Shown here: positions 1 to 64,000 of the stretch, piece after piece | Layout: each line of letters begins with the position of its first letter | Numbering within the stretch: the first letter of the stretch is position 1 | Source: an uncultured Eubacteriales bacterium | GTDB taxonomy: Bacteria; Acidobacteriota; Aminicenantia; Aminicenantales; Aminicenantaceae | DNA: 64,000 bases | Assembly: GCA_964648465.1 (NCBI GenBank) | Contig: CAZYMU010000001.1 | Coordinates: 56,230-120,229, forward strand | Direction: 5' to 3' | Program-made: the position numbers and the translations under genes | Notes under the pieces: generated by a model | What the model was told of the DNA's origin: nothing | What the model saw: the letters and a program-made list of their open reading frames with translations, nothing else | Database searches by the model: none

Positions 1-3
1 TTT

Positions 4-2829
4 ATGCCGGAATATGAGTTTACAATTCGATACTTGCATGTGCCTTTTGGTTCGGACATATGTCATTACATGAAGGAGAAAGGTGAGAAGGTGATTGTCC
101 AGGAAAAGTCAGATAAAAATACATGGACATGGTTTCCTGATAAGGCAGGAGCTTACGCAATAGGGGTTGTTGTCACTGATGAAAAAGAAAGAGCTGAAAT
201 AGAAATCCCTTTTATAATCGAGGAGAAAGAGAATTTTCGCATTGAATGGTGGCAGAACCATATAGATTTAAAACAGTCTTCTTTGGTTAAGAATTTGAAA
301 TGGAGATCTGTAGGGCCTTGGGAAATAAGCGGCCGTATCACAGATATTGCTGTGTCGAAAAGGAACCCTTATGTGATTTATGTTTCTTCAGCGTATGGAG
401 GAGTGTGGAAAACTGTAAATAACGGGACAAGCTGGGAACCAATATTTGATAACGAATCTTGCCTGAGTATTGGAGCCATTGCAGTAACAACCTCAGATGT
501 TGATATTATTTGGTCGGGAAGATTAGATGCAGATATGGAATTAACAGGTGAAGAACCTCAGGATATTATCTGGGCAGGAAGTGGCGAGAACAATGCTAGT
601 AATGGCTCTACCGCAGGAACAGGTGTTTTTAAATCAATAGACGGTGGGAACTCGTGGCAAAATGTAGGCTTAAATGACTCCAATCATATAGGTCGTATTA
701 TCATACATCCGGATAACCCGGACATCGTTTATGTTGCTGTGATGGGCCATCTTTTTACTCCAAATGAAGAAAGAGGATTATTCAAGACAGAAGATGGAGG
801 AAATACTTGGAATAAAATACTTTTTATAAATGATAACACAGGAATTACGGATGCTGTCATGGATCCTGATAATCCCGATATTCTTTATGCAGCCGCATGG
901 GAAATGAAACGCAAAGCATGGAATTTTATCGAAAGCGTCGAAGGAAGCGGTATATATAAAACAACAGACGGCGGAGAGACTTGGAAAAAATTGACAAAAG
1001 GATTTCCTGAGGGAAAACATGTAGGCCGAATTGGACTAGATATAGCTGCTTCTAACTCCAGCATTATCTATGCGATTTTGGATAATCGGGCCTTAAGAGC
1101 AAAACAAGATTCGGATGATGAAGAACATAAAATTACTGTAAAGAATTCGGCTGTAGATCAGGGAAAAGAGAAAAATATTATAGGGCCTGAAATATATAGG
1201 ACTTCCGATAATGGAGAAACGTGGAAAAAAACCAACAAAGATTACATTGATGGTTTTTATAATTCATGTGGATACTCTTTTGGCCAGATCAGAATCGATC
1301 CAAAAAATGAAAATAAAGTATATATTCTTGGTGTTCCGTTAATGATTTCTAGAAACAGCGGAGAGACATATGAATCTATTGGAAAAATCCGGCTTCAGAG
1401 AGGGCATCATGCTCTCTGGATTGACTCAAATAATCACAATCACTTGATAGAAGGTAATGATGGGGGATTAAATTTTTCCTATGATGGAGGGAATACCTGG
1501 CAGGAAGTTAACAGCATTCCTGTTGGCCAGCTCCAATCAATAGCCTATGATATGGAAGAACCGTATAATATATACGGTGCCGTACATGATAATGGAGTTT
1601 ATTGTGGGTCTCATAGAGGAGTGCAAGGAATATCCAATGCTTGGAAGGAGATATTAGGAGGGGATGTTGTCTGTGTTCAGGTCGACCCCGAGGACTCGAA
1701 CATTATTTATGCAGAATATCCATCAGGTAATGTTTTCCGTATAGAAAGGCGGGAAGGAACGTACAAGAATATCAGTCCTAAGACTGAATTTAATGAATCC
1801 CATTTAAGGTTTAGCAGAAGGGCTCCGATTTTGATCTCGCCCCACAACCGCTTTATTATTTATCTAGGTGCTAATAAGCTGTTTAAATCCTACGACATGG
1901 GAGAGCACTGGATTTCTATTAGTCAAGATCTTACGACAAACCCTGAACATGGAAGTATTACTTACGGCTGTATTGTTACGATATCTGAATCACCCGTTGT
2001 CCCTGGCCTGATATATGTAGGTACAGATAATGGAAATGTTTGTGTGACTAAGAATGGGGGAGTTACATGGGAAAAAATAATAGAGGGACTTTCTGCTAAT
2101 AAGTGGGTTTCATGGGTTGAGGCTTCGAATTTTGATGAAGGCACTGTGTATGTTTCTTTAAGTGGATATTACCATGATGATTTTAATAAATATCTTTATA
2201 AGTCTGTTGATTATGGAAAAACTTGGGTTTCAATAGCAAATAACATACCTTGTGGTCCTATTTGTGTTATCAAGGAAGATCCTAAAAATGAAAGAATACT
2301 CTATGTAGGAACGGATATGGGAGTTTACGTTTCCATTGATGGGGGAGCATCGTGGTCGACTCTTGGATCAGGCCTTCCTGCTGTTTATGTAACTGATATT
2401 GCAATTCATCCCAGGGACAATGATATTATTATAGCTACTAAAGGCCGTGGTGTTTATGTGATGAATGTTGAAACGATTCAAGAATTTAACCTGGATATTA
2501 AGGAAAAGAAGGCCCATCTCTTTGCTATTAAACCTGTCTATATAGATAGAAACTACCCTGAGTTAGAACCTGAGGCGAAGATATATTATTACTTAAGAGA
2601 AAGTAGAACGATAACTGTTTCTATTATCGATGATTCGGGTGAAATGATAAAAGAAATAGAGGAAGATGGTGATGCAGGATTTAATTTGATAACGTGGGAT
2701 CTTACTGTAGACAGAGAAGGTAATAAGGTTCAAATAGTCAATCCTGGTAAGTATCGGATTGAATTAAAGTCAGGTTTTCTAAAGTTAGACGGGAAACTAG
2801 AAATTGTAAATCGTTTTCCAAATGTATGA
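4..2829 (+). CDS. BNR/Asp-box repeat beta-propeller protein (sortilin/Vps10- or GH74/Ycf48-like); possibly 5'-truncated by window edge
   Basis: 941-aa ORF with at least 9 recurring S-x-D-x-G-x-T-W Asp-box motifs (SIDGGNSWQNV, TEDGGNTWNKI, TTDGGETWKKL, TSDNGETWKKT, SYDGGNTWQEV, VTKNGGVTWEKI, SVDYGKTWVSI, SIDGGASWSTL). It starts 3 nt from the window edge, so the true start may lie upstream. Confidence 0.6.
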   Translation: MPEYEFTIRYLHVPFGSDICHYMKEKGEKVIVQEKSDKNTWTWFPDKAGAYAIGVVVTDEKERAEIEIPFIIEEKENFRIEWWQNHIDLKQSSLVKNLKWRSVGPWEISGRITDIAVSKRNPYVIYVSSAYGGVWKTVNNGTSWEPIFDNESCLSIGAIAVTTSDVDIIWSGRLDADMELTGEEPQDIIWAGSGENNASNGSTAGTGVFKSIDGGNSWQNVGLNDSNHIGRIIIHPDNPDIVYVAVMGHLFTPNEERGLFKTEDGGNTWNKILFINDNTGITDAVMDPDNPDILYAAAWEMKRKAWNFIESVEGSGIYKTTDGGETWKKLTKGFPEGKHVGRIGLDIAASNSSIIYAILDNRALRAKQDSDDEEHKITVKNSAVDQGKEKNIIGPEIYRTSDNGETWKKTNKDYIDGFYNSCGYSFGQIRIDPKNENKVYILGVPLMISRNSGETYESIGKIRLQRGHHALWIDSNNHNHLIEGNDGGLNFSYDGGNTWQEVNSIPVGQLQSIAYDMEEPYNIYGAVHDNGVYCGSHRGVQGISNAWKEILGGDVVCVQVDPEDSNIIYAEYPSGNVFRIERREGTYKNISPKTEFNESHLRFSRRAPILISPHNRFIIYLGANKLFKSYDMGEHWISISQDLTTNPEHGSITYGCIVTISESPVVPGLIYVGTDNGNVCVTKNGGVTWEKIIEGLSANKWVSWVEASNFDEGTVYVSLSGYYHDDFNKYLYKSVDYGKTWVSIANNIPCGPICVIKEDPKNERILYVGTDMGVYVSIDGGASWSTLGSGLPAVYVTDIAIHPRDNDIIIATKGRGVYVMNVETIQEFNLDIKEKKAHLFAIKPVYIDRNYPELEPEAKIYYYLRESRTITVSIIDDSGEMIKEIEEDGDAGFNLITWDLTVDREGNKVQIVNPGKYRIELKSGFLKLDGKLEIVNRFPNV

Positions 2830-2865
2830 AATCTGATAAGATATAAACAGAAAGGAGATTTTATT

Positions 2866-3411
2866 ATGAATAGAAATGAAGCTTTAGAACTTGTTAAAAA
2901 ATACCTCAAAAATAAAAACCTCGTAAAGCATTCGTTATCAGTTGAAGCTTGTATGAAAGCAATGGCAGCCAGACTCAACAAAGATGTGGGAAAATGGGGA
3001 CTTGCAGGACTTTTACATGATCTTGATTATGAGATAACAGAAAAAGATCCTGATCTCCATACAGTTGAGACTGTAAAAATTTTAAAAGAGCTTGGTGTGG
3101 AACCTGAAATTCTACGTACTATTCAAGCCCATGCAGGAAAAGTTCCCTGTCAAAGTGAAATGGAATGGTCGATTTTTTCTATTGACCCATTGACAGGTCT
3201 TATTGTTGCTGCTACTTTGATGCATCCAAGTAAAAAAATAAAAGAGGTAGACCTTGGTTTTGTGAAAAGAAGATACAAAGAAAAGAGTTTTGCAAGGGGT
3301 GCAAAAAGGGAAGAAATTGAACAGATCAAAAATATAGGCCTTGATCTTGATGACTTTATAACAATTTGTTTGGAAGCAATGCAGGGAATTGATAAAGAAC
3401 TTGGATTCTGA
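2866..3411 (+). CDS. HD-domain (HDIG-type) phosphohydrolase
   Basis: 181 aa. Carries H...HD metal-binding motifs (KHSLSVEACM ... GLLHDLDYE). A good RBS (AAAGGAGA) lies 7 nt upstream of the ATG. Confidence 0.55.
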   Translation: MNRNEALELVKKYLKNKNLVKHSLSVEACMKAMAARLNKDVGKWGLAGLLHDLDYEITEKDPDLHTVETVKILKELGVEPEILRTIQAHAGKVPCQSEMEWSIFSIDPLTGLIVAATLMHPSKKIKEVDLGFVKRRYKEKSFARGAKREEIEQIKNIGLDLDDFITICLEAMQGIDKELGF

Positions 3412-3619
3412 TAAGTGTAGAAAGATTAAAAAAATTTTACAAAGTAATGTTGGTGTAGGCAGGTTCGATTCATAAATAATTCGCATAAGATAGATAAAAA
3501 GCTAAAATTTTCATTTTGCTTTGACATTGGGATGGATATGTTTGACATCGAATATTTCATGTGCTATAAATTCTTATCCTGAAAAAAGAAGAATTTCAAG
3601 ACTTAATGTCGAGGGTTTC

Positions 3620-4285
3620 ATGAAAATTTTTGCGGTTATTGGTAAATCAAAAACTGGTAAGACGCGGTTGATAAAATTGCTTCTAGTGGAATTGAAAAAA
3701 CGCGGACATTCTGTTGCTGTTGTCAAACACTGTGCTCAGGGATTTGACTTGGATTCTGAAGGAAAGGATTCCTGGCAGTTCCTGGAGTCAGGATCTGATG
3801 GTGTTGTTGTAGCATCCCAAGATCGATTAGCAGTGTTCAAAAAAAAATTGGATGAAAAGGGCTTTTCAGAGATAGCAACAGAGTTTTTTAAAAATATTGA
3901 CTTTGTTTTTATAGAAGGCGGCAGTAAGGACAAAAAACTGAGAAAAATAGAAGTGCTACGGAAGGGGATAGCCGAGAAAGTAGAATGTTTTCCGAAAGAA
4001 CTTGCTGCTGTTGTTTCTGATGTGAAAGTTGCTGTAGATAAACCTGTATTTAATCATGATCAAATAACTGAGATTTCAAATTTTATTGAGAGCAGCATTC
4101 AGTACGAAGGGCCTCGTGTTTATTTGGAGATTGATGGAAAGCCTGTACGTCTGAATGCATTTGTAAAAAAGAATACAGAAAACATTATTTTAGGGATGAT
4201 TAAATCTCTAGATGGACTCCCGGAAAATCCGGAATGTTTAACCTTATCTATAATAAGAAAGGAGAAGAAGATTGAGAAAATTTAA
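3620..4285 (+). CDS. mobB: molybdopterin-guanine dinucleotide biosynthesis adapter MobB (with about 50-aa C-terminal extension)
   Basis: The internal Met opens MKIFAVIGKSKTGKTRLI (Walker A) followed by VVKH, typical of MobB. The tracked ORF 3521..4285 has an implausible N-terminal extension. It sits in the neighbourhood of mobA and a Mo-formate dehydrogenase. Confidence 0.65.
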   Translation: MKIFAVIGKSKTGKTRLIKLLLVELKKRGHSVAVVKHCAQGFDLDSEGKDSWQFLESGSDGVVVASQDRLAVFKKKLDEKGFSEIATEFFKNIDFVFIEGGSKDKKLRKIEVLRKGIAEKVECFPKELAAVVSDVKVAVDKPVFNHDQITEISNFIESSIQYEGPRVYLEIDGKPVRLNAFVKKNTENIILGMIKSLDGLPENPECLTLSIIRKEKKIEKI

Positions 4286-4892
4286 GAACTGGTCATGGTT
4301 ATTGCTTTTTGGCTCTCTTTGGGGGATAATAGAAGTTGCTGGAGGGGGAGTCTTATCTGAGTATAATATGCTTCATGTTTCTGTAATCCTTGCAGCCTGG
4401 GCATTCATAGTCATGGCTGTTGCAAGAGGGATAGTGAATAAACCAGGTTCATCGATCGTTATTGGGATTGTTGCAGTCATTTTTAAGCTGGCAAATGCAG
4501 CCCCGTTCTTCTGCCATCTTCTAGGGATTTTTGCCCTTGGTTTAGCATTTGATGTTTTTTCAAGTTTATTAATGAAGAATGAGAGAAAAATTTCTTTTCG
4601 GTTAAGTCTAACAGGTGCATTGAGTGCATATAGTGGATATGCGCTTTTTGCCATTATCATTACTTATATCGTTCAATATAAATACTGGATTGCTGGCGGA
4701 TTGCCAAAGGTGCTTGAACATATATTTGTTGGAGGTAGTTTAGCAGCAATAGGGGCTGTGGTGCTTGTTCCTTTAGGGTTCTGGATTGGAATAAATAGTG
4801 AGAATTTATTTGAGCGGCGGCCTGTATTGACTTATGCAGGAACTCTAATGGGAGTAGTTCTTCTGTGGACATTGGGAAGATTCGTAGGATAA
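4272..4892 (+). CDS. polytopic membrane protein of unknown function, co-transcribed between mobB and focA
   Basis: 206 aa with 5-6 predicted hydrophobic helices. Its start overlaps the mobB stop by 14 nt. No family recognised. Confidence 0.4.
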   Translation: MRKFKNWSWLLLFGSLWGIIEVAGGGVLSEYNMLHVSVILAAWAFIVMAVARGIVNKPGSSIVIGIVAVIFKLANAAPFFCHLLGIFALGLAFDVFSSLLMKNERKISFRLSLTGALSAYSGYALFAIIITYIVQYKYWIAGGLPKVLEHIFVGGSLAAIGAVVLVPLGFWIGINSENLFERRPVLTYAGTLMGVVLLWTLGRFVG

Positions 4893-4926
4893 TTTTTATA
4901 TTATTATGATATGAAAGGAGTTAGAT

Positions 4927-5784
4927 ATGGCAATTGAATGTAAGAATCCAGCGACCATCGCAAGTAGTCTTGCTGATAGTGTGTGTGTGAAGAAAGTCAA
5001 CTTGAATTTTCTTAATCTTTCTATCCTTGGAATTTTTGCAGGGGCATTTATTGGTTTTGGTGCAGAGCTTGCAACCATTGTTGGGCATGATATGGGCAAA
5101 TTCGTCGGTGTAGGATTAACTAAGTTTATGATGGGTGCTGTCTTTAGTGTAGGCCTGATATTAGTGGTTATTGCTGGAGCAGAACTTTTTACTGGAAACA
5201 ATCTTATAGTTCTTGCGGTTCTTGATAAAAAAGTTTCTATCTGGGGTTTACTGAGAAACTGGGGTATTGTATATGTCGCCAATATTGTAGGTTCCCTTAT
5301 TCTTGTTGCTATCATGTACTACAGTAGATTGTGGGAAGGAGGAGGCCAGGCTATAGGAGTTTTTTCTTTAAAAATTGCAACTGCAAAAGCTAATCTAACT
5401 TTTTGGCCTGCGTTTTTCAGAGGGATTGGATGTAATTGGCTGGTATGTTTAGCAGTGTGGATGGCATTATCGGCTCGTCATACAGTGGGAAAAGTGTTTG
5501 CTATATTTTTTCCCATAATGGCATTTGTGGCTTCCGGGTTTGAGCATAGTGTTGCCAATATGTTTTTTATTCCTATGGGGATGGCGCTTAAAGAAATTCA
5601 GCCTATTGTAGCCGCCTCGGGTATAGCAGCTGAAAAGCTGCAGAATCTTGACCTTTTTGGATTTCTTGTTAGGAATGAAGTCCCTGTGACTCTTGGCAAC
5701 ATTGTAGGTGGTGCGTTTTTTGTTGGAGTTCTTTACTGGATTGCCTATGTAAGAAAGAGTAAAAAAGAACTAGAAGCAAAATAA
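4927..5784 (+). CDS. focA: formate/nitrite transporter family channel (FocA-like)
   Basis: 285 aa with the FNT signature region (WMALSARHTVGKVFAIFFPIMAFVASGFEHSVANMFFIP). Adjacent to the formate dehydrogenase operon. Confidence 0.8.
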   Translation: MAIECKNPATIASSLADSVCVKKVNLNFLNLSILGIFAGAFIGFGAELATIVGHDMGKFVGVGLTKFMMGAVFSVGLILVVIAGAELFTGNNLIVLAVLDKKVSIWGLLRNWGIVYVANIVGSLILVAIMYYSRLWEGGGQAIGVFSLKIATAKANLTFWPAFFRGIGCNWLVCLAVWMALSARHTVGKVFAIFFPIMAFVASGFEHSVANMFFIPMGMALKEIQPIVAASGIAAEKLQNLDLFGFLVRNEVPVTLGNIVGGAFFVGVLYWIAYVRKSKKELEAK

Positions 5785-5818
5785 TATTATTTATCTTTAA
5801 ATGGCCGGAGCGATCTTA

Positions 5819-6946
5819 TTAAAAAGTATAAATAGCACTAATCACAATTTGGTTGGTTTTTGCTTCATCGTCAAGATTGAGATATTGACTCAGGAAATTG
5901 CAATATTCAATACCCAATGAAACACTGCTTATAACATTGTATTTGAGCCCTGAAAAAATGGCTCTGGTTTTTTTGAGATTTCCTGATAATAATTGAGATT
6001 TATCTGTAAGGTCTTCCAAGGCGTATCCAAGCCAACTTTGGAAATTGTTCAATGAATATACAATTTCAGACCAGAACGCAGTTGCTTTTTTACCTTCAAA
6101 TTTATCTGCTTTTACGTTGTCATAAACATTAGAACGGGAAAGAAATACAGAGAGATTTTGTCCTTGGCCCAATTCTCCTTTGAATGTGAGATTTCTAGCA
6201 AATGGGATGATGCAATCAAGACTTAATCCAGCAATATCAACATCTGTTTCATAATCCTCTAGAGGATTTGTATAGTGCTCCCTGCCAAAAGTTGTGGACA
6301 AGCCTATTTTTATATTTCCATTATTTCCGAATTTCATACCAATACGTCCTTGAGTGATAGGCAAGCATGTCTTTGTTGCACCGGAAGAAGTGGGATCATT
6401 GAGGCTTACGGCAAAGTCAAACATATCAGATAACCAGGTGTAGCGGATTTGAGCTCTTCTAAAACCGAGGTTTCCTGTTTGCCAGAAATATCCGTTGGTC
6501 AACAAAGTAGTGGGGCCCAATGGAGAAAATACATCCCAATATTGCCCAAAAAGAAAAGAAGAATTTCTATTAGAAAGGCTGAAGTAGGCATGGCGAATCC
6601 GGAATTTCATTTGATTCCTACTAGTTCCATCATAGAGATCCCATTCAAAATGACCCTTAACTGTCCATCCATTTCCAAGAGAGAGTTTTGTCCATCTAAG
6701 ACCAAATCGACTGTTCATAGCAGTTAAATTAGTATTCCCTTCCTCTCCGAATTTAGCATAGCGGCAGGCAATTAGGCTGTTCATGGGATTATCCTGGTAT
6801 GTTCCATCAAGCTTTAGAAATCCATAAAAATCGAGTTTGAATTTTTCATTATCTACAAATCTGATAGAAGCCTTGCCCTGAAACGTAAAAATAAGCAGTG
6901 AAAATACTGTCAGAACAATAATTCCTAGTGCTGTTTTTTTTATCAT
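5819..6946 (-). CDS. outer-membrane beta-barrel (porin-like) protein
   Basis: 375 aa. Has an N-terminal signal peptide (MIKKTALGIIVLTVFSLLIFTFQG), alternating amphipathic beta strands, and a C-terminal aromatic Y-T-F end typical of OMPs. Confidence 0.45.
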   Translation of the reverse strand: MIKKTALGIIVLTVFSLLIFTFQGKASIRFVDNEKFKLDFYGFLKLDGTYQDNPMNSLIACRYAKFGEEGNTNLTAMNSRFGLRWTKLSLGNGWTVKGHFEWDLYDGTSRNQMKFRIRHAYFSLSNRNSSFLFGQYWDVFSPLGPTTLLTNGYFWQTGNLGFRRAQIRYTWLSDMFDFAVSLNDPTSSGATKTCLPITQGRIGMKFGNNGNIKIGLSTTFGREHYTNPLEDYETDVDIAGLSLDCIIPFARNLTFKGELGQGQNLSVFLSRSNVYDNVKADKFEGKKATAFWSEIVYSLNNFQSWLGYALEDLTDKSQLLSGNLKKTRAIFSGLKYNVISSVSLGIEYCNFLSQYLNLDDEAKTNQIVISAIYTF

Positions 6947-6996
6947 TTCCTCCTTAGAAAATTTGTGTTAGAGAGAAAGTGTAATTTTTAAGTTTT

Positions 6997-7659
6997 CTAT
7001 TCAGTACATGGAGAGATTAACCCTTTGTTTTGTAGAGAAAATTTATATTTTGTTATATCGAAATAGCATCGTTTCTTATTAGATCCGGAAAGGTGTGCTT
7101 TGATTTTATCAAGATCATCCGATTTATTTATATTGCACCAAAGGGAATCTTCAAAAAAATCTGCTGGAACAAATGCCATTTTAGTGTTCGGGATTATATC
7201 GATGACTCTCCGTTTTTTGGATCTGAGTGTTTCGATAATATTAGGAAGACAGGACTTGGAATAAATAGCAAATAGCGGCTCAAAACCTTTTTGTGATCGT
7301 GGAATGATGGCTTCGGCTTCTTGATCGTAGGTAATCAGTGTTTGAATAGAAGGCTCTGTGATAAACGGCATGTCGCAGGGGACAATAAAGGTGCGTTTAT
7401 AAGAGCTTTGACTCAAAGCCGTAGCAATTCCCTGAAGAGGACCCAGTCCTAGCATTTTGTCCGGGAAGATTGGAATATTCAGAAAGCTGTATGGTTTTGA
7501 GTCATTGGTAATGATGAAAACTTCATCCATCAGAGGGTTGATCATTCTTAATGTGTGCTCGATAATCGTTTCTCCTTTGATTTTGAGCAAGCCTTTTTCA
7601 ATGCCGCCAAGGCGGGTTGCTTTTCCCCCTGCGAGTATCGCTCCGCTTATATTCTGCAT
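6997..7659 (-). CDS. mobA: molybdenum cofactor guanylyltransferase MobA
   Basis: 220 aa. The N-terminus GAILAGGKATRLGG-EKGLL matches the MobA nucleotide-binding motif. Lies 38 bp downstream of the FDH operon. Confidence 0.75.
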   Translation of the reverse strand: MQNISGAILAGGKATRLGGIEKGLLKIKGETIIEHTLRMINPLMDEVFIITNDSKPYSFLNIPIFPDKMLGLGPLQGIATALSQSSYKRTFIVPCDMPFITEPSIQTLITYDQEAEAIIPRSQKGFEPLFAIYSKSCLPNIIETLRSKKRRVIDIIPNTKMAFVPADFFEDSLWCNINKSDDLDKIKAHLSGSNKKRCYFDITKYKFSLQNKGLISPCTE

Positions 7660-7697
7660 GTTTCTAGAAATTTAATTGAAACTTGTGTCGAAATTAA

Positions 7698-8687
7698 TTA
7701 TTGTTTTCCAAACCGATCGACTATTTCTTTTGTGACGGCTTTTATTCCTATATTGCTGGGACAGACTTCATCGCACCTCCCACAAAGGAAGCAAGTAACA
7801 TGCCCCCATCTATCAAGGTCGGCAACCAACTTATGATGGATTCTACGGCGTGTCCTTTGTCCCTCAAGCCCCATGGGATTGTGACCACTTGCTTCACGCA
7901 TAAACCCGTCAAGTTGACAGGAGTCCCATATCCTTTCACGCACGACTATTTCTTCAAAATTCAAATCATCAACATGAAAGCAAGTGCATGTTGGACATAC
8001 AAGATTGCAGCCTGTGCAGGCAATGCAGCGATTTGCGATTTCATCCCAAAACTTTTCTGTAACTCTATTTTGTGCAATAAGTTTAGAAGCTTCCATTAAA
8101 ATGTCCTTATCATTAGTGGGAAGGGCGTCTGATTCTTTATGAAGTGCTTCTAAAGAGGCAATTTCTGTACTGCAGACAAGAAGCTTTTCCAGGTCAGTTC
8201 CTATTTCTGTATATGGAACAACGATATATTTATCTCCGTCATACACAAGCTCAATATCACATTTACCTCCTGATATTTTAAGAAATTCGCCGTTTTTCCC
8301 GCATTTTCCCGAGACAACAAAGACAACAGAGTTATCTCTTTTTTTGAAATAAATATCATCGTGGTAGTCAGTAGAAAAAAATTTATCGATAAATTCAAGA
8401 CACTCTGCGTCCTCTGCTGTTAGGCCTACTACCATTATAGGTTTTTCAGGAGGTTCCGGGACTGTAAACTTTTTATCTATTCCGACAGTAAACATGGTTT
8501 CACGTTGGGGAAAGAAGACGGAGGTTGTTTTTTGAAGTATAAATCCTCCAGCAAGAGCTAACGGACCATCAGTGATTTTGCCAAGTGATCGTGTTCCATC
8601 ATGCAATTCGATGGGGACAAGCACATCGTATTCTGATTCACAAGTTTTAAAAAAAATTTCTAATTCCTTCAGAGTTGCAGCTTTCAT
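7698..8687 (-). CDS. iron-sulfur electron-transfer subunit, HydB/AsrA-like (two 4Fe-4S CxxCxxCxxxCP motifs)
   Basis: Carries CIACTGCNLVCPTC and CFLCGRCDEVCP cluster motifs in its C-terminal third. The start ATG at 8687 overlaps the upstream fdhA TGA stop (ATGA), with AAGGAG 7 nt upstream. The tracked ORF carries a 9-aa upstream extension. Confidence 0.6.
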   Translation of the reverse strand: MKAATLKELEIFFKTCESEYDVLVPIELHDGTRSLGKITDGPLALAGGFILQKTTSVFFPQRETMFTVGIDKKFTVPEPPEKPIMVVGLTAEDAECLEFIDKFFSTDYHDDIYFKKRDNSVVFVVSGKCGKNGEFLKISGGKCDIELVYDGDKYIVVPYTEIGTDLEKLLVCSTEIASLEALHKESDALPTNDKDILMEASKLIAQNRVTEKFWDEIANRCIACTGCNLVCPTCTCFHVDDLNFEEIVVRERIWDSCQLDGFMREASGHNPMGLEGQRTRRRIHHKLVADLDRWGHVTCFLCGRCDEVCPSNIGIKAVTKEIVDRFGKQ

Positions 8688-10726
8688 AATAATCTCCTTA
8701 TTTTTGCGGCACATACTTTGTATTCAGGTATTTTTGCTTCTGGGTCAAGAGCGTTATTTGTTAGGATGTTTGCCGCACCTTCACTAAAATGAAAGGTCAT
8801 AAAGATCACGCCAGGAATAACCACATTAGTAACTCGTGCCATTACCTTTATTTCTCCTCGACGAGTCGCTACCATAATATACTCTCTATCATGGATTTTT
8901 AACTGGGAGGCATCCTCCGGATTGATTTCAACATAAGGGAAGCGTTCTTCACGGTCTAGTAATTTCGAACGGCGTGTCATTGTACCGGTATGAAAATGGA
9001 AGTAACATCGTCCAGTAGAAAGTACAAAAGGGTACTCCTCATCAGGCAGTTCGGCTGGAGGTTTGTAAATTGCAGGAGAAAACAGCCCCAGTCCTCGGGC
9101 AAACTTGTCTACATGAAGGATAGGTGTTCCGGGATGACCCTTATCCGGGCAGGGCCACTGCAGGCCAACTTGATCTATTCGGTCATATGTAATGCCGGCA
9201 TAACTTGGAGTAACTTCATTTATTTCATCCATAATTTCCTTTGCAGAATCATACTGCATGCCGTCATAGCCTGCCCGTTTGGCGATATCGCACAGAATTT
9301 TCCAGTCTGTTCTACTTTCTCCTGGAGGTTCGATGGCTTTACGTACTCTTTGAACACGCCTTTCGGTTGAGGTAAAAGTACCATTTTTTTCCGCAAAACA
9401 GGAAGCAGGAAGAATAACATCTGCTAATTCTGAAGTCTGTGTGTGGAAAATATCTTGAACTACCAAAAAATCAATCTTTTCTAGTGCTCCTCTTACGTGA
9501 TTTTGGTCAGGATCGGACAGCATAGGATTCTCTCCCATAACGTACAAAGCTTTAAGATTTCCTTCTGCTGCAGCGTTGATGGCAGTTGTCACTGTTAAGC
9601 CAACATTACCAGGTAGATCTTTGATATTCCATGCTTTTTCAAATTTTGTACGAATCTTTTCATCGGTAACCTTTTGATAGCCGCTGTAAACATTAGGAAG
9701 AGCACCTAAATCACAAGCGCCCTGGACATTGTTTTGACCGCGAAGCGGATTTACACCAGTACCTGGTCGGCCTATATTCCCAGTCAGCATGACGAGATTG
9801 GCACAAGATTTTACATTATCGACACCATGGGTGTGTTGTGTAATTCCCATAGAATAAACAATCATTGCTCTATCAGCTTTTGAAAATATCCGCGCTGCTT
9901 TGACAATATCTTCTGCCTTAAGGCCTGTAATTTCCGCTGATATAGCAGGTGGAAAATTTTCTACGGTATTCTTTAATTCTTCGTAGTTTTCAGTCCGTTT
10001 TGCGATAAATTGCTTATCTTCCAGTCCTTCTTTTATGATGACGTGCATCATACCATTTAGAAGAGCAACATCGGTTCCATTTTTATGGCGGAGATGAATA
10101 TCGGAGTAGCTAGCAAGTCTGATCTTTCGATTATCTGCAACAATTAATTTAGCCCCACGTTCAATTACTGAATTCATTATTCTTGTACCGATAAGAGGGT
10201 GTTGTTCAGTGGTATTTGAGCCGATAACAAGGAAACAATCAGACTTTTCCATACAGGAGATGGAATTTGTCATGGCGCCTGAACCAAAAGTACTGGCTAG
10301 GCCTGCTACAGTAGATGAATGGCAGAGCCTGGCACAATGGTCGACATTATTAGTTTTAAATACGGCTCTGGCAAGTTTCATCATTAAGTAATTTTCTTCA
10401 TTTGTTGTTTTGGCAGAAGAGAAAAACATAACTGAGTCATTTCCATATTTTTCTTGAATTTTTTTTAGGTTTCTTACAATGAGATTTAATGCTTCTTCCC
10501 AGGATGCTCGCTCAAAATTCCCGTTTCTACGGATCAACGGGAATTTGAGTCGATCAGGGTGGTTTACAAAATCAAATGCATTCCATCCCTTCACACAAAG
10601 TCTTCCTTGGGAAACAGGATGGGAAAGACTTGGCTCTACACCTATAATATTCTCGTTTTCATCAGATAGAAGATAAAACATGCAGCCAGTACCGCAGTAA
10701 GGGCATGTAGTAAGTGTCTTTTTCAT
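8684..10726 (-). CDS. fdhA: molybdopterin (bis-MGD) formate dehydrogenase catalytic subunit, Cys-type (FdhF-like, no selenocysteine)
   Basis: 680 aa. The N-terminus TCPYCGTGC is the 4Fe-4S site of Mo-bisPGD enzymes. TNNVDHCARLCHSSTVAGL aligns to the FdhF active-site segment NNVDCCARV-U-HGPSV with Cys replacing Sec and the His retained. A formate channel gene is adjacent. Confidence 0.8.
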   Translation of the reverse strand: MKKTLTTCPYCGTGCMFYLLSDENENIIGVEPSLSHPVSQGRLCVKGWNAFDFVNHPDRLKFPLIRRNGNFERASWEEALNLIVRNLKKIQEKYGNDSVMFFSSAKTTNEENYLMMKLARAVFKTNNVDHCARLCHSSTVAGLASTFGSGAMTNSISCMEKSDCFLVIGSNTTEQHPLIGTRIMNSVIERGAKLIVADNRKIRLASYSDIHLRHKNGTDVALLNGMMHVIIKEGLEDKQFIAKRTENYEELKNTVENFPPAISAEITGLKAEDIVKAARIFSKADRAMIVYSMGITQHTHGVDNVKSCANLVMLTGNIGRPGTGVNPLRGQNNVQGACDLGALPNVYSGYQKVTDEKIRTKFEKAWNIKDLPGNVGLTVTTAINAAAEGNLKALYVMGENPMLSDPDQNHVRGALEKIDFLVVQDIFHTQTSELADVILPASCFAEKNGTFTSTERRVQRVRKAIEPPGESRTDWKILCDIAKRAGYDGMQYDSAKEIMDEINEVTPSYAGITYDRIDQVGLQWPCPDKGHPGTPILHVDKFARGLGLFSPAIYKPPAELPDEEYPFVLSTGRCYFHFHTGTMTRRSKLLDREERFPYVEINPEDASQLKIHDREYIMVATRRGEIKVMARVTNVVIPGVIFMTFHFSEGAANILTNNALDPEAKIPEYKVCAAKIRRLL

Positions 10727-11580
10727 ATAGCACCTCTCAGATTGCTGATTTCATTAAGCCAAAAAACCGGACCGTCTAAACAAACATAAAGATTATCAAT
10801 CGAGCAGTGTCCGCACTTACCAACTCCACATTTCATGTAGCGCTCGAGTGAAACAACGATTTTGTCCTCTGTCAGACCTTTTTTCTTCAATTCTTGGATG
10901 ACAAATTTATACATAACAGGTGGGCCAACGATAACAGCAATAGTGTTGTCTATATTGATAGTTAAAGGAGGTATTAATTTTGTGATGCGACATTTCTCTA
11001 CTTCATCATAACGGATGCTTTCCGGATCTGCGTCCACACAGCAAAAACAGGCTAGTTCCTCACAATGCTTCCATTGTTCGACTTCATGCTTGAAGAGTTG
11101 AAACTCAGGAGTTTTGGCCCCAGAGAGAATCGTGACGTTTTTGAATTCTTCAATGTGGTCTTCACAGTACTGGATGAGAGAACGCATAGGAGCCAGGCCT
11201 AGCCCTCCTGCAATAAGAATAAGTTCCTTTCCTTTCATTTTTTCTGTGTCAAAAGAATTGCCAAAAGGTCCGCGAATGCCGATCTTATCATTGACTTTAA
11301 GTTTGTACATAGCATTTGTTACGCTTCCAACATTACGAACCGATAGTTCAAAATATCCCTTACGTGTGGGGGAACTGCAAACAGATATAGGAACTTCTCC
11401 GACTCCAATGATTGAGACCTGAACGAATTGCCCAGGTTTTTGTCCCAAATCTTTCCCTCCAGGTATTTCAATACGATAAAGATTTTCTGTTGGGGTTAGC
11501 TCGGATATGTGGGTTATGCTGCACATAGTCGGCACATAGAGAGATTTATCTGAAAGACATGCACTTGTTTTTGAGTCCAT
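10723..11580 (-). CDS. FAD/NAD(P)-binding 2Fe-2S oxidoreductase subunit (HydG/AsrB/PyrK-like)
   Basis: 285 aa with a ferredoxin-NADP-reductase-like fold signature. The C-terminal cysteine motif CGVGKCGHC...C matches the PyrK/HydG family. Its stop overlaps the fdhA start. Confidence 0.65.
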   Translation of the reverse strand: MDSKTSACLSDKSLYVPTMCSITHISELTPTENLYRIEIPGGKDLGQKPGQFVQVSIIGVGEVPISVCSSPTRKGYFELSVRNVGSVTNAMYKLKVNDKIGIRGPFGNSFDTEKMKGKELILIAGGLGLAPMRSLIQYCEDHIEEFKNVTILSGAKTPEFQLFKHEVEQWKHCEELACFCCVDADPESIRYDEVEKCRITKLIPPLTINIDNTIAVIVGPPVMYKFVIQELKKKGLTEDKIVVSLERYMKCGVGKCGHCSIDNLYVCLDGPVFWLNEISNLRGAI

Positions 11581-12339
11581 TACAATCCTCCCTTTTTTTA
11601 TTTTAATTCTGTTGGTGCAAAAAGCTTATTATTAATTATTTTTATAAGCCGAAAAACAATTTTACATTTTTTAGAAAGAGCAATCAAAAGAATTTTTCAA
11701 TTATATTTTTTAAATTGTACTAATGGGTTTGAAATGGATTCATAGCAGTTTATGAAGGCAGAACGTACTCCACCCCCTGAACAGCCTCAACTGAATATGG
11801 CAGCTGAGAAAAGAGTTGAATATCTATAAAAGCGAAGTCCTAAATCAGCATTTAATGGTGAACTCTACTATGTAGGCGCTTTTTACAGACTAATTCACTG
11901 AAAATTCTCTCTCCTTAGAATTTTTTATTAACTGGATGTGTATTTTCTAGGTATTATCATGAATAAATCAACTCAGAGGATGAAAATTTGATGAAATTCA
12001 GAGAAAATCGTAAGTTCAAAACAAATGGCTCTGATATTATAGGTATTTTTATCGACATTGCTGTGGAGAAAGGAGGATTCACGCTCCAGATTGATGATGT
12101 CCGATTTAAATAATAGCGGAGGATGGGTAATATCGTGGTATAGACAGCAATAAAAAATGATGCTGAAGCGTAATACTATAATGAACAATGAAATTCCCAT
12201 ACTTAAAAGAATCTAAGCTTATGGGTAAACCAAGTTTGCTAGTTTTATCTTTTGTATGCATTTACTTACCAGAGTAAGGATATTATCATAAGTTTTCGGA
12301 TTGCTGATTGCCGGGATAAGCTATATTTAATCGGTGTTG

Positions 12340-12558
12340 TTAGACAGAAAGCACTTCTTTTATTTCTGGTAATTTCTCTTTAAGGGCATGTTCTATTACT
12401 TGTTTTAAAGTTAGTGTTGAAAAGGGGCAGCCCCTGCAGATTCCTTTCAGTTTTACTTTTACAATTCCCTCAGTAACATCTACGAGTTCAACATCGCCTC
12501 CGTCAGCTTGGAGAGAAGGTCGGATCTGATCTAGAACAGATTCCACTTTTTCTCGCAT
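12340..12558 (-). CDS. NifU-like Fe-S cluster carrier domain protein
   Basis: 72 aa. The motif GICRGCPFS is the CxxC motif of the NifU C-terminal/Nfu domain. The length is typical of stand-alone NfuA-like modules. Confidence 0.6.
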   Translation of the reverse strand: MREKVESVLDQIRPSLQADGGDVELVDVTEGIVKVKLKGICRGCPFSTLTLKQVIEHALKEKLPEIKEVLSV

Positions 12559-12735
12559 ATTTTACCTCCATATTTTTGTAATGCAGCATATATAAATCAT
12601 GCTTATGCCTCTTTTATCTTACTAAGGTTTTAATTAAATCATGGTAAGATTTCCAGAAAAAAGTTATTTCTAAAGTTTATCATTGCAGTCTTGAGGCTGT
12701 CAATTGTATGAATAATAAGAAATGTATGTAAGTTA

Positions 12736-14688
12736 CTATTTAAGTATATTGGTTTTTATCCCAAGCTCGATATAGCGCCCTCTCCATGGAAATCCGGGTT
12801 CAGAATAAATATAATAGTCAAAGACATTAGTGATTTTGATAAACAATTCAGTTCGTTTAAACTGGAAGGAAATAATTGTATCCAGGTTAAAATAAGAATG
12901 AATATCCAGCAGTTCATTTGATTGATAATCGAGCCAGGATGATGAAGATGCTGCCAGGCCCATAATTACAATCCTGAATCGTTGGGAAGGGTAGATAGTA
13001 CAATCAAAATTTAAGCTGTGCCTTGGGAGAGCATCTAGTGGCCGGTCGTCACTTTTGTTCTTGTGGTCAAGGAAAGTGTAGTTTATAGTTGTTGAAAGCC
13101 ATGGAAAAGCTTTTTGAAATTGAAGTTCAAATCCATTAATATAAGCTTCTGCGATATTAAAATATCTACGGCGGAAATCGAACTCCGGAAGACGGAGGCT
13201 GTCTATCATGTCTTTGAAGCTGGTCATAAAGACAGAGCCTGTAAGGAAGAATATTTTATTGTATGTAAAACCTAATTCGCAGTTACTTCCTGATTCACTC
13301 AGGAGGTCTGGGTTTCCTGATGAACTCGAGTACATGGAACGCATAGAGGGAAATTTTGATTTCTTGGAAAAGGAGAGATGGAGCTCTATATATTCCAAAG
13401 GGGAATATTTAAGTCCGATAAGAGGATTTACTTTTGATGCATTTTTTCCAATAAACTTGTCTAGATAATCATAACTTAATCCCACTACAAGTTTCCATCT
13501 CTTGAAAAAAGATATATGATCTTCGATCCCGGCTGAAAATGTAGCTTGGTTGTATTTATCCCAGGATTCTCCCTCATCATCCTGAGTTCGAGCTACATCT
13601 CTCTTATAATTGATGCTGAATTTTAATGAGTTAGAAGAACTCATAGCAAGGTCTGCAAGAGTGAAGAGACCTAAAACAGAGTTGTCAAAAGTGCTTTCGA
13701 AGAGGCGCTGAATCATTTTTGGATCTTTGAATTGGTCGAGAGTATTGTCATAGTGGACAAAATAACCTCGAAAGCGGAGTGTGGATTTTTCCCCCAGGGC
13801 AGTATAACCACCTGCATTCAGTGTATAACGGTCCCAGTTTTTAAAACGCCAGTACCGTGGTTTATAAGCATCAAGTTGTGATGGCATAGCATAATTGGAT
13901 TTGTATATTCCTCCGTTAAAGAGAATTTCAGTGCTGTTTGATGGGTAATAGTAAATTTTTGTATTAAGATTTATTCTTTCATATTCTGTGTTTGACCTTT
14001 CGATCCTATTCCTTTCATCTTGATCTGGGAAATAAAATCCATCTGAATCCTGATAAAGCATATTTCCTGCAAAGGCAAAGCGCTTCAGTTGAAATACTGA
14101 ATTTAAACCCAGGCTGCGTGTATTTTTTTCTCCATATGATGTGTGAAACGATAGGGTTGGTTTGACAGAAGGTCTGCTTGTTATAACATTAACTATTCCA
14201 CCTAGGGTATTAGGACCGTATAGAACAGATGATGGCCCTTTGGTGAGTTGAAGGGAATCAATCCCATAGGCGGATATTGTTTTTAGATCAAACGTACTGT
14301 AGTAAGGCTCATAAACAGGAATCCCATCGATTAACAATGCAATCCGTTTTGAATCCATGCCCCTGAGCTTTAACGTGTATGTGGATTTATCTCCAAAAGT
14401 CACCATCACTCCTGGAGCGTATCTAATAGCTTCTGAAAGGTCGAGTGGTTTCATGTGTTCAATCTTTGTATGACCCAGTCTTGTTACCGTTGAAATAGGG
14501 AGGTCTCTAGGAGCTTCGGCTACTACAAGAATTTCTTCCGTAATCTTTAGTGTCTTTTTTGATTTTGTCTTCTTTTCATCTTCTTTTTGTTTTTCTTGGG
14601 AAAAAGTTAAACAAGGTAATAAAATTAGTGCCCAAATGACAAAATTAATAATGGTTTTTTTGAGAGGGTGATTTGATGAATTATTCAT
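12736..14688 (-). CDS. TonB-dependent outer-membrane receptor
   Basis: 650 aa. Has a signal peptide, an N-terminal plug region (ISTVTRLGHTKIE...DLSEAIRYAPGV) and a long beta-barrel with repeated aromatic-rich strands. Confidence 0.7.
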   Translation of the reverse strand: MNNSSNHPLKKTIINFVIWALILLPCLTFSQEKQKEDEKKTKSKKTLKITEEILVVAEAPRDLPISTVTRLGHTKIEHMKPLDLSEAIRYAPGVMVTFGDKSTYTLKLRGMDSKRIALLIDGIPVYEPYYSTFDLKTISAYGIDSLQLTKGPSSVLYGPNTLGGIVNVITSRPSVKPTLSFHTSYGEKNTRSLGLNSVFQLKRFAFAGNMLYQDSDGFYFPDQDERNRIERSNTEYERINLNTKIYYYPSNSTEILFNGGIYKSNYAMPSQLDAYKPRYWRFKNWDRYTLNAGGYTALGEKSTLRFRGYFVHYDNTLDQFKDPKMIQRLFESTFDNSVLGLFTLADLAMSSSNSLKFSINYKRDVARTQDDEGESWDKYNQATFSAGIEDHISFFKRWKLVVGLSYDYLDKFIGKNASKVNPLIGLKYSPLEYIELHLSFSKKSKFPSMRSMYSSSSGNPDLLSESGSNCELGFTYNKIFFLTGSVFMTSFKDMIDSLRLPEFDFRRRYFNIAEAYINGFELQFQKAFPWLSTTINYTFLDHKNKSDDRPLDALPRHSLNFDCTIYPSQRFRIVIMGLAASSSSWLDYQSNELLDIHSYFNLDTIISFQFKRTELFIKITNVFDYYIYSEPGFPWRGRYIELGIKTNILK

Positions 14689-14861
14689 TATGATATCTCC
14701 TTTTCAAATACGGAAGGCAAAACTGTTTCCCGTTTTACCCTATCGGTCAAAGACCATGGCTGAAGAGCTTTAGTACCCTTGACTCGGAGAAAGCGATAAA
14801 TCTAGCATAAAATAAATATATTGTAAACAGAATGGTTTTTGCTTAGCTTCTGATAAATATT

Positions 14862-15410
14862 CTATTTCTTTCCGGCAAGTGCTGTTGTCATTTTTTGTAT
14901 TAGATTATTGTCTTTAAGCCAGAAAATATTCGCTTTTTCTTTAGTTTTAGAAAGAAATTGATCGAGAATGCTTTCCCTTAGAACAATAAGAATATTTTGA
15001 TGCTGATTAAAAAGGAAGCAAGCAGCTTTCCATAGTCCTTTCTCTTTCATTTCTAACGGACCAATTTCATCTATTATGGTTAGATCGCAGTTCTGAAAAT
15101 CAAGTATAGATTCTTCTGCTTTTTTCAACCCTTCCGGGATAAAATAATATTGACCCGCCTTTTCCCATTCAGGCTTTCCATCCAATCTTGCCAGTGCAAA
15201 TAATTCTTCTGATTTTATATTAAACCCGTTATATCCTTTATGATCTTTGAATTCATAAAAAGCAGGGCTTAATAGTCCGTTTATTAATAATCCTTTAGTT
15301 TTTAATGTGTCGCACATTTTCTGAAGGAAAGAGGTTTTTCCTGAATGGATTTTTCCTGTAAGAATATAGATGTTTTTATTATTAATATTGAATGAATTAG
15401 AATTTAACAT
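14862..15410 (-). CDS. P-loop NTPase, THEP1/DUF2478-like
   Basis: 182 aa. Has Walker A (GKIHSGKTS) and Walker B (LTIIDEIGPLE) motifs. Divergently adjacent to the aldehyde:ferredoxin oxidoreductase. Confidence 0.45.
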   Translation of the reverse strand: MLNSNSFNINNKNIYILTGKIHSGKTSFLQKMCDTLKTKGLLINGLLSPAFYEFKDHKGYNGFNIKSEELFALARLDGKPEWEKAGQYYFIPEGLKKAEESILDFQNCDLTIIDEIGPLEMKEKGLWKAACFLFNQHQNILIVLRESILDQFLSKTKEKANIFWLKDNNLIQKMTTALAGKK

Positions 15411-15687
15411 TAAGTGTTTTTAAATAAATAAATCTGAACTAGTTAAGTTTCTTTTAGACAGATACTTTTATTTCACTTCTGCTTGAAAATGAATTTTTAG
15501 CATAGTGAGCCAACTGAGTCAACCTGAATTGGGCTGTGTCAGGGTAGGTTAGGACGGTTTTAAGGGGGAATATTTTGACAACGAATTTTTCCTATGTTAT
15601 AAATTTTCTTTAATATTTTTTAAGTATATGCTTGTGAAGAAAGAATGAGCATCGGAAGTAATAATTCAAAATTAAGGGAGACAATTC

Positions 15688-17847
15688 ATGTCTGTCAAGA
15701 ATATGAAAATCAAACATAAGCTGTTAAAAGAATATACTTATGAATTAAGCGAATTGTACAGAGGTTATGCTAATAGAACGCTTTATGTGAACCTTTCCGA
15801 TAATACAATAAAAGAAAAACCTGTTTCAGAAGAGATGAAAGAAAAATTCATCGGCGGCAAAGGATTTGGCCTACGTTTGTTATGGGATGCTACAAAAGAT
15901 GATACTAAATGGGATGACCCTGAAAATGAAATTAATATTGCTGCAGGCCCAATCGCAGGTATTACCCAATATTCAGGTTGTGGAAAATCTCTTGTTGTTT
16001 CAATCTCTCCTACTACTGATTCAATTATGGATTGTAATGTGGGCGGATATTTCGGGCCATTTTTAAAGTTTGCAGGATTTGATGCACTCGAAATTCAAGG
16101 AAAGGCTGAAAAAGATGTCATTGTTGTTATTGATGGAACGAAAGGAACAGTGAGAATAGAGGAAGCACCTGAAGAGGCTGTGGACAGCCATGTTTTAGCG
16201 AAACATCTGACTGATATGTATGCTGATGATGAGAATGATAAAAGAAATGTTGCTGTAGTTTCATCAGGAAAAGCAGCAGAGTATGCATTAATAGGAATGC
16301 TGAATTTCAGTTGGTATGATGTAAGAAGAAAAAAATGCAGGTTGAAACAGGCTGGAAGGGGTGGCATTGGGACAGTATTCAGGAATAAAAAAATCAAAGC
16401 TCTTGTCGCTAAATCGAGCGGAGTAAAAGGTGATATGAATCATGTTGCTGATATGAAAGCGATTAGAGAAAGAGGAAGAAATTTCAGCAGGGAAATGAGG
16501 GAACTTGATGATTCTCAAGCTCGGATGAGGACAGTAGGAACTGCCCATCTTGTTGAAATAATGAATGATTATGATCTATTGCCAACGTATAATTTTAAAT
16601 TTGGTTCTCATCCCGAAACGAAGAAGATTGATTCAAAAGCATTGGAAGCAAAATTTACTCATGGTCTTCCTGATGGATGCTGGCTTGGCTGCACGATGTC
16701 ATGCTGTAAAGCGGTTGATGGTTTCGAATTAAAGACAGGCCCTTATAAAGGTCAAAAAGTCATTGTGGATGGTCCTGAATATGAAACCGTTGGAGGCCTT
16801 GGCTCTAACTCTGGAATATTTGATCCTGATCATGTTATCGAATGCAATTTTTATTGTGATACATATGGAATTGATACAATTTCGTTCGGGACATCAACAG
16901 CTTTTGCAATGGAATGTTTTGAAAAAGGAATTCTCAATAAGGAAAGAACAGGGGGATTGAAATTCAACTTCGGAAATGCCGATTCTGTGATGGAAGCACT
17001 TCACCAGATGGCAAGGGGAGAGGGTTTTGGTGTTGTTTTGGGATCCGGAGTCAGGAAGATGAAGGAAAAATTCATTAAAGAATATGGAGCAGATCCAAAA
17101 TTTCTTCAGGATGTTGGAATGGAGAACAAGGGATTGGAATATTCTCAATATGTGGCAAAGGAATCATTGGCACAGCAGGGCGGTTTTGCAATGACTAACA
17201 AAGGTCCGCAGCATGATGAGGCCTGGCTGATATTCATGGATATGGTCAATAAGCAGATCCCTACGTTTGAAGATAAAGCAGAAGCTCTACATTATTTTCC
17301 AATGTTTAGAACATGGTTCGGATTAATGGGATTATGCAAGCTGCCTTGGAATGATGTAGAGCCTGCAAATAATGCAGAGACAGATGAGCCTGCAAAGGTT
17401 CCTGAACATGTAGATAATTATGTGACAATTTTCAATGCTGTGACCGGTAAAAGTATAGACAAATACGAATTGGTCAGGCAGTCAGAACGGGTTTACAATT
17501 TCCAGAGGATATTTAACTTGAGAAGGGGATTCGGGAAGAGGGAAAATGATTCTCAGCCTTACAGGGCTGCAGGTCCGGTAACTGTTGAGGAATATGAATC
17601 AAGAAAAGATAGGTATGACAAACAGATGGAAGAGATTATCGGTGTTGACCCTGAAGGGAAAACTACTGAAGAAAAAATTGCCATTACTAGAAAGTACAGA
17701 GAGAATGTTTATGAAAAATTGCTTGATGCGGTTTATAAAAGGAGAGGCTGGACAAAGAATGGCATCCCTAGAATCGAGCACTTGAAAGAACTTGGAATGG
17801 ATCTACATGAGCTTATTGAAGTTGTTAAACCCCATCTAGAAAAATGA
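15688..17847 (+). CDS. aldehyde:ferredoxin oxidoreductase family (tungsto-/molybdopterin enzyme, AOR)
   Basis: 719 aa. The N-terminal domain of the AOR type (RTLYVNLSD, GGKGFGLRLLW) and the conserved central DGPEYETVGGLG segment are present. The RBS GGGAG precedes the ATG. Confidence 0.75.
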   Translation: MSVKNMKIKHKLLKEYTYELSELYRGYANRTLYVNLSDNTIKEKPVSEEMKEKFIGGKGFGLRLLWDATKDDTKWDDPENEINIAAGPIAGITQYSGCGKSLVVSISPTTDSIMDCNVGGYFGPFLKFAGFDALEIQGKAEKDVIVVIDGTKGTVRIEEAPEEAVDSHVLAKHLTDMYADDENDKRNVAVVSSGKAAEYALIGMLNFSWYDVRRKKCRLKQAGRGGIGTVFRNKKIKALVAKSSGVKGDMNHVADMKAIRERGRNFSREMRELDDSQARMRTVGTAHLVEIMNDYDLLPTYNFKFGSHPETKKIDSKALEAKFTHGLPDGCWLGCTMSCCKAVDGFELKTGPYKGQKVIVDGPEYETVGGLGSNSGIFDPDHVIECNFYCDTYGIDTISFGTSTAFAMECFEKGILNKERTGGLKFNFGNADSVMEALHQMARGEGFGVVLGSGVRKMKEKFIKEYGADPKFLQDVGMENKGLEYSQYVAKESLAQQGGFAMTNKGPQHDEAWLIFMDMVNKQIPTFEDKAEALHYFPMFRTWFGLMGLCKLPWNDVEPANNAETDEPAKVPEHVDNYVTIFNAVTGKSIDKYELVRQSERVYNFQRIFNLRRGFGKRENDSQPYRAAGPVTVEEYESRKDRYDKQMEEIIGVDPEGKTTEEKIAITRKYRENVYEKLLDAVYKRRGWTKNGIPRIEHLKELGMDLHELIEVVKPHLEK

Positions 17848-17883
17848 AGTTAATTATATCTATACCAACTGAAGAGTCTGCTG

Positions 17884-19467
17884 CTAAATATCTTTTTGTG
17901 ACCATTTTCCATCAATGAAACGCCACATTCTGCCTGTAGGATTCATGTTTTGTAATTCAAGAGGAAGTCTATGCTGACGAACATTATCATAGCATTCCCT
18001 GGAAGCAAATCGTATAAGAGAAGCAGGGATACCTACTGATGTAAATCCTGGATGTCCAGTTGAGGGAAAAGGACCCCCATGGTGCATGGCAGGGGAAACC
18101 GCAACTCCTGTAGGCATTTTGTCATTAAGTAACCTTCCTACTTTTTCCCGGAGGATGAGTTCGACCTGACTGTAAAGGATATCGTCCAGATCCTTACTGT
18201 GACTGTAAATAGTTCCCGTGAGATTGCCGTTTAAGAGAGTCGTTATTTTTTTTAACTGATTAAAATCTTTAGCGAATACAAAAAGAGAAATAGGTCCAAA
18301 TGCTTCTATCTGGAGTTCTTCTGGATGATTTAAAAATTTCTCTCCAGAGGTGCGTAAAAGTGTGTTTAAGAAACAATAGCCTTTACCAGGAACTTCTTTG
18401 GCACCGGTTACGATTTTAGCACCGTATTGTTGCATGCGTCTAATCGATGAAATGAGTTCATTAAGAACTTTTTCATTTAGAAGAATGCCTGGTAAACCTG
18501 ATTTGAAGTATTCCATAGTTTTTTGCAGAAACGATTCTCCTTTTTCGTCTTGAAGAAGAATAATAAGACCGGGCTTGGTACAAAACTGGCCCACACCTAG
18601 AGTGCATGAATTATAAAATTCAAGTGCAATTTCTTCGAGGCGTTCTTTTAGGGCACCAGGTAATATTATGACTGGATTGATACTAGACATCTCCACATAT
18701 ATGGGTTTGCCAGCTCTGTCTGCTGCTTCTTTTAATCGAAGTCCAAAGTTTTTGCTGCCAGTAAAGGCTGTAGCTCCAACTAGAGGGTGAGAAACCAGTT
18801 TTATGCAGTCTTCCTGTCTCAAGTGATAAAACATCTGGACTGATGCTTGAGGTAAACTGCTTGTTTTTAAAGCCATTAGAGCAGCTTCTGCAAAGATTTT
18901 TGTTGTTTCTGGGTGACCTTGATTTGCAATTGCAATTACTGGATTTCCAGCAGCAATCGCAGACGCAAAATCTCCTCCAGCACAAGAGTTGAAAGCAAAA
19001 GGAAAGTTGTTAGGACTAAATATGGCAACTGGGCCTGGTAAAGGGGCAAATTTTGAGCGTATTTTAGCCTTTGTGTCGATTGTTGCAGAACACCAGGATT
19101 TGTCTCGAGCAGCGTATGCGGCTTGGCGGAGCTGGTCGATGGTTCTTGGCAGTTCTACGGATCTTAAGCGGGATTCAGCAGGCAGTGCTGCTTCCAGAGC
19201 TGCTGTCTTGACGAGTTCTTCAGAACGGAAATTAATATTATCAGCAAATGCTTCTAGAAAATTGGCAATATTATCAGAAGATTCTGAATGCAATTCCTCA
19301 ATAACCTTATGAGAAGCCTCGAGTGCTTTCTCAATATCAGAAAGAAGAGAAACAGGATATTGATTGTCAAGTTTGCTTTTTGTCTCTGGATTTATTGCTG
19401 AAAAGAGTTTTGCTAAGGAAGATACTTTTTCCCATATTCCATCTATTAAAACAGGCTGAATTGACAT
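17884..19467 (-). CDS. aldehyde dehydrogenase family protein
   Basis: 527 aa. The ALDH motifs are present: FTGSKNFG (NAD-binding), VEMSSINPVII (catalytic Glu region) and TLGVGQFCTKPG (catalytic Cys). Confidence 0.7.
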   Translation of the reverse strand: MSIQPVLIDGIWEKVSSLAKLFSAINPETKSKLDNQYPVSLLSDIEKALEASHKVIEELHSESSDNIANFLEAFADNINFRSEELVKTAALEAALPAESRLRSVELPRTIDQLRQAAYAARDKSWCSATIDTKAKIRSKFAPLPGPVAIFSPNNFPFAFNSCAGGDFASAIAAGNPVIAIANQGHPETTKIFAEAALMALKTSSLPQASVQMFYHLRQEDCIKLVSHPLVGATAFTGSKNFGLRLKEAADRAGKPIYVEMSSINPVIILPGALKERLEEIALEFYNSCTLGVGQFCTKPGLIILLQDEKGESFLQKTMEYFKSGLPGILLNEKVLNELISSIRRMQQYGAKIVTGAKEVPGKGYCFLNTLLRTSGEKFLNHPEELQIEAFGPISLFVFAKDFNQLKKITTLLNGNLTGTIYSHSKDLDDILYSQVELILREKVGRLLNDKMPTGVAVSPAMHHGGPFPSTGHPGFTSVGIPASLIRFASRECYDNVRQHRLPLELQNMNPTGRMWRFIDGKWSQKDI

Positions 19468-19629
19468 AAAAGAATACCTCTCTGAATCTATTCCAAAATA
19501 TTATAGTAACAGATATATATTAATGTCAATGTGACTGCCAGTTTATGATTCTTTTATTTGACTTATAATATTTTATTAGATATTTTTATGCTTTGATATT
19601 AAATAAAAAATGGTAATTATGAGCTAAAA

Positions 19630-20304
19630 ATGACTAGTACAGAAGAAATAGTTTTTAAACACATTGCAATTGAAGGAGTATTGAAAGCTGGCAAGACAAA
19701 GTTTGCAAATATTTTATCTAAGAAAATAGGAGGAAAGGTTATACTAGATAGAGTTGAAAACCCTTATATTAAAGATTTCTATGAAGAAAAAGAAGGAGCC
19801 TCATTTCTTGCTCAGCTTGTTTTTTTAGTAAACAGATATCACCAGCAGTCCAGTCTTGTACAGAGAGGCTTATTTGAAGATAAAATAATATGCGATTATC
19901 TGTTTGAAAAAGATAAAATATATGCATATCAAACACTTGCTGATGAGGAACTTACTGTATATGAAAAAATATACAGCATATTCTCCGAAAGAATTGCCAG
20001 ACCTGATTTAGTTGTTTTTCTCCAGATATCTTTACCTGCTCTATTGAGAAGAATTGATAAAGAAGGTTCCCTAATGGATAAAAACATTTCAGAAAAATAT
20101 TTAGAGGATATTCTTGAGGCCTTTGACTATTTTTTCTTTAACTACAAGGCTGTGCCTCTTCTTTTAATAAGAGCAGATGACTTGGATTTTAATAACGAAG
20201 AGCATATGGATGACCTTGTGGACAAGATTAAAAAAATGAAGAAAAGTCCCTTGTTTTATGTTCCCCTTGGAGTATCAGATAAGGAACTTAGGAAAAAATC
20301 ATAG
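19630..20304 (+). CDS. deoxynucleoside kinase family protein
   Basis: 224 aa. P-loop IAIEGVLKAGKTKF. Length and layout match the dAK/dGK/dCK family. Confidence 0.55.
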   Translation: MTSTEEIVFKHIAIEGVLKAGKTKFANILSKKIGGKVILDRVENPYIKDFYEEKEGASFLAQLVFLVNRYHQQSSLVQRGLFEDKIICDYLFEKDKIYAYQTLADEELTVYEKIYSIFSERIARPDLVVFLQISLPALLRRIDKEGSLMDKNISEKYLEDILEAFDYFFFNYKAVPLLLIRADDLDFNNEEHMDDLVDKIKKMKKSPLFYVPLGVSDKELRKKS

Positions 20305-20363
20305 ACTGTTACTGGAAAATAAACATAAATTGACTTTACCTCAATCTCAATATTAGAGGTGAG

Positions 20364-21269
20364 ATGGGGAGAGAGGACAAAATGCCTGATAAAAAAATCC
20401 AAAAAATAACCATTCCTTTTCTTAAGGAAAAGAAAAAAAGAGGAGAAAAAATTATCGCTCTCACAGCCTATGATTTTCCAACAGCGAAAATCGTTGATGA
20501 AGAAGGAGTAGACTTAATCCTAATAGGAGACTCATTGGGGATGGTAGTCCTTGGGTATGAGAACACTATTCCTGTGACAATGGACGAAATGATTCATCAT
20601 ACCAAAGCTGTGGCGAGGGCTTCTAGGAGAGCTTTGCTTGTTGGAGATATGCCCTATTTTTCCTTCCACTTGTCTGTTGAAGAATCTATTTGTAATGCCT
20701 CTCGATTTCTTAAAGAGGCTGGAGCAAAAGCTGTCAAGATCGAAGGAGCAACAAAGAAAAGATTGAAACTGGTTGAGAGTTTAGTAGAAGCTGAAATCCC
20801 GGTAATGGGGCATATCGGATTAACCCCACAATCAATCAATCGGTTAGGACAGTTCAGCGTGAGGGGAAAAACTATCGAGGAAGCAAAAAAAATTATTATG
20901 AATGCTCAGGATCTTGAAAAAGCAGGGGCCTTTTCATTGGTTTTAGAGTGTATCCCTGCAGAGTTGTCTAGAATTATTACCGAAAAAATTAACATTCCTA
21001 CAATTGGAATAGGCGCAGGGCCTTATTGTGATGGTCAGATTCTTGTTTTCCATGACCTTGTTGGGTATTCGGATGGACATTTTCCTAAGTTTGTTAAAAA
21101 ATATGCAAATCTTCATGAGATTATCAGTGGAGCTGTAAGGGAATATATTAATGATGTAAGGAAAAAAAGATTCCCGGATGATCCTCACTCTTATCATCTG
21201 AAGTCGGATAAGATTCTGGATGAGCTGTTAAAATCAGTTAAAAGAAATATGAAGAGTCGAAAAATATAA
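20364..21269 (+). CDS. panB: 3-methyl-2-oxobutanoate hydroxymethyltransferase
   Basis: The conserved PanB N-terminal region ALTAYDFPTAKIVDEEGVDLILIGDSLGMVVLGY is present. It is the first gene of a panBCD operon. Confidence 0.85.
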   Translation: MGREDKMPDKKIQKITIPFLKEKKKRGEKIIALTAYDFPTAKIVDEEGVDLILIGDSLGMVVLGYENTIPVTMDEMIHHTKAVARASRRALLVGDMPYFSFHLSVEESICNASRFLKEAGAKAVKIEGATKKRLKLVESLVEAEIPVMGHIGLTPQSINRLGQFSVRGKTIEEAKKIIMNAQDLEKAGAFSLVLECIPAELSRIITEKINIPTIGIGAGPYCDGQILVFHDLVGYSDGHFPKFVKKYANLHEIISGAVREYINDVRKKRFPDDPHSYHLKSDKILDELLKSVKRNMKSRKI

Positions 21270-21309
21270 GAAATCTGAAACAGAAATTTGTAATAATAAA
21301 AATATAAAA

Positions 21310-22182
21310 ATGAAAATTATAACTGATATTTTCGAAATGAAGGCTGAGATAAAGAGTTTAAAATATAAAGGAAAGAGTTTAAAATATAAAGGAAAGATTA
21401 TAGGCCTTGTTCCTACTATGGGATATTTACATGAGGGACATTTAAGTTTGGTTAGAGAGTCTATAAGAAAGACAGACTGCACTGTAGTTTCTATATTTGT
21501 AAACCCGGCTCAATTCGGACCGAGAGAAGATTTCAAGGAGTACCCCAGGGACTTGAACAGGGACTATGAAATTTTAGAAAAAGAAGGAGTGGATTATATA
21601 TTCTATCCCAGGGATAGCGAGATGTATCCATTGGGATATAAGACTTATATTGAGGTTCATGATTTGCAGGATAGGCTATGTGGTTTTTCAAGACATGGCC
21701 ATTTCAGGGGAGTTTGTACAGTCGTCTTGAAACTCTTTAATATTATAAGTCCAGATATTTCTTTTTTTGGCCAGAAAGATGCCCAGCAGGCCATTATCCT
21801 GAAAAAAATGGTTCGGGATATTAATTTAGATGTAAAAATTAACGTCCTTCCTATTATAAGGGATAAAAATGGATTAGCTTTAAGCTCACGCAACTCTCAC
21901 CTGACTGAAGAGCAGAGAAATGCCGCACTTTCTTTATCCAGGAGTCTGAAGCAAGCGCTTCAGATGATAAAATCAGGTAAGAGAAAAACGGAAGAAATTA
22001 TACAAAAAATGAAACTGACCATAGAGTCTGAGCCTTTTACAAGAGTAGATTATGTTGAAATTGTAGATTTAGAAGAGCTTAGTCCGATTGATAGAATAGA
22101 TAAAGAAGTTTTGATTGCAATTGCTGTATTTGTAGGCAAAATCAGGCTTATTGATAATATTATTGTTAGAATTAAGGAGTAA
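21310..22182 (+). CDS. panC: pantoate--beta-alanine ligase
   Basis: The GLVPTMGYLHEGHLSLV HIGH-type motif is present. The N-terminus contains an in-frame 21-bp tandem duplication (KSLKYKG x2). Confidence 0.85.
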   Translation: MKIITDIFEMKAEIKSLKYKGKSLKYKGKIIGLVPTMGYLHEGHLSLVRESIRKTDCTVVSIFVNPAQFGPREDFKEYPRDLNRDYEILEKEGVDYIFYPRDSEMYPLGYKTYIEVHDLQDRLCGFSRHGHFRGVCTVVLKLFNIISPDISFFGQKDAQQAIILKKMVRDINLDVKINVLPIIRDKNGLALSSRNSHLTEEQRNAALSLSRSLKQALQMIKSGKRKTEEIIQKMKLTIESEPFTRVDYVEIVDLEELSPIDRIDKEVLIAIAVFVGKIRLIDNIIVRIKE

Positions 22183-22188
22183 AATGCA

Positions 22189-22545
22189 GTGAAAAGAATA
22201 ATGTTAAAAGCAAAGATCCATCGTGCGATGGTAACAGAAACAAATATCAATTATGAAGGTAGCTTAACCCTGGATGAAAACTTGATGAAAGAATCAGATA
22301 TGTTTCCTTTTGAACAGGTTCATGTGTACAATATTTCTAACGGGGAAAGGTTTGTAACCTACCTGATTAAAGGCGAAAAAGATTCTGGAGTTGTTGGAAT
22401 AAATGGGGCAGCTGCCCATAAAGCTGGAAAGGGAGACAAGTTGATAATCGCATCTTACGCTATGGTGGATGAGGAAGAAATCGAGTTTTTTATGCCGAAA
22501 ATAGTAATTATTGATGAGAATAACAAGATTAAAAGCGTAGAATAA
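22189..22545 (+). CDS. panD: aspartate 1-decarboxylase
   Basis: 118 aa. MLKAKIHRAMVTETNINYEGSLTLD contains the PanD self-processing G-S site context. GTG start. Confidence 0.85.
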   Translation: MKRIMLKAKIHRAMVTETNINYEGSLTLDENLMKESDMFPFEQVHVYNISNGERFVTYLIKGEKDSGVVGINGAAAHKAGKGDKLIIASYAMVDEEEIEFFMPKIVIIDENNKIKSVE

Positions 22546-22548
22546 TCA

Positions 22549-24012
22549 TTATTCTACATGATAATTAGGGGCTTCTTTTGTGATTATAACATCATGGACA
22601 TGGCTTTCTTTGACTCCAGCCGAAGTGGTTTTTATGAATTTCGCATTTTTTTGTAATTTTTGTATGGTTTTACATCCTGCATATCCCATTCCTGCTTTTA
22701 ATCCTCCAACCATCATCTGTAAGATATTGACAACACTTCCATTATAAGGAACTCTTCCTACTATTCCCTCAGGAACAAGCTTGGCGTCTGATGAAAGAGA
22801 ATCCTGGAAATATCTATCCCTGCTTCCTTCACGCATAGCTTCAATAGACCCCATTCCCCGGTAGGTTTTATATGAACGGCTCTGATAGATAACTACTTCT
22901 CCAGGGGATTCATCGGTTCCTGCAAGGAGATTTCCGAGCATAACAGAACTTGCACCAGCGACGATGGCTTTAGTTATGTCTCCAGAGTATTTTATTCCTC
23001 CATCTGCGATGAGAGGAATATTTTTTTTACAAGTTACTTTAAAAACATCTGCAATTGCTGTAATTTGAGGCATTCCGGCTCCGGATATAACTCTTGTTGT
23101 GCAGATTGACCCTGGACCTACACCAACTTTTACGGCATCTATACCCAATTCGATAAGGTCTTGAGCTGCTTCAACTGTTGCAATGTTTCCTGCAATTAGT
23201 TCCTGGGATGGGAATTCTTTTTTCAGCATCTTTATTGTATCCATTACTTTTTTGGAATGGCCGTGAGCTGTGTCGACTATCAAGACATCTGCTTTTGCAT
23301 TTATTAAAGCTTTTGCTCTATTCAGTGTTTCTTCGGCTACTCCGATAGCTGCTCCGACTCTCAAGCAGCCGTAGTTGTCTTTGGAAGAATATGGGTATTG
23401 AATTCTTTTAAGCACATCTTTATAAGTTATCAATCCTTTAAGATGAAAATCTTTGTCGACCATAAGGATTTTTTCTATTTTATGTTTATGGAAGAGTTTT
23501 TCTGCTTTTTCGAGAGAAGTTCCTAATGGAACAGTAATGAGATCCTTTGTCATAACCTTTTCTATAGGGATGTTCAAACGGATTTCGAACCTGATATCCC
23601 GGTTTGTCAGTATGCCTACGAGTTTATTATTTTGATCAGTAATAGGAAGACCGGAAATTTTATATTTTTTCATGGCTTCTTTAGCCTCGAAAATCTTGTT
23701 TCGCGGTCTCATGGTTATTGGATCGACAATCATCCCACTTTCATGACGTTTGACTTTGTCTACTTCCTCAGCTTGTTTTTCTATGGGCATGTTACGGTGG
23801 ATTATCCCGATCCCTCCTTGTTGAGCTAAAGCAATGGCCATTTTTGACTCTGTGACCGTATCCATTGCAGCGCTTATAATAGGGATAAAGAGAGAAATAT
23901 TCCGGCTAAACTTCGTGGAAACATCTGCCTCGGCGGGGATCACACTGGTTTTTGTCGGGAGAATAAGAACATCATCAAAAGTCAACCCTTCCTTCATATT
24001 TTGATTAAACAT
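22549..24012 (-). CDS. guaB: inosine-5'-monophosphate dehydrogenase
   Basis: 487 aa. Tandem CBS domains are inserted in a TIM barrel. The catalytic loop [11 protein letters not shown] is present. Confidence 0.85.
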
Positions 24013-24023
24013 CTTGCCCCCCT

Positions 24024-26630
24024 TTATTTTCTCCTTTTTTTCTTCTTTCTCTTTTTTGGTATTAATGATCTTGCTTGTTTTCCTCTTTGAACGGTTACAT
24101 TTTGAGGATGTTGATAATATATTGGCTGTTCTTTTCTCTCCGGAATTTCTTCTTCTACAATTGGTTGAAGAAGGAAAAGATATCGGATTGTCTCGTCCTC
24201 AATTCTGTCCATCATTGATTGAAACATGTCATAACTTTCTTTTTTATATTCAACCAACGGGTCTCTCTGTCCATAACCGCGAAGGCCGATACCTTCTTTC
24301 AAATAGTCCATAGCTAGAAGGTGGTCTTTCCACTGAGAGTCTATGATTTGGAGCATGATCATTCCTTCAAATTCTCTCATGCGTTCTGAAGTAATTATGT
24401 TTTCTTTCTCTTCGTATATATGTCTTAAAGTTTTAAGTAATAATTCTCTTAATTCGTCAAAGTTTATTGTATCCCAGTCAATTCGAAGATCTTCAACATC
24501 CAAGCCGAATTGAGCTCCAATTGCCTTTTTAAATCCCTCAGTGTCCCAGTCTTCTGGAGATTTTTCCTTTCCTGTGTGGTTTTCCATTATCCAGTCAACA
24601 AGAGTGACAATAAGTTTATCAACATATTTCTTTTTATTTTCTCCTTGAAGTATATCCCTCCTTAGCTTGTAGATTGATTCCCTCTGCTTGTTCATCACGT
24701 CATCATATTCCAGTAAGTGTTTTCGTATGGAGAAATTTTGGCCTTCGACCTGTTTTTGGGCTCTTTCGATAGCTTTGCTGACCATTTTATGTTCAATAGG
24801 AACTCCTTCCTGCATACCAATCCGTGCCATGAGCCCTGATATTCTTTCACTTCCGAATATACGCATCAGGTCATCTTCTAAAGACAAATAAAAGTGGGAA
24901 GAACCCGGATCTCCCTGTCTGCCTGACCTTCCTCTTAACTGATTATCGATTCTTCGAGCTTCATGCCTTTCTGTACCGATTATATGTAGTCCTTCAAGTT
25001 CGATGACTTTATCATGCTCTACTTCTGTGATTTTTTGTGCTTCAGAAATAGTTTCCCTTTTTATATCTTCTGTGGTCTCTGTGAAATTAATTCCTCTTTT
25101 CTTTAGATTCTCACGGGCTAAATATTCAGGATTTCCTCCTAGAAGAATGTCTACTCCTCGTCCTGCCATATTGGTTGCAATGGTTGTACCTTCGATTCTT
25201 CCTGCCTGTGCAATGATTGTTGCTTCCTGCTCATGATATTTTGCGTTTAAAACAACATGTTTGATTCTTTTCTTTCTCAATAGAGAACTAAGAATCTCCG
25301 AGTTTTCAATGGAGATTGTTCCTACAAGAACAGGGCGCCCTTTGTTTTTATTTTCAATGATTTCATCAACAACAGCTTTCCATTTTTCTTTTGCAGTGCG
25401 GTATATTACGTCAGGGTATTCGTGCCGTATTAGAGGTTTATTTGTAGGCATTTCCACTACATCCAAGTTGTAAATGGATTGGAATTCTTGTGCTTCTGTT
25501 ACTGCTGTACCTGTCATTCCGGCAAGTTTCTCGTACATTCGGAAATAATTCTGAAATGTAACAGAAGCCAGTGTTTGATATTCTTCTTCTATACGCACTT
25601 TTTCTTTTGCTTCTAATGCCTGGTGGAGTCCATCGCTGTACCGTCTTCCGGGCATTAATCGGCCAGTAAATTCATCTACGATAATTACCTTGCCTTCTTT
25701 TAACATGTAATCTACATCTCTTTTGAAGAGATGATGAGCTTTTAATGCTTGGTTAATGGAATGAATTAAGTCCATATGAGAAAGATCATACAGATTTTTT
25801 ACATTGAGAAATTTTTCGGATTCTGCAACTCCCTCTTCTGTTAGAACGACTGTCCTTGTTTTTTCATCAATTTGAAAGTTTTTATCTTTATGTAGCCGCC
25901 TGACAAGATTATCAACTTTATAGTAAATAGCTGTCGATTCTTCGGTTGGGCCTGATATAATGAGTGGAGTTCTTGCTTCATCGACAAGAATGCTGTCAAC
26001 TTCATCAACAATGGCATAATGATGCTTTCTCTGAACAAGGTCAGAGAAACGAAATTTCATATTGTCTCGGAGGTAGTCAAATCCGAATTCGTTATTTGTG
26101 CCATATGTAATGTCTGTTCTGTATGCTTTTTTTCTTTCAAGTTCTCCCATTTCATGCTGGATTGTCCCTACTTCAAGACCGAGAAAATTAAAAATTGGGC
26201 CCATCCATTCCGTATCTCTCTTTGCCAGGTAATCATTAACCGTTACGATGTGAACGCCTTTTCCTTCAAGTGCATTCAGATAAGCAGGAAGAGTTGCGAC
26301 CAGAGTTTTTCCTTCTCCTGTTTTCATCTCAGATATTTTCCCTTGATGAAGAACAACGCCGCCCATGAGCTGAACATCAAAATGACGCATGTTTATGGTT
26401 CTTATAGACACTTCACGTACAACTGCAAATGCCTCAATAAGCAGATCTTCCAAGCTTGCCCCCTGATTGAGCTTTTCCTTGAAATACGCGGTTTTTTCGT
26501 TTAGCTGGCTGTTTGTGAGCTTTTTGATGCGGCTTTCGTATTTGTTGATGGCAGAAGCATATGGTCGAAGTTTTTTCAGGTCTCTATCATTTTTAGTCCC
26601 GAAGATTTTTCGGATCAGCCACTTGAACAT
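24024..26630 (-). CDS. secA: preprotein translocase ATPase SecA
   Basis: 868 aa. The SecA N-terminus ([21 protein letters not shown]), DEAD-like motor motifs and a basic C-terminal tail are present. Confidence 0.9.
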
Positions 26631-26663
26631 TTGAATAATTTGTAGCAGAAACCCCTGAAGTTG

Positions 26664-28475
26664 TCAATCACCATTGCTATTTACTTCCATATTTATGTTT
26701 TCAAGAAGTATGCTGGCAGTCTTGGGCCCTGTTAATTTAGCTAGTTCCCCTAAAGGAGCTTTTTTGATCTCTGTGATGCCTTTATATTTGTCCAGAAGCA
26801 AAGCTTTTCTTTTTTTTCCAATACCTGGGATGTTATCGAGAAATGAGGAAAAGCTCTTTTTCTTCCTTTGTTGTCTGTGAAAATAGATGGCAAAACGGTG
26901 GGCTTCGTTTCTTACTCTCTGAATGAGTTTTAAGGCCGGAGAAGTTCTGTCTAGTCTGATTCCTATTCTGTGGTGTTGAGTAAAAATTATTTCTTCTTTC
27001 TTTGACAGTGAGATTACAGGTGTATTTTCCAACCCGAGTTTTTTTAATGTTTTTATTGTTGTATTGAGCTGCCCCTTTCCTCCATCCACTAAAATCAGGT
27101 CAGGTAACTCTTTTTTTTCGGTAGAAAGCAGCCTTTTGTACCTTCTTTGGATAACCTCTCGAATGCATGCCACATCATCAGGTGTTTTGACTGTTTTTAT
27201 CTTATATTTTCGATACTTATTTTTTCTGGGTTTTCCATGTTCAAACACAACAAGCGAACCTACGGATTCCTTTCCTCCTGTGCTGGATATATCAAACCCA
27301 TCGATGTGCAAAGGTAAACTCTTTAAGCTTAAAATATTCTTTAACTCCATAAGTGGCGAAAATTGTTCGATATCTTTTTCGAGAAGATGTTCTGCATTTC
27401 TGTTCGCAAGTTCCACTAGTTTTTTATTTTTTCCCTTAACAGGAATGATAATTTCGATTTTTTTGCCTTTGATTTTCTTAAGTTTTTTTGAGAGCTTATC
27501 TTTTTCTTTAGGTAGAAAAGGCAAAACAATTTTATAAGGCAAATCTTTACGGTTTTTATAAAATCTTAGTATTTGTGTAAAAAGAGTTTCTCTATCTGAA
27601 GATCCTTCGGCCCTGCGGGTAAAAAGACTTTCAGATTCGACAACTTTACCTTCTCTCATAAGGAAAACATTCAGGTATATGTTATCTTTCTCTCTGTAAA
27701 AGCCAAAAATGTCTTTGTTTTCCATTTTTACAGATATGAATTTAGGCTTATCCTTCATATGATGTATCATAAGGATAAGATCTCTCAAATACGCGGCATG
27801 TTCGAATTTCTGTCTATCAGAAACCTGCTGCATTTTTTCTTCTAAGGTATTGATCAATCTATCTGTTTTTCCTTCAAGGAATAGAATAGCGTTATTCACT
27901 TTCTCTCTATAATCTGATGCTGTGATATTTCCAGTGCAAGGAGCTGAGCATAGTTTTAAGTCAAACTCAAGGCAGGGCCTTTTTCTTTTGCCAGGGATCG
28001 CTTCTTTACAGCTTCTTATTCTAAAATATTTATTAATGAGAAGCATAGTTTTTCGTGCTTGATTAGTTGGATAGAATGGACCAAAGTATTTTGCTCCGTC
28101 CGGTTTTACTTTTCGTGTAAAGTATATACCTGGAAATTTTTCATTTAAAGTTAGCTTTAAGTAAGGAAAACTTTTATCATCCTTGGATCTCAAGTTGAAT
28201 TTTGGCTGGGACTGCTGAATAAAATTATTTTCTAGAAAAGATGCCTCTTTTTCAGTATCAGTTAGAATGTAATCGATTTCTTTTGTCTCAGAGATTATCT
28301 TGTTTACTTTTGAATCAAATGTAGTGAGAAAATACGATCCGACTCTCTCTCTTAAAGAACGGGCTTTTCCTATATAAATAGTATTTCCATTACTGTCTTT
28401 AAAAAAATAAATCCCCGGTTTTTTTGGCAGAGCTCTGACTCTTGATTTCAATGCATCCGTTGTTTTAACTGACAA
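26664..28475 (-). CDS. uvrC: excinuclease ABC subunit C
   Basis: 603 aa. The N-terminal GIY-YIG domain (PGIYFFKDSNGNTIYIGKARSLRERV) and a C-terminal HhH region are present. Its start overlaps uvrB by 11 nt. Confidence 0.85.
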   Translation of the reverse strand: MSVKTTDALKSRVRALPKKPGIYFFKDSNGNTIYIGKARSLRERVGSYFLTTFDSKVNKIISETKEIDYILTDTEKEASFLENNFIQQSQPKFNLRSKDDKSFPYLKLTLNEKFPGIYFTRKVKPDGAKYFGPFYPTNQARKTMLLINKYFRIRSCKEAIPGKRKRPCLEFDLKLCSAPCTGNITASDYREKVNNAILFLEGKTDRLINTLEEKMQQVSDRQKFEHAAYLRDLILMIHHMKDKPKFISVKMENKDIFGFYREKDNIYLNVFLMREGKVVESESLFTRRAEGSSDRETLFTQILRFYKNRKDLPYKIVLPFLPKEKDKLSKKLKKIKGKKIEIIIPVKGKNKKLVELANRNAEHLLEKDIEQFSPLMELKNILSLKSLPLHIDGFDISSTGGKESVGSLVVFEHGKPRKNKYRKYKIKTVKTPDDVACIREVIQRRYKRLLSTEKKELPDLILVDGGKGQLNTTIKTLKKLGLENTPVISLSKKEEIIFTQHHRIGIRLDRTSPALKLIQRVRNEAHRFAIYFHRQQRKKKSFSSFLDNIPGIGKKRKALLLDKYKGITEIKKAPLGELAKLTGPKTASILLENINMEVNSNGD

Positions 28476-30459
28476 TTTCCAGTTCTTTTAATTTAAGTTT
28501 TTTTATTTCATCCCTGAGTTTTGCCGCTTTTTCAAATTCAAGATTTTTTGCGGCTAACCTCATCGAATTCTCGAGCTTTTCGATTCGCTGTTTTCTCTCC
28601 TGGGGAGAAAGATAGATATCCTTGTCTTCAGAGATTCGAGAATAGTCAAAATAGTCTCTTTCATAGATGCTGGTTAAAACCTCATCGATTCTTTTTTTAA
28701 TAGATTGAGGAGTGATATTGTTTTTTTTATTGTACTCCTGTTGAATTTGTCGCCTTCTGTTTGTCTCGGCAATCGCCTTCCTTATAGAGTCTGTTATGAC
28801 ATCAGCATAAAGAATAGCTTTACCTGAAACATTTCTGGCTGACCTGCCAAAAGTTTGAATGAGGGAGGTTGCAGAACGGAGAAATCCTTCTTTATCCGCA
28901 TCGAGTATCGCAACCAGAGATACTTCTGGAAGGTCAAGCCCTTCTCTCAGCAAATTTATTCCTATCAGGGCGTCAAATTTTCCCTTCCTTAGGTCTCTCA
29001 ATATTTTAACACGGTCCAAAGTGTCGATTTCAGAATGAAGATATCGGACATAGAGTCCGAATTCGTGATAATAACGTGTGAGATCTTCAGCCATCTTTTT
29101 TGTCAGAGTTGTTACCAAAATTCTCTCGTTTTTCCCTGCCCTTTCTGTGATTTCAGACATCAAATCATCGACTTGGCCTTTAACAGGACGCACTTCAATT
29201 TTTGGATCTGTAAGGCCTGTAGGTCTTATAATCTGCTCTATTACCCTTTTACCTGCCTTCTGTAGTTCATAATTTCTTGGAGTAGCTGAGACATAAAGGA
29301 CTTTGTGAATCCTGCTTTCAAACTCGTTAAAATTCAATGGTCTGTTATCAAGGGCAGATGGAAGCCTGAAACCATGATCAATAAGCGTCTGTTTTCGTGA
29401 ACGGTCTCCATTATACATCCCACCGATTTGCGGGATAGTGACGTGTGATTCATCGATAATCATAAGGAAATCTTGAGGAAAATAATCAAGAAGTGTGAAT
29501 GGGGGTTCTCCCGGCTTTCGGAGGCTTAGATAAAGAGAATAATTTTCTATGCCTGGACACCAGCCGAATTCCCGCAGCATCTCAATGTCAAAAAGAGTTT
29601 TTTCTTCAATCCTGTTGGATTCTATGATTTTTCCCTGTTTTTTAAAGAAGCACACACGTTCTTCAAGTTCTTTTTCTATGGAGGAAATAGCATAATCAAG
29701 AATGTCTGGAGGTGTTGAGAAATAAGTCCTTGGGTAGAGGACGATCTTATCAAAAGAGTCCAGTGTTTTGCCAAGAAGAGGGTCTAGACTAGAGATGGCT
29801 AATATTTTGTTATCTCCAAGTTCTATCCTGTAAGCATAGTCCTCATAAGAAGGAAAAACATCGATAATATCTCCTCTGACACGGAAACACCCCCTTTTAA
29901 AATCACCTTCTTCTCTGTTATATTGAATCTTGACGAGATTCTCCAGAATATTTTTCCTTGATATGATTTGGTTTACTTCAAGAGGAATACTCAGAGAATA
30001 ATATGTTTGTGGCGAACCTATTCCATAGATACAAGAAACAGATGCAATGATCGCTACGTCTTTTCGCTGGAAAAGAGAGTTTGTGGCGCTGAGTCTTAGG
30101 CGGTCTATCTCATCATTTATTGTAGCTTCTTTTGATATGTAAATATTGGAAGCAGGGATGAAGGCTTCGGGTTGGTAATAATCGTAATAGCTGACAAAAT
30201 ATCCTACAGCATTTTCTGGGAAAAAGTGGCGGAATTCCTGGTATAGTTGAGCAGCTAGGGTTTTGTTGTGGGAAATGACAAGAACAGGTTTGTTAATTTT
30301 CTCTATGATATTTGCTATTGTAAAAGTTTTCCCAGAGCCTGTGACTCCCATTAAAACTTGATGTTTAATATTTTTATTTAACCCATCATGCAGTTCCTGG
30401 ATTGCCCTTATTTGATCTCCTTTTGGCTTGAATTCTGAGTGGAGTATAAATTTTTTCAT
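28465..30459 (-). CDS. uvrB: excinuclease ABC subunit B
   Basis: 664 aa. The helicase motifs (GVTGSGKTF, DESH) and a C-terminal UVR coiled-coil domain are present. Confidence 0.9.
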   Translation of the reverse strand: MKKFILHSEFKPKGDQIRAIQELHDGLNKNIKHQVLMGVTGSGKTFTIANIIEKINKPVLVISHNKTLAAQLYQEFRHFFPENAVGYFVSYYDYYQPEAFIPASNIYISKEATINDEIDRLRLSATNSLFQRKDVAIIASVSCIYGIGSPQTYYSLSIPLEVNQIISRKNILENLVKIQYNREEGDFKRGCFRVRGDIIDVFPSYEDYAYRIELGDNKILAISSLDPLLGKTLDSFDKIVLYPRTYFSTPPDILDYAISSIEKELEERVCFFKKQGKIIESNRIEEKTLFDIEMLREFGWCPGIENYSLYLSLRKPGEPPFTLLDYFPQDFLMIIDESHVTIPQIGGMYNGDRSRKQTLIDHGFRLPSALDNRPLNFNEFESRIHKVLYVSATPRNYELQKAGKRVIEQIIRPTGLTDPKIEVRPVKGQVDDLMSEITERAGKNERILVTTLTKKMAEDLTRYYHEFGLYVRYLHSEIDTLDRVKILRDLRKGKFDALIGINLLREGLDLPEVSLVAILDADKEGFLRSATSLIQTFGRSARNVSGKAILYADVITDSIRKAIAETNRRRQIQQEYNKKNNITPQSIKKRIDEVLTSIYERDYFDYSRISEDKDIYLSPQERKQRIEKLENSMRLAAKNLEFEKAAKLRDEIKKLKLKELEIVS

Positions 30460-30544
30460 TCTATCAGAAGTTTTTATGAATAATCATATTATAACAGTAA
30501 ATTAAGCTAATCGTAATCAGTAAATTGCTCTCCTGGATTATTAA

Positions 30545-30668
30545 TAAAAATTGCTGATATGTCATAACAATGAAACCTAGATTTGATCATTTTCCATGAA
30601 AATCTTGGAACTAGTTTATCCTCTATCATATCGATAATATAATTTAAATCTATTATCAGCAATTTTTA
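30545..30668. mobile_element. MITE-like 124-bp unit (copy U1) with perfect 15-bp terminal inverted repeats TAAAAATTGCTGATA / TATCAGCAATTTTTA
   Basis: Read directly from the sequence. No coding capacity. An approximately 85% identical inverted copy lies at 31660..31783. Confidence 0.55.
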
Positions 30669-30670
30669 CC

Positions 30671-30799
30671 TTACAGGCGAGCCGATCTTACAGCATCTGC
30701 TGCGTTACAGCGCATTCGTGGTGAAGGACCACAACTTCATGCGCTGTGCCTTGCATCTGCAGCAAGCTTGACTCGTGAATCATCCAGGACTTCCTGGAT
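30671..30799 (+). repeat. conserved structured repeat module (M5), copy A; second copy at 49234..49350
   Basis: About 90% identity to 49234..49350. Contains nested perfect hairpins (CAGCGCAT[..GTGGTgaaggACCAC..]ATGCGCTG and CTTGCatctgcaGCAAG), and in this copy a terminal ATCCAGGacttCCTGGAT hairpin. Confidence 0.5.
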
Positions 30800-30971
30800 T
30801 ATTAATAAAAATTGCTGAAAGAATTAATATGATATAAACTAATTTTGATTGTTCTCCATGATATGCTCAGAACTAATTTATACTATACTCTAGGCTAGAT
30901 AATAACCTAACAGCGTGAAGCATATGAATTTTAGGGGATGGAGGAAGCGACATTGAAAGATTTAGACTTTT

Positions 30972-31130
30972 TTCTGAGTCAATCTTCGAGGGAACCAGAG
31001 AAAGTCTGGCCTGATGGATGTGTGAGCACTGTATAATCAATGATGCGGTGTTAATAGTGGCTCGCGGACATTGTGGAGTTGCTTAAGATAAACATGCGGA
31101 GTTCCATCAGAGCCGAGAAGATCAGGGAGG
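30972..31130 (+). repeat. conserved repeat modules M1-M2, copy A (inverted homolog at 62044..62207; M2 also at 49115..49165)
   Basis: About 85% identity to the reverse complement of 62044..62207. Contains a conserved GTGTGAGCACTGTATAATCAA block with a TATAAT hexamer. Confidence 0.5.
31032..31037 (+). promoter_or_regulatory. conserved -10-like TATAAT hexamer inside repeat module M1
   Basis: CACTGTATAATC is conserved exactly in the inverted copy at 62139..62144. No strong -35 was found. Confidence 0.3.
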
Positions 31131-31166
31131 AAGGTGTGAAAATGCTGAAGATTTAAAATGATTTTA

Positions 31167-31547
31167 TTATTTAATGTGAGAAACCATTTTTACAGAGCCT
31201 TTGAATTGTGCTCCATCCATTATTGAAATGCGGGAAGCTGATATATCACCCGTCATTTGGCCTTCTTTTTCAATAAAGACTTTTCCATTTGCAAATATAT
31301 TTCCCTCAACAAGACCCTTAATTGTGATGTTCTTTACATGAATGTCAGCATTGACTTCGGCTTTTGATCCAACGGTCAAATTGTTATTTTCCATGTTTAT
31401 TTTCCCCTGGAACTGCCCTTCTATTATCAAATCTTCACTGGTGTATAGTTCGCCTTGAAAATTCAGGGTTAGCCCAAAGCGAGCGATTGTTTTTGGGATT
31501 ATTTCTTCAACAAAACTTTGATTTTCTTTTTTGTCTGGATCCAGCAT
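31167..31547 (-). CDS. bactofilin-family cytoskeletal protein (DUF583 beta-helix)
   Basis: Degenerate beta-helical repeats are present (LIIEGQFQGKINM, LTVGSKAEVNADIHV, ITIKGLVEGNIFANGKVFI, GQMTGDISASRISIMDGAQFKGSV). The tracked ORF extends to 31637, but its first about 30 codons lie in the repeat element, so the internal Met start is preferred. Confidence 0.55.
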   Translation of the reverse strand: MLDPDKKENQSFVEEIIPKTIARFGLTLNFQGELYTSEDLIIEGQFQGKINMENNNLTVGSKAEVNADIHVKNITIKGLVEGNIFANGKVFIEKEGQMTGDISASRISIMDGAQFKGSVKMVSHIK

Positions 31548-31659
31548 TATACCTTCTGTTGAAATAATGTGCAGATTATAGATTGCTCCCTTTAATATGT
31601 CAACAGAATTATAATACAGAAGTTCCAGCAGAGCCAAGAAGATCGGCTCGCCTGTAAGG

Positions 31660-31783
31660 TAAAAATTGCTGATAATAGATTTAAATTAGATCATCGATAT
31701 GATAAATGATAAACTAGTTCTGAGGGTTTCATGGGGAACGATCAAAACTAGGTTTAGTTGTTATAATTTATCAGCAATTTTTA
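31660..31783. mobile_element. MITE-like 124-bp unit (copy U2), inverted relative to U1
   Basis: Same 15-bp termini. Its interior is the reverse complement of U1 at about 85% identity. The junction sequence GATCGGCTCGCCTGTAAGG matches the reverse complement of the U1/M5 junction. Confidence 0.55.
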
Positions 31784-31887
31784 TGAATAGCCCACCGCAA
31801 TTATCATGTTGATATCTATTCCATTATATTTGATAATTATATTGTAAACTTTTATCAAGGTATTTTCGTCTAATAGGGGAAAGAAGA

Positions 31888-32490
31888 GTGATGGAAGAAA
31901 ATGAACAAAACATTATTGACCGAATCTGCCGAGGCGATACTGCAGCATTTCAAAGACTGGTGGAGAGGTACAAGAAGAAGATTTATTTCCTCGCCTATGA
32001 TATTCTCGGCGATCACCACGAAGCTGAAGATATCTCCCATGAAGTATTCATCAAAGTGTTTCGTTCCCTTAAGAATTTCCGCAGGAATTCAAAAATGAGC
32101 TCCTGGATTTATCAAATTACTGCTAATACCTGCATAGATGCTCTGCGCAAAAAGAAATCAAAACCCCAAGTAAATCTGGAGGATTTCAATCATGTTTCTC
32201 TACAGGACAATCTTGCTGGAGGCGGCACTCGTGTCCAAAATCCTGAACTTAGTGCTGAGGCATCTATCATGCAACGTAGGATTCAAAATGCCTTGTATAA
32301 AGTCACCCCAAGAGAGAGAGCAGTGTTTGTGATGCGTCATTACAATGATTTAGAGATAAAAGAGATTGCAGAAGTCCTGAACGTTTCTTCAGGGACGGTC
32401 AAGAGCCTGCTTTTCCGTGCTTTAAAAAAAATGCGAAAAGAGCTTTCAACTCATCGGGGAAAGTCCTCAATGGAGGCTAACTATGACTGA
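31888..32490 (+). CDS. ECF-type RNA polymerase sigma-70 factor
   Basis: 200 aa. Sigma-70 region 2 (YFLAYDILGDHHEAEDISHEVFIKVF...WIYQITANTCIDALR) and region 4 HTH (EIAEVLNVSSGTVKSLLFRA) are present. Confidence 0.8.
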   Translation: MMEENEQNIIDRICRGDTAAFQRLVERYKKKIYFLAYDILGDHHEAEDISHEVFIKVFRSLKNFRRNSKMSSWIYQITANTCIDALRKKKSKPQVNLEDFNHVSLQDNLAGGGTRVQNPELSAEASIMQRRIQNALYKVTPRERAVFVMRHYNDLEIKEIAEVLNVSSGTVKSLLFRALKKMRKELSTHRGKSSMEANYD

Positions 32491-33298
32491 TTGTAAAAAA
32501 TGCAAGGCCCTGTTTTCCGATTCATTGTATGGGGAATTGAAAGCCGAGCAAAAGCAGTTCCTCGAAAATCACCTCCGGGATTGCCCGAAGTGCCAATCCG
32601 AATTCGTTGAATTAACTGCAACTGTAAGATTTATGGAAAAAAGAGTCCGTCCTGAGCCCGGACAAGATTTCTGGAATAGCTACTGGGGGCGGCTGTCCGA
32701 TCGGATAGAAAAAGAAGCAGCTTTTCAACCTCAAAAGGAAAAATGGTGGAAGGCTTTGAGCCGCACTATACAAACACCACCCAGTTGGGCTTATCAGGGT
32801 GCAGCGGCAATTGTACTGATTGTTATAGGAATTTTTATAGGCAGGGTGCTATTTACCCAGGGTGTCCCGCAGGTTCCACCCACACTGTCATCAGGAAATC
32901 TCACCCAGACAGGACCAGGGATCGAACTCACACAGCGTACCCACAATTATATAGAACGCTCAAAACTGATGCTGCTTGCAATCGTCAATTTCGAGCCGGA
33001 AACAGAAGATCCCTTTGCCTTGAATCTGCCTTATCAACAGCAGGTGTCAAGAGAATTGGTACAAGAGGCGGGCTTGCTGAAAAAGAAACTTGCCGGATTC
33101 CGCCAGAGAAGGCTGCAGGAGCTTATTGTTGACCTTGAGGTGATACTGCTTCAGATAGCCAATCTGGAGTCAGAGCCTGATATGTCGGTTATCAAGATGA
33201 TTAAGGACGGCGTAGAAAGCCGTGGAATTCTGTTGAAAATAAATCTAGCGGACATCCGCCAGTCTATTAATGAAAGGAATAAATCCAAAAGTCTATAG
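32483..33298 (+). CDS. zinc-finger (HxxxCxxC) transmembrane anti-sigma factor
   Basis: Overlaps the sigma gene stop by 8 nt. The N-terminus has CKKC ... HLRDCPKCQ (ZAS-like) and a single TM helix (AAAIVLIVIGIFIG). Confidence 0.55.
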   Translation: MTDCKKCKALFSDSLYGELKAEQKQFLENHLRDCPKCQSEFVELTATVRFMEKRVRPEPGQDFWNSYWGRLSDRIEKEAAFQPQKEKWWKALSRTIQTPPSWAYQGAAAIVLIVIGIFIGRVLFTQGVPQVPPTLSSGNLTQTGPGIELTQRTHNYIERSKLMLLAIVNFEPETEDPFALNLPYQQQVSRELVQEAGLLKKKLAGFRQRRLQELIVDLEVILLQIANLESEPDMSVIKMIKDGVESRGILLKINLADIRQSINERNKSKSL

Positions 33299-33312
33299 AA
33301 ACGGAGGAAAAC

Positions 33313-34893
33313 ATGAGTTTAAGAATTTCACGTATTATGATGTCGGTTTTTATCCTACTGGTATCATTTTCCCTACTGTCGCCGGTATTATATGCCGACA
33401 ATATACAGGACAAGGATACCAAATCCTATAATCAGGCTTATAACCTCATTGCTGAGGAAAGATGGGAAGAAGCCGCAAAAGCCCTTGAAAAATTTATTAG
33501 CACGTATTCCAACAGCGCTTATGTGGATGATGCCCGGTTCTGGCAGTGTTATGCCAGAGAGAAACTGGAACAGTCCTTAGAGACGGTTTTCAACTGCTAT
33601 GAGGATTTCATCAAATCTCATCCGAAAAGCAAATGGGTAGATGATGCCCAGTCCAATATGATTCGCATCGCCCATCAACTATCTAAGCAAGGTAATCCCA
33701 AATATCAGCACTTAGTCCAATCCATTTATGAGAGCCAGGAAGATGAGATTAAACTGGTTGCCCTCTATGCACTGGAAGATATGGGCAATGAGGAGGCCTT
33801 AGACGCGATCATAAAACTTTATGATGATGCGGCAGATGTCAATCTCCGCAGCAGGATCATCAATATGCTCGAAGATTTTGAATCACCCAGGGCGCTTGAC
33901 AAACTTGAGGACATTGCTCTTAATGAACCCGATTCTTCCTTACGCCGCAGGGCTGTTTATGTTATTGCGGATACCGAAGAGAAGGATGCCATCAATATTC
34001 TAAAAAAGGTCATCGAGACCGATTCAGACACCAAGGTCAGGAAAGCTGCTCTCAATGCTTTAGGAGATACGGAAGATCCCTCTGTTATCCCTATTCTGAG
34101 TGAGATCGCCATAAATGATAAGAATGTGACTCTGGCAAAAGCTGCGGTATATGCTCTGGAGGACGTCGAAAGTCCAGAAGTGCTTCCCGCGCTCAAAAAG
34201 ATATTAAAAGAGGCCAAAGCCATCGAGGTCAAAAAGGCTACCCTTTATACACTTGAAGACATCGAAGAGGCAGATGTACTTCCCCTCTTGAAGGAAGTTG
34301 CCCTGAAGGAGAGCAACCTGGAATTACGCAAGGCTGCGATATACACTATCGGGGATATTGAAAGTAAAGAGGTCCTTGAAATCCTGAAGGAGATTCTGGA
34401 ATCAACCGATGAACTCAGCCTCAAAAAAACAGCCCTGTATTCCATTGAAGACTATGAAGGCAAAGAAGCAGAAAAGATCCTCTATGATACAGCCCTAAAC
34501 TCCCCTGATGAAGAACTGGCTAAGACCGCTGTTTATGCCCTTGCCGATCTTGTTGAAGATGAGGGTGATCCGGCGTTCCTCATGGAAGTCTATAAAAAGT
34601 CAAAGTACTTCTCCGTCCGCAAAGCGGCTTTGTACAGTATTGAAGATGTAGAAGGACCCAAAGCTGTCAAGGCACTGGCAGATGTATTAAAAAGCGAAAA
34701 AGACCCGCAGCTTCAGGTAGTCATTATCAGAGCTCTTGGTGAAACAGAAAGTGACGAGGCAGTTCCTATACTGCTTGAGATTGCCCTGAAGGATAAGAAT
34801 CGCAAGGTCAGAGCTGAAGCAGTATCAGCTTTAGGAAAGATCGGGACACCAAAAGCACGGGAAGCCCTTATGAAGATTCTTGAGAAAAAGTAG
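33313..34893 (+). CDS. secreted HEAT-repeat (PBS-lyase/E-Z type) protein
   Basis: 526 aa. Has a signal peptide and about 14 tandem 31-aa repeats of the form A-x-Y-x-L-E-D-x-E-x-x-E-V/A-L-P-x-L. Confidence 0.6.
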   Translation: MSLRISRIMMSVFILLVSFSLLSPVLYADNIQDKDTKSYNQAYNLIAEERWEEAAKALEKFISTYSNSAYVDDARFWQCYAREKLEQSLETVFNCYEDFIKSHPKSKWVDDAQSNMIRIAHQLSKQGNPKYQHLVQSIYESQEDEIKLVALYALEDMGNEEALDAIIKLYDDAADVNLRSRIINMLEDFESPRALDKLEDIALNEPDSSLRRRAVYVIADTEEKDAINILKKVIETDSDTKVRKAALNALGDTEDPSVIPILSEIAINDKNVTLAKAAVYALEDVESPEVLPALKKILKEAKAIEVKKATLYTLEDIEEADVLPLLKEVALKESNLELRKAAIYTIGDIESKEVLEILKEILESTDELSLKKTALYSIEDYEGKEAEKILYDTALNSPDEELAKTAVYALADLVEDEGDPAFLMEVYKKSKYFSVRKAALYSIEDVEGPKAVKALADVLKSEKDPQLQVVIIRALGETESDEAVPILLEIALKDKNRKVRAEAVSALGKIGTPKAREALMKILEKK

Positions 34894-35160
34894 TGAAAAC
34901 AATGCGAAGATTCCTGAAAGAATATACTTCAGCAATTTATCCGTCTTTTTTGATCTAAAAGGAGGCTGTCCGCTGTTCTGCCTGGGCGATAGTGATGATC
35001 CCAGAGCTCTGAATGCGTTGATAGAGATCATTCGGAACAAATAGCTTTCAGTCAATATGCCCCTTTGTATTGACAAAAAGTGAAATTGCCTATAAATTCT
35101 ATTTCTGAGTTTTTGGATGCTGGAAAGAAGGCACAGTAAATGTGTAATCAAAGAGAAAGA

Positions 35161-35232
35161 GCGGACATAACTCAGCGGTAGAGTACGAGCTTCCCAAGCT
35201 CGGGGTCGCGGGTTCGAATCCCGTTGTCCGCT
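35161..35232 (+). tRNA. tRNA-Gly (anticodon CCC)
   Basis: Manual fold gives acceptor GCGGACA/TGTCCGC, a D-arm with AGCGGTAG, anticodon stem CGAGC/GCTCG with loop TTCCCAA, and T-arm GCGGG-TTCGAAT-CCCGT. CCA is not encoded. Confidence 0.85.
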
Positions 35233-35274
35233 CTTTCTCTCAATAGAATCAGGCTTTTAAAATAAGGAAATCAA

Positions 35275-36060
35275 ATGGGTGAATGGAATCTTATTGTAGA
35301 TAAAATACCACTTAAAGGTTCATGGAACATGGCTGTAGATGATTTCCTTTTCCAGTCACTCGGGGAAGAGCCTCAGACTTATGTTCGATTTTACGCCTGG
35401 AAAAAGCCGACCGTATCTTTAGGCTATTCTCAAAAGATCTTTAAAGTACTTGATATTGAATATTGCCAGAAGAATGGGATTGATATCGTTAGGAGAATTA
35501 CAGGGGGGAAGCTAGTTTTGCATTATAAAGAGGTAACTTATTCTATTTGTTCTTCAGATAAAGAGATATTCACTTCAACCCTGGATGATTCTTACAGGAT
35601 TATCTCCGAAGCACTAATGTGTGGACTTGGGAAAATGGGGTTAAAACCTTGTCTTGCTGATGCTGCTCCCTCCTCTTATGTCAGAGGAAATCTTCCTTGT
35701 TTCTCTTATCCTGCACGAAATGAAGTTGAAATTGATAGAAAGAAAATTATTGGGAGTGCTCAGAAAAGGGAGGGATCAAAGTTTATTCAGCACGGTTCTA
35801 TTCCGCTTGAAGGGAAAGAAGAGCTTTTGAAATCGGTCTCATTTTTAAAAGGGCGAGAAGAGAATATCCGTATGATCTCTGTTTCACAAGCTCTGGACAA
35901 AAGGGTGGCCTTTGACTGGGTTGTGAATTTATTAGTGGAAGGAATTTCAGAATATTTCAAAGTGCACTTGAAACCAAAAGATTTTAGTATAAAGAATAGA
36001 GAAGATATCCTTAATATTCAAAGAGAGCGATATGAAAGCAAGGATTGGCTATATAGATGA
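35275..36060 (+). CDS. biotin/lipoate A/B protein ligase family protein (LplA/LipM-like catalytic domain)
   Basis: 261 aa. The BPL_LplA_LipB-type motifs are present (RRITGGKLVLHYKEVTYSI ... GSAQKREGSKFIQHGSIPLE, with the Lys of GSAQKR in the conserved position). Confidence 0.55.
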   Translation: MGEWNLIVDKIPLKGSWNMAVDDFLFQSLGEEPQTYVRFYAWKKPTVSLGYSQKIFKVLDIEYCQKNGIDIVRRITGGKLVLHYKEVTYSICSSDKEIFTSTLDDSYRIISEALMCGLGKMGLKPCLADAAPSSYVRGNLPCFSYPARNEVEIDRKKIIGSAQKREGSKFIQHGSIPLEGKEELLKSVSFLKGREENIRMISVSQALDKRVAFDWVVNLLVEGISEYFKVHLKPKDFSIKNREDILNIQRERYESKDWLYR

Positions 36061-36114
36061 CATATTGATTATTTTAATTTTTAATGATAGCATTGCGTTA
36101 ATAAACAAGGGTTT

Positions 36115-37017
36115 TTGCTAATGAACGAAGTCGAAGAACTTTCTAAGCTTGACATTAAGAATTTACCGCCGTCCAAGAGTTTTCTTCTTGACGACTTACA
36201 CCAGAATGCGTTAAAAAATCTTTATATTGAACTTGGAGCAGGCCCTGTCTTTTATCTTCTTTCACCATCTTATTCTGTCATAAATCCAAGTCCGAACGAA
36301 GTAATAAACGATTTTATAAACAAAAAAGGTGATATTCTCAATTACATCAAAGAATATATTATCCAAAATCTTGCCAAATATTCTGTTCTTTTAGATGTAA
36401 ACAGCTATTTTATTGAGCAAAATAATTTTCTTGTTTTAGCCAGGATGAGAGAAAGAGATTCGGAGGGGAGGCGATATGAGATTAAATTCTATACTCATTC
36501 TCCCCGGGAACTGATGACAAATTACAATGATAAGATTTATATCGGCAGAGATTTCATTGACCTTTTCCAATTTAAGAGAAAATATTTCGGAGTTAAAGAT
36601 CTGATAACTTCATTAAAAAATCAATATGAGATTTTGCTTGATAAAGCTGAACAAAAGCTGAAAAATCCTCTCGAATATAAATCCTTTTTTCAGGAAATAA
36701 AAGAATATCTAAGTGAGTTGCGAATCGAGGGTTTTAATATCCTTCAATCTCTTCCACCATATATTGATTTTAAACAAATAAAAGAAAAAGACTTGATTAG
36801 TATTAATGCTCAGTACCGTACAATTAATCATTATTTGATTGAGCTGTGTGATGAAGTAAATGAATTTGAGAATCTTCTAAGAGATAAAAAAGAAATGCAT
36901 TTTGTCCGATATGTCACAAAATATAAAAAGGACCTTACAAACTTTATTTCATATTTCAATATAAAAATAAATGGTTATCTGTCAGAAAAAATATTCAGCC
37001 TGAAATATAAAAGTTAA
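36115..37017 (+). CDS. hypothetical protein (very AT-rich, Lys/Asn/Tyr/Ile-rich, no recognisable domain)
   Basis: A 300-aa intact ORF. Its composition is noticeably more AT-biased than neighbouring genes. Confidence 0.3.
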   Translation: MLMNEVEELSKLDIKNLPPSKSFLLDDLHQNALKNLYIELGAGPVFYLLSPSYSVINPSPNEVINDFINKKGDILNYIKEYIIQNLAKYSVLLDVNSYFIEQNNFLVLARMRERDSEGRRYEIKFYTHSPRELMTNYNDKIYIGRDFIDLFQFKRKYFGVKDLITSLKNQYEILLDKAEQKLKNPLEYKSFFQEIKEYLSELRIEGFNILQSLPPYIDFKQIKEKDLISINAQYRTINHYLIELCDEVNEFENLLRDKKEMHFVRYVTKYKKDLTNFISYFNIKINGYLSEKIFSLKYKS

Positions 37018-37029
37018 TCATATCTAGTC

Positions 37030-38328
37030 TTATTCTAAAATCCTGATTGATCCGTAGCTGGTTGAAAGGAAAATTTTGGGATTTTCTTTTTCATCAGTAA
37101 ATGCTTTGATTATAGAGAGACTGTTTTCTTTTCGGAACGTGGGTTCAAAAGGAAGCTCCCATTTAATATTACCGCCCTTGTTTTGGGCTTCAACAGGGTA
37201 TTTTCCCTCAGAAGGCCAGTGTAATGTTATATCTGTATATGTGCCCTTAACTTCTATTGGCTGGGTAAGAGGAGAAGGCCTCAGAATTATTTTTCCGTGG
37301 GATAGAAGAATGGTTGTTTTTCCAGAAAATTTATCAAGTTCGATGTCATTATATGATGAAGAAATATTGATTTCGTCTCCGCTTATTGTGTTTCCATAAA
37401 TACCAAGGCTTTTTCCATCTATTGCCAGGTTGCCATGGATATTGTTCAATCTTACATTGCTGTATCTATCAGTTATTTCAAGGTCTCCATCTATTCCATT
37501 TATTTCTATATATGAATGGTTACCTATGATTTTTGTGGGGCCTGCATTGAGTAATATTATTTTTTCATAGGAATTCTCAATTTCAACAGTACCTGATAGG
37601 TTTTGGCCGAAGACTTCATTATGGGAACCTTCAACCGTGACATCCTGTGAGAAATCTTCTAGATGAATTGTACCGTATCTATGGATAATATGGGTGTTTC
37701 CTTTGATGCTTTTTGCTGTAAGAGAAGAGTGGCTGCTTTCTATACGGCAGTCGGATTGAACATTGTCTACTTCGACATCTTCGTAACTGTTTCGAACAAA
37801 AATATTGCCATCTATTTCTGAAGCAATGACCTTTCCATGACTGTTGATGATATTCGTGTTCCCCAGTTTGTAAGTTTTAACAATTCCATATGAATTTTTT
37901 ACTTTTACATTCATTCCTTCCGGAATAAAAAGCCTAAAGCTTGTTTTGAAATTTTTCCGCTTGAAGTCGTTGCGGTTTGTCGAAATCATCAACTCATTGA
38001 TGCCTTTATTAACTGACATCTTCAGCTTGTCAGAAATTTTCTTTGCAAGTTCTTCATTTCTGCGCCAAATTTTTTTCCCAAAAACAACAGTTATCTTTTC
38101 TTCCTCAGTTCCTTGTATTTCAACATCTCCATGGGCATTGATGACTTGAAGTTCAGAAGGGAAGGGGGGGTAGATTTCCTGTGATTCTTCATATTCGAAT
38201 TCACCATAGAAAAAGATAAAACCGTCACCACAATAAGAGTCGAAATGAATTTTTCCTGTTTGGGCATGGAAAAAGATTACCCCGGCAATGATGATGAAAA
38301 TTAAAAGGATGATTTCTTTTGCTTTCAT
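37030..38328 (-). CDS. DUF4097-type beta-helical putative adhesin / envelope-stress protein (LiaG-like)
   Basis: 432 aa. Has an N-terminal TM/signal segment followed by a long array of degenerate beta-helix repeats (e.g. TVEGSHNEVFGQNLSGTVEIENSYEKIILLN). Confidence 0.5.
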   Translation of the reverse strand: MKAKEIILLIFIIIAGVIFFHAQTGKIHFDSYCGDGFIFFYGEFEYEESQEIYPPFPSELQVINAHGDVEIQGTEEEKITVVFGKKIWRRNEELAKKISDKLKMSVNKGINELMISTNRNDFKRKNFKTSFRLFIPEGMNVKVKNSYGIVKTYKLGNTNIINSHGKVIASEIDGNIFVRNSYEDVEVDNVQSDCRIESSHSSLTAKSIKGNTHIIHRYGTIHLEDFSQDVTVEGSHNEVFGQNLSGTVEIENSYEKIILLNAGPTKIIGNHSYIEINGIDGDLEITDRYSNVRLNNIHGNLAIDGKSLGIYGNTISGDEINISSSYNDIELDKFSGKTTILLSHGKIILRPSPLTQPIEVKGTYTDITLHWPSEGKYPVEAQNKGGNIKWELPFEPTFRKENSLSIIKAFTDEKENPKIFLSTSYGSIRILE

Positions 38329-38330
38329 TT

Positions 38331-38537
38331 TTAATCCTGAATATTTTCGGGTTCTTCATTTTGTTCTTTTATTCCGTAGTAAAGCTTCCAGACTCCCCAC
38401 ACAATAAGTACTAAGGGCCAGAGACGAGCTACTGTATCCCATATGGAAGTACCAAGATTGCTAAGGAGAATGGTAAGACCTACTAGGACTAGTATGATAC
38501 CCCATACAAGAGGGTCTGTACGTTTTTGTTTAGCCAT
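38331..38537 (-). CDS. small two-helix membrane protein
   Basis: The internal Met start MAKQKRTDPLVWGIILVLVGLTILL is preferred. The tracked 121-aa ORF would overlap the upstream gene. It carries two hydrophobic helices. Confidence 0.35.
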   Translation of the reverse strand: MAKQKRTDPLVWGIILVLVGLTILLSNLGTSIWDTVARLWPLVLIVWGVWKLYYGIKEQNEEPENIQD

Positions 38538-38556
38538 TTTTTTCTCCTTAATTTTT

Positions 38557-39051
38557 TTAATTTTCCTGTTTTTTACGTGAATAATAATCTGCAATAAGTT
38601 TAATCCCGATGACGATAACAATGAGAGGCCAGAAATCGAACACAGTGTCATAGTTGATGAGGAAGTTAAAATTAGCCATGAGGAATATTCCTCCAAGGGC
38701 GATTAAAATAATTCCCCAGAAAATAGAGCCAGATTTTACAGCATCAGAAAAATCTTCTGTAAATTCTTCTTCTTCACTATGAATGGCTCTTCGGTTAATA
38801 GTTGAAGAAACATTGATGGAATCAATGATCTGGTAAAAATAAAATCCAGCAAGAAACAGTCCTAGGAAAACAGGAGAGCCTTTGCCATTTGCAAGCAGGG
38901 TAACTAGTAGAGAAAAGGCGAGAAGGTGGACCAAGGCCTTTTGAATCTGGCGGTTATAAAGAGCGCCAACACCAAAAGGAAAAAAGAACGATAGTATTCC
39001 TGCGAGTAATGGAGATTTTGGTGGTCTTTTGACGATTACTTTTTCTTCCAT
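38557..39051 (-). CDS. four-helix membrane protein (LiaF/PspC-neighbourhood type)
   Basis: 164 aa with hydrophobic helices near both ends and an acidic central loop. Sits between the anti-sigma gene and the DUF4097 gene. Confidence 0.4.
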   Translation of the reverse strand: MEEKVIVKRPPKSPLLAGILSFFFPFGVGALYNRQIQKALVHLLAFSLLVTLLANGKGSPVFLGLFLAGFYFYQIIDSINVSSTINRRAIHSEEEEFTEDFSDAVKSGSIFWGIILIALGGIFLMANFNFLINYDTVFDFWPLIVIVIGIKLIADYYSRKKQEN

Positions 39052-39077
39052 TTTATACCTCCAAATTTATGATATCT

Positions 39078-39575
39078 TTATCCCTCTGTTTCTCCGAAAG
39101 GATTGATATCCTTAAGAGAAACAATTATATTTTCTTTATACCCACCCAGGGAATCTGAGAAAGATTCTGCCTTAGCAACCAGCCTTCCGATTTTACTGTA
39201 TCCGATATGAATCTGCCGGTTTAGAGATTTGTTAATGAGATTTTTATTTGGATTATATATGTAGCACGATATCAGAATAAGGAAAACAGAAACTGCAGCC
39301 AGGATGGGTTGGAGCGAGGGCTGGCCAAGAAAATCAAAGCTGATTTTGAATTTTCTCTTTTTAACAGGAGTTTTATAAAGGCGTTCCAGCAAGTTCTTGC
39401 TTACATCTACTTCTGGAAAATCAGCAAGAGTCATGGTTGTTTCTTTAATAGACAAAAAAAGACCTGTGCATTTCTGGCAGGATTTTAAATGTTCTTCAAC
39501 CATTTGTTTTTCTTTTAAGTTAAGCTCATCCTCTATATAAGGAGATAAAAGTTCTTCTATGTGTTTACATTCCAT
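39078..39575 (-). CDS. zinc-finger (HxxxCxxC) transmembrane anti-sigma factor
   Basis: HLKSCQKC motif at the N-terminus and a single TM helix. Overlaps the upstream ECF sigma gene by 11 nt. Confidence 0.55.
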   Translation of the reverse strand: MECKHIEELLSPYIEDELNLKEKQMVEEHLKSCQKCTGLFLSIKETTMTLADFPEVDVSKNLLERLYKTPVKKRKFKISFDFLGQPSLQPILAAVSVFLILISCYIYNPNKNLINKSLNRQIHIGYSKIGRLVAKAESFSDSLGGYKENIIVSLKDINPFGETEG

Positions 39576-40125
39576 TTCTTTCCTCCTTTTTTTCTTTGAG
39601 GATTCTTGCCAGCTGAAGTCTTCCTCTATTAACGCGAGATTTAACCGTTCCCAGAGGCAGGCTCATGATTTCTGCTACTTCTTTGTATTTTTTGCCCTGA
39701 ATATCTCTGAGGATGAGCGCTATTCGCATCTCTGATGAAAGGTTTTTGAATCCTTCCCAGATAAATTTTCTAGTTTCGTTCTTCAAAATGCTTTCCTCAG
39801 GACCAATGTTTTTAAACGAAGAAACATAATATTCATTAAACTCATCGCGTGTTTTATTTTTCCATTTTGTTTTTCTGTATTGATCGATGAGGTAATTTCT
39901 TGTGAGAGAAAGAAGCCATGCGATGAAATTTTTATTAAAATCATATTTGGATAGAGAATAGTGAAGTTTTAGAAAAATTTCTTGTGTTACATCTTCAGCT
40001 TCTTCGTATTTCCCAGAGAACTGGTAAGCGATGTTAAAAATCCTTTTAGAGTAGGTGTTAACGAGCATTCTCCAAGCTCCTTCGTTTCCTTCCAGACATT
40101 TTTCTATAATCTTTTCTAATTGCAT
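39565..40125 (-). CDS. ECF-type RNA polymerase sigma-70 factor
   Basis: 186 aa with sigma region 2 and region 4 motifs (EDVTQEIFLKLHYSL ... WLLSLTRNYLID ... VAEIMSLPLGTVKSRVNRG). Confidence 0.8.
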   Translation of the reverse strand: MQLEKIIEKCLEGNEGAWRMLVNTYSKRIFNIAYQFSGKYEEAEDVTQEIFLKLHYSLSKYDFNKNFIAWLLSLTRNYLIDQYRKTKWKNKTRDEFNEYYVSSFKNIGPEESILKNETRKFIWEGFKNLSSEMRIALILRDIQGKKYKEVAEIMSLPLGTVKSRVNRGRLQLARILKEKKEERNGM

Positions 40126-40321
40126 TTACCTCACCTTTGTAGACGAGATTTTGGAGAAAAAAGTTCCATGACAGTTTTTATGAATAATTTAGAACAAGTA
40201 TATTTTATAATAATAGTGAAAACAAGTTATAACTATGTTATTTACTCATAAGAATAAAGAAGATAAAATTAAATGTTGTAAACAAATTGCAACTATTTAA
40301 AGGAAAGTAAAGTTTGGAAAA

Positions 40322-40912
40322 ATGAGAATGGATGAACAAGAACTGATAGAAAAAGTACAGGAAGGTAATGAGATAGCTTTTGCGAGAATTGTCAACATAT
40401 ACCAGCACAAAATAGTTAACTTTCTATGGCAATTGACAGGAGATTATCAGAAATCAGTAGAATTAGCACAGGAAACATTCATGAGAGTTTATTTTAAAGC
40501 AAACAAATATAAACCGATAGCTCCTTTATCTTCATGGATATATGCAATTGCTTCAAACTTGGCTAAAACAGAAATGAAAAAAGCGCGGAGATTTCCTTCT
40601 GTATCTTTCGAGAATGCTGAAAATAACATCAATACGAAATTTACATATACTAAAAATCAAAAGAATTTGGATTTGATCAAGGATTTGAGAGAAGCTATAA
40701 ATTCCCTTCATCCTAGATATAAAATCCCGGTTATTCTTAAGGATATAGAAGGATTTTCTCAAGACGAAATTGCTCAAATACTGAATAAGCCTATTGGGAC
40801 TATAAAAGCAAGAATAAGCAGGGGAAGGAATTATCTAAAAAAGGGATTGGAAGAAAAATCGGATAAAATTAATATTTTTAAAAATAGGGAGAAGGCAAAT
40901 GGAAGAATTTGA
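40322..40912 (+). CDS. ECF-type RNA polymerase sigma-70 factor
   Basis: 196 aa with region 2/4 motifs (VELAQETFMRVYFKANKY ... WIYAIASNLAKTE ... EIAQILNKPIGTIKARISRG). Confidence 0.75.
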   Translation: MRMDEQELIEKVQEGNEIAFARIVNIYQHKIVNFLWQLTGDYQKSVELAQETFMRVYFKANKYKPIAPLSSWIYAIASNLAKTEMKKARRFPSVSFENAENNINTKFTYTKNQKNLDLIKDLREAINSLHPRYKIPVILKDIEGFSQDEIAQILNKPIGTIKARISRGRNYLKKGLEEKSDKINIFKNREKANGRI

Positions 40913-41297
40913 CTTCATGGAAAATATTGAGAGAGTCAAAGCTCCTGATGATTTTGAGGGGAGAGTCTTGGAAGATCTCTCTAAAAGAAAGGTGAAAAAT
41001 GTCAGGACAAGGCAGATACGTCTTTCATTCGCAGGAGCTTTTAGTGCAATAGCAGTAATCATTGTCATAACGAGTTTATTCATCCTTCCTCATGGGGAAA
41101 CCGCAAAGTTTTCAACTCTGGAAAAAGGGCTGTCTTCAGAGTCCATGATAGAAAAAGAACGTGGGAAAAGACCGTTTATTCCAATAATAGAAGAAGTGAA
41201 TTATTCAGGAGAAATCCGGAATTTATCACATGAAGCCCAAACGATTTATATACTAGAACAAGTCTTTGAAAGTACCGATGCTTCAATTAAATATTAA
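40899..41297 (+). CDS. putative single-pass anti-sigma factor
   Basis: 132 aa. Overlaps the sigma gene stop by 14 nt. Has a short cytoplasmic N-terminus and one TM helix (FAGAFSAIAVIIVITSLFIL). No zinc motif. Confidence 0.4.
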   Translation: MEEFDFMENIERVKAPDDFEGRVLEDLSKRKVKNVRTRQIRLSFAGAFSAIAVIIVITSLFILPHGETAKFSTLEKGLSSESMIEKERGKRPFIPIIEEVNYSGEIRNLSHEAQTIYILEQVFESTDASIKY

Positions 41298-41312
41298 GGA
41301 GGCAAGTGCAAA

Positions 41313-42938
41313 ATGAACAAAAAGAATAAAATAGCATTTTATTTGGCCGGATTTTTAGTATTAATATTTTTTAGTTTAAATGCAGAAGCAAGTCCGATAT
41401 TAAATGATGAAAAACCAGTTAAAGATGTAGTAAAGAAGGTATATCCTTCAGTCGTAAGAGTAGAAGTCAGAAACGGGATAAGAAAGGTTGCAACCGGAGT
41501 CATTATTGACAAGGATGGGCACATAGTGACAACAGCTCTCATATCGCCTCGAGATGAAGAAATATTTATTACTACTTCGGATGGAAAAAATATTCAGGCA
41601 GAGTTTATGGGTATGGATTCAATGACTCACCTGGCATTAATCAAAAGCAAAGGAGATAAATTAACTCCTATATCTTTAGGAAAGACGGGGGATATCTCAA
41701 CTGGCTCCTGGATAGGAGTTGTCAGTATATCGCCTGAAAATAAAGCTGCTGTCACGCAGGGAATTGTAAGTTCAATTAGTAAGGATACGCTCCGTTTGAA
41801 TGTTTGGGTCGTCCCGGGTACTAGCGGAAGCCCGGTTATTGATAGCAAAGGGCATATGATTGGCCTAGTAAGAGGGGTTTATTCAGACAGTGTTGTTTAT
41901 GAGGTTGGAAGGGAGGAAACCAGAAGTACAGGATATTTATTCCATAGAGAGGAGGGACCTTCTTCTGCAATGGTAAAAGCTGTCCCTGTTAACATCGTTA
42001 AAAATGTTGTCTCTGAAATAAAGGAAAAAGGGAAAGTTGAAAGAGGGTGGATCGGTGTTTCAATTGTAGAGAATGAAGATGGAGAGGTAGAGATTGTTAG
42101 TATTGAAGATAAATCTCCGGCTGAACTGGCAAAACTAGAAAAAGGAGATGTTATCTTGGAGTTTGATGACATAAAAATAACAAGTACTGATATGCTTGCT
42201 GATGAAATCAGGAGGAGAAAGCCAGGAGATAATGTTTCAATGAAAATTGAAAGAGAAAGAAAAACTCGGGATGTAAAATTAAAGTTAGGTGAATATTCAG
42301 AGAAAGATATCTTACGGGAGTTTGAAATGAAATTTCCCCGTCTTTTTTCTCCCAAATTAACAAAGCCTATAGAACCACCCCGTATAAAAATTAAACCTGA
42401 GATATTCAAATGGAACCTTAGATCTAGAAATTATATTGGAGTTTATATAGAAGAACTCAATGAAGATCTTTCAGAGTATTTCGGCTTGAAGGGAAGCAAG
42501 GGACTACTTGTTTCAAAAGTCAGTGAAGGTAGTCCTGCAGAAAAGTCGGGGTTAAAGGTTGGAGATGTTATCTTCAGAGCAGACGAGAAGGAAGTAGAAA
42601 CCCTTAATGAATTGAGTCGATTGATTCAAAGAAAGAATAAAGGCGAAAAAATCAAAATTGAATTTTTGAGGGATAAAAAAAAGAAAATAATAGATGTAGA
42701 AATTGACGAGGAAGATAATAGAAATGATCTTTTCTTCTCAAAAAAATGGGAAGATGCTTCTCATCTCTGGAAGAATTATTCAGAAAAAATTAGGGAGCAG
42801 TATGAAAAAAGTGTTGAACAGTATTACAGTGAAGCTCGAAAAAAAATAAAGAAATTGAATGAAGAAATTGAAAAGAAAAAAGATGCAGAAAAAGAAATGC
42901 AAAAAGTAATCAAAAAGTATCGGTGCATAAGGGTTTAG
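41313..42938 (+). CDS. HtrA/DegP-family periplasmic serine protease with PDZ domains and a Lys/Glu-rich C-terminal tail
   Basis: A signal peptide, a trypsin-like domain with GTSGSPVID (catalytic Ser), and PDZ segments (GVYIEELNEDLSEYFGL...GSPAEKSGLKVGDVI) are present. An about 90-aa charged C-terminal extension follows. Confidence 0.8.
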   Translation: MNKKNKIAFYLAGFLVLIFFSLNAEASPILNDEKPVKDVVKKVYPSVVRVEVRNGIRKVATGVIIDKDGHIVTTALISPRDEEIFITTSDGKNIQAEFMGMDSMTHLALIKSKGDKLTPISLGKTGDISTGSWIGVVSISPENKAAVTQGIVSSISKDTLRLNVWVVPGTSGSPVIDSKGHMIGLVRGVYSDSVVYEVGREETRSTGYLFHREEGPSSAMVKAVPVNIVKNVVSEIKEKGKVERGWIGVSIVENEDGEVEIVSIEDKSPAELAKLEKGDVILEFDDIKITSTDMLADEIRRRKPGDNVSMKIERERKTRDVKLKLGEYSEKDILREFEMKFPRLFSPKLTKPIEPPRIKIKPEIFKWNLRSRNYIGVYIEELNEDLSEYFGLKGSKGLLVSKVSEGSPAEKSGLKVGDVIFRADEKEVETLNELSRLIQRKNKGEKIKIEFLRDKKKKIIDVEIDEEDNRNDLFFSKKWEDASHLWKNYSEKIREQYEKSVEQYYSEARKKIKKLNEEIEKKKDAEKEMQKVIKKYRCIRV

Positions 42939-43019
42939 ACTTGCTCTTGTGTCCATTCTCAGAGGGAGGCAGGGAGAGTATATATATGGCCTCCCTCTTT
43001 TATTAAGACTTCGGATTTA

Positions 43020-43601
43020 TCACTTAGACAGCCATTTAGTCATGAAAGTTTCATATTCATCAGGGGATAATCTTGTTTTCTTAAAAAAATCTTTTGCAGC
43101 CCTCTGTCTCATTGCTTCATAAAGTACAATCCCAACCGAAACAGAAAGATTCAAGCTGTGGACCATGCCAATCATTGGGATTTTAATTACATAATCTGCA
43201 AAGTCCAGGGCTTCAGAAGAGATTCCTTCTGATTCATTGCCGAAAATTATGGCAGTTGGTTCTGTATAGTCTACTGCTTGATAAGAAATGGATTCATTGC
43301 TCAGGTGAGTGGCAGCGATCTTAAACCCTTTCTCTTTTAATAGAGATAGACATTCAGAAGGGGAAGAATAATGATTGAAATGAAGCCATTTTTCTGCCCG
43401 TGTAGATATAGCCTCATTAATAGGAAAAAGTTTTTGACCGAGGGAAATAATGTCAAGATGCAGTATACCGGCGGCATCGCAGGTCCTGGCAACCGCACTT
43501 GCATTATGGGTGTTTGTGACTTTTTCAAGGACAACTCTCAGGTCGGGTTGGCGTAATGACAATACTCTTTCAACCTTTTCTATTCTTTTTTTTGTTGGCA
43601 T
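43020..43601 (-). CDS. SpoU/TrmH-family RNA 2'-O-methyltransferase
   Basis: 193 aa. The SPOUT motifs are present (NASAVARTCDAAG ... IFGNESEGIS ... IPMIGMVHSLNLSVSVGIVLYE). Confidence 0.7.
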   Translation of the reverse strand: MPTKKRIEKVERVLSLRQPDLRVVLEKVTNTHNASAVARTCDAAGILHLDIISLGQKLFPINEAISTRAEKWLHFNHYSSPSECLSLLKEKGFKIAATHLSNESISYQAVDYTEPTAIIFGNESEGISSEALDFADYVIKIPMIGMVHSLNLSVSVGIVLYEAMRQRAAKDFFKKTRLSPDEYETFMTKWLSK

Positions 43602-43681
43602 AATCTGAATATAACAAACGATCTTTCAAAACGCAAAACTCAAATGAAATAGGTTTTGGAAAAACTGGCGTTTGTAGTCTG

Positions 43682-44233
43682 TTAGAAAAAAAGTGTTTTG
43701 AGAGCTATGACCAACCAGAAGAAAAAAAATCCAGCTAGAGCCCTAATTTCTCTGTTTTTTCGATAAAGTGTCCAGTTGAATTTATTTGGATTAACTGATT
43801 GGCATAGTTTTAAAGATGGAAAAAACAGCGGGACATTTTTTCGGAATTCTTCATATTCGCTCGGAAAACATTTGTTCATCCTGTTCTTTTCCTTGTTTAT
43901 CGCAATAGGGTAGAAAAGGAAGAAATAAGCTGTAAAAATCGCAAATACCCACCATGAAAGAGAGCTAACAACAATGCTGATGCCTATAATCAAATTCCCA
44001 AGATAAAGAGGGTTTCTTGTATATCTATAAGGCCCTGAGACGGTCAATTCCTTTTCCTTCTGGATATGGCCGCTGGCCCAAGTTCTTATGAGGAGACCTA
44101 TCATAGTAAGTGATATGCCTCCAACTATAGAATAAACGTTTGATTTGGAAAGAATGATAACGGGAATAATTACTATTAAGCCGCTTTTCACTCTCCACTT
44201 ATAGAGTGTTTCTTCCAATTTTGAATTAAGCAT
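43682..44233 (-). CDS. membrane methyltransferase of the isoprenylcysteine-carboxyl/phospholipid methyltransferase family
   Basis: 183 aa, polytopic, with the RYTRNPLYLG signature. Confidence 0.55.
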   Translation of the reverse strand: MLNSKLEETLYKWRVKSGLIVIIPVIILSKSNVYSIVGGISLTMIGLLIRTWASGHIQKEKELTVSGPYRYTRNPLYLGNLIIGISIVVSSLSWWVFAIFTAYFFLFYPIAINKEKNRMNKCFPSEYEEFRKNVPLFFPSLKLCQSVNPNKFNWTLYRKNREIRALAGFFFFWLVIALKTLFF

Positions 44234-45251
44234 TTTCCTTTAATATTTGAAGGCTTGAAAAAGCTACTTCCTCAGGAGTAATTCTTTTAAGGCATTCCAG
44301 GCTTGAACATTTTCTTTTATAACAATAACTGCAGTCTAATTCGTGAAATATTACTCTGTCCCGGGGATTAAAAGGGCCATTTCTCTTGGGGTTAGTAGGT
44401 CCAAATAGACCTACAACTGGGCGTGAAAGAGCACATGCTGCCTGGAGAGCAAAAGTATCTCCGCTGACAACAAGAGAGGCTTTTTTGATAAGCGCTATGA
44501 CTTCCTTAAGGGATAAAAACGGAGATATGGATATGGCAGTCTTTTCACTAATATTTTCTGCAAGTTTTTTTTCCTTTTCATTTCCCCATAAGAGGAGGAG
44601 AAAAAGATGTTTTTGTTTCCTCTTAATTATCTGGATAAATTTAATCCATTTTTCTGGATACCACATTTTGGTTTCCCATGCAGCACCGACATTTAGGATG
44701 ATTATTCTTTTTTCTTCATCATGGCCAATTTTTTTAAGTTTCATTTTGACTGATTCTGTAATTCCATCTGGAATGATAACAGGGAATTCATATGTCTTTT
44801 CCTGTATTCCTAGCATAGAGAGAAGCTTCATGTTTTTAGTGATAACATGAATGTTTTCAGGTATCTTGCAAAGTCTATCTGTATAAAAAAAAGAAGCGAT
44901 AGGTTCTTTCAAATTTTTACGGTGGAAACCTATTCTCTTTTGTGCTCCGGATAAAAATGTTATGAGCCCGGATTTTGCAAGGCCTTGAAAATCAAGAGCA
45001 ACGTTGCAGTTTTCATGTTTAAGATGTAAGATTTCTTGCCAGAATCTCATTTGAGTTGTCTGGTATCCTTTAGCTCGAATAGTAATTACTTTGTCTATTC
45101 CGGGAACAAGTTCAAGAATTTGTTTTCCTTTATTTTCCACGACCCAAGAAATCCTTGTGTGTGGAAATTTTTTTCGTAGAGCCGAATATGCTGGAAGAGT
45201 ATGTATGATATCTCCAAGTGAACTAAGCCTTACAATCAGGTAATTATTCAT
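44226..45251 (-). CDS. ADP-heptose:LPS heptosyltransferase (glycosyltransferase family 9)
   Basis: 341 aa. The N-terminus IVRLSSLGDIIHTLPAYSALRKKFP is typical of WaaC/WaaF. Co-oriented with the ADP-heptose synthesis genes. Confidence 0.7.
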   Translation of the reverse strand: MNNYLIVRLSSLGDIIHTLPAYSALRKKFPHTRISWVVENKGKQILELVPGIDKVITIRAKGYQTTQMRFWQEILHLKHENCNVALDFQGLAKSGLITFLSGAQKRIGFHRKNLKEPIASFFYTDRLCKIPENIHVITKNMKLLSMLGIQEKTYEFPVIIPDGITESVKMKLKKIGHDEEKRIIILNVGAAWETKMWYPEKWIKFIQIIKRKQKHLFLLLLWGNEKEKKLAENISEKTAISISPFLSLKEVIALIKKASLVVSGDTFALQAACALSRPVVGLFGPTNPKRNGPFNPRDRVIFHELDCSYCYKRKCSSLECLKRITPEEVAFSSLQILKENA

Positions 45252-45751
45252 TGTAAAGATTCAGAGGTTTTACTAATGCAAATTTTTGCAGCAATTTCCT
45301 TGATGAGTTCAGAAGTTGATTTAATTTTGGGTCCCCCAGCGATAATGATTTTGCCTCCATAACTTTGCACTGTCTTTTTTTCCGGCACTGTCTTCGGTGT
45401 GTAATCTGAACCTTTTGCATGAACATGAGGTTTAAGAACAAGAAGAATATTTTCTACATTATCTTCTTCAAATATTGTGATGTAATCGACAAATGAAAAA
45501 GAGCCTAATATTTCAGCACGATCTTTTTCCCCGAGTATGGGCCTCCCTTTTCCTTTAAGCTTGTGAACGGAAGCATCGCTGTTCAAAGCTACAACCAGAA
45601 CATCTCCCAAATTTTTTGACTCTTTCAAATATCTTATATGTCCAACATGTATTAAGTCAAAACACCCATTGGCGAGAATGACCATATTTCCTTTTTTTTT
45701 GTGATCATAAATTGCCTTTCTTAATTGCGGAAGAGAATGCAGTTTTTTCAA
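45248..45751 (-). CDS. D-glycero-beta-D-manno-heptose 1-phosphate adenylyltransferase (RfaE domain II, stand-alone)
   Basis: 167 aa. Cytidylyltransferase motif VILANGCFDLIHVGHIRYL. Confidence 0.75.
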   Translation of the reverse strand: MKKLHSLPQLRKAIYDHKKKGNMVILANGCFDLIHVGHIRYLKESKNLGDVLVVALNSDASVHKLKGKGRPILGEKDRAEILGSFSFVDYITIFEEDNVENILLVLKPHVHAKGSDYTPKTVPEKKTVQSYGGKIIIAGGPKIKSTSELIKEIAAKICISKTSESLQ

Positions 45752-45753
45752 TT

Positions 45754-46755
45754 TTAAGAATCGATAACTTTTTTTAATTCATTTACAGTTAGAGTGGAAG
45801 TGCCTTTTTTCATGACAACGATGCCTCCAGCATAGTTTGCAAGAAGGGCAGCATCTTTGAAAGTTGCTCCAGCAGATAATGCCAGTGTAAAAACACTAAT
45901 GACTGTGTCTCCAGCACCTGTTCCATCAACTATATCAGTTGTACCGTATATGGGAATATTATATGGGGTTTTCCCCTTTTCGAAAAGCACCATACCTTGA
46001 GAGCCTCTTGTCATGAGAACAGCCTGGGCTTCTTCTCTGTTCAAGAAAGTCGTCCCTGCATTTTTGAGAGTTTGAGAGTTATCATCAATTTCAATTCTAA
46101 GAGCTTCTTCAACTTCGGGTTCATTTGGAGTTGAAACTGTTATGCCCTTGAAATTTAAAGGCCTGAAACGCGAATCGAGTGCAATAGGTATGCTGGATTT
46201 TTTAAAGAGTGGAAGCACCTGGTAAAAAATATCCTCTTTGACTGAATAATAATTATAATCGGAAATTATTAGGGCGCTCGAATTATTATTTAAGTCCTTG
46301 AGTAATTTTCGGAGTTTTTGTTTTAAGGCGCTGTTCTCTGGGACTTTTTCATCCCTGTCAATGCGGAGAATCTGCTGCTTTTTTGCGGTCTCCTCGCCGG
46401 CAAGAATTCTTGTTTTTATTGGTGTGTTAAAATCCTTTTCTTTGATCAAGTACTCTGTTGGTATTCCTTTTTGTTTCATTATATGTGCAATTTTTCTGCC
46501 TGCAGCATCATAACCTATAACCCCAACAGGGAGAGGTTCTGCTCCTAATGATTTGAGGTTAAGGAGGGAATTTCCTGCTCCACCAAGCGAGAATTCTTCA
46601 TTTTTATAAGATAGGATAAGAACAGGAGCTTCTCTAGAAATGCGGCGTGTATTTCCGTAGAGGTATTCATCCAGGATAAAATCGCCCCAGACGCAGATTT
46701 TCTTTTCAGAAAAACGGTCAATGATTTCGAGTAATTTTTTCTTTTCTTTGTTCAT
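45754..46755 (-). CDS. D-glycero-beta-D-manno-heptose 7-phosphate kinase (RfaE domain I, PfkB family)
   Basis: 333 aa. The ribokinase-like fold motifs (GGAGNS ... GAGDT) are present. Confidence 0.75.
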   Translation of the reverse strand: MNKEKKKLLEIIDRFSEKKICVWGDFILDEYLYGNTRRISREAPVLILSYKNEEFSLGGAGNSLLNLKSLGAEPLPVGVIGYDAAGRKIAHIMKQKGIPTEYLIKEKDFNTPIKTRILAGEETAKKQQILRIDRDEKVPENSALKQKLRKLLKDLNNNSSALIISDYNYYSVKEDIFYQVLPLFKKSSIPIALDSRFRPLNFKGITVSTPNEPEVEEALRIEIDDNSQTLKNAGTTFLNREEAQAVLMTRGSQGMVLFEKGKTPYNIPIYGTTDIVDGTGAGDTVISVFTLALSAGATFKDAALLANYAGGIVVMKKGTSTLTVNELKKVIDS

Positions 46756-47182
46756 AAAACTTTAGTCAAAGATTTTGACAGAAATAGGTTAAAACGTCAA
46801 CTTACAATGTTAACATAAGTTGCAGCAATATTTTCAAATATTATTAATTAAAAACTGTTAGTTTGGAAAGTTAAGGGCAAATAATAAACAAATATCTTTA
46901 TTTAAAAATTGTAATATATTTAGTATAGTATTGCGTGGATCTGTTTTATTAAGGATTTTTCATGAATGTACGCGGGAGATATGAACGAATTCATGACCAG
47001 TTATCATTACCAATAGAAGGAGTAACGCTGGAAGAAATGTTATTAACAAGAAATGAGCTTGCATCTGAATACGAATATTCTGTTTCATTAGGATTAAGCT
47101 ATACATTTGGTTCTGTTTTTAGCAGTGTTGTAAATCCGCGTTTTGGAAATGGGGGAAGAAGATACTATTAAAAAAGTGGTAT

Positions 47183-47268
47183 GCCGGAGTGGCGAAATTG
47201 GCAGACGCGCTGGACTCAAAATCCAGTTCCAGGCAACTGGAGTGTGGGTTCGACTCCCTCCTCCGGCA
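47183..47268 (+). tRNA. tRNA-Leu (anticodon CAA), class II with long variable arm
   Basis: Manual fold gives acceptor GCCGGAG/CTCCGGC, D-arm GTGGCGAAATTGGCAGACGC, anticodon stem CTGGA/TCCAG with loop CTCAAAA, and a long variable arm. The T-arm has one mismatch. Confidence 0.75.
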
Positions 47269-47330
47269 TAATGATTCAAGTTAGCAAGTTAAAATGGAAA
47301 AAATGAATAATTTTTTAAGGGAGTTGTAAT

Positions 47331-48842
47331 ATGTCAGTAAGTAATTTGTCCCTGGCAAATCCTATTTCTATTTTTTTAAATAAGCCTAATAATGATTTTA
47401 AGAGAAAGGATTTTATCAGGATTATCGAACAAAAAAAGATTGAGCGTATTACGTTTCATTACACGGCTATTGACGGAAGATTAAAAGAACTAAAATTGCC
47501 TGTGTCATGTACCGAGCATGCTGAACGTATTCTTGCCGAAGGCGAACGCGTAGACGGCTCTTCCCTTTTTAAGGGGATTGTTGATGCTTCTTTATCTGAT
47601 TTATATATTATGCCAGAGTATAAAACAGCATTTCTTAATCCTTTTGATGAAGGAAGTCTGGATTTCATCTGCCGTTATATGACTAAAGATGGAAATCTTG
47701 CTCCGTTTGCTCCAGACAATATTTTGGCTAAGGCAAGAAAGTTTTTCTGTGAAAAAACAGGTCTTGATATAAAAGCTATGGGGGAGCTAGAGTTTTTTCT
47801 ATTATCAAAGAGGGATCAAATTAGTTATCCGGTAGGCAGCCAGCAAGCCTATCATGAATCAGCACCTTTTGTGAAAAATGGAGAAATTTTAGATGAGATG
47901 GTTCGATGTATCACACGGATTACAGGTGCCGTGAAATATAGTCACAGCGAGGTAGGTTTTATTGATAACATTGAAAGCGAGATGGATGAAATAAATGGCA
48001 TGCAGGCTGAGCAGCATGAAGTAGAATTTATTCCTACCGATGTCCAGGAAATGGCAGATGTACTCGTATTGGCAAGATGGATAATTCGCAATGTTGCTTA
48101 TAAACACGGTTGTATTGCAACATTTGTCCCAAAACTAGAAGAAGGTGTAGCTGGAAATGGATTCCATTTTCATGTTGAGCTTGTAAAGGATGGGAGAAAT
48201 ATAATGCTGGATTCAAATGGCAAGTTATCAGATGCTGCATTCCGCCTTATTGGCGGACTGTGTGAATATGCAGATTCCTTGACCGCTTTTGGAAATACAG
48301 TGGCCTCATCGTATTTGCGTCTTGTACCTAATCAGGAAGCCCCTGTGCGGATCTGCTGGAGTAATTTGAATCGGAGTGTATTGATCCGAGTGCCGCTTAG
48401 CTGGGCAAATTTAAACAATATAGTAAAAAAAGTTAATCCTCAAAAGGATGATCCGGATGTTATTGATATACAATGCCGCCAGACAGTTGAGTTGAGAAGT
48501 CCTGATGGGAGTGCTTATATTCATTTGCTTATGGCAGGAATTGTAATGGCTGCAGAATGGGCTTTTGAAAAAGATCGTTCTATGGAACTAGCTGAGAAGT
48601 TATATGTAAAAGGGGATAATTTCGAAAATAATGATATTCTTGAGTGTCTACCTTCAAGCTGTAAAGAATCAGGACAGAATCTTATTGATAGACGGAACTT
48701 ATATGAAAGAGGAAACATTTTTCCAGCCAGCGTTATTGATTATTTTGCAACATCTATTAAAAAAGAAGAAATATTACCTATGGATTTTAACCGTCCCAGC
48801 AATATAAAGAAAATTATGCATAAAGATCTACACAAACATTAA
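47331..48842 (+). CDS. glutamine synthetase family protein
   Basis: 503 aa. The GS catalytic-domain motifs are present: DGSS, GNGFHFHVEL (compare GSGMHxHxS) and an SVLIRVP arginine loop. Confidence 0.55.
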   Translation: MSVSNLSLANPISIFLNKPNNDFKRKDFIRIIEQKKIERITFHYTAIDGRLKELKLPVSCTEHAERILAEGERVDGSSLFKGIVDASLSDLYIMPEYKTAFLNPFDEGSLDFICRYMTKDGNLAPFAPDNILAKARKFFCEKTGLDIKAMGELEFFLLSKRDQISYPVGSQQAYHESAPFVKNGEILDEMVRCITRITGAVKYSHSEVGFIDNIESEMDEINGMQAEQHEVEFIPTDVQEMADVLVLARWIIRNVAYKHGCIATFVPKLEEGVAGNGFHFHVELVKDGRNIMLDSNGKLSDAAFRLIGGLCEYADSLTAFGNTVASSYLRLVPNQEAPVRICWSNLNRSVLIRVPLSWANLNNIVKKVNPQKDDPDVIDIQCRQTVELRSPDGSAYIHLLMAGIVMAAEWAFEKDRSMELAEKLYVKGDNFENNDILECLPSSCKESGQNLIDRRNLYERGNIFPASVIDYFATSIKKEEILPMDFNRPSNIKKIMHKDLHKH

Positions 48843-49111
48843 TTCCTAATGATATCAGGCAGATTTATTGTATGCTAAGTTAGAAATAACTGGGTTGTGT
48901 TTATAGTTAATGTGAATAAGCCAGTTTTATATATTTTTAATGAAAAAAGTTGATTTTTAATTTAAATATAGTATAATAAAAGTAAGCTTTGTTAAGCTGG
49001 CTGGACAGAGTTTAAACCCTTCTTTATTATCCCCTTTTTGCTTGTTTTCCCCAAATCAAAACAGCCAGCATTATATTTTTTGCTAAGTAATCCAGACTAA
49101 CTCCAACCCAG

Positions 49112-49350
49112 CGCTGCTTAAGATAAACATGCGGAGTTCCAGAAGAGCCGAGAAGATAGAGAGGAAATGGCGTTAAAATCTTAGTGGAGCGCAAACATGC
49201 ACTCAAATTCATCTATTATCAGCAATTTTTACCTTACAGGCGAGCCGATCTTACCGCATCTGATTCGTTACAGCCCATTCGTGGTGAAGGACCACAACTT
49301 CATGCGCTGTGCATTGCATCTGAGGCAAGCTTGACTCATGAATAACCCAG
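49112..49350 (+). repeat. modular intergenic repeat, copy B (modules M2-M3-TIR-M5), 110 bp upstream of the C69 dipeptidase gene
   Basis: Matches 31078..31125 (M2), 30654..30790 (TIR+M5) and the reverse complement of 61968..62100. Confidence 0.55.
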
Positions 49351-49459
49351 GTTAAATATTTCTTATATATCATTTTAAAATAAATAAGAAAACAAAACCA
49401 ATTGAAAAATGTGTTAAGTTGACCTCATACTTTTCTCTATGTTATAAGCTTATTGGATT

Positions 49460-51079
49460 GTGGCTGAAATGTCACACAAAAAAAGGAGACAGACGATGAA
49501 AAAGCTAAAACTATCGAAATATTATTGGATTCCTATGTTTATTTTAATTATGTTGTTTTTTGCTTATTCTGCCGAGATTTTGCAGAATGATCAAAAGATA
49601 GAGTTTGAGGGGTGTACGAGTATTATTGCTGGGAGACTAGCCTCAGTCGATGGTTCTACAATGACTTCTCATTCGTGCGATAGTGGAACAGATCGCACCT
49701 GGATAAATATAGTCCCTCATAAAAAACATAAAAAGGGGGAGATGTGCACGCTTTATTTCCAATCAAAAATGACAAAAGGGCCTGATCATCCGGACAGACT
49801 TCCAAAAGGAAAAATTCCCCAGGTTCCTGAAACATATGCATATATTAATACGGCTTATCCGGTAATGAACGAGTATCAACTTGCTATCGGAGAAACTACT
49901 TTTGGGGGGAAACGTGAGCTGCACAGCGGTATCGGTATTATAGATTGTCCGGAACTTTATCGCCTTGTACTGGAGCGTGCCAAGACGGCCAAGGAAGCGA
50001 TCAAAATTGCTGATGAATTAACTAAGAAATATGGTTATATTGACCGGGGGGAATGTTTCACTTTTGCAGACCCCAAAGAAACCTGGCAGTTTGAGATTTT
50101 GGGACCAGGAAAAGGGAAAAAAGGGGCGGTATGGGCAGCCCAACGCATTCCTGATGATCAGGTGGGGGTTTCAGCGAATTCCTCCAGGATCAGAGAAATT
50201 AACCTCAAAAACGAAGATTATTTTATGGCATCGAGTAATGTGTATTCTTTGGCTGAAGAAATGGGTTGGTGGAACAAAAAAAGCGGCAAGCCCTTTGAGT
50301 TTTGCTATGCTTATGCCTCGAGAAACAGTATGGGTTCGCGCCGTCGGGAGTGGAGAGTATTGAGTTTTGTAGCTCCATCACTAAAATTGGATCCTAACTC
50401 AGAAAATTTTCCATTTTCTGTTAGGCCAGATAAAAAAATATCTGTGAAGAATATTATCGATATTTTTAGGGACGCATATGAAGGCACAGAATTTGATATG
50501 ACCAAAAGCATGATAACTGTTAACAGAAAAGGAGAGAAAGTTAAAAGCCCGGTCGCATGTCCTCATATGAACAGGGAACTGATGGCACTGTTCAGTATTA
50601 AAAGGGAAAGGACTATTTGTTCATCCTATGCAACATATCTTCAAGTTACTCAATCCAGAGGATGGCTTCCTGATGCTATAGGAGGAGTTGTTTGGATAGG
50701 CTATGATAACCCTGCAACAACACCTCATACGCCATTTTACTGTGGAATTTCTCGAATGCCTGATTCTTATATGGTAGATGGAAGATGGGGGTTTAAACGT
50801 GATTGTGCTTGGTGGGCGTTCCGAAGAGTCAGCCAGTTGGCTAAGTTCAGATGGCAGGATATTACTAAGGATATAGCAAAAGTCTGGAAAAATATCGAAG
50901 AGAAAGCCTTTACTGATCAGCCACGAATTGAAGAAGAAGCTGAAAGGATGTATAAAAAAAATCCTGAGAAGGCTAAAAAATTTCTAACGAAGTACTGTCT
51001 TGATGTCGCAAATCAGGCAGTTAAGACATACTGGAAATTGGGTGATGACCTGTGGGCTAAATACACAAGGTATTTTTAA
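49460..51079 (+). CDS. secreted peptidase C69-family dipeptidase
   Basis: A signal/TM segment is followed by GCTSIIAGRLASVDGS, the N-terminal nucleophile Cys motif of C69 dipeptidases. An alternative start lies at 49496. Confidence 0.6.
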   Translation: MAEMSHKKRRQTMKKLKLSKYYWIPMFILIMLFFAYSAEILQNDQKIEFEGCTSIIAGRLASVDGSTMTSHSCDSGTDRTWINIVPHKKHKKGEMCTLYFQSKMTKGPDHPDRLPKGKIPQVPETYAYINTAYPVMNEYQLAIGETTFGGKRELHSGIGIIDCPELYRLVLERAKTAKEAIKIADELTKKYGYIDRGECFTFADPKETWQFEILGPGKGKKGAVWAAQRIPDDQVGVSANSSRIREINLKNEDYFMASSNVYSLAEEMGWWNKKSGKPFEFCYAYASRNSMGSRRREWRVLSFVAPSLKLDPNSENFPFSVRPDKKISVKNIIDIFRDAYEGTEFDMTKSMITVNRKGEKVKSPVACPHMNRELMALFSIKRERTICSSYATYLQVTQSRGWLPDAIGGVVWIGYDNPATTPHTPFYCGISRMPDSYMVDGRWGFKRDCAWWAFRRVSQLAKFRWQDITKDIAKVWKNIEEKAFTDQPRIEEEAERMYKKNPEKAKKFLTKYCLDVANQAVKTYWKLGDDLWAKYTRYF

Positions 51080-51095
51080 GAATTTTTTATTCAAC

Positions 51096-51284
51096 CTAAT
51101 AAATAAACTGCCCCTTGATTTCTATCGGTAGTTTCCTGCCTTTTTCAATAAGTTCTATAAGCCTTTTGTGAGCAGAGTCTCTTCCAGTGTATAGATATCC
51201 TGAAATATAAACACGGTCTTCAGCACGAAGTTGTCCTCTTATTTTGTCAGAAACTGGAGTTTGATTAGTTTTAATGTCAAATTT
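51096..51284 (-). pseudogene. relic: N-terminal 62 codons of an Fe-S type fumarate/tartrate hydro-lyase beta subunit, no start codon
   Basis: Translates to ...RVYISGYLYTGRDSAHKRLIELIEKGRKLPIEIKGQFIY*, which matches the conserved N-terminus of FumB/TtdB beta subunits. It is in-frame with mdh, separated by a single TAG, and truncated immediately before the convergent C69 gene. Confidence 0.45.
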
Positions 51285-52211
51285 CTATAATTCTAGAGAG
51301 TCTATTACATTGCGGACAGCTGCTTCTGACTTCTTGATAGCTTCTTTCTCTTCTTCTTTAAGGTCGATTTCAATTATTTTTTCAACTCCGTTAGCTCCTA
51401 ACTTAACCGGAACACCGAAATAGATATTGTTGATTCCGTATTCTCCTTCAAGGTAAGCTGTGCATGGGAGAATTTTTTTCTTGTCTTTAAGAATGGATTC
51501 AACCATTTCTGTTATAGCCAGCGAGGGTGAGTAGTAAGCGCTTCCTGTTTTCAGATATCTTACGATTTCTCCGCCACCTCCTCTTGTCCTTTCTACTATA
51601 GCGTCAATTTTTTCTTGGGAGATAAATTGGGTGATAGGTATACCAGAAATTGTTGTGTATCTTACAAAGGGGACCATTGTATCTCCATGTCCCCCGAGAA
51701 CCAGAGCCTGAATGCTTTCTACTGAAACATCGGCTTCCATTGCAATGAAACTTCTGTAGCGAGTTGTATCCAAGATACCTGCCATTCCAACGACCCTGTT
51801 TTTGGGAAATCCGCTGACTTTAAATGCAGTGTATACCATAGAATCGAGAGGATTAGAAACAACTATAAGAATAGCATTTGGAGAGTATTTAGTGATTTTT
51901 TCAGTAACGTCTTTTACAATTTTAAAATTTGTTCCAACAAGTTCATCCCGGCTCATTCCAGGCTTTCTTGGAACTCCAGCAGTTATAACCACTATGTCAG
52001 AATTTGCTGTGTCCTCGTATGAATTTGTTCCTATGATTATTGAATCATATTTTCCTACTGGCCCGCCTTCACGCATATCCAGACCTTTGCCGATGGGCAT
52101 ATCCTCGATAATATCAAGTAGTACGACATCGGCTAATTCTTTCTCAGTGATTTTGAATGCAGTACTTTCTCCTACATGGCCTGCTCCGACCACAGTTACT
52201 TTTTTTCTCAT
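51285..52211 (-). CDS. mdh: malate dehydrogenase (LDH-like MDH family)
   Basis: 308 aa. [15 protein letters not shown] Rossmann motif. The substrate-loop residue is Arg ([11 protein letters not shown]) rather than the Gln of lactate dehydrogenases. Confidence 0.8.
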
Positions 52212-52233
52212 TATTGCAGTCCTCCTTTAATTT

Positions 52234-52275
52234 GCGGGATAATTTAAAAAGATTACTATTACCCGCATTTTTTTA
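52234..52275 (+). terminator. intrinsic-terminator-like hairpin plus T-run, oriented for plus-strand transcripts
   Basis: GCGGGATAAT...ATTACCCGC forms a 9-bp stem with one bulge, followed by TTTTTTTT. It lies between two minus-strand genes (icd, mdh), so its role is unclear. Confidence 0.3.
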
Positions 52276-52451
52276 ACCTGAATTAGTCATAAATTATGCC
52301 TACACCAATATTTATTTTCCATTATATCTGCTAGTTGCGTTGATTTTTCCTTCAGCATAACATTTAACTCCTTTTCCTTGCAATTCTTTTCCTCTATATC
52401 AGCATTCTTTATGAATAATCCAGGTTAATTAATATTTTAAATTATGTTATA

Positions 52452-53657
52452 TTATTTAACCTGTTTTGAATAATTTTCCCATTTTTCTTTTAAGTCTGGA
52501 TCTTGTATGGTTTCCATGAGATAGTTTGAATATTCAGCACCAGTGACTCCTGTAGAACGTCCTGTGATGACAACTTTTTTCTCGAAATTTCCACATATGT
52601 CCAGCGCCATCTCCAATTTTCTGGATTTTTCAGGATAGCCAATATAGCTGATGAGCATTGCGGCAGCCCTGATCATGCTGCACGGGTCCGCATATATTGC
52701 TCTTCCTTCTTTAACCATTCTGGGGGCAGAACCGTGGATAGCTTCGAACATAGAATAGCGTTTTCCTATGTTAGCACTCCCTGCTGTTCCAACACCACCC
52801 TGAAATTGTGCTGCTTCATCAGTGAGAATATCCCCATAAAGATTTGGAAGGACCAAGACTTTAAACTGGCTTCTGCGTTTGGGATCTATAAGCTTAGCCG
52901 TCATGATATCGATATACCAGTCATCGCATTCTATTCCAGGGTACTCTTTGGCAATCTTATACCCCATATCCAGGAATTTACCGTCGGTAGTTTTGACGAC
53001 ATTAGCCTTTGTTACTATGGTAACTTTGTTGATATTATTTTTTTTAGCGTGTTCAAATGCAAGACGAATAATTCTCTCTGCTCCCTGGGAAGTTATGACT
53101 TTAAAGTCAAATGCAAGGTCATCGGTAACATTTATTCCCTTACTTCCCATGATGTAGGCGCCTTCGGTGTTTTCACGGAAGAAGATCCAGTCAATTCCTT
53201 CTTTTGGAACGCTTACGGGCCTGACATTTGCGAACAGGTCTAAATAACGCCGTAATGCAACATTACAGCTTTCAAGGTTTGGCCATGGGTCTCCTTTTCT
53301 TGGAGTAGTTGTTGGGCCCTTCAGTGTAATGTGGCATTTTTTTATCTTTTCAAGAACATCATCTGGGACGGATATGTTTTGTGCTGCACGGTTCTCTATG
53401 GTCAGACCTTCAATATCGCGCACTTCAACTTTTCCTGCTTTTATTTCTTCCTGAAGCATGAATTCCAGGATTTTCCTTGCCTCTTTAGCGATAAACGGGC
53501 CTATTCCATCACCGCCAATAATTCCAATAATTATAGGTTTTAATTGAGAAAAATCAGTCCAGTCCTGAGGTTCTTTCAGTTTCTCAACGCGTTTGAGTTG
53601 TTCTTCTATGATCTGAGAGAAGTGCGTCTTTGCTTTTTCGATTATTGTATTATCCAT
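52452..53657 (-). CDS. icd: isocitrate dehydrogenase (NADP-type, isocitrate/isopropylmalate dehydrogenase family)
   Basis: 401 aa. NVALRRYLDLFANVRP matches the IDH phosphorylation-loop region. NLYGDILTDEAA and the GS-rich C-terminus are present. Confidence 0.7.
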   Translation of the reverse strand: MDNTIIEKAKTHFSQIIEEQLKRVEKLKEPQDWTDFSQLKPIIIGIIGGDGIGPFIAKEARKILEFMLQEEIKAGKVEVRDIEGLTIENRAAQNISVPDDVLEKIKKCHITLKGPTTTPRKGDPWPNLESCNVALRRYLDLFANVRPVSVPKEGIDWIFFRENTEGAYIMGSKGINVTDDLAFDFKVITSQGAERIIRLAFEHAKKNNINKVTIVTKANVVKTTDGKFLDMGYKIAKEYPGIECDDWYIDIMTAKLIDPKRRSQFKVLVLPNLYGDILTDEAAQFQGGVGTAGSANIGKRYSMFEAIHGSAPRMVKEGRAIYADPCSMIRAAAMLISYIGYPEKSRKLEMALDICGNFEKKVVITGRSTGVTGAEYSNYLMETIQDPDLKEKWENYSKQVK

Positions 53658-53842
53658 GATTGCTTCTCCGTATAATATTGATATTAATTCGAGTAAAACA
53701 ATAACTGTAGAATATTATAATTTTTTACTAGTAAAATCAACTAACATTTGAACTTTTTGGCCTTCTATTATATATTATCCGATCATATATACAAGGGGAT
53801 AGAAATCCCCTCATATTAATAAAATTAAGAGGGAGTGTCATA

Positions 53843-56389
53843 ATGCCAAAATCATATTTCAAAGGAACAATTGAAGAAAGAAAGCATGGAATTCCTCCGC
53901 TGCCCCTAAACCCAAAGGAAACAGAAAAACTATGTAAGTTCTTGGAAGATCCCCAGGAAGGAGAAGAAGGCTTTCTTTTAGATTTATTGAAAAATAGAGT
54001 AGCTCCTGGTGTTGATCCGGCATCAAAGATCAAAGCAGAATGGCTTAAGAAAATAGCTAAAAGCGATGTCTGTTCTCCTGTATTATCAAGAAAAAAAGCA
54101 GTAAAACTGCTTGGCACCATGCTAGGCGGGTACAATGTTGATCATTTGATTTCCTTATTGAAGGATCAGGAAATTGCTCAGGAAGCGGCAGAAGCGTTAA
54201 AAAAGATTATTCTTATTTACCAGAATTTTGATAAGATTGTTGAAATGGCAGGGGCCAACAGATTTGCTAAAGATGTGCTCACATCATGGGCAAAAGGGGA
54301 GTGGTTTCTTTCGAGACCTGACTTTCCGGATAAATTCATGCTTAAAGTCTACAAAGTGGACGGAGAAATAAATACCGATGATTTATCTCCGGCAAAATAT
54401 GCATGGAGCCGCTCAGACATCCCTTTGCATGCCCTTTCCATGGGGGAAACAAGATTTCCTGATGGGATTGAAACAATTAAAAAGTTTCGTAGCGAAGGAA
54501 ACCGTGTTGTTTTTGTTGGCGATGTTGTAGGCACAGGTTCTTCTAGAAAGTCCGCAACAAATTCTCTGATGTGGCACACTGGAGAAGACATTCCCTTTGT
54601 TCCAAACAAAAGGAGGGGGGGAATTGTATTAGGTGGTTTGATTGCTCCTATTTTCTTTAATACAGTAGAGGACTCTGGGGGCCTGCCAATCATGTGCGAT
54701 GTAAGCAGAATGAAGACAGGAGAGATTATCACAATTGATACAATCTCTAAAAAAATCACGAATGAATATGGAGAAATGCTGACAAGTTTCGAATTTAAGC
54801 CTGCAACACTCAAAGATGAATACAGGGCTGGTGGACGGCTTCTTCTTATTATTGGCCATTCATTGACTGCCAAAGCGCGAAAAGTGCTCGGTATGCCAGA
54901 GGCTGCTTTTTTTACTACTATTAAAAATCCAACACCTATACAAGAGCAGGGATATACTTTAGCCCAGAAAATAGTTGGAAAAGCTTGCGGTGTTGAGGGA
55001 ATACTTCCGGGTTCTTCCTGTGAACCAAAAATGACTACGGTAGGATCGCAGGATACAACCGGTACTATGACAGCAGATGAACTGAAAGAACTTGCCTGCA
55101 TGGAATTTCAATCAGAGATATTTTTTCAGTCTTTCTGCCATACCGCTGCTTATCCTAAACCTTCAGACGTGAAAATGCATAAATTTCTCTCAGAGTTTAC
55201 TGTTGAGCGTAAGGGGGTGGCCATTAGGCCTGGTGATGGAGTCATACATTCGTGGCTGAACCGTCTTTTGGTGCCTGATACCATGGGAACAGCTGGTGAT
55301 TCTCACACACGTTTCCCTATTGGATTGAGCTTTCCTGCTGGTTCTGGACTTGTTGCATTTGCTGGGACTTTAGGTTTTATGCCGCTGGATATGCCAGAGT
55401 CTGTCCTTGTAAAGTTTAGCGGCAAAATAAAACCGGGAATTACTCTAAGGGATATAGTAAATGCTATTCCTTATTTTGCCATAAAAAAAGGGATGTTGAC
55501 GGTTGAGAAAGAGGGGAAAAAAAATTTTTTTAACGGTCGTATTGTCGAAATGGAAGGTCTTCCTGATTTAACCGTCGAACAGGCGTTCGAATTGACAGAT
55601 GCTACTGCAGAGCGTTCTGCTGCAGGAGGAACTATCTCTCTGAATAGAGAGATAGTGATCAGCTATATTAAGAGCAATATTTCTTTAATGGAGAAACTAA
55701 TAGTTGATGGCTATCAGTATGCACCTAGTTTAAGAAAGAGGATAGAATCCTGCCAGAGATGGCTTGAAAATCCTGTAATTCTGAGGAGAGATGAGAATGC
55801 CGAATATGTTAAGGTCCTTGAAATAAATCTCCAAGATATTACTGAGCCAATATTAGCTTGTCCAAATGATCCTGATGACGTGAAGATGCTTTCTGAGGTT
55901 GCTGGCACCAAGATTGAAGAAATATTCATTGGATCATGCATGACTAACATAGGCCATTTCAGGGCAGCTGGGAAAATATTTGAAGATGCAGGTTATCTTG
56001 ATACGCGAGTCTGGTTAGCTCCTCCAACAAAGATGGATAGAGCCCAGTTAAAGAGAGAAGGATATTATTCGATATATTCCAGTGTTGGCGCCAGGACAGA
56101 AATTCCGGGCTGTTCTCTGTGTATGGGCAATCAAGCTAGAGTCAGACCAAGGGCAACTATTATTTCCACATCCACAAGAAATTTCGATAACAGAATGGGA
56201 GATGAGGTTCAGGTCTTTCTAGGGTCTGCCGAACTTGCTGCTGTATGTGCTCTTTATGGAAAAATTCCTACTCCTGAAGAATATTTTTCCATTTTTAATA
56301 AAAAAATTACTCCAAAGAAAGATGAAATTTACAGATACCTTAAGTTTGATGAGATGAAAGATCTCTCTCTAGAATACGAAAAAGCTTGA
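53843..56389 (+). CDS. acnB: aconitate hydratase B (bifunctional aconitase 2 / 2-methylisocitrate dehydratase)
   Basis: 848 aa. Has the AcnB-specific N-terminal HEAT-like domain and the aconitase catalytic motifs (SQDTTG, CMGNQAR). Confidence 0.8.
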   Translation: MPKSYFKGTIEERKHGIPPLPLNPKETEKLCKFLEDPQEGEEGFLLDLLKNRVAPGVDPASKIKAEWLKKIAKSDVCSPVLSRKKAVKLLGTMLGGYNVDHLISLLKDQEIAQEAAEALKKIILIYQNFDKIVEMAGANRFAKDVLTSWAKGEWFLSRPDFPDKFMLKVYKVDGEINTDDLSPAKYAWSRSDIPLHALSMGETRFPDGIETIKKFRSEGNRVVFVGDVVGTGSSRKSATNSLMWHTGEDIPFVPNKRRGGIVLGGLIAPIFFNTVEDSGGLPIMCDVSRMKTGEIITIDTISKKITNEYGEMLTSFEFKPATLKDEYRAGGRLLLIIGHSLTAKARKVLGMPEAAFFTTIKNPTPIQEQGYTLAQKIVGKACGVEGILPGSSCEPKMTTVGSQDTTGTMTADELKELACMEFQSEIFFQSFCHTAAYPKPSDVKMHKFLSEFTVERKGVAIRPGDGVIHSWLNRLLVPDTMGTAGDSHTRFPIGLSFPAGSGLVAFAGTLGFMPLDMPESVLVKFSGKIKPGITLRDIVNAIPYFAIKKGMLTVEKEGKKNFFNGRIVEMEGLPDLTVEQAFELTDATAERSAAGGTISLNREIVISYIKSNISLMEKLIVDGYQYAPSLRKRIESCQRWLENPVILRRDENAEYVKVLEINLQDITEPILACPNDPDDVKMLSEVAGTKIEEIFIGSCMTNIGHFRAAGKIFEDAGYLDTRVWLAPPTKMDRAQLKREGYYSIYSSVGARTEIPGCSLCMGNQARVRPRATIISTSTRNFDNRMGDEVQVFLGSAELAAVCALYGKIPTPEEYFSIFNKKITPKKDEIYRYLKFDEMKDLSLEYEKA

Positions 56390-56419
56390 GGTAGAGCAAT
56401 GATGGATTTTAATGATTAA

Positions 56420-56518
56420 TTTGCACGGAAAAACAGCATTTTCCTGGCTTCGGATCTGGCTCAGCATATCACTGGCGAAGTTCTAAATATAAACGGCAGT
56501 TCTGTGCTTTGTGCTTAA
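56420..56518 (+). pseudogene. relic: C-terminal about 32 codons of a short-chain dehydrogenase/reductase (SDR)
   Basis: The frame reads FARKNSIFLASDLAQHITGEVLNINGSSVLCA*, the classic SDR C-terminus (FLASD-A-YITGQ-L-V-GG). No upstream coding continuation. Confidence 0.4.
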
Positions 56519-56558
56519 TACAAGCTTGTGAAATGCTTTAGATTTTGATAGCTTTAGA

Positions 56559-56840
56559 TTGAAACGTAAAAAGGAGGCCAAAATGGAAGAAGAAATTGGG
56601 AAAATTACTCATTTTTTTTCTAAGATTAATGTTGGAATCCTGATACTATTAAAGGGAAAATTAAAAATTGGGGATATCATCCACATAAAAGGTCACACGA
56701 CGGATTTTCACCAGAGAATAGAGTCAATGCAGATAGAATACGCTCCTGTTGATTCGATTAAAGCAGGAGTTGAGGCAGGGATTAAGGTAGAGAATGCTGT
56801 ACGAGAGAATGATATAGTTTTTAAAGTTACAGATGATTAG
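56559..56840 (+). CDS. hypothetical small protein
   Basis: 93 aa with an RBS-like GGAGG. Weak resemblance to small beta-barrel domains. No confident family. Confidence 0.3.
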   Translation: MKRKKEAKMEEEIGKITHFFSKINVGILILLKGKLKIGDIIHIKGHTTDFHQRIESMQIEYAPVDSIKAGVEAGIKVENAVRENDIVFKVTDD

Positions 56841-56911
56841 ATGACGTGATTTGTATGAATAAATTACTTGACATCGAAGTTCTTTTAAATATGATAAGCA
56901 AGGAATAGATT

Positions 56912-57805
56912 ATGACAAAGAAGTTCTTATCACTGATTATTGTCCCCCATAACAAAGGAAAATCCAAAACTATTACTCTTTCCAAAAAAAACATCAAGAT
57001 AACAGCAATCGTTGCCGGGTTCCTATTTGTTATTATTGTTGTATTTCTGGTTGATTACTTTTGTATGAGTGGCACACGCAGCAAATACAAGAAATTATGC
57101 GAAGAGAGCGCTCAACAAAAAGAAACTCTTGCTCAATATGAAGATTCAGTAAACAAACTGGAAGCAAGAGTTAAGACTTTTGATGAGTACCGTAAGAGGC
57201 TGAACATAATGGCAGGGCTGAAATCTGAGGAAGTTTTAAGCGGAGAACCAGGAATTGGAGGAGGAAGCAGCGAGGAAATTCCTGTTTTGAGTAATTCAGG
57301 GGATTTAGATTTTAGCCACTTACAAAACATAGATGTAAAAGCCGAAGGTATTGGAAATAATCTTAATACACTGGTTAATTTTTTCGAAAATCAAAAGTTG
57401 GAACTGAATGCGACCCCAAGTATCAAGCCAACAAAAGGGTGGATAACTTCTTCATTTGGGATGAGAGATGATCCTTTTACAGGTAAACGAGCTTTTCATT
57501 GGGGGATTGACATTGCAACTCAATATGGAAATCCAGTTATTGCGACGGCGGATGGTGTGGTATTTCAAACAAAAACCGAAAAAATCGGAGGGAGAACTAT
57601 TAAAATAAACCATCCAAGAACAGGTTATACAACCGTTTACTGCCATTTGAGTAAGTATTTAGTTAAGCCTGGTCAGAAGGTAAAGAGAGGGGATAGTATC
57701 GGGTTGGTTGGTAAAACAGGTAGAGCCACGAGTCCCCATGTTCACTATGAAGTCCGCCTAAACGGGAAACGTGTTAATCCTTGGTATTACATACTTGACG
57801 ACTAA
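56912..57805 (+). CDS. M23-family metallopeptidase (LytM/NlpD-like) with N-terminal TM and coiled coil
   Basis: HWGIDIATQYGNPVIATADGVV and PHVHYEV match the M23 zinc-binding motifs. Confidence 0.8.
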   Translation: MTKKFLSLIIVPHNKGKSKTITLSKKNIKITAIVAGFLFVIIVVFLVDYFCMSGTRSKYKKLCEESAQQKETLAQYEDSVNKLEARVKTFDEYRKRLNIMAGLKSEEVLSGEPGIGGGSSEEIPVLSNSGDLDFSHLQNIDVKAEGIGNNLNTLVNFFENQKLELNATPSIKPTKGWITSSFGMRDDPFTGKRAFHWGIDIATQYGNPVIATADGVVFQTKTEKIGGRTIKINHPRTGYTTVYCHLSKYLVKPGQKVKRGDSIGLVGKTGRATSPHVHYEVRLNGKRVNPWYYILDD

Positions 57806-58743
57806 GAGACGCTAAACTTATCACCTGGTTTTATTTTTCCCCCAAGAGAAAACGAATAAGCATTCATTTCTTTTTTATTTTCAGGTTGAAGAATTTCTAT
57901 AAGGAAAGAATTTCTATCCCCACAACAAATCTCGAGGCCTTCTTTATTTATTTTTAAGATTTCTCCTGGGGAACCGAGTGAACCTTTTTTATCAGTGCTT
58001 TTTCCTTGCAGGATTTTAATACGTTTTTCTTCAAGGAATGTATATGTTGACGGCCATGGGTTAAATGCTTTTACCTGCCTTTCTATATAGGCTGAATCTT
58101 TTTCCCAGTTAATTTTTCCATCCTCTTTTTTAAGAAGTGGAGCATAGGTAGAAAGAGAATGGTCCTGTTTTCGAGGTTTAATTTTGTCAATTCTGGATAT
58201 GGTTTTAAGTAAGAGGTCTGCTCCGATCAATGCCAGACGGGCTTCAAGGTCTACTGAGCTTTCATAAGAAAAGATTTCAACTTCTTCCTGTGATAAAATA
58301 TCCCCTTCATCCATTTTTTCGTTTAGTTTGAAAATAGTTATACCGGTTTTTTTATCACCATTTAAGATAGCCCAATGTACAGGAGAAGCACCTTTATATT
58401 TCGGAAGAAGAGAGAAATGCATATTGATAGAATCATATTTAGGAAGATAAATTACTGAGCTTGGAATGATCTGGCCGTATGCGACTACAATATTTAGGTC
58501 TGGAGAGGAAGCCTTTATTTTTTCCACTATGATTGGGTCTTTTCGGATTTTTTCAGGCTGATATATTGGGATATCACGGTCAAGGCCAAATTTTTTTACT
58601 GGTGAGATGGCAAGTTTCTTCCCCCTTCCTGAAGGCCTATCTGGTTGGGTAATGATAAGATTTATATAATTGCCTGCATCTAGTATTTTGTTAAGAGCAG
58701 GGAGAGCTGATTTAGGGCTTCCGAAGAAAACGATTTTCATCAA
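57802..58743 (-). CDS. fmt: methionyl-tRNA formyltransferase
   Basis: 313 aa. The N-terminal formyltransferase domain (MKIVFFGSP ... ITQPDRPSGRGKK) is present. Overlaps def by 4 nt. Confidence 0.85.
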   Translation of the reverse strand: MMKIVFFGSPKSALPALNKILDAGNYINLIITQPDRPSGRGKKLAISPVKKFGLDRDIPIYQPEKIRKDPIIVEKIKASSPDLNIVVAYGQIIPSSVIYLPKYDSINMHFSLLPKYKGASPVHWAILNGDKKTGITIFKLNEKMDEGDILSQEEVEIFSYESSVDLEARLALIGADLLLKTISRIDKIKPRKQDHSLSTYAPLLKKEDGKINWEKDSAYIERQVKAFNPWPSTYTFLEEKRIKILQGKSTDKKGSLGSPGEILKINKEGLEICCGDRNSFLIEILQPENKKEMNAYSFSLGGKIKPGDKFSVS

Positions 58744-59267
58744 GATATGGCTTCTTCTTTTATTTTTTTTAATTTTTTCCTAATGAGGCTTTTTTTAAGG
58801 GGTGAGAGATAATCTATGAATAACTTTCCATTCAGGTGGTCAATTTCGTGGCAGAAAACTCTAGCAAGAAGACCTTCAGCTTCTATGATTTTTTCTTCAC
58901 CTTTAAGGTCAATTCCTTTAACATGAACAGTAGAAGGCCTGATGAGTTTTTCACTTATGCCAGGAATGGAGAGGCAACTTTCCTCCAAAACAATTTCTCC
59001 TTTGGGAGTGAATATTTCTGGGTTCAATAGAATAATTAGATCCTTACTGTTTTCTCCTACAGAAAGGTCAACGGTTATGAGCCGTATGCTACGATTAACT
59101 TGAGGAGCAGCAAGTCCTATTCCAGGAGCTTTATGCATTGTAAAAACCATATAGTGAGCAAAACTTAGAATATCTTCATCAATATTTTGTATTTTTTTTG
59201 ATTTCTTAGTAAGAATAGGATTTCCGTATAGTATAATTTGAAGAACGGACATATTTTTTTGTAGCAA
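58740..59267 (-). CDS. def: peptide deformylase
   Basis: 175 aa. The three PDF motifs are present: GIGLAAPQV, EGCLSIPG and HEIDHLNG. Confidence 0.85.
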   Translation of the reverse strand: MLQKNMSVLQIILYGNPILTKKSKKIQNIDEDILSFAHYMVFTMHKAPGIGLAAPQVNRSIRLITVDLSVGENSKDLIILLNPEIFTPKGEIVLEESCLSIPGISEKLIRPSTVHVKGIDLKGEEKIIEAEGLLARVFCHEIDHLNGKLFIDYLSPLKKSLIRKKLKKIKEEAIS

Positions 59268-59491
59268 TTCTCTCTCCTCCTATATTCTAAAATAATATAT
59301 CATTTACGTAAAGAATTGAAAATTATTTTTTACCCAAATTTTATCCTCTTTAGCTGCTTGGAAAAAAATGCATTATGGTTTTTTTGTAAAATAGAGATTG
59401 GTATCAGGTCAGCTGCCTCAAAAACAGTTTAGGTGTTTTATAACTGTAGGTTATGAAAAATGATAAAATTAGATAAATATCTAACTTCAGG

Positions 59492-59848
59492 TTATAATCC
59501 TTTATACTTGATAAATTTGTTTTTTTCTAAGTGCTGAAGAAATATCGATAGTCTGTCATAAAGAGGTTTTAGTTTTTCTCCAAATTTGTCCTGCATGAGT
59601 TTTGCAATCTCTTGGACTGTATTTGTATCGTTCAGGTTTTCCCAGACAAAGCTGCCGACAGCATCGAGTCTTACCTTGTAAAAAGGTCTTTTTAGATGAG
59701 AAATAATGTATTTCTTTGAAAAAGTACTCTTGAATTTTGGTTTTAATAGAATGACTAATCCTTCCTTATTTTTTTTCCAGTCAACACAACGGATAGGAAT
59801 TAAGTCTAGAAGGTTTATTTCTTTTTCTGCCTCTATTTTTTTCTTCAC
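59492..59848 (-). CDS. PqqD-family (RiPP-recognition-element-like) small protein
   Basis: 118 aa. The C-terminal half (DAVGSFVWENLNDTNTVQEIAKLMQDKFGE) resembles the PqqD/RRE fold consensus. Confidence 0.4.
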   Translation of the reverse strand: MKKKIEAEKEINLLDLIPIRCVDWKKNKEGLVILLKPKFKSTFSKKYIISHLKRPFYKVRLDAVGSFVWENLNDTNTVQEIAKLMQDKFGEKLKPLYDRLSIFLQHLEKNKFIKYKGL

Positions 59849-59861
59849 AATTAGGTTGTAT

Positions 59862-61919
59862 TTAATCTGTTGTTTTTTCGTATTCTCCTGAATCGATCAT
59901 CTTTTTATATGGGAAATATATAAGGATAAATCCAAGAATAAAAAATATTATCAATGCCAGCCAGGGATTATTCAAGGATTTTGGCATAGTGACTTTTGCT
60001 CCTTTAAGGGCTGCAGTAATGATCCCGATAATTGCCTGACCTGCTATAAGCCCTGAAGCAAGAAGAAGGCCTATGCTTTCCAAGGTTTCTTTTCCTTTTG
60101 CTGTGGGATTTTTTTTGTTCGCTCTGCTCTCTAGGAAATATTTAATAACTCCCCCGAAGAAAAGGCATGATGTGGCACGGAATGGTAGGTACATTCCTAC
60201 AGCAATGAGCATTGGAGAAGGAGATCCGATAAGGATAAGAGCAACTGCTAAAAGCATTCCAGCAATGACTAGGGGCCAGGCCATTTCACCGCCTACTATT
60301 CCCTGTGCCATTGTTGCCATTAAACCAGCTTGGGGAGCAGGAAGGGCATCACTTCCTATTCTCATTGTGTTGTGCAAAAGCTGAAGGGAGAATGTTAATG
60401 TTAATGCGGCTGCAACAACACCGATGAGTCCTCCTATTTGCATGCGCCATGGTGTGCCGCCAAGAATATGCCCGACTTTCCAGTCTTGAATCATATCACC
60501 TGCAACACCTGCTACGCAGCAGACAACAGCAGCTACTCCTAGTACAGCTGCTATCCCGGATTTTCCTGTTTGTCCGAGAAGAACCATCATGAGGGCTGCA
60601 ATCAGGAGGGTAGTCAGTGTTAGCCCGGAAATGGGATTTGAGGAAGAGCCAATGATACCGACTAGATAACCAGCCACTGCGGCAAAAAGGAGTCCCATGA
60701 CTATCATTACCAGTGCTGAAACTAGGGAAGATCCGATATTGTGAGTAAACATATTGTAGAGAAAAATCATGGGGATTATCATTGCAACTATTGAAATGAT
60801 TATTGTTGGGAAAGGGAGGTCTTTGTCGGTTCTAGGTATTTCTGTTACTTTCTCACCTTTTGTCTTTTTAACATCTGAAATTGAACGGCTGATTCCCGTG
60901 ATAAGACTCTTTCTCATTTTAAAGAGCGTATAAAATGCTCCGACAAGCATTGCTCCAACCGCTATTGGTTTGATCTGAGCATTGTAAGCTGAAATGGCCA
61001 TAGCGGTCCAGCTTCCATTAAATTTGGAAACAATGCTCCCTAAATCTCCGCTTATGAAAAGCATGAATGGCATGAGGAAAAGCCATCCAAGAACACCTCC
61101 AGAAAAGGTGAGGGCTGCTAATTTTGGCCCAATGATATAGCCTACACCAGTCATAGCTGCATTGGCTGCCGGTGATTCCATAAACATTCTTCCTTTTATA
61201 GATTCGGTAGATTTGTGAATTAAATTGTTTTCTGAATCTAGAAAAGAAATGCGTGATAAACCAGGGATTTTGAATACAGATCGAACGTAAGGTTTTATCA
61301 CTTGCACGCCATTTTCGCTGGTGAAAAATTCGATCAGTCCACCTAAACCCATGGCCCAAAACATATATTTTGCATTAGAGCCTGCTTTCTGGCCTGTCTT
61401 AACCATCTCTGCACAAGCTACACTTTCAGGAAAAGGAAGATCAGCGTCTTCAACGAGTGTACGTCTAATGAGGATAATCAGAAATACTCCGAGGACTCCT
61501 CCAACAAGCATTAGAAGAGAAGATTTGAAAACATCGAATTTTGTCCAAACTCCGGTCATAAGAAAAGCCGGGATAGTAAAAATTGCTCCAGCAGCCAGGG
61601 CTTCTCCAACAGCTCCTGTTGTTCGAGCCAGGTTTTCCTCCAAAATGGTTCCCTTAAAAGGCTTGAGAACAGCCATTGCAATGACTGCTGCCGGAAAGGT
61701 TGCCGCTACTGTCATTCCAACAAGAAGTCCAATATAGGCATTTGCAGCTCCGAGAATAATCGCCATGATTATTCCTAGAAAAATCGCCTTGAAAGATATT
61801 TCTTTCATTGATTGTTCGGGTGAAACATAAGGTTTGAAGGATTTATCATTCATGCTTACCTCCTTAGTTTGATTAACCTGATTTTTATTGAATATATATT
61901 TCCAATGGATAAAAATCAA
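59862..61919 (-). CDS. OPT-superfamily oligopeptide transporter
   Basis: 685 aa with about 16 TM helices and the Gly-rich helix patterns typical of bacterial OPT transporters. Confidence 0.7.
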   Translation of the reverse strand: MIFIHWKYIFNKNQVNQTKEVSMNDKSFKPYVSPEQSMKEISFKAIFLGIIMAIILGAANAYIGLLVGMTVAATFPAAVIAMAVLKPFKGTILEENLARTTGAVGEALAAGAIFTIPAFLMTGVWTKFDVFKSSLLMLVGGVLGVFLIILIRRTLVEDADLPFPESVACAEMVKTGQKAGSNAKYMFWAMGLGGLIEFFTSENGVQVIKPYVRSVFKIPGLSRISFLDSENNLIHKSTESIKGRMFMESPAANAAMTGVGYIIGPKLAALTFSGGVLGWLFLMPFMLFISGDLGSIVSKFNGSWTAMAISAYNAQIKPIAVGAMLVGAFYTLFKMRKSLITGISRSISDVKKTKGEKVTEIPRTDKDLPFPTIIISIVAMIIPMIFLYNMFTHNIGSSLVSALVMIVMGLLFAAVAGYLVGIIGSSSNPISGLTLTTLLIAALMMVLLGQTGKSGIAAVLGVAAVVCCVAGVAGDMIQDWKVGHILGGTPWRMQIGGLIGVVAAALTLTFSLQLLHNTMRIGSDALPAPQAGLMATMAQGIVGGEMAWPLVIAGMLLAVALILIGSPSPMLIAVGMYLPFRATSCLFFGGVIKYFLESRANKKNPTAKGKETLESIGLLLASGLIAGQAIIGIITAALKGAKVTMPKSLNNPWLALIIFFILGFILIYFPYKKMIDSGEYEKTTD

Positions 61920-61967
61920 GAAAAAAAAGCACTAAGACTAATTAACCTGTATTATTCACCCAAAGGG

Positions 61968-62207
61968 TAAAAATTACTGATAATAGTTTTAATAAGATGA
62001 ATTTGAGGGCATGTTTGCACTCCACTAAAATTTTTAACGCCATTTCCTCCCCGATCTTCTCGGCTCTGCTGGAACTCCGCATGTTTATCTTAAGCAACGT
62101 AATGATGTCCCCGAGCCACTATTAACACCGCCACTTTGATTATACAGTGCTCACACATCCATCAGGCCCGCCCGACTTTGTCCGGTTCCCTCGAAGATCG
62201 ACTCAGA
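61968..62207 (-). repeat. modular intergenic repeat, copy C (M1-M2-M3-TIR in minus orientation), forming the upstream region of the OPT transporter gene
   Basis: Its reverse complement aligns to 30972..31130 and 49115..49231. The conserved TATAAT lies at 62144..62139 on the minus strand. Confidence 0.55.
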
Positions 62208-62307
62208 TTTGTACAAATAGCCACGTTTCATTTTTTTTAATTGCGTGAAATCTAAAATTATGTTAAATAATATGTTAAATAAAGTGTGTAACTAGAGAAA
62301 GATAGAT

Positions 62308-63339
62308 ATGAGTTTAATTAATTGGTTCAAAGAAAGACTTTTTTGTGATTTAGCCATAGATCTTGGAACTGCCAATACTCTTGTTTATCTCAAAGGAAAA
62401 GGAATTATTGTTCAAGAACCTTCAATAGTTGTTGTTAACAGACAATCCGGCAAGGTGGAAGCTGTAGGGAAACAGGCAAAGGATATGTTAGGGAAAACTC
62501 CCTCTAGTATAGTGGCGATAAAACCTATGAGAGATGGAGTTATTGCTGATTTTGAGATTGCTGAGAAGATGCTTGATTATTTCATAAAAAAATCTACAAA
62601 CAACAGGAGTTTTTTAATCAGACCAAGGATTGTGATAGGAATACCGACAGGAATAACTCAGGTTGAAAGACGAGCGGTTAAAGACGTTGCCATGAGAGCA
62701 AAGGCTTCTGAAGTTTATTTGGTAGAACAACCAATGTCAGCTTCTGTAGGAGCAGAACTTCCCATTTCAGAGCCGACAGGCAATATGATCGTTGATATAG
62801 GAGGAGGGACAACAGATATCGCTGTCATTTCTCTTACTGGTATTGTTTATAATCATGCCATTCGTATTGCGGGAAATGAGATGGATGAGACTATCATCCA
62901 GTATGTTAAGAAAAAATACAATTTACTCATTGGGGAAAGGACTTCTGAACAGGTAAAGATGCAGATTGGCTCGGCTTATCCTTTGGATGAGCCAATGACC
63001 ATGGAAATAAAAGGAAGAGATTTAAGGGAAGGTATACCAAAAACTATTGTTATTGATGACCAGGAAATAAGAGATTCTCTTGAGGATACTGTAGTTTCCA
63101 TTATGGATGCTATCAGGCTTGCACTTGAAAAAACACCTCCTGAGCTTTCGGCAGATATAATAGACCGAGGGATCATTTTGACTGGTGGAGGGTCTCTTCT
63201 TAAAAATATTGATAAACGTATACGTGAAGAAACTCAGCTGCCAGTTTTTGTTACAGAAGATCCTCTAACTACCGTTGTCCTTGGTGCAGGCAAGATGCTT
63301 GATGATTTGGATTTATTAAAAAAGATTTCGTTAATCTAA
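62308..63339 (+). CDS. mreB: rod shape-determining protein MreB
   Basis: 343 aa. The actin-fold phosphate-1 motif LAIDLGTANTLVY and the other actin-fold motifs are present. Confidence 0.9.
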   Translation: MSLINWFKERLFCDLAIDLGTANTLVYLKGKGIIVQEPSIVVVNRQSGKVEAVGKQAKDMLGKTPSSIVAIKPMRDGVIADFEIAEKMLDYFIKKSTNNRSFLIRPRIVIGIPTGITQVERRAVKDVAMRAKASEVYLVEQPMSASVGAELPISEPTGNMIVDIGGGTTDIAVISLTGIVYNHAIRIAGNEMDETIIQYVKKKYNLLIGERTSEQVKMQIGSAYPLDEPMTMEIKGRDLREGIPKTIVIDDQEIRDSLEDTVVSIMDAIRLALEKTPPELSADIIDRGIILTGGGSLLKNIDKRIREETQLPVFVTEDPLTTVVLGAGKMLDDLDLLKKISLI

Positions 63340-63354
63340 TCAATTATTATTTTT

Positions 63355-64000
63355 ATGCCCTCTTTTTTAAAAAAGAATAAAAACATTAAAGTTCTTATAG
63401 GTTTGATATTTTTGCAATTAATTTTGATTTCAATTCAAGTTCCTAAGGATAAAAAGGAAACCTATTTTGAAAAATTAATATTTTCTGTGTTTTCTCCTGT
63501 TCAACATGGAGTTGTCTATTTATTTCAAAAAACGGGCAGTTTCTGGAAGTCTTATTTTGGCCTTAAAGGTGTTCGTAAAGAAAATGAAAGATTAAAAGAA
63601 GAAATGTTTTTTTTGCTGCAGGAAAATAATGTTATCAGGAATCTTCTTCAAAAATATAAAAGCGAGAATGAGATTAATGATGCTTTACGAAATATCCAGG
63701 AAAATATTTTGCATGCCCGGGTTATAGGCTTTGATGCCAGTAACTTTTATAAATCAGTAGTTATAAATAAGGGTTTTTTGGATGACATTCAGAAAAATAT
63801 GCCTGTTCTCGATAGATATGGAAATTTAGTAGGTCGAATAGTCGGCCCTATTTCGTTAAAAGAGTCAAGGATTCAATTGGTAACTGATAATAATTGCGGA
63901 ATCAGTGTTTTTTCTGAAAAAAAAGAAGTAGTAGGAATGTTAACAGGGGATGGAAAGGGAATGTGTCTTTTAGAATACATCCTGTCAACTGATGAAGATT
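63355..64000 (+). CDS. mreC: rod shape-determining protein MreC (3'-partial, runs off window)
   Basis: An N-terminal TM helix is followed by a coiled-coil (LKEEMFFLLQEN) and the start of the beta domain (ARVIGFD). It lies immediately downstream of mreB. Confidence 0.7.
   Translation, partial: MPSFLKKNKNIKVLIGLIFLQLILISIQVPKDKKETYFEKLIFSVFSPVQHGVVYLFQKTGSFWKSYFGLKGVRKENERLKEEMFFLLQENNVIRNLLQKYKSENEINDALRNIQENILHARVIGFDASNFYKSVVINKGFLDDIQKNMPVLDRYGNLVGRIVGPISLKESRIQLVTDNNCGISVFSEKKEVVGMLTGDGKGMCLLEYILSTDED

Follow-up and report, generated by a model that had tools for sequence, protein, structure and literature searches.

Several described systems share parts of the locus analysed here. The NADP-dependent tungsten formate dehydrogenase (FDH) Fdh3 of T. 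onnurineus has been characterised and is reversible (PMC8965080). In sulfhydrogenase I (SHI) of P. furiosus, a group 3b NiFe hydrogenase with solved structures (9nez/9nf0), a NADPH-oxidising gamma subunit and a beta subunit accompany a NiFe alpha/delta dimer, and in AsrABC the subunits AsrA and AsrB accompany the siroheme protein AsrC. A cluster of FdhA, HydB and HydG was described in a 2025 genome paper for Desulfurivibrio dismutans, where NAD(P)H-linked CO2/formate conversion was proposed (PMC12142623). This is the one earlier occasion on which the architecture has been remarked on, and no biochemical study of the FdhA and HydBG-like family was found in the literature.

The window, a stretch of 64,000 nucleotides from an uncultured Eubacteriales bacterium, carries a minus strand operon of three genes, originally predicted to encode a three-subunit FDH with ATGA overlaps on both sides of the catalytic gene. 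Its features are as follows.

10723..11580, minus strand: gamma subunit (285 aa), HydG/AsrB/PyrK-like, FAD- and NAD(P)-binding with a C-terminal [2Fe-2S] site (Pfam, 9nez_C alignment)
10723..10726, minus strand: ATGA overlap of the gamma stop and alpha start (sequence itself)
8684..10726, minus strand: alpha subunit (680 aa), Cys-type Mo/W-bisMGD FDH catalytic subunit of the FdhF/FdhA type (TIGR01591)
8684..8687, minus strand: ATGA overlap of the alpha stop and beta start, preceded by an AGGAG ribosome-binding site (sequence itself)
7698..8687, minus strand: beta subunit (329 aa), HydB/AsrA-like poly-Fe-S electron-transfer protein (Fer4_22, Foldseek)
11659..11687, minus strand: candidate operon promoter of the sigma-70 type, TTGATT-17-TAAAAT (consensus scan only)

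The open reading frames and the two ATGA start/stop overlaps that join them (10726-10723 for gamma/alpha and 8687-8684 for alpha/beta) lie where they had been placed, and the three-gene FDH operon is confirmed; the arrangement is not due to chance, because the scores are very strong and it recurs in approximately 80 independent genomes. The ATG at 8687 was preferred as the beta start over the mechanical ORF start at 8714 because an AGGAG ribosome-binding site lies 6 nt upstream and the starts of the homologues agree. The gamma ATG is preceded by a GGGAGG ribosome-binding site. The candidate promoter matches the consensus at 9 of 12 positions, and such sites are not enriched relative to shuffled sequences. 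In the closely related locus L001 an opposite-strand gene sits between the upstream NifU gene and gamma, and transcription of the operon is therefore expected to start from a promoter of its own.

Judged by its sequence, alpha is a genuine Cys-type FdhF/FdhA, in line with the original prediction. It scores 899.8 bits on TIGR01591, where the equivalog cut-off is 666.25, and contains the Pfam domains Molybdop_Fe4S4 (PF04879), Molybdopterin (PF00384) and Molydop_binding (PF01568), with [4Fe-4S] ligands C8/C11/C15/C44 in the N-terminal motif and no Tat signal. Residues 126-138, NNVDHCARLCHSS, align with CARV-U-HGPS of E. coli FdhH, and Cys135-His136 and Arg329 align with FdhH Sec140-His141 and Arg333, bearing out at residue level the match to the FdhF Sec-His site that had been proposed. 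The catalytic codon specifies Cys in 70 of 71 family members and is TGA (Sec) in the remaining one (L004, at the codon of Cys135). The best PDB relatives are HDCR FdhF (7qv7_S, 798 bits), F420-FDH (9t1s_L, 787 bits; 7bkb, 741 bits) and E. coli FdhH (1aa6, 612 bits). Alpha also has strong secondary similarity to NasC (574.8 bits) and NapA (338-371 bits), as would be expected if it were another enzyme of the DMSO reductase family, such as an assimilatory nitrate reductase with a flavoprotein donor, an outcome that would have refuted the original prediction. This is very improbable; only the Fdh-alpha equivalog is passed (the cut-offs are 1100 for NasC and 904 for NapA, the latter set against 338 bits), the Cys/Sec-His dyad and the Arg are present, Sec takes the place of the catalytic Cys in one homologue, the operon is accompanied by FdhD and FNT genes, and the nearest solved proteins are all FDHs.

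The partner subunits are of a different kind from those usual for FDHs. Gamma consists of FAD_binding_6, NAD_binding_1 and DHODB_Fe-S_bind domains (Pfam), aligns over its full length with P. furiosus SHI gamma (9nez_C, 201 bits), and has the conserved motifs GVGEVPISxCSSP, AGGLGxAPxRS and C251/C256/C259/C267. Beta is matched by Fer4_22 (88.7 bits, Pfam), and in a Foldseek search of the PDB its AF2 model (pLDDT 91) has a full-length match only to P. furiosus SHI beta (9nf0_B/9nez_B; TM 0.77, E 1.6e-21), to which it is approximately 22% identical and with which it shares the pattern CxxCxxCxxxCPxCxC...DSCQ...CxxCxxCxxxCP. SHI beta and gamma are the only solved relatives of the two partners. Neither matches the NuoE/NuoF, NfnI-like flavoprotein or F420-FdhB families, generic ferredoxin motifs aside; F420-FdhB (9t1s_M), for example, matches in a ferredoxin motif only, at 19.7 bits. 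They are therefore not standard FdhB-type proteins, nor of the FdsB or HycB types, in agreement with the original prediction.

Kinship of the partners to HydG/AsrB and HydB/AsrA was also predicted and is upheld, but membership of the HydBG, ShyBC or AsrAB families is not, as every curated cut-off is missed (the AsrA/AsrB models being TIGR02910/TIGR02911). For gamma the scores are 275 bits on PRK08345 (cut-off 395), 244.5 on AsrB (288.6), 222 on ShyC (600) and 209 on HydG (650); for beta they are 118.9 on AsrA (323.15), 83.8 on ShyB (690) and 77.6 on HydB (750). The properties of the partners may consequently differ from those of the proteins modelled, and they form an FDH-linked branch of their own, outside the HydBG/AsrAB equivalogs. 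Beta was further expected to hold two [4Fe-4S] clusters; its twelve invariant cysteines (143, 221, 224, 227, 231, 234, 236, 257, 299, 302, 305 and 309) fit three better.

The probable third cluster, together with an N-terminal domain of approximately 200 residues, could mean that beta is not a passive wire and that these additions serve a second partner, ferredoxin or polysulfide. The beta-gamma pair would then provide a second acceptor or donor, in a ferredoxin-using bifurcating or confurcating FDH or a formate:(poly)sulfide oxidoreductase. A distant relationship links gamma to the NfnI small subunit (46 bits), T. onnurineus Fdh3 reacts with ferredoxin too (PMC8965080), and beta homologues are publicly annotated as 'sulfhydrogenase subunit beta (sulfur reductase)', a label that can mislead surveys of the sulfur cycle. 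We nevertheless consider both an active beta and such a second partner improbable, as there is one flavin site only and no NfnB/GltD-like or NuoF-like bifurcating subunit, and as the conserved neighbours of the operon are formate channel and molybdenum cofactor (Moco) genes, with no conserved ferredoxin or sulfur-metabolism genes beside it. The sulfur-reductase activity of SHI, historically ascribed to the sulfhydrogenase beta-gamma pair, is moreover generally regarded as non-physiological. Were beta active in this way, the enzyme would stand for a new class, coupled to formate and either energy-converting or sulfur-reducing, that is widespread in anaerobic sediments.

The gamma-alpha-beta order is kept in 76 of 78 informative loci, which answers the genome survey proposed earlier for co-occurrence of FdhF-like and HydBG-like genes. 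Where there is room on the contig, alpha lies upstream of beta in 76 of 78 loci and gamma upstream of alpha in all 64, and the order is unchanged with beta homologues as distant as 35% identity; an orphan beta gene occurs at two loci (L058 and L063). The -4 overlap is found between gamma and alpha in 55/66 related loci and between alpha and beta in 60/78. Taxa with the operon include Acidobacteriota, Planctomycetota, Coatesbacteria, Sumerlaeota, Omnitrophota, Nitrospirales and Desulfuromonadales/Geobacter, among others. The architecture, originally called uncommon, is absent from the characterised enzymes found but is not rare in genomes. NiFe-hydrogenase large-subunit motifs were detected in none of 739 neighbouring ORFs in 80 related loci, and there is no hydrogenase gene across the annotated 1-48.8 kb of the window. 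Nor is there a siroheme AsrC gene; the catalytic gene beside the partners is FdhA. Frequent neighbours of the operon are FocA, MobA, MoeA and FdhD, with FdhD accessory genes near it in 11 related loci. In the window the following genes adjoin the operon.

6997..7659, minus strand: MobA-like guanylyltransferase for the molybdenum cofactor, 38 nt past the end of beta (NTP_transf_3, 118 bits)
5819..6946, minus strand: 375-aa porin-like protein of the outer membrane, the final gene on its strand (weak match to Porin_4: 30.9 bits, cut-off 27)
4927..5784, plus strand: FocA-like channel of the FNT family, convergent with the operon (Form_Nir_trans, 278 bits)
4272..4892, plus strand: 206-aa polytopic membrane protein (no family match)
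3620..4285, plus strand: MobB (Pfam MobB, 105 bits; TIGR00176, 122 bits against a cut-off of 76.2)

The two downstream genes, mobA and an OM porin-like gene in the original prediction, are positioned as stated there. The MobA-like protein is below both MobA equivalog cut-offs (112/151.85 and 117/164), and the porin-like protein, weakly matched in Pfam, has no NCBIfam match. Of 80 loci, 33 have a MobA-like gene in the vicinity of beta; 39 of the 40 copies share its strand, and the median distance downstream is 563 nt. Among the loci, the porin-like gene is shared by the close relative L001 alone (95%). The genes said to face the operon, MobB, a membrane protein and the FNT channel, are all recovered. 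The mechanical MobB ORF begins at TTG 3521, and the MobB domain runs from the Met at 3620. The channel passes the fnt subfamily model TIGR00790 (248.4 bits, cut-off 232.3) but misses the FocA equivalog TIGR04060 (233.9 bits, cut-off 290.1). Eleven related loci have an FNT gene beside the operon. In 9 it shares the operon's strand and typically lies just upstream of gamma, and this recurring FDH context suggests that formate is the substrate of the channel. The 206-aa protein has no Pfam or NCBIfam match even at E<=5, and its homologues lie near FDH or Moco genes in four related loci (L001, L009, L013 and L030).

The operon probably encodes a soluble cytoplasmic heterotrimeric FDH that acts as a reversible NAD(P)+-linked formate/CO2 oxidoreductase; homology and synteny are what suggest that the subunits form a complex and what its acceptor is. 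Formate would be oxidised at a Mo- or W-bis-MGD centre liganded by alpha Cys135 and assisted by His136 and Arg329. Electrons would exit alpha through its single N-terminal [4Fe-4S] cluster, pass through the two or three [4Fe-4S] clusters of beta, and arrive at gamma, with its [2Fe-2S] cluster and FAD, where NAD(P)+ would be reduced. We infer this order of clusters, and NAD(P) as the partner, from the same comparisons, and the presumed route is the one first proposed, from formate through Mo/W, FeS and FAD to NAD(P)+. The tight ATGA couplings would fit matched amounts of the subunits, the guanine dinucleotide cofactor would come from MobA and MobB, and formate would cross the membrane through the FNT channel. 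Use of tungsten by the organism is hinted at by a P3-less (Tuco-type) riboswitch and a nearby AOR-family gene. Weak expression of the FdhA-HydB-HydG cluster of D. dismutans (PMC12142623) counts against the NAD(P)-linked FDH reading.

We expect the reaction to run both ways, so that CO2 could also be reduced to formate with NAD(P)H, and it is conceivable, though we hold it with some reserve, that in vivo the enzyme serves mainly as a NAD(P)H-dependent CO2 reductase and not as a formate oxidiser. Formate would then carry away fermentative reducing equivalents, either leaving by the FNT channel for transfer between species or entering C1 assimilation; FNT channels are bidirectional. The source genome of the window is close to Ca. 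Aminicenans sakinawicola, and a related Aminicenantes genome has been described as fermentative without an identified route to formate (PMC4897734). FDHs of the alpha type are reversible, T. onnurineus Fdh3 reduces CO2 with NADPH (PMC8965080), and this is the direction proposed by the D. dismutans authors (PMC12142623). Against it, the annotated part of the window contains no formate-THF ligase/Wood-Ljungdahl or other formate-assimilation genes. Reduction of CO2 by NAD(P)H is furthermore endergonic under standard conditions (approximately -430 mV vs -320 mV) and needs very low formate.

Compared with known systems, alpha is identical in domain order and active-site residues to T. kivui HDCR FdhF (7qv7), which is likewise Cys-type, to F420-FdhA (9t1s, 7bkb) and to E. 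coli FdhH (1aa6). The partners in those enzymes are HycB-type ferredoxins with [FeFe] hydrogenase, the F420-reducing FdhB and formate hydrogenlyase respectively, whereas here a HydBG/AsrAB-type module is present. T. onnurineus Fdh3 resembles the present system in having a cytoplasmic Cys-type FdhA, Fe-S subunits leading to a NADP+-reducing flavoprotein, and a formate transporter gene in the cluster; it differs in its flavoprotein, for which P. furiosus NfnI (PDB 5JCA) served as the model and which is joined by two small ferredoxin-like subunits. That Fdh3 functions with another flavoprotein module shows that modular NADP-FDHs work (PMC8965080). The D. dismutans cluster, known from annotation and expression and likened here by description, has the same three gene products, and its locus-tag order (HydG, HydB, FdhA) suggests a gene order other than gamma-alpha-beta.

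For the partners, AsrA is the top curated model for beta (119 bits) and AsrB the second for gamma, with the same domain architecture, but both fall below the cut-offs and the catalytic unit here is a molybdopterin enzyme in place of siroheme AsrC. With P. furiosus SHI, gamma agrees end to end in its FAD, NAD(P) and [2Fe-2S] motifs and the beta model, whose cysteine pattern is shared, can be superposed along its entire length, the presumed common role being that of a NAD(P)H-to-Fe-S electron wire; here, however, the catalytic gene is an FdhA and lies between those of its partners. The design looks like the NAD(P)H:acceptor oxidoreductase module known from group 3b hydrogenases and Asr, with FdhA replacing the hydrogenase dimer or AsrC.

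Three consecutive ORFs on the minus strand form the formate dehydrogenase (FDH) operon, transcribed in the order gamma, alpha, beta:

10723-11580, minus strand: gamma, 285 aa, HydG/AsrB-like, first of the three ORFs
8684-10726, minus strand: alpha, 680 aa, FdhF/FdhA-type catalytic subunit, middle ORF
7698-8687, minus strand: beta, 329 aa, HydB/AsrA-like (7698-8714 in the mechanical ORF list)

The ATGA overlaps predicted on both sides of alpha were read directly in the sequence at both junctions. The TGA of gamma overlaps the ATG of alpha at 10726-10723, and at 8687-8684 the segment AGGAGATTATTATGA contains a ribosome-binding site for beta and an ATG overlapping the alpha stop, and for this reason beta was placed at 7698-8687; its homologues begin at the same point. 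A GGGAGG site precedes the gamma ATG, and a promoter-like site upstream of gamma (11687-11659) is a consensus match only.

The alpha subunit carries the Molybdop_Fe4S4, Molybdopterin and Molydop_binding domains, and its score on TIGR01591, the Fdh-alpha equivalog, is 899.8 bits against a cut-off of 666.25. It falls below the nitrate reductase cut-offs (NasC 575/1100, NapA 338/904), and its nearest solved structures are all FDHs: HDCR FdhF (7qv7, 798 bits), F420-FDH (9t1s, 787 bits), 7bkb (741 bits) and E. coli FdhH (612 bits), with NapA reaching just 371. The grouping with nitrate reductases that would have spoken against an FdhF-like subunit was thus not seen. In residue-level alignments CARLCHSS of alpha pairs with CARV-U-HGPS of FdhH, as had been proposed for the FdhF Sec-His site, and LRGQNNVQGACD pairs with the FdhH Arg333 segment, giving Cys135, His136 and Arg329 as the catalytic residues; the [4Fe-4S] ligands are C8/C11/C15/C44. 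Across the alphas of related loci the catalytic codon is Cys in 70 of 71 and TGA in one (locus L004), a Cys/Sec interchange that is the pattern expected of an FDH active site. A Tat signal is absent from the alpha N-terminus as read in the sequence, and the enzyme is therefore taken to be cytoplasmic.

Gamma contains FAD_binding_6, NAD_binding_1 and DHODB_Fe-S_bind domains and aligns end to end with the gamma subunit of Pyrococcus furiosus sulfhydrogenase I (SHI; 9nez_C, 201 bits), with which it shares the motifs GVGEVPISxCSSP, AGGLGxAPxRS and MKCGxGKCGHC...C. Beta has a Fer4_22 domain, and its sequence match to SHI beta is confined to the C-terminal third. Its AlphaFold model (61 homologues, pLDDT 91) superposes on SHI beta over the full length (TM 0.77), and no other match to the model was found in the PDB. 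Twelve beta cysteines are invariant and follow the same pattern as in HydB: CxxCxxCxxxCP, a ferredoxin-type motif, occurs twice, and the remaining cysteines, in CPTCTC...DSCQ and at C143, point to a probable third cluster.

Scores of the partner subunits on curated family models (score / cut-off, bits)
beta: AsrA 119 / 323; ShyB 84 / 690; HydB 78 / 750
gamma: PRK08345 275 / 395; AsrB 244.5 / 288.6; ShyC 222 / 600; HydG 209 / 650

No curated equivalog cut-off was reached by either subunit. The predicted HydG/AsrB and HydB/AsrA likeness is therefore borne out by the HMM searches and membership in those families is not: beta and gamma are predicted to act like HydBG/AsrAB, yet lie outside them. 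A concealed hydrogenase or AsrC partner for beta-gamma was rejected, as none was found in positions 1-48.8 kb of the window or in 80 related loci, and no NiFe large-subunit motif occurs among the 739 neighbouring ORFs of those loci.

A large protein collection holds 727 beta homologues, the best 120 of which have 53-89% identity; those with names belong to Sumerlaeota, Coatesbacteria, Planctomycetota, Hydrogenedentes, Schekmanbacteria and Desulfuromonas versatilis. Scanning a single genome for each species turned up 89 relatives, and 80 of these loci were retained; since only two peptide patterns served as query, the counts are lower bounds. The operon thus has relatives in at least 80 species-level genomes from about ten named lineages, besides hundreds of metagenomic homologues from the protein search. 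The 80 loci come from Aminicenantes, Vicinamibacteria, 21 Planctomycetota-type MAGs, Coatesbacteria, Sumerlaeota, Omnitrophota, Nitrospirales, Gammaproteobacteria and single MAGs of Bacillota and Dongiaceae; the other approximately 45 belong to Desulfuromonadales, Geobacter and unclassified deltaproteobacterial genomes. A close one, from Ca. Aminicenans sakinawicola (L001), is syntenic with the window at 92.8% DNA identity over 8.3 kb, which places the source of the window near that organism. The co-occurrence of FdhF-like and HydBG-like genes, which the original prediction had proposed to survey, was found almost throughout: where the locus left room, alpha lies upstream of beta in 76/78 loci and gamma upstream of alpha in 64/64. 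A -4 overlap joins gamma to alpha in 55 of 66 cases and alpha to beta in 60 of 78. Two Desulfuromonadales MAGs (L058 675-1649 and L063 6001-6942) have an orphan beta of approximately 50% identity with no neighbouring alpha or gamma, perhaps as a second copy or through rearrangement. Cultured hosts make the operon testable: it was confirmed in Pelotalea chapellei DSM 13688, and Desulfuromonas versatilis is a candidate carrier by its beta homologue only.

Searched exhaustively against 1.84 billion representatives, beta has 1992 matches at E<=0.001, 1342 at E<=1e-10 and only 44 at E<=1e-30, with scores falling from 375 to 327 and then 243 bits. Representatives at 40%, 38% and 35% identity are still in gamma-alpha-beta operons, so that the branch linked to FDH reaches deeper than the close-knit clade to which the beta of the window belongs. 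In AsrAB and HydBG the gene order is beta then gamma. A homologue at 32% identity has another gene directly 3', a layout that resembles this order by position; the distant homologues P0127 and P0132 are on short contigs with no informative context.

Clustering of the 739 neighbouring ORFs, checked with Pfam, gave as recurrent neighbours MobA (33 loci), MoeA (19), a P-loop and HTH protein (16), an FNT channel (11; on the same strand in 9 of 10 placed copies and typically just upstream of gamma), FdhD (11), MoaA (8), MOSC-MoaB (8) and MoaC (5). The surroundings in the window are:

downstream of beta, minus strand: MobA-like gene
5819-6946, minus strand: porin-like gene, after mobA (Porin_4, 30.9 bits)
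convergent with the operon, plus strand: HD-domain gene, MobB gene and FNT channel
4272-4892, plus strand, convergent: 206-aa polytopic membrane protein
12736-14688, minus strand: TonB-dependent outer-membrane receptor
14681-14801, minus strand: Moco/Tuco riboswitch (75.3 bits on RF01055); the window has no other riboswitch
14862-15410, minus strand: NTPase_1 (THEP1-like) gene
15688-17847, plus strand: AOR-family gene (tungsten-type aldehyde:ferredoxin oxidoreductase; AFOR_N and AFOR_C)
17884-19467, minus strand: aldehyde dehydrogenase gene

The expected mobA, mobB, focA-like and porin-like genes are all present; the channel scores above the cut-off of the fnt subfamily model and below that of the FocA equivalog, and the porin match is weak, barely over its cut-off. 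Among the 80 loci the porin-like gene is kept in L001 only, and to connect it with the uptake of formate or oxyanions would be speculation. The 206-aa membrane protein matched no Pfam or NCBIfam family, even at permissive thresholds. Relatives of approximately 206-220 aa (L009 9739-10371, L013 7323-7982, L030 about 9650-10140) adjoin genes for Moco biosynthesis and FDH in loci of Aminicenantes and Planctomycetota, followed in L009 and L013 by a small P-loop protein; the family may take part in handling Mo/W.

Upstream of gamma are a 760-nt gap, a NifU-like gene and then the TonB-dependent receptor behind the riboswitch. The receptor's ATG (14688) is inside the riboswitch match and the 3' P1 strand, AAAGGAG, is its ribosome-binding site, suggesting an outer-membrane uptake system under cofactor-controlled translation; a literature search found no paper combining 'Moco riboswitch' with 'TonB-dependent'. 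Riboswitch control of the FDH operon was rejected, as the riboswitch precedes the receptor instead, and Rfam scans of 23 related loci detected no Moco motif. In L001 an opposite-strand NHL-repeat gene lies between NifU, which follows the receptor, and gamma, and the FDH genes therefore form a separate operon. Comparison of window 12025-12276 with L001 1322-2569 shows that the window is missing the approximately 1.25 kb segment which, in L001, separates NifU from the FDH operon and encodes a 311-aa protein that by eye is NHL-repeat-like; the two close relatives differ here by an indel.

The riboswitch lacks the P3 stem, a variant correlated with tungsten-cofactor (Tuco) metabolism (PMC2408646). 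As the AOR-family gene is also near, 4 kb from the operon, tungsten in the FDH is possible, though neither feature says anything direct about the enzyme. The AOR, NTPase_1 and aldehyde dehydrogenase genes, the riboswitch, mobA/mobB and the FDH genes make up a putative Mo/W-related gene island at approximately 2.8-19.5 kb. Unrelated to the FDH, three ECF-type sigma factor genes occur within 9 kb (31888-33298, plus; 39078-40125, minus; 40322-40912, plus), two of them adjoined by zf-HC2 anti-sigma genes.

Overall, the predicted operon is real and its interpretation correct. Families, folds, motifs, catalytic residues and the conserved, translationally coupled synteny are directly established; a soluble alpha-beta-gamma FDH is the best-supported reading, for which we infer assembly, cluster order, pyridine-nucleotide partner and direction. 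On the beta-gamma module FdhA would replace the hydrogenase dimer, and electrons would pass in either direction between a Mo/W-bisMGD site and NAD(P), by way of the alpha [4Fe-4S] cluster, the beta clusters, the gamma [2Fe-2S] cluster and FAD. Formate oxidation with NAD(P)+ is thermodynamically favourable, and the reverse requires low formate.

The operon represents a metal FDH of modular build, linked to NAD(P), which several phyla share and whose biochemistry is apparently uncharacterised; it defines a conserved, distinct class of soluble formate dehydrogenase/CO2 reductase. Its chemistry, as predicted, is unsurprising; an NAD(P)H-linked, Cys-type and selenium-free CO2 reductase would be of interest, and of possible use, in formate/CO2 conversion. 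Many beta homologues are labelled 'sulfhydrogenase subunit beta (sulfur reductase)' by JGI, and hydBG was taken as an S(0)-reduction marker in at least one metagenomic study (PMC9326234), so FDH-linked hydBG copies would inflate inferred sulfur-reduction potential.

In the literature searched, the only explicit mention of FdhA with HydB and HydG is a 2025 genome and proteome paper on Desulfurivibrio dismutans, which describes such a cluster on the basis of annotation only, with low expression, and whose authors favour CO2 reduction (PMC12142623); its locus-tag order looks unlike the gamma-alpha-beta order of the window. No purification, assay, structure or biochemical characterisation of such an FDH was found in this search. 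The electron-transfer module is unlike those of the characterised FDHs compared. Thermococcus onnurineus Fdh3, a characterised NADP-dependent W-FDH, has a flavoprotein modelled on P. furiosus NfnI and small ferredoxin-like subunits (PMC8965080), and FdsABG-type, HDCR, FHL and F420 enzymes likewise use modules other than beta-gamma. The proposed path mirrors what beta and gamma do in SHI, NADPH-linked electron transfer; SHI has a structure with NADPH bound (PDB 9nf0). One beta-gamma module appears to serve hydrogenase, sulfite reductase and formate dehydrogenase.

Follow-up and report, generated by a model that had tools for sequence, protein, structure and literature searches.

A modular family of MITE-like repeats with a covarying hairpin in the intergenic DNA around an Aminicenantes bactofilin gene

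The window analysed here is a 64,000-nt stretch of an Aminicenantaceae contig (CAZYMU010000001.1, assembly GCA_964648465.1), in which a bactofilin gene on the reverse strand (31167-31547) lies beside uvrB. The first-pass annotation let this gene run into the right-hand of two repeats that bracket it, but the 156-aa TTG-initiated ORF behind that impression is a longest-ORF artefact: the conserved bactofilin starts at the ATG at 31547 and is 126 aa long (Pfam PF04519, Bactofilin, E=2e-24). Upstream of it lies a perfect sigma-70-type promoter, TTGACA-17-TATAAT (31603->31575; promoter scan 12/12). Gene and promoter form a conserved single-copy block on the reverse strand (31133-31605) that is 94% identical to the close relatives L015-L017 and has sharp ends at 31132 and 31605, the latter being the point at which homology with close relatives ends.

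The block is bracketed by two 124-bp units, previously described as an inverted pair in which each unit carries perfect 15-bp inverted repeats. Reading of the sequence confirmed this description: TAAAAATTGCTGATA occurs at 30545-30559 and 31660-31674, its exact reverse complement occurs at 30654-30668 and 31769-31783, and the copies lie in opposite orientation. Similarity extends past the units, giving arms of 169 nt (30534-30702 and 31626-31794) that are 85% complementary; by BLAST, the two arms are 88% identical over 151 nt. The shorter motif AAAAATTGCTGATA has seven matches in the window with at most one mismatch, compared with a mean of 0.22 in 100 shuffles, none of which reached seven. Five of these matches are exact and two carry one mismatch (30807 GAAA and 61969 TTAC). 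The earlier count of seven was therefore right and all seven lie between ORFs, as had been stated, but some of the start positions listed for them were off by one. What did not survive is the view that the 124-bp unit is an element with the 15-bp repeats as its termini. These repeats are subterminal: the repeat family begins 13 bp outside the unit, at CCTGG (30532), the left copy runs through a GC-rich module to 30788, and the right copy is a truncated element (31640-31796).

The complete element, here termed PX, spans about 257 bp on the forward strand (30532-30788) and carries a 13-bp terminal repeat, CCTGGATTATTCA, with the 15-bp repeat just inside it. Alignment of both ends of full-length copies defined the terminal inverted repeat pair 5'-CCTGGATTATTCA...TGAATAATCCAGG-3'. 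The parts follow one another in the order terminal repeat (30532-30544), 15-bp repeat (30545-30559), AT-rich body (30560-30653), inverted 15-bp repeat (30654-30668), 4-bp mini-hairpin (30668-30678), X, a GC-rich hairpin module of about 107 nt (hairpin at 30680-30773), and terminal repeat (30776-30788), with X and the mini-hairpin present at one end only, between inner and terminal repeat. Other members have a different head (E4) or an additional GC-rich module, ZY, of about 255-267 nt. The inner repeat varies among subfamilies and always matches its own inverted partner within one element. Seven sequence versions of it were found, all of them self-complementary and with the terminal repeat following at once. 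Matched inner repeats would be expected of transposase-binding sites that co-evolve, as well as of a stem. A perfect 12-bp terminal inverted repeat was seen in L029. Elements of 148, 257 and 456 bp are crossed only by mechanical ORFs of at most 70 aa and carry no transposase ORF.

Four family loci lie in the 64-kb window. At the bactofilin locus, a solo degenerate element end on the reverse strand (TATCAGAAGTTTTTATGAATAATCATAT, 30462-30489; 87.5% over 24 nt to the 28-bp terminus) is placed directly upstream of the uvrB start codon (30459) and is followed by the complete PX element. A 4-nt spacer, ACTT (30789-30792), separates PX from an abutting second element; such end-to-end stacking, 4 nt apart, is frequent, and similar layouts (CCACG-TTCT-CCTGG and the like) were found in L004, L006, L009, L010 and L014. 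The second element (30793-31132, forward strand) consists of a terminus with subterminal repeat (30793-30820, one mismatch), a P-type head and ZY (30918-31132). This ZY keeps only about the first 214 nt of the 267-nt module, its 99-nt Y half being cut down to about 55 nt, and the break is fused to the bactofilin 3' flank (...GGGAGGA/AGGTGTG). The untruncated composite, 456 bp long, is present in L015-L017. On the promoter side of the gene, a 26-nt forward-strand fragment of the Y part of ZY (31621-31646; 96% match to composite positions 227-252) is joined through a common 7 nt, AGATCGG (31640-31646), to the start of an inverted X. This marks the truncated right-hand PX copy on the reverse strand (31640-31796; 88% over 151 nt to PX positions 8-158), made up of the X start (31640-31659), the two subterminal repeats (31660-31674 and 31769-31783) and a degenerate terminal inverted repeat (31784-31796, TGAATAGCCCACC); the covariance model match over this copy covers 31613-31674. 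The three other loci are a member with the ZY 3' half, subterminal repeat, X and terminal inverted repeat between TTAA flanks (49109-49351, forward), at whose orthologous site L007 has an ORF of about 1 kb and a full P head in place of the window's Y fragment; the 148-bp E4 element (52277-52424, forward) with intact 28-bp-type ends; and a member with a 5'-truncated ZY and an X-less end (61946-62226, reverse; TTAA flank at 61942-61945), the latter consisting of terminal inverted repeat, small hairpin CCCAAAGGG and subterminal repeat with one mismatch.

Both kinds of evidence that the first-pass annotation had named for mobility, further copies and target-site duplications, were recovered. A repeat-gap-repeat scan yielded 14 loci, 12 in Candidatus Aminicenans sakinawicola, one in another Aminicenantes MAG and one by chance, a 13-mer pair inside a Legionella gene (L003). 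Copies with perfect inner repeats thus number at least 12 in Ca. A. sakinawicola, where half of the matches fall within about 350 bp of a contig end, and others occur in related metagenome contigs. X-bearing copies amounted to 38 in 29 sequence sources, some of them orthologous to each other. Extra copies (L052-L062) were reached via a protein-database search with mechanical ORFs crossing X and ZY, which returned only 4 and 6 small clusters, most of them one locus in many samples. Full-length PX copies at 10 other loci are 83-92% identical, and in an alignment of 11 copies and their flanks most proved full length, with similarity lost exactly outside the boundaries CCTGG...CCAGG. The flanks of the catalogued termini are mostly TTAA, CTAA or TTGA. 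Comparison with the 94-96% identical L007 (Ca. A. sakinawicola) revealed E4 as an insertion, with TTAA on both sides in the window and a single TTAA in the empty site; this is the one filled/empty pair. Perfect 4-bp duplications also flank other solitary copies (TTGA in L002, CTAA in L052), and several solitary, older copies have imperfect flanking repeats (TTAT/TTAA, TTTT/TTAA and ATAA/TTAA). The elements thus insert at TTAA-like sites and duplicate 4 bp, as is seen at E4. A 570-bp difference in L016 near 34980 was dismissed as an element since it is coding (HEAT-repeat gene).

The original idea of a non-autonomous, MITE-like mobile family is borne out by the multi-copy state, the terminal inverted repeats and the filled and empty site with its 4-bp TTAA duplication. 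Of the marks of a MITE, short length without a transposase ORF, terminal inverted repeats, target duplication with insertion polymorphism and dispersed copies are present, and an autonomous element with matching ends was not found in the sequences searched (below). Our verdict is a new MITE family, and it is probable that each of the two 124-bp units is the AT-rich 'head' of a member of this modular family, which populates the intergenic DNA of Aminicenantes (candidate phylum OP8).

A Pfam scan of the 53 larger, non-nested window ORFs (>=118 aa; secA, uvrC and uvrB were left out, being named from their translations) found no transposase, integrase, recombinase/invertase, Y1_Tnp, RAYT or IS200-like domain, in agreement with the earlier statement that the locus lacks a transposase or integrase. 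An autonomous partner with matching ends, which that annotation had proposed to seek, was not found in the window, L001-L046 or 459 kb of related DNA: terminus pairs 0.6-4 kb apart in L001-L046 and the window enclosed no ORF-bearing element with these ends, a tblastn search with the ISEcp1 transposase gave no match in the 459 kb, and three scans of viral contigs found nothing. The sole terminus-pair candidate, in L012, encloses an ABC ATPase and a 1553-aa protein and was discarded, as was a solo element end in L010 that precedes mgtE. Termini of the form 5'-CC...GG-3' and target duplications of 4-5 bp characterize the IS1380 family (PMC10045372), and such ends together with 4-bp duplications are a signature common to IS1380 and piggyBac (PMC10045372; PMC5718144). 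The ends and 4-bp duplications of the present elements match this type. Compared with the ISEcp1 ends from a plasmid record (CCTAGATTCTACGT and CCTAAATTCCACGT), the element ends have 10/14 and 9/14 identities, a similarity that is no more than suggestive, and CCTRRATT is common to their first 8 nt and those of both ISEcp1 ends (IRL and IRR). As no autonomous partner was found, the IS1380 assignment is one of end sequence and duplication length only; the elements would be moved in trans by an IS1380/piggyBac-type DDE transposase encoded elsewhere than nearby.

Read inward from the element end, X forms 35 pairs with 98% of cells paired, and 11 of these pairs have changed on both sides; shuffling gave 3.6 +/- 1.1 such pairs (0/500), and sliding the partner gave 0-4. 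On the opposite strand the helices are 87.5% paired, and RNAalifold gave -35.6 kcal/mol for the inward strand versus -18.7 kcal/mol. A covariance model of X recovered divergent copies in L036 and L044, whose helices are preserved although their sequences differ. Because the pairing is maintained by compensatory changes and G-U pairs occur on one strand only, X appears to be selected in single-stranded form, likeliest as RNA read inward from the element end. It may be a relic of the parent element's leader or, in elements that lie in front of a gene, a 5'-UTR hairpin. Hairpin-templated repair can likewise produce compensatory changes in a palindrome without selection, but it would not give a strand-specific G-U excess. 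ZY likewise folds better on one strand than on the other (-58.7 versus -30.0 kcal/mol; 95% versus 76% paired; 21% G-U), with few informative changes and 2 double changes in 73 pairs. ZY was rejected as a classical element with terminal repeats and target duplications of its own: its 13-16-bp end repeats (TGAATTTGAGGG.../...CCCTCAAATTCA) have CC inside and no flanking duplication.

The bactofilin gene itself had been suspected of having been mobilised by the element pair. The relatives contradict this: uvrB-bactofilin adjacency is kept in L018, L020, L028 and L029, whose bactofilins are 59-61% identical, and L018 and L020 have the gene beside uvrB without such repeats. Adjacency preserved at only about 60% protein identity argues that the gene was not mobilised, and comparison with relatives shows that this single-copy gene is resident beside uvrB, its ancestral place. 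The companion suggestion of a rearrangement-prone locus fared better, as the repeat arrangement at the two intergenic sites beside the gene varies among close relatives through insertions, deletions and element swaps; the flanks in L015-L017 (94%) are those of the window, but the elements are different ones, in direct orientation. Both intergenic regions of bactofilin have become landing pads for elements, and later deletions and element swaps at short common sequences yielded the present inverted pair. It is highly improbable that bactofilin is flipped by this pair as a DNA inversion switch or carried by it as a composite transposon. The 169-nt arms of 85% identity flank a 923-bp segment with bactofilin and its promoter and could support homologous inversion, yet the orientation of the gene relative to uvrB and an ECF sigma gene is constant in all relatives examined, which leaves no evidence of inversion; a simple inversion between the two arms was rejected on this ground. 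In addition, the flanking elements are direct, not inverted, in the closest relatives, synteny with uvrB is ancient, no invertase or other recombinase domain was found among the window ORFs by Pfam, and the right arm belongs to a truncated element that lacks an outer partner end.

It could also be held that the repeats are primarily structured non-coding RNA genes, with X and ZY as small RNAs and the 15-bp repeats as a further stem, that were copied around the genome and whose terminal repeats and duplications are secondary. The strong one-strand covariation of X and the strand preference of ZY favour this account, as do the gene downstream of X, which is co-directional with the folded sense in 19/25 cases (17/22 without orthologous duplicates) compared with 13/25 for the upstream gene, and the element that in L028 lies in sense orientation between the bactofilin promoter and start codon. 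We nevertheless regard it as unlikely. Rfam 15 gave no match over the repeats at the gathering score and only noise at E<=10; no conserved promoter or terminator was found, and an outward promoter in the element end is no general feature, a reasonable -35 being present only in the window's left copy. A sigma-54 promoter reading of TTGCTG was rejected by eye for its wrong GG-GC spacing. Within one composite element, the strand on which X folds best is the opposite of the one preferred by ZY, and terminal repeats with 4-bp duplications are not RNA-gene features. The one copy shown to be recently inserted, the 148-bp E4, has neither X nor ZY, so that mobility is independent of these modules. Mobility was originally to be doubted if the 124-bp unit were part of a conserved structured RNA. 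No conserved structure was found in the interior of the unit, whereas the X fused to it is a strongly covarying hairpin; this hairpin coexists with mobility and does not refute it. We give still less credence to a hairpin-dependent mechanism in which a Y1 (HUH) enzyme moves the repeats as single-stranded DNA, as in REP/BIME with RAYT or IS200/IS605-derived palindromes, and inserts them next to TTAA without true duplication. Such palindromic elements have hairpin ends and an associated Y1 transposase, and they lack terminal inverted repeats and duplications. Tolerance of G-T on one strand only is expected for a folded single DNA strand, and the single filled/empty site, which lies in TTAATTAA, is, taken alone, compatible with insertion 3' of TTAA by an element that bears its own TTAA. 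However, every subfamily conserves the 13-bp terminal inverted repeats, the Pfam scan of the 53 window ORFs showed neither a Y1_Tnp nor a RAYT domain, and the flanking duplications vary by copy (TTAA, TTGA, CTAA), which favours a real target duplication over a fixed element-borne tetranucleotide.

Within the MITE reading, what X does can be addressed tentatively, and we consider the following pair of options, taken together, possible at best. X could be a working part of the element, its pairing kept since only folded copies transpose; folded in one DNA strand or RNA, it would bring the inner 15-bp and terminal 13-bp repeats together. Or X and ZY could be new structured RNA classes that a bacterial piggyBac/IS1380-like MITE has spread and that neighbouring genes have recruited as 5'-UTR elements; this would agree with the orientation bias and with the copy that lies in the bactofilin leader of L028.

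Bacterial MITEs such as Correia/NEMIS of Neisseria, RUP and BOX of Streptococcus pneumoniae and ERIC of enterobacteria are small and non-coding, with terminal inverted repeats and short target duplications. The present elements resemble them in size (about 150-460 bp), absent coding capacity, terminal repeats, short target duplications and many intergenic copies, and also in modular or nested forms, in the presence of some copies in 5' or 3' untranslated regions and in the ability to fold into long hairpins. They differ in that one end is split, the 13-bp and 15-bp repeats being set apart by a hairpin of about 107 nt with strand-specific covariation, and in duplicating 4 bp at TTAA-like sites instead of TA. 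Their host also belongs to an uncultured phylum. In the literature on Aminicenantes we found no description of such miniature inverted repeats. With the IS1380 family (ISEcp1) they share the termini, the duplication length and the first 8 nt described above; unlike that family, they have no transposase gene and measure 150-460 bp versus about 1.6 kb, and we know of no hairpin module in ISEcp1 ends. Eukaryotic piggyBac shares the TTAA target, the 4-bp duplication and the CC...GG ends. Its ends combine a 13-bp terminal repeat with an inner repeat, with spacer lengths that differ between the two ends, and these unequal spacers are paralleled here by spacers of 0-1 bp and about 116 bp. Unlike piggyBac, the present elements are bacterial and non-autonomous, and their long spacer is a conserved hairpin; a relationship to piggyBac would be one of analogy only, through IS1380.

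These results define the exact boundaries of an abundant family of Aminicenantes mobile elements that had not been described before, and supply a repeat library for it. Such repeats break assemblies, many copies lying at contig ends, and they inflate ORF calls: the bactofilin ORF was drawn too long, and public databases contain several small proteins that are spurious. The family accounts for the differing intergenic DNA around housekeeping genes in close genomes. If the IS1380/piggyBac link holds, these would be bacterial TTAA-targeting MITEs, useful for tracing that superfamily, and the covarying hairpin offers a concrete case, open to testing, of selection on secondary structure inside a MITE.

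The repeats lie in an ordinary chromosomal stretch, in which secA, uvrC and uvrB (named from translations) are followed by repeats, a bactofilin gene (protein family PF04519 by Pfam), an ECF sigma/anti-sigma pair, a HEAT-repeat protein and tRNA-Gly, with central-metabolism genes and mreB farther along. Contigs of Candidatus Aminicenans sakinawicola (OP8) match the window at 91–96% identity, and the window therefore derives from a close relative of that organism. A molybdenum/tungsten cofactor riboswitch (14681–14801, minus strand; Rfam RF01055, 75 bits) precedes a TonB-dependent receptor gene; genes for molybdopterin oxidoreductase, MobA/MobB and aldehyde:ferredoxin oxidoreductase are close by. 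Self-comparison revealed four repeat loci built from a few modules (30449–31797, 49109–49351, 52277–52424 and 61946–62226); two adjoin cytoskeletal genes (bactofilin, 31167–31547; mreB, 62308–63339), probably by coincidence with only four loci.

The first-pass annotation had described two inverted 124-bp units with perfect 15-bp terminal inverted repeats around the bactofilin gene. The inverted copies were confirmed: TAAAAATTGCTGATA was read at 30545 and 31660 and its exact reverse complement at 30654 and 31769, within arms (30534–30702 and 31626–31794) of 169 nt and 85% identity. The 14-bp motif indeed recurs seven times in the window at up to one mismatch (five exact; shuffle mean 0.22), always in intergenic DNA. 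The unit and its ends, however, had been mis-drawn. Alignment of 11 copies with their flanks, most of them full length, revealed that similarity begins at CCTGG, 13 bp outside the 15-bp repeat, and in the left copy continues through a GC-rich module as far as ...GTGAATCATCCAGG at 30788. The real element, PX, is thus 257 bp long (30532–30788) and comprises a terminal inverted repeat (CCTGGATTATTCA), the 15-bp inner repeat, an AT-rich body of 94 nt, the inner repeat inverted, a mini-hairpin (CCTTACAGG), the X hairpin and the second terminal inverted repeat (TGAATAATCCAGG). In E4, a 148-bp relative (52277–52424), inner and terminal repeats are adjacent at both ends, and at 61946–61982, the left end of the locus near mreB, the mini-hairpin alone separates them, so X is an optional module placed exactly between inner and terminal repeats. 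A third module, ZY (approximately 255 nt), is carried within the head of the 456-bp composite element of the related loci L015–L017; the window holds it incomplete at 30918–31132 and 61992–62207, and as its 3′ part at 49109–49214. Public protein clusters P0001–P0010, 'hypothetical proteins' of 45–103 aa in metagenome annotations, are translations across X and ZY and likely represent spurious gene calls.

The suggestion that the repeats are MITE-like was correct: they form a real multi-copy family with terminal inverted repeats and 4-bp duplications. A repeat-gap-repeat scan that sampled one genome per species returned 14 loci, 12 from Ca. A. sakinawicola, many of them lying at the end of a contig, and one from another Aminicenantes MAG; the fourteenth, a chance match within a Legionella gene, was rejected. 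Copies are 83–92% alike, so most are old. E4 is missing from the orthologous site of Ca. A. sakinawicola (L007), where a single TTAA stands in place of the window's TTAA-element-TTAA; this insertion is later than the split from that organism. Other solitary copies carry perfect duplications of TTGA (L002) and CTAA (L052), and at several the flanks match at three of four positions only. Catalogued termini are mostly flanked by TTAA, CTAA or TTGA, and elements frequently stand end to end with 4 nt between them, as in CCAGG-ACTT-CCTGG at 30784–30797.

Ends of the form 5′-CC...GG-3′ with 4-bp duplications have been described as a signature common to prokaryotic IS1380 and eukaryotic piggyBac elements (PMC10045372; see also PMC5718144), and a TTAA target has been described (PMC10813416). 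For ISEcp1 (IS1380 family), a plasmid record gave CCTAGATTCTACGT and CCTAAATTCCACGT as the true ends; they share 10/14 and 9/14 positions with the family terminus CCTGGATTATTCAT, with CCTRRATT in common. An IS1380/piggyBac-type assignment from ends and duplication length is a lead, not proof, and we infer a transposase of this type. The reported absence of transposase and integrase held for the 53 larger, non-nested ORFs of the window, in which Pfam detected neither these nor a Y1 domain, and the search for a cognate transposase was negative in the window, in 459 kb of retrieved related DNA and in viral contigs.

The pair had also been proposed either to have mobilized or rearranged the bactofilin gene, whose annotated 5′ end was said to reach the right-hand repeat, or to mark a recombination-prone locus. 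Among 32 related metagenomic loci, uvrB still adjoins bactofilin in L018, L020, L028 and L029, where bactofilin is 59–61% identical, indicating that the gene is resident beside uvrB, not cargo, and that its relation to the unit had been misjudged. Its start is the ATG at 31547, behind a perfect sigma-70-type promoter; the longer TTG ORF, which extends to the repeat, lacks conservation, since close relatives are homologous only as far as 31605. The closest relatives (94%) share the window's unique flanks but differ in their repeats: L017 reads uvrB, E4-X, bactofilin, composite, ECF, and L016 has a composite on either side of bactofilin, every element being direct in both. The window reads uvrB, PX, truncated head-ZY, bactofilin, Y fragment with inverted truncated PX, ECF, and its junctions fall at short shared sequences (GGGAGGA/AGGTGTG near 31131; AGATCGG, 7 nt at 31640–31646, common to Y and the inverted X start). 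Insertions and deletions, together with exchanges among family members, thus gave rise to the inverted pair; comparison of the window with related loci gave no sign of inversion of the bactofilin gene. Such bracketing of a gene by inverted copies is seen more than once simply because elements occupy the spacers on both sides. In L004, inverted ZY copies (1775–2032, 3304–3572) also bracket an acyl-CoA dehydrogenase-like gene, seemingly split into two ORFs (2128–2688, 2695–3279). The uvrB start codon abuts a solo element-end remnant (30462–30489), and the nearby element end carries, in this copy only, an outward promoter-like site toward uvrB (30537–30565, minus strand; ATGACA-17-AATAAT, 10/12).

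At 49112 the window has just a 99-nt Y fragment where L007 (5990–7008) has an ORF of approximately 1 kb, on the minus strand as the window is oriented, and a full head, another repeat-associated, gene-sized indel. Elsewhere, the window at about 51095 lacks 429 bp, seemingly coding, found in L007 (3558–3987) between C69 peptidase and malate/lactate dehydrogenase genes, at a junction without family repeats. L016 (1699–2271) has approximately 570 bp of extra HEAT-repeat-like coding sequence relative to the window (about 34980) and L017, of which the window's minus-strand ORF 34831–35151 may be a remnant.

Within the 124-bp unit the 15-bp stem is the only conserved structure; it occurs in at least seven sequence versions across subfamilies, each self-complementary and each followed directly by the terminal repeat, a pattern compatible with co-evolution of binding sites as well as with a helix. 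X behaves differently: read inward from the element end, its strand folds into 35 pairs (98% of cells paired), and 11 pairs show double-sided changes versus 3.6 ± 1.1 in shuffled alignments (0/500) and 0–4 in slid controls. On the opposite strand, which is 87.5% paired, 76 G-U cells become A-C mismatches; RNAalifold gave −35.6 (z = −7.7) for the inward strand versus −18.7 (z = −3.5) for the other. A covariance model built on these X copies had three matches in L036, arranged in tandem, and a single match in L044 (bactofilin approximately 48% identical in these relatives); in all of them the helices are kept and sequences largely differ. The L036 tandem (2184–2777, spacing approximately 195 bp) lies just downstream of bactofilin in this distant relative, and its inner repeats all differ, each self-complementary. 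ZY folds much better on the forward strand, and its structure is plausible only, not established, since copies are 87–98% alike with only two double changes. No module matched Rfam, and an RNA role of the modules is putative.

The gene downstream of X in its folded sense is co-directional in 19/25 cases (17/22 without orthologous duplicates; two-sided binomial estimate approximately 0.02), with no such bias for the upstream gene (13/25). In L028 an element separates the bactofilin promoter from the start codon, in X's folding sense; together with the orientation bias, this is suggestive only, hinting at tolerance or use as a 5′-leader. The repeats make up a new family of MITEs, of the type with CC...GG ends and 4-bp duplications, that inhabits an uncultured phylum and carries a well-supported structured module.

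Follow-up and report, generated by a model that had tools for sequence, protein, structure and literature searches.

Pieces of one repeat family in the window

The window, by which we mean the whole 64-kb stretch of DNA analysed, carries chromosomal housekeeping genes beside the repeats described here: uvrC, uvrB, an ECF sigma factor, glutamine synthetase, a C69 peptidase and lactate/malate dehydrogenase. Comparison of the window with itself by blastn gave a direct repeat of 141 nt between positions 30648–30788 (copy A) and 49211–49351 (copy B), with 92.9% identity and E = 4e-56. This bears out, at slightly greater length, the pair of about 90% identity described in an earlier note, which had taken it for a candidate small RNA or structured leader present at two loci. 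The first 42 nt of the repeat recur perfectly, in inverted orientation, at 31639–31680, and an AT-rich segment of about 95 nt recurs at 30531–30625, at 30792–30887 and, inverted, at 31709–31789. Altogether, six pieces of the family lie in the window.

Copy A belongs to a complete unit (30532–30788, forward strand), recognized from its sequence and laid out like 84 of 140 copies elsewhere, in which the left terminal repeat stands at a fixed distance from the module. On the forward strand, the left terminal repeat CCTGGATTATTAA (30532–30544) is followed by an inner left arm TAAAAATTGCTGATA (30545–30559), an AT-rich filler (30560–30653), an inner right arm TATCAGCAATTTTTA (30654–30668), the segment CCTTACAGG (30669–30677), a hairpin core (30678–30775) and the right terminal repeat TGAATCATCCAGG (30776–30788). 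We refer to CCTTACAGG and the core together as module S4; in copy A it forms one long imperfect hairpin (30669–30775, forward strand), which our covariance model R1 matches with 133.9 bits (E = 1.6e-33). The additional perfect hairpin ATCCAGG-actt-CCTGGAT that the earlier note assigned to copy A is present at 30782–30799, but it is the junction of two units: the right terminal repeat (30776–30788), a 4-nt junction, ACTT (30789–30792), which forms the loop, and the left terminal repeat of the next unit (30793–30805).

That next unit is a second, long and incomplete one (30793–31143, forward strand), identified by blastn self-comparison and by alignment with long units elsewhere. It consists of a left terminal repeat, inner arm, filler and the first ~225 nt of another module, E2, which begins at about 30919. 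A third, inverted partial unit lies at 31630–31808 on the reverse strand, seen as an inverted repeat, in the sequence and as an R1 match with 78 internal positions missing. It runs from its left terminal repeat (31808–31796) through inner arm, filler, inner right arm and CCTTACAGG into an S4 reduced to the basal stem (31659–31630), next to a bactofilin gene.

Copy B is the end of a left-truncated unit (49112–49351, forward strand; sequence and blastn, R1 score 123.7 bits). It retains the 3′ part of E2 (49112–49214), the inner right arm (49217–49231), CCTTACAGG with S4 (49232–49338) and the right terminal repeat TGAATAACCCAGG (49339–49351), and is flanked by TTAA. A unit at 52277–52424 (forward strand), found in the sequence and by a terminal-repeat scan, has no S4; here the inner right arm and the right terminal repeat are contiguous, and 28-nt terminal inverted repeats enclose the filler. 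The sixth piece, copy C (61946–62207, reverse strand; sequence, blastn and alignment), likewise lacks S4. Here E2 is followed by the inner right arm, CCCTTTGGG and, directly, the right terminal repeat TGAATAATACAGG with flank TTAA, upstream of an oligopeptide-transporter-like gene.

Anatomy of the unit

Across the family, the unit is about 255 nt long and the 107-nt module S4 is its GC-rich right part. The order is an outer terminal repeat CCTGGRTTATTCA, a 15-nt inner arm (for example TAAAAATTGCTGATA), an AT-rich filler of ~100 nt, the inverted inner arm, CCTTACAGG, a 98-nt palindromic core running from CGAGCC to GRCTCG, and the inverted outer repeat TGAATAAYCCAGG. Both ends of the unit thus carry terminal inverted repeats of 13 nt (outer) and 15 nt (inner), and in this layout S4 (30669–30775 and 49232–49338) separates the inner part of the right end from the outer one. 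The inner arms are subfamily-specific and each matches its own partner (TTGCTGATA/TATCAGCAA, ATGCCGATA/TATCGGCAT, ATGTCGAT/ATCGACAT, ATCAGCCTGCA/TGCAGGCTGAT). The filler varies in sequence by subfamily and is nearly constant in length.

Unit length is similarly regular. Terminal-repeat pairs 250–274 nt apart numbered 66, and units with E2 measure about 440–560 nt. S4 is an optional part, present in most copies and absent from some units, and in the long units E2 replaces part of the filler. E2 itself is about 170–290 nt long and recurs at about 30919–31143 (forward), 49112–49214 (forward) and 61995–62207 (reverse) in the window, and at 4044–4325 (reverse) of a further locus, L011. The units are small and non-coding, with no conserved open frame between copies.

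S4 is a hairpin maintained by compensatory changes

We aligned 86 distinct full-length S4 copies (alignment A1) and derived a consensus fold with RNAalifold. The consensus is one long imperfect hairpin with paired segments 10–17/100–108, 26–31/86–91, 36–47/71–81 and 50–55/62–67. Of the cells in this 26-pair fold, 98.0% are standard pairs; sliding the partners by one to three columns lowers pairing to 18%–45%. Pair counts show covariation, with nine pairs changing on both sides compared with a mean of 5.0 in shuffles, and none of 500 shuffles reaching nine. Double-change cells number 74 against 11.5 expected, a count that overstates independent events because many copies share common ancestry. 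The first 21 columns of the alignment are invariant by construction, the copies having been collected by an exact 21-mer.

The covarying pairs are exemplified by 51–66 (UA 64, CG 19, AU 2), 43–75 (CG 65, GC 10, AU 2), 45–73 (CG 64, GC 10, UA 4), 39–79 (AU 74, GC 9) and 31–86 (GC 75, AU 6). Hence, the two arms of S4 are kept complementary by compensatory changes. Of the helices proposed earlier, the 8-bp central stem CAGCGCAT/ATGCGCTG and the inner hairpin are both found in copy A; copy B has the stem as CAGCCCAT/ATGCGCTG, with one mismatch. Family-wide, the central stem is backed by covarying pairs across the 86 copies. The inner hairpin is also upheld, in a shifted register: GTGGT/ACCAC is contradicted by 19 copies with C at position 51, and the pairs are instead G50–C67, Y51–R66, G53–C64, U54–A63 and G55–C62, with a conserved G–A mismatch at 52–65 (GA 78, AA 6). 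The CTTGC/GCAAG hairpin occurs in both window copies but finds no support in the family, since two of its five pairs are broken, without compensation, in about one-third of the 86 copies (pair 82–98, CG 52 and CC 29; pair 84–96, UA 56 and CA 29).

Copies A and B differ at eight positions within the 107-nt module, and six of these are unpaired in the family consensus fold, in keeping with the remark in the earlier note that the differences fall partly in loops. One of the other two lies at the poorly kept 44–74 position and one breaks the terminal pair in copy B; none of the eight is compensatory.

Other explanations for a conserved 107-nt segment were considered. Two reading frames of S4 are open, but frame-shifting single-base indels occur among the copies and copy A has no start codon, so that we rejected protein coding; variability among the copies likewise has no 3-nt period. 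The differences between copies A and B are not adenine-specific, and we rejected the repeats of a diversity-generating retroelement. Nor is S4 an integron attC site: its consensus ends are CGAGCC and GRCTCG, and by inspection it has no RYYYAAC/GTTRRRY core boxes. S4 shares a conserved, covarying fold with the structured RNA families of Rfam, but an Rfam scan (the window at the gathering score, both copy regions at E up to 10) matched no family to it.

A large family in Candidatus Aminicenantes

Far from being confined to two loci, the module recurs in a family that numbers at least 140 copies. An exact 27-mer of the module found 11 loci in five species-level genomes, four of them Candidatus Aminicenantes, including Ca. 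Aminicenans sakinawicola, and an exact 21-mer found more than 115 metagenome stretches. In about 1.0 Mb of retrieved loci there are at least 140 instances of the exact core, 107 of them distinct, and a profile search of 1.01 Mb of loci gave 166 S4-like matches. The segment of the exact core is still well kept in the 27 profile matches that lack it. Several long contigs carry three or more copies each, and a large number of copies are found at the ends of contigs, where a repeat that disrupts assembly would be expected.

One 3-kb contig binned as 'uncultured Eubacteriales' (CAYOSH010000093.1) carries a typical unit of this otherwise Aminicenantes-specific family; its assignment is probably a binning error. 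Plasmid and phage collections contained nothing similar to the repeat, and a literature search on Aminicenantes repeats found no paper.

Flanks, arrays and copy-number differences

The flanks of some units suggest insertion. YTAR, which has a background frequency of 1.4%, flanks 20 of 63 left ends that are not part of an array, and the YTAR-like flanks of isolated units are TTAA, CTAA, TTAG and CTAG. Identical 4-mers stand on both sides of five of 32 isolated units (1.2 in shuffles, P about 0.005), most units having no exact duplication; the duplicated 4-mers are TTAG (twice), ATAA, TTAC and ATAG. One further unit has a 7-nt flank duplication.

About half of the units have another left repeat exactly 4 nt beyond their end and form head-to-tail arrays in which units of different subfamilies are mixed. 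The junctions are nearly always 4 nt long (TTCT 7, TCCA 6, TCCT 6, TTTT 4, ACTT 3). They form a narrow set and are not YTAR, so array formation may follow a different route.

Near-identical loci differ in copy number by whole units. L108 and L057 differ by exactly one unit of another subfamily, and so do L096 and L039, with TCCT on both sides of the extra copy; because both polymorphisms are bounded by direct repeats of 17–22 nt, they could be deletions as well as insertions. A search for an autonomous partner in the window and about 1 Mb of loci found no transposase gene with the same terminal repeats, and only ordinary genes lie between distant terminal-repeat pairs and beside solo repeats.

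Strand asymmetry of the hairpin

The two strands of S4 differ in folding stability. On the strand folded earlier, the window copies fold no better than shuffled sequence (z-scores of −1.1 and +0.25), whereas on the opposite strand they reach −4.1 and −2.0. Over the 86 copies, the mean minimum free energy is −35.8 kcal/mol on the earlier-folded strand and −46.9 kcal/mol on the opposite strand, the mean z-score −2.6 and −4.8, and the fold energy of the alignment −16.3 and −29.6 kcal/mol, respectively. The opposite strand is the more stable in 83 of the 86 copies. This asymmetry stems from four nearly fixed positions that are G–U on the minus strand, compared with two on the plus strand. Sporadic G–U and A–C cells are about equally frequent (15 and 25 on the earlier-folded strand, 86 copies); given this and the small number of fixed wobble positions, the hairpin may be selected as RNA, as single-stranded DNA or as a cruciform.

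A hexamer like TATTAT or TATAAT occurs in most subfamilies where the filler meets the inner right arm, about 20 nt before CCTTACAGG. This −10-like hexamer is the only conserved promoter element in the filler, where a conserved −35 element was not found, and the search for a terminator-like site or U run likewise found none. We regard it as rather unlikely that the element produces S4 as a functional structured RNA; if it does, the most likely source is the strand opposite to that folded earlier. Such an RNA could be a regulatory or scaffold RNA that controls or assists a putative transposase. A new class of RNA from mobile elements would then be present throughout an uncultivated lineage.

Gene context and alternative explanations

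Copies are almost all intergenic, and three of about 140 overlap a crude open frame of at least 120 residues. Among 73 distinct contexts, the upstream and downstream genes lie on strands −/+ in 22, −/− in 21, +/− in 16 and +/+ in 14, so that the downstream gene is co-oriented with the copy in 36 of 73. Orientation relative to neighbouring genes is therefore random, which the earlier note itself had named as a finding that would speak against its proposal. Many units occupy the gap between convergent genes, where the left repeat adjoins the stop codon of the upstream gene, and the gene after copy A is on the other strand. As had been reported, copy B precedes the C69 peptidase gene (Pfam PF03577) in the same orientation: from its end at 49351 there are 108 nt to the GTG that opens the frame at 49460 and 144 nt to an in-frame ATG at 49496. 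An orthologue with 93% protein identity (locus L127) has the same insertion, although its contig breaks inside S4; about 50 nt of flank are identical to that of copy B, against four differences in the final 26 nt of the module. An orthologue at 77% protein identity has a 92-nt upstream region without the module. Another, at 75% (L129, about 1990–2040), has the right end of an S4-less unit, TCGACATTTTTTA|TGAATACCTCAGG, 12 nt before the start codon, which is an independent insertion near the same gene family. As judged from these sequence comparisons, the orthologue pattern fits a mobile repeat and not a conserved leader.

It is accordingly extremely improbable that the module serves a downstream gene, here the C69 dipeptidase, as a structured 5′ leader or riboswitch acting in cis. 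The co-oriented arrangement of copy B, 108–144 nt upstream of that gene, its recurrence in the 93% relative and the position of copy C (with E2 and no S4) before a peptide-transporter-like gene would all suit a leader, but they are set against the coin-toss orientation of downstream genes, the many copies between convergent genes, the opposed gene after copy A, the orthologues that lack the module or carry an S4-less end elsewhere, the divergence of the module beside an identical flank in the closest relative, and the absence of an Rfam match. Position at gene ends might instead indicate that units were co-opted to terminate transcription or as insulators at gene ends, and that the hairpins are maintained because they work as RNA in 3′ untranslated regions. 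The left terminal repeat frequently coincides with the exact end of an upstream open frame, genes converging from downstream often stop 10–30 nt from the right repeat, the inner arms lie between an A run and a T run as in bidirectional terminators, and the minus-strand S4 hairpin is very stable (the z of −4.1 for one window copy and the family mean of −4.8). We nonetheless hold this to be decidedly unlikely. Because YTAR contains TAA and TAG, units would be expected to insert at or near stop codons, and to survive there, even if they had no function; moreover, no T run follows S4 on either strand, the stem of the inner arms encloses a loop of ~100 nt, unlike intrinsic terminators, and ~30% of the contexts are between divergent genes.

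Two further readings turn on the unit as a carrier. According to one, S4 is a multi-copy, trans-acting small RNA transcribed from a promoter in the filler, with the terminal-repeat hairpin as its 3′ end and the mobile unit as its vehicle. Covariation of the hairpin, the hexamer at a fixed place in most subfamilies, the 12–13-bp 3′ hairpin that about half of the units form with the next left repeat after 4 nt, and the loci in which the left half of a unit and the first 30 nt of S4 precede a co-oriented gene with a ribosome-binding site (L029, L073, L117 and, in the window, bactofilin) are consistent with this. It remains unlikely in view of the poor folding of the window copies on this strand and the greater stability of the opposite one in 83 of 86 copies, the missing conserved −35 element and terminator-like U run, the sporadic G–U cells that do not exceed A–C, and the persistence of units without S4. 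Very improbable is the other, in which the units are cassettes moved by a site-specific recombinase at a near-palindromic site made of a right repeat, 4 nt and a left repeat, that is, arms of 11–13 bp around a short centre as in lox or dif. The almost invariable 4-nt spacing of arrays, the mixture of subfamilies within them and the direct repeats, including the left repeat, that bound both polymorphisms would accord with such a site, but the left edge of arrays and of single units is a half site only, isolated units have YTAR flanks and, in some cases, 4-bp duplications, and the units in the loci examined have no linked recombinase gene.

A probable MITE-type transposable element

The repeat family, its terminal repeats and modular build, the flank pattern, random orientation, copy-number polymorphism and covariation together point to another reading, which we think probable: S4 is an internal part of a miniature inverted-repeat (MITE-type), non-autonomous transposable element that has spread through Candidatus Aminicenantes genomes. 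On this reading, S4 has no gene-specific regulatory role. The conserved, structured module recognized in the earlier note stands and its observation of a repeat was correct, but its interpretation as a leader of the dipeptidase gene fails on random orientation and on the orthologue without the module, and a small RNA of two loci is not what the family represents.

For the kind of transposase and the role of the hairpin we infer the following. A transposase supplied in trans would recognize the two-part ends and insert the unit either at a YTAR-like tetranucleotide, duplicating 4 bp, or right beside the end of a resident copy, which would yield head-to-tail arrays. S4 would have to fold out as a hairpin, whether in single-stranded DNA, in cruciform DNA or in a transcript, and by doing so might unite the halves of the split right end or bind a factor that the element needs. 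This role for a hairpin in the element interior is a conjecture. Several observations stand against the MITE-type reading: no autonomous partner turned up in the window and about 1 Mb of loci, the array junctions are not YTAR, both polymorphisms could be deletions, a compensated hairpin of 107 nt is unusual inside a cut-and-paste element, and an exact duplication is kept by only a minority of isolated units.

Comparison with known systems places the units among mobile repeats of an ordinary kind, although the element is previously undescribed. MITEs such as the Correia elements of Neisseria and RUP of Streptococcus pneumoniae are about 150–450 nt long. Like these bacterial MITEs, the units are short and non-coding, with terminal inverted repeats, many dispersed intergenic copies, short flank duplications at a minority of isolated units, subfamilies, recombinant copies and folding into a long hairpin. 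They differ in the optional, conserved 107-nt palindromic module that splits the right terminal repeat into outer and inner parts, in the head-to-tail arrays with a fixed 4-nt junction, and in that no parent insertion sequence was found in the loci searched. Insertion sequences of the IS5 group (IS5 family) duplicate a 4-bp YTAR target. The YTAR-enriched flanks of the units and the exact 4-bp duplications at some of them recall this group in target pattern; unlike IS5-group elements, the units came with no DDE transposase gene in our searches, and their array junctions are not YTAR. BIMEs and REPINs are mosaics of repetitive extragenic palindromes mobilized by RAYT transposases. The units resemble them in their mosaic palindromic build, compensated hairpins of ~100 nt, intergenic position at gene ends and arrays, but have true terminal inverted repeats and, in some copies, 4-bp flank duplications, and no short REP with a conserved 5′ tetranucleotide.

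The identification keeps a repeat module from being annotated as a riboswitch-like leader. It also makes available, for the annotation of Aminicenantes genomes, a repeat family whose unit anatomy and target preference are defined and for which there is a covariance model. Should the hairpin be needed for mobility or be produced as RNA, it would stand out as unusual among the cis elements of small transposons.

The E2 module, the bactofilin locus and unusual copies

E2 is a second conserved module with a terminal inverted repeat of its own, AGATGAATTTGAGGGG ... CCCTCAAATTCATCT, and its internal segment TGTGAGCACTGTATAAT resembles an extended −10 promoter. In distant lineages (L026, L087, L003) the nesting is reversed, an inverted unit being flanked by E2-like halves.

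The bactofilin gene (31167–31637, reverse strand; Pfam PF04519) lies between two inverted unit left ends, at 30793 (forward) and 31808 (reverse), and also between direct repeats of an E2 segment of ~25 nt (31101–31125 and 31621–31646). The locus resembles the outcome of a rearrangement involving repeat copies, or of the capture of a gene by two element ends. Between the repeat remnant and the gene is a sigma-70-like promoter matching at 12 of 12 positions (31603–31575, reverse strand).

At three loci (L029, 11221; L073, 6515, reverse strand; L117, 13808) the left half of a unit and the first ~30 nt of S4 are fused to another conserved sequence, GCATCTCAGGCTGTGTCATAA..., and in L073 a co-oriented gene with a ribosome-binding site comes next. 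These fusions suggest that the element can supply upstream sequence to genes. In L087 (3607, reverse strand), the apical part of S4 carries a palindromic insertion of ~45 nt, ATGTCATCACGGGGAGCGAAGCGACGTGGTGATCTCAT, making a hairpin within a hairpin. The 3′ end of S4 in copy B contains TTGACT, 15 nt from the end of the element, and forms with the flank an outward promoter-like site (49331–49360, forward strand); in one-third of family copies this hexamer is TCGACT. Elsewhere in the window, at 14681–14801 on the reverse strand, there is a molybdenum-cofactor riboswitch aptamer (Rfam RF01055), scoring 75.3 bits against a gathering score of 36.

Follow-up and report, generated by a model that had tools for sequence, protein, structure and literature searches.

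Shuffled intergenic repeat blocks in Aminicenantes very probably belong to one MITE family with IS1380-type ends

INTRODUCTION

Three intergenic loci (A, B, and C) in a 64,000-nt stretch of DNA from an uncultured bacterium (the window) carry the same sequence blocks in different orders. What kind of element do these blocks belong to, and how did the mosaics arise? A preliminary description of the sequence named the blocks M1, M2, M3, M5, U, and TIR (T below), placed their boundaries repeatedly at GATC or AAGATCGG, considered the architecture unusual for simple REP or MITE repeats, and attributed it to site-specific recombination or template switching between copies. We find that the shuffled blocks are copies, fragments, and neighbors of one MITE family, which is a new family of an ordinary mobile-element type. 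It is highly probable that this family is abundant in the Aminicenantes (OP8), is mobilized in trans, and has IS1380-type ends. A literature search returned no paper linking MITEs with Aminicenantes.

RESULTS

The shuffled blocks belong to dispersed, noncoding units.

Repeat finding and all-against-all BLAST reproduced the block orders of the preliminary description: U1-T-M5-U'-M1-M2-bactofilin gene-M2 fragment-inverted T-inverted U at locus A (30532-31796), M2-M3-T-M5 at locus B, and, on the minus strand, M1-M2-M3-partial T at locus C. The 34-bp block TATCAGCAATTTTTACCTTACAGGCGAGCCGATC, said to be identical at three sites, was indeed exact at 30654 (+), 49217 (+), and 31641 (-), with no matches found or expected in shuffled sequences. 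It is exceedingly unlikely that the mosaic is an artifact of assembly or binning, through repeat collapse or chimeric joins. Short-read Logan contigs do terminate within the repeats, at window positions 62146 (locus C) and 31766 (locus A), which is the behavior of a multicopy repeat. However, JGI contigs assembled independently from other samples keep the same order across loci A and C at 99.3-99.9% identity (99.3-99.7% for L140 and L001), and related arrangements are present in an NCBI single-cell co-assembly.

A block map was drawn over about 0.86 Mb of retrieved DNA, in which 299 end-repeat sites were found; their outer flanks are mainly TTAA (36), CTAA (24), TTAG (23), and CTAG (12). When one genome for each of 185,579 species was searched with a 24-mer from M2, all 15 exact matches came from "Candidatus Aminicenans sakinawicola" (OP8), and many were located at the end of a contig. 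A 24-nt pattern from the T/M5 core matched more than 116 metagenome stretches, among the matches listed. The preliminary description had allowed that the sharing of modules might be restricted to the three loci, with no other copies and no heterogeneity; the family has more than 100 copies, and it differs between populations at locus A (see below).

Units of the family are built in a common order: left end, body, inverted inner repeat b' (TATCAGCAATTTTTA), linker (CC-N5-GG), core, and terminus a'. The left end, "ab," reads CCTGGATTATTCAT-AAAAATTGCTGATA, with CCTGGATTATTCAT lengthened to 28 nt by TAAAAATTGCTGATA, and the right terminus a' is the 13-nt sequence TGAATAATCCAGG. Whole units carry terminal inverted repeats of the form CCTGGATTATTCAT...ATGAATAATCCAGG, which are 24 to 28 nt long in units that lack a core. 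The core runs from GGCGAGCC to GRCTCG, corresponds to the tail of the preliminary TIR block plus M5, and sits 13 nt inside the right end, so that it interrupts the right 28-nt repeat. It forms a hairpin of constant length (100 nt, range 100 to 102, in 87 of 107 unique copies) and is present in most units; core-less units also occur. Several noncoding bodies, unrelated to one another in sequence, alternate between the ends: the AT-rich types U and V (about 90 to 105 nt), E1, and at least two other recurrent AT-rich types. E1 (252 nt) comprises M1-M2-M3 and an additional 5' segment (X), measures 251 to 255 nt in at least 24 copies, and has a terminal inverted repeat of its own (ATGAATTTGAGGG/CCCTCAAATTCAT, 13 to 26 nt). 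With such ends, E1 might be a nested MITE in its own right, but only 2 of about 24 copies occur away from the family repeat, and no duplication is visible.

Combination of these parts yields distinct size classes. Units of 253 to 259 nt contain a body and the core and account for about 28 inverted pairs, those of 148 to 150 nt lack the core (as in window 52277-52424), those of 345 to 354 nt contain E1 and no core (L064 and L090), and those of 456 to 469 nt contain both E1 and the core (L095, L136, and L036). The window contains complete, truncated, and remnant units (Table 1). One of them, a complete V-type unit, was missed in the preliminary description; it has uninterrupted inverted repeats (CCTGAATTAGTCATAAATTATGCC ... 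TATCAGCATTCTTTATGAATAATCCAGG), an AT-rich V body at 52296-52407, and TTAA on both sides (52273-52276 and 52425-52428). Its comparison with L023 as an orthologous presence/absence pair for the hairpin was rejected, since the flanks differ and identity is 88%; these are two members of the family. The M3-b'-core junction of locus B recurs in L022, L037, L047, L048, L073, L077, and L130. Locus C is without the X segment and the left inverted repeat, and only 9 nt (CCCAAAGGG) occupy the expected position of its core.

Table 1 Repeat units, their parts, and adjoining features in the window
Feature	Position	Strand	Remark
Degenerate solo motif resembling the end repeat	30460-30485	-	GATTATTCATAAAAACTTCTGATAGA on the minus strand; abuts uvrB start codon
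Locus A, complete U-type MITE, 257 nt	30532-30788	+	Size fits family mode of 253-259 nt
 Left inverted repeat	30532-30559	+	CCTGGATTATTAATAAAAATTGCTGATA
 AT-rich body U	30560-30650	+	
 Inner repeat b'	30651-30668	+	Followed by linker CCTTACA
 Hairpin core, 100 nt	30676-30775	+	Preliminary TIR tail plus M5
 Right terminus a'	30776-30788	+	TGAATCATCCAGG
Locus A, second MITE, E1-type, 3'-truncated	30793-31131	+	Starts 4 nt (ACTT) past first unit
 Left inverted repeat	30793-30820	+	
 U'-like spacer	30821-30923	+	
 E1 body	30924-31131	+	X-M1-M2 plus 6 nt of M3
Bactofilin gene, 126 aa	31167-31547	-	Resident, outside the repeat; PF04519, 85.9 bits
Bactofilin consensus promoter	31575-31603	-	12/12 consensus matches
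Remnant of pre-E1 spacer, 15 nt	31606-31620	+	Upstream of bactofilin promoter
E1 body remnant, 26 nt	31621-31646	+	M2 positions 21-46; directly after 15-nt spacer remnant
Locus A, inverted U-type MITE	31639-31796	-	Core lost except first 12 nt; plus strand starts AAGATCGGCTCG-CCTGTAAGG; 42-nt inverted match at 100% identity
 b	31660-31674		Read on plus strand
 U (reverse complement)	31675-31768		Read on plus strand
 b'	31769-31783		Read on plus strand
 Degenerate terminus	31784-31796		TGAATAGCCCACC, read on plus strand
Locus B, E1-type MITE with core, 5'-truncated	49112-49351	+	
 E1 part (M2-M3)	49112-49214	+	Starts at CGCTGCTTAAG
 b'	49215-49231	+	Followed by linker
 Hairpin core	49239-49338	+	
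 Terminus	49339-49351	+	TGAATAACCCAGG; flank TTAA 49352-49355
Fourth member, complete short V-type MITE, 148 nt	52277-52424	+	Without hairpin core
Locus C, E1-type MITE	61946-62207	-	
 Terminus	61946-61958		CCTGTATTATTCA on plus strand; flank TTAA
 b	61968-61982		
 E1 (M3-M2-M1)	61995-62207		

The units (148 to 469 nt) are dispersed: the genes adjoining them include uvrB, a dipeptidase gene, and several dozen other unrelated open reading frames (ORFs). Because these neighbors are unrelated, a role as the leader of one gene family was rejected. A protein-coding reading was likewise rejected. Full-length copies contain a 59-aa ORF that begins with GGAGG-ATG in M3 and extends through the hairpin; its frame is broken in locus B, and U and V units lack it. 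The core has no codon periodicity (0.34/0.29/0.36) and is thus noncoding, and ORFs across E1 are frame-broken between copies.

Units are bounded by inverted repeats and 4-bp duplications.

Identical 4-nt flanks were found at 15 of 56 unique units, compared to 3.25 ± 1.6 in permutations (maximum of 10 in 2,000), so that a perfect 4-bp duplication is kept in only 27% of units; 29 of the 56 match at three or more of the four positions, and the flank consensus is YTAR. The identical flanks include the nonpalindromic sequences CTAA, TTAG, TTAT, GTAA, and TTCA, which rules out a TA duplication combined with a longer inverted repeat. One clean pair of filled and empty sites was identified. The filled site in L053 reads ...ATAATGTA, 257-nt unit, AGTATTATG, with boundaries exactly at the unit ends, and the empty site in L020 reads ...ATAATGTATTATG between flanks 96.5% identical to those of L053; a second candidate (L135 versus L052/L032) was imprecise. 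Together, inverted repeats, 4-bp duplications, size classes, the filled/empty pair, and noncoding sequence assign the units to the MITEs, and the architecture, held in the preliminary description to be unusual for such elements, has the features expected of them.

The core by itself is a long imperfect palindrome between TTTA and TGAA without a duplication of its own, and the mosaic arrays resemble BIMEs, as would be seen if REP/BIME-like or IS200/IS605-derived palindromes were moved as single-stranded hairpins by RAYT/TnpA-Y1 enzymes. We regard this origin as very improbable. Terminal inverted repeats of 13 to 28 nt and 4-bp direct duplications on the units are not made by Y1 transposition, and no Y1 transposase was present among the scanned window ORFs or the multicopy ORFs. 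Moreover, the orientation of the core relative to E1 and U is fixed in all composites, which indicates common descent of the composites and not repeated insertion of the core.

Unit ends match those of IS1380-family insertion sequences.

When viral contigs were scanned with the 17-nt end of the MITEs, one locus proved to carry an inverted pair, 1,649 bp apart (L143, 2723-4371). This 1,649-bp insertion sequence (IS) has CCTGAATTATTCATA at either end, flanked each time by TTTAG. It encodes a 440-aa transposase that scored 388 bits on NF033539 (IS1380 family transposase; cutoff, 180 bits) and 476 bits on PF13701, and an identical protein is annotated in Clostridium sp. 2-1. Four relatives of L143 (L170 to L173; 63 to 68% amino acid identity) have the same or nearly the same termini and target duplications of 4 to 5 bp (TTAAT, TATAT, TTAAA, and TTAA). 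L143 and L170 to L172 were confirmed as IS1380 by NF033539 or PF13701. The MITE ends match both ends of L143, L171, and L172 without a mismatch over 14 to 17 nt; the ends of L170 are variants (CCCACATTATTCAT/CCCGAATTATTCAT). These shared termini identify the MITE ends as IS1380-family ends. The IS5 family, which prefers YTAR targets similar to the flanks of the units (PMC5009759), had been a candidate source and was dropped in view of the exact match between the MITE ends and those of IS1380 elements.

Judged by the end sequences, the probable motor of the units is an IS1380-type transposase, which would act on them in trans. Similarity of the MITEs to the four retrieved ISs is confined to the terminal 15 to 17 nt, with no internal block matches, and the actual parent may be another member of the IS1380 family, one not sampled. 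By tblastn, no IS1380 transposase was found in the window and L009 to L139 (about 0.9 Mb, a biased sample and not a whole genome), nor was a multicopy transposase ORF found in about 0.86 Mb of related Aminicenantes DNA. Housekeeping genes and one group II intron lie between distant repeat pairs, with no transposase among them. Likewise, the 20 window ORFs scanned (Pfam) and the precomputed annotations of L001 and L140 contain only housekeeping functions and neither a transposase nor a recombinase. An autonomous partner in Aminicenantes is therefore hypothetical.

Mosaics probably reflect nesting, deletion, and exchange between copies.

Locus A consists of four units or remnants that flank a resident bactofilin gene. 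Orthologous versions of the locus were compared in three populations, represented by the window and L140, by L015 and L095, and by L136; L015 is a contig of "Ca. Aminicenans sakinawicola" with 96.6% identity in uvrB. Searches for proteins identical to UvrB and GlnA gave no record. The bactofilin gene is 94% conserved in L015, L095, and L136. Homology of the second unit, which is cut off at the start of M3, to the family ends at GGGAGGA, where the bactofilin 3' flank common to the orthologous loci begins. On the other side of the gene, repeat-derived sequence adjoins the -35 box of the bactofilin promoter on its upstream side. At the site of the 26-nt M2 remnant of the window, the orthologous loci carry a complete 456-nt E1-type MITE. 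The degenerate solo motif next to uvrB is kept in the orthologous loci and is presumably the remnant of another element.

Units of the family would insert by cut-and-paste transposition, catalyzed by a DDE transposase supplied in trans, and each insertion duplicates 4 bp of an AT-rich, YTAR-like target. Four processes acting on such units have probably produced the mosaics together. First, subfamilies share ends and hairpin and differ in body. Second, units land beside or within one another, as in locus A with its four units or remnants; in L009, L019, and L020, units are inserted into a CTAA in the spacer of another unit. Third, truncations and deletions between short direct repeats remove segments. 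L030 has lost its core between its two copies of GCATCTGC, and L136 has lost a left end between two copies of AAATTGCT. The junction at 31639-31646 is of the same kind: the last 8 nt of the M2 remnant, AAGATCGG, are common to the next element, and the corresponding sequence is ...GAGAAGATCGG... in E1 and ...GTAAGATCGGCTCG... in the reverse-complemented core, so that the junction is the expected product of a deletion between the direct 8-bp copies in E1 and in the inverted core.

Fourth, bodies are occasionally exchanged between copies, probably by homologous recombination. Over 2 kb of uvrB, L015 and L136 share 99.0% identity, and from b' onward (b'-core-a'-TTAG-bactofilin) they share 97.2%, yet they have different bodies at the same site, namely, a left end and V (124 nt) in L015 versus a spacer and E1 (about 300 nt) in L136. 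Since the adjacent E1 copy of L136 has only about 90% identity, the donor of this body was another copy. The swap is most simply explained by homologous recombination or gene conversion through the common end and core sequences.

Could a dedicated system reassort the modules instead? A shufflon- or invertase-like site-specific recombination, or template switching, with crossovers at GATC/AAGATCGG was the view of the preliminary description. One window junction falls exactly on AAGATCGG, the long composite contains three copies of the 7-mer CGATCTT/AAGATCG (one where M1 starts, one inverted at the end of M2, and one in T), and a 169-nt inverted repeat, in which the inverted U-type MITE pairs with 30534-30702, brackets the bactofilin gene. 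However, of the 43 internal homology breakpoints in the whole family, only 3 are within 8 nt of GATC, compared to 6.4 expected, and all window breakpoints other than the one at 31639-31646 are 9 to 24 nt from GATC or unrelated to it. The AAGATCGG junction is accounted for by the deletion described above, and the deletions in L030 and L136 occurred at repeats unrelated to it. Unit boundaries are inverted repeats with target duplications, the orientation of the bactofilin gene is the same in four of four assemblies of the locus, and a recombinase was lacking from the ORFs and annotations listed above. Proximity of GATC to block edges follows from the two E1 copies of the 7-mer, which are predicted to pair with each other, and from the definition of blocks from three loci only. 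We therefore consider a dedicated system to be highly unlikely. The claim of recombination between copies holds in a weaker form: the body swap and the repeat-mediated deletions support exchange or loss of segments by ordinary recombination without a dedicated mechanism, and the part of the claim that concerned site-specific recombination at GATC is not supported, as breakpoints are not enriched there.

The core is a hairpin with compensatory changes.

Fifty-nine core copies, each less than 94% identical to the others, adopt a single long hairpin when taken on the strand complementary to T-to-M5. Its 35 pairs are canonical in 97.9% of cells, versus 94.0% ± 0.3% in column shuffles (maximum, 94.9%) and 25 to 41% when partners are slid. 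The cells comprise 1,824 Watson-Crick, 198 G.U, and 12 A.C combinations, and at ten pairs at least two Watson-Crick types occur (e.g., CAGCGCAT/ATGCGCTG, CAGGGCAT/ATACCCTG, and GTAAAGGAT/ATCCTTTAC). The window core at 30676-30775 has a predicted folding energy of -51.6 kcal/mol (z = -2.9) on the minus strand versus -38.6 kcal/mol (z = -0.7) on the other. The compensatory changes and the constant length exceed the constraint expected of a decaying passenger, and something beyond transposition may thus act on the hairpin. A role at the RNA level is possible, as is a role in transposition.

Are the blocks, then, primarily multicopy structured noncoding RNA genes or cis-regulatory RNAs, formed by the hairpin, E1, or both, that spread because they are useful, with mobility secondary? 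The compensatory changes and constant length of the hairpin, the excess of G.U over A.C among its non-Watson-Crick cells on one strand, and the better folding of that strand all fit such RNAs, as does the plus strand of E1, which folds at -63.7 compared to -28.6 for the minus strand. Unit orientation relative to genes is also mildly biased, with the body side toward the gene start in 59 cases versus 32 and with codirectional contexts divided 27 to 15, counts that include orthologous loci and are not independent. Against this stand the inverted repeats, target duplications, filled/empty site, and IS1380 termini, which are those of a transposon, as well as the unrelated housekeeping genes next to the units and the existence of core-less units. 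Among E1 copies, which are 93% identical, covariation is almost absent (one covarying pair). Across the whole window, no Rfam family (Rfam 15) matched at its gathering score, and at an E value of ≤10 the intervals 30400-31900 and 48900-49500 each gave two chance-level hits, none of them relevant. We consider it improbable that the blocks are primarily RNA genes.

A narrower proposal starts from the MITE family itself. The core side of units is often within about 20 nt of a stop codon, and the hairpin could be a selected, strand-specific RNA module, for example, a 3'-end stabilizer or processing site after stop codons or a partner of the outward promoter-like end sequence. Through the MITE, this module would have been built into hundreds of intergenic regions of Aminicenantes, and body swaps would re-pair it with promoter-bearing bodies. 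This proposal is tentative, and we think it possible but doubtful.

DISCUSSION

Assignment to a MITE family explains the block shuffling without a new recombination system and ties the repeat to the IS1380 family. An uncultured phylum thereby gains a concrete annotation for the repeat that occupies its intergenic regions and interrupts short-read assemblies. Because units are found within tens of bases of where housekeeping genes start and stop, and because strains that are 99% identical differ in them, they are useful as strain markers and may modify gene expression. For follow-up at the RNA level, the covarying hairpin offers a defined candidate, and it is the one feature worth pursuing; screens for structured RNAs in Aminicenantes genomes will pick up this MITE.

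Among known systems, the ISs of the IS1380 family, of which ISEcp1 is an example, share with the window elements the terminal sequence CCTGAATTATTCAT, identical at both ends, and short AT-rich duplications of 4 to 5 bp. In contrast, the window elements are 148 to 469 nt long, encode no transposase, and match these ISs nowhere beyond the terminal 15 to 17 nt.

Closest in lifestyle are the Correia elements, MITEs of Neisseria. These are small and noncoding, have terminal inverted repeats and a target duplication, and occur in hundreds of intergenic copies; size subtypes are defined by an internal segment, and their transcripts fold into a long hairpin. The Aminicenantes MITEs share the internal-segment subtypes, the hairpin, and the intergenic position. 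Correia elements duplicate TA and measure about 100 to 155 bp, and no parent IS is known for them. The Aminicenantes MITEs, on the other hand, duplicate 4 bp, have ends that match IS1380, and contain far more diverse bodies, and their hairpin forms a discrete insertion of 100 nt within the right repeat.

The BOX elements of Streptococcus pneumoniae and the BIMEs of Escherichia coli are modular, combinatorial repeats in which a few blocks vary in order and number, without a regular inverted repeat and target duplication on whole units; the REP palindromes of BIMEs are linked to RAYT enzymes. The modular look is common to both, but modularity in the Aminicenantes family comes from subfamilies, nesting, and deletion. 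REP palindromes are about 20 to 40 nt long, whereas the Aminicenantes units have inverted repeats and 4-bp duplications. Finally, in the NIMEs of Neisseria, RS blocks are separated by dRS3, a short repeat that is the target of a recombinase. One short sequence recurring between blocks is how the preliminary description saw GATC/AAGATCGG. Unlike dRS3, the short sequences that recur in the Aminicenantes family are the inverted repeats of the element itself, and GATC is not enriched at breakpoints.

Interruption of repeat copies in assemblies and by insertions

Every short-read (Logan) contig bearing the flanking genes stops inside a repeat copy, and the contigs do so at identical bases, corresponding to window positions 62146 and 31766 (loci L003, L005-L008, and L141). 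These shared ends show how the repeat family breaks up assemblies of these genomes.

Copies of the MITE family can also be interrupted by other DNA. A group II intron (L030 296-2292; metagenome contig Ga0307380_10135542) lies inside the minus strand of a copy of E1, a 251- to 255-nt MITE body, where it is inserted between GGAACTCCG and CATGTTTAT. The intron, whose 5' end is GTGCG, encodes a reverse transcriptase/maturase (see the table). The insertion site is 2 to 3 nt from the start of the M2 fragment, an E1 remnant, at window 31621. E1 may be a homing site for the intron. Several copies of the 100-nt hairpin core (L099, L061, L089, L056, and L063) contain an extra insert of ∼85 to 90 nt in the apical part, reading ...GGTGATCTCAT...GAGATTGCC...GCAATGACG..., which looks like a further small repeat nested in the core.

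Promoters, end-like motifs, and RNA features

The −35 hexamer of the bactofilin promoter is the exact limit of conservation with orthologous loci, and repeat-derived DNA starts there. The end-repeat-like motif beside uvrB is kept in three populations. The gene at window 39565-40125 encodes an ECF sigma factor; TCTAAATTATTCATAAAAACTGTCATGG, which lies upstream of it, may be what is left of a decayed solo end, or its similarity to the end repeat may be due to chance. The riboswitch is located upstream of a TonB-dependent receptor gene (window 12736-14688), in a neighborhood with MobA/MobB-like and formate/nitrite transporter genes. No repeat copy adjoins either tRNA gene of the window.

Features of the window and of the intron-bearing contig L030
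Feature	Location	Strand
Molybdenum cofactor riboswitch (RF01055, 75.3 bits)	window 14681-14801	minus
Degenerate end-repeat-like motif adjoining uvrB start codon	window 30460-30485	minus
Outward promoter-like match ATGACA-17-AATAAT, left end of first unit, toward uvrB	window 30537-30565	minus
Perfect sigma-70 consensus promoter TTGACA-17-TATAAT, upstream of bactofilin gene	window 31575-31603	minus
tRNA gene (Rfam RF00005)	window 35161-35232	plus
TCTAAATTATTCATAAAAACTGTCATGG, similar to 28-nt end repeat	window 40166-40193	minus
tRNA gene (Rfam RF00005)	window 47183-47268	plus
Reverse transcriptase/maturase ORF of group II intron, 451 aa	L030 456-1811	minus

An IS1380-family element with matching ends

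An IS1380-family element with ends matching those of the MITEs was found in L143 (region 2723-5345 of IMG/VR contig 2786546159_000004), a contig classed as viral, where a phage tail fiber-like gene directly adjoins it. Its transposase is identical to one annotated in Clostridium sp. 2-1.
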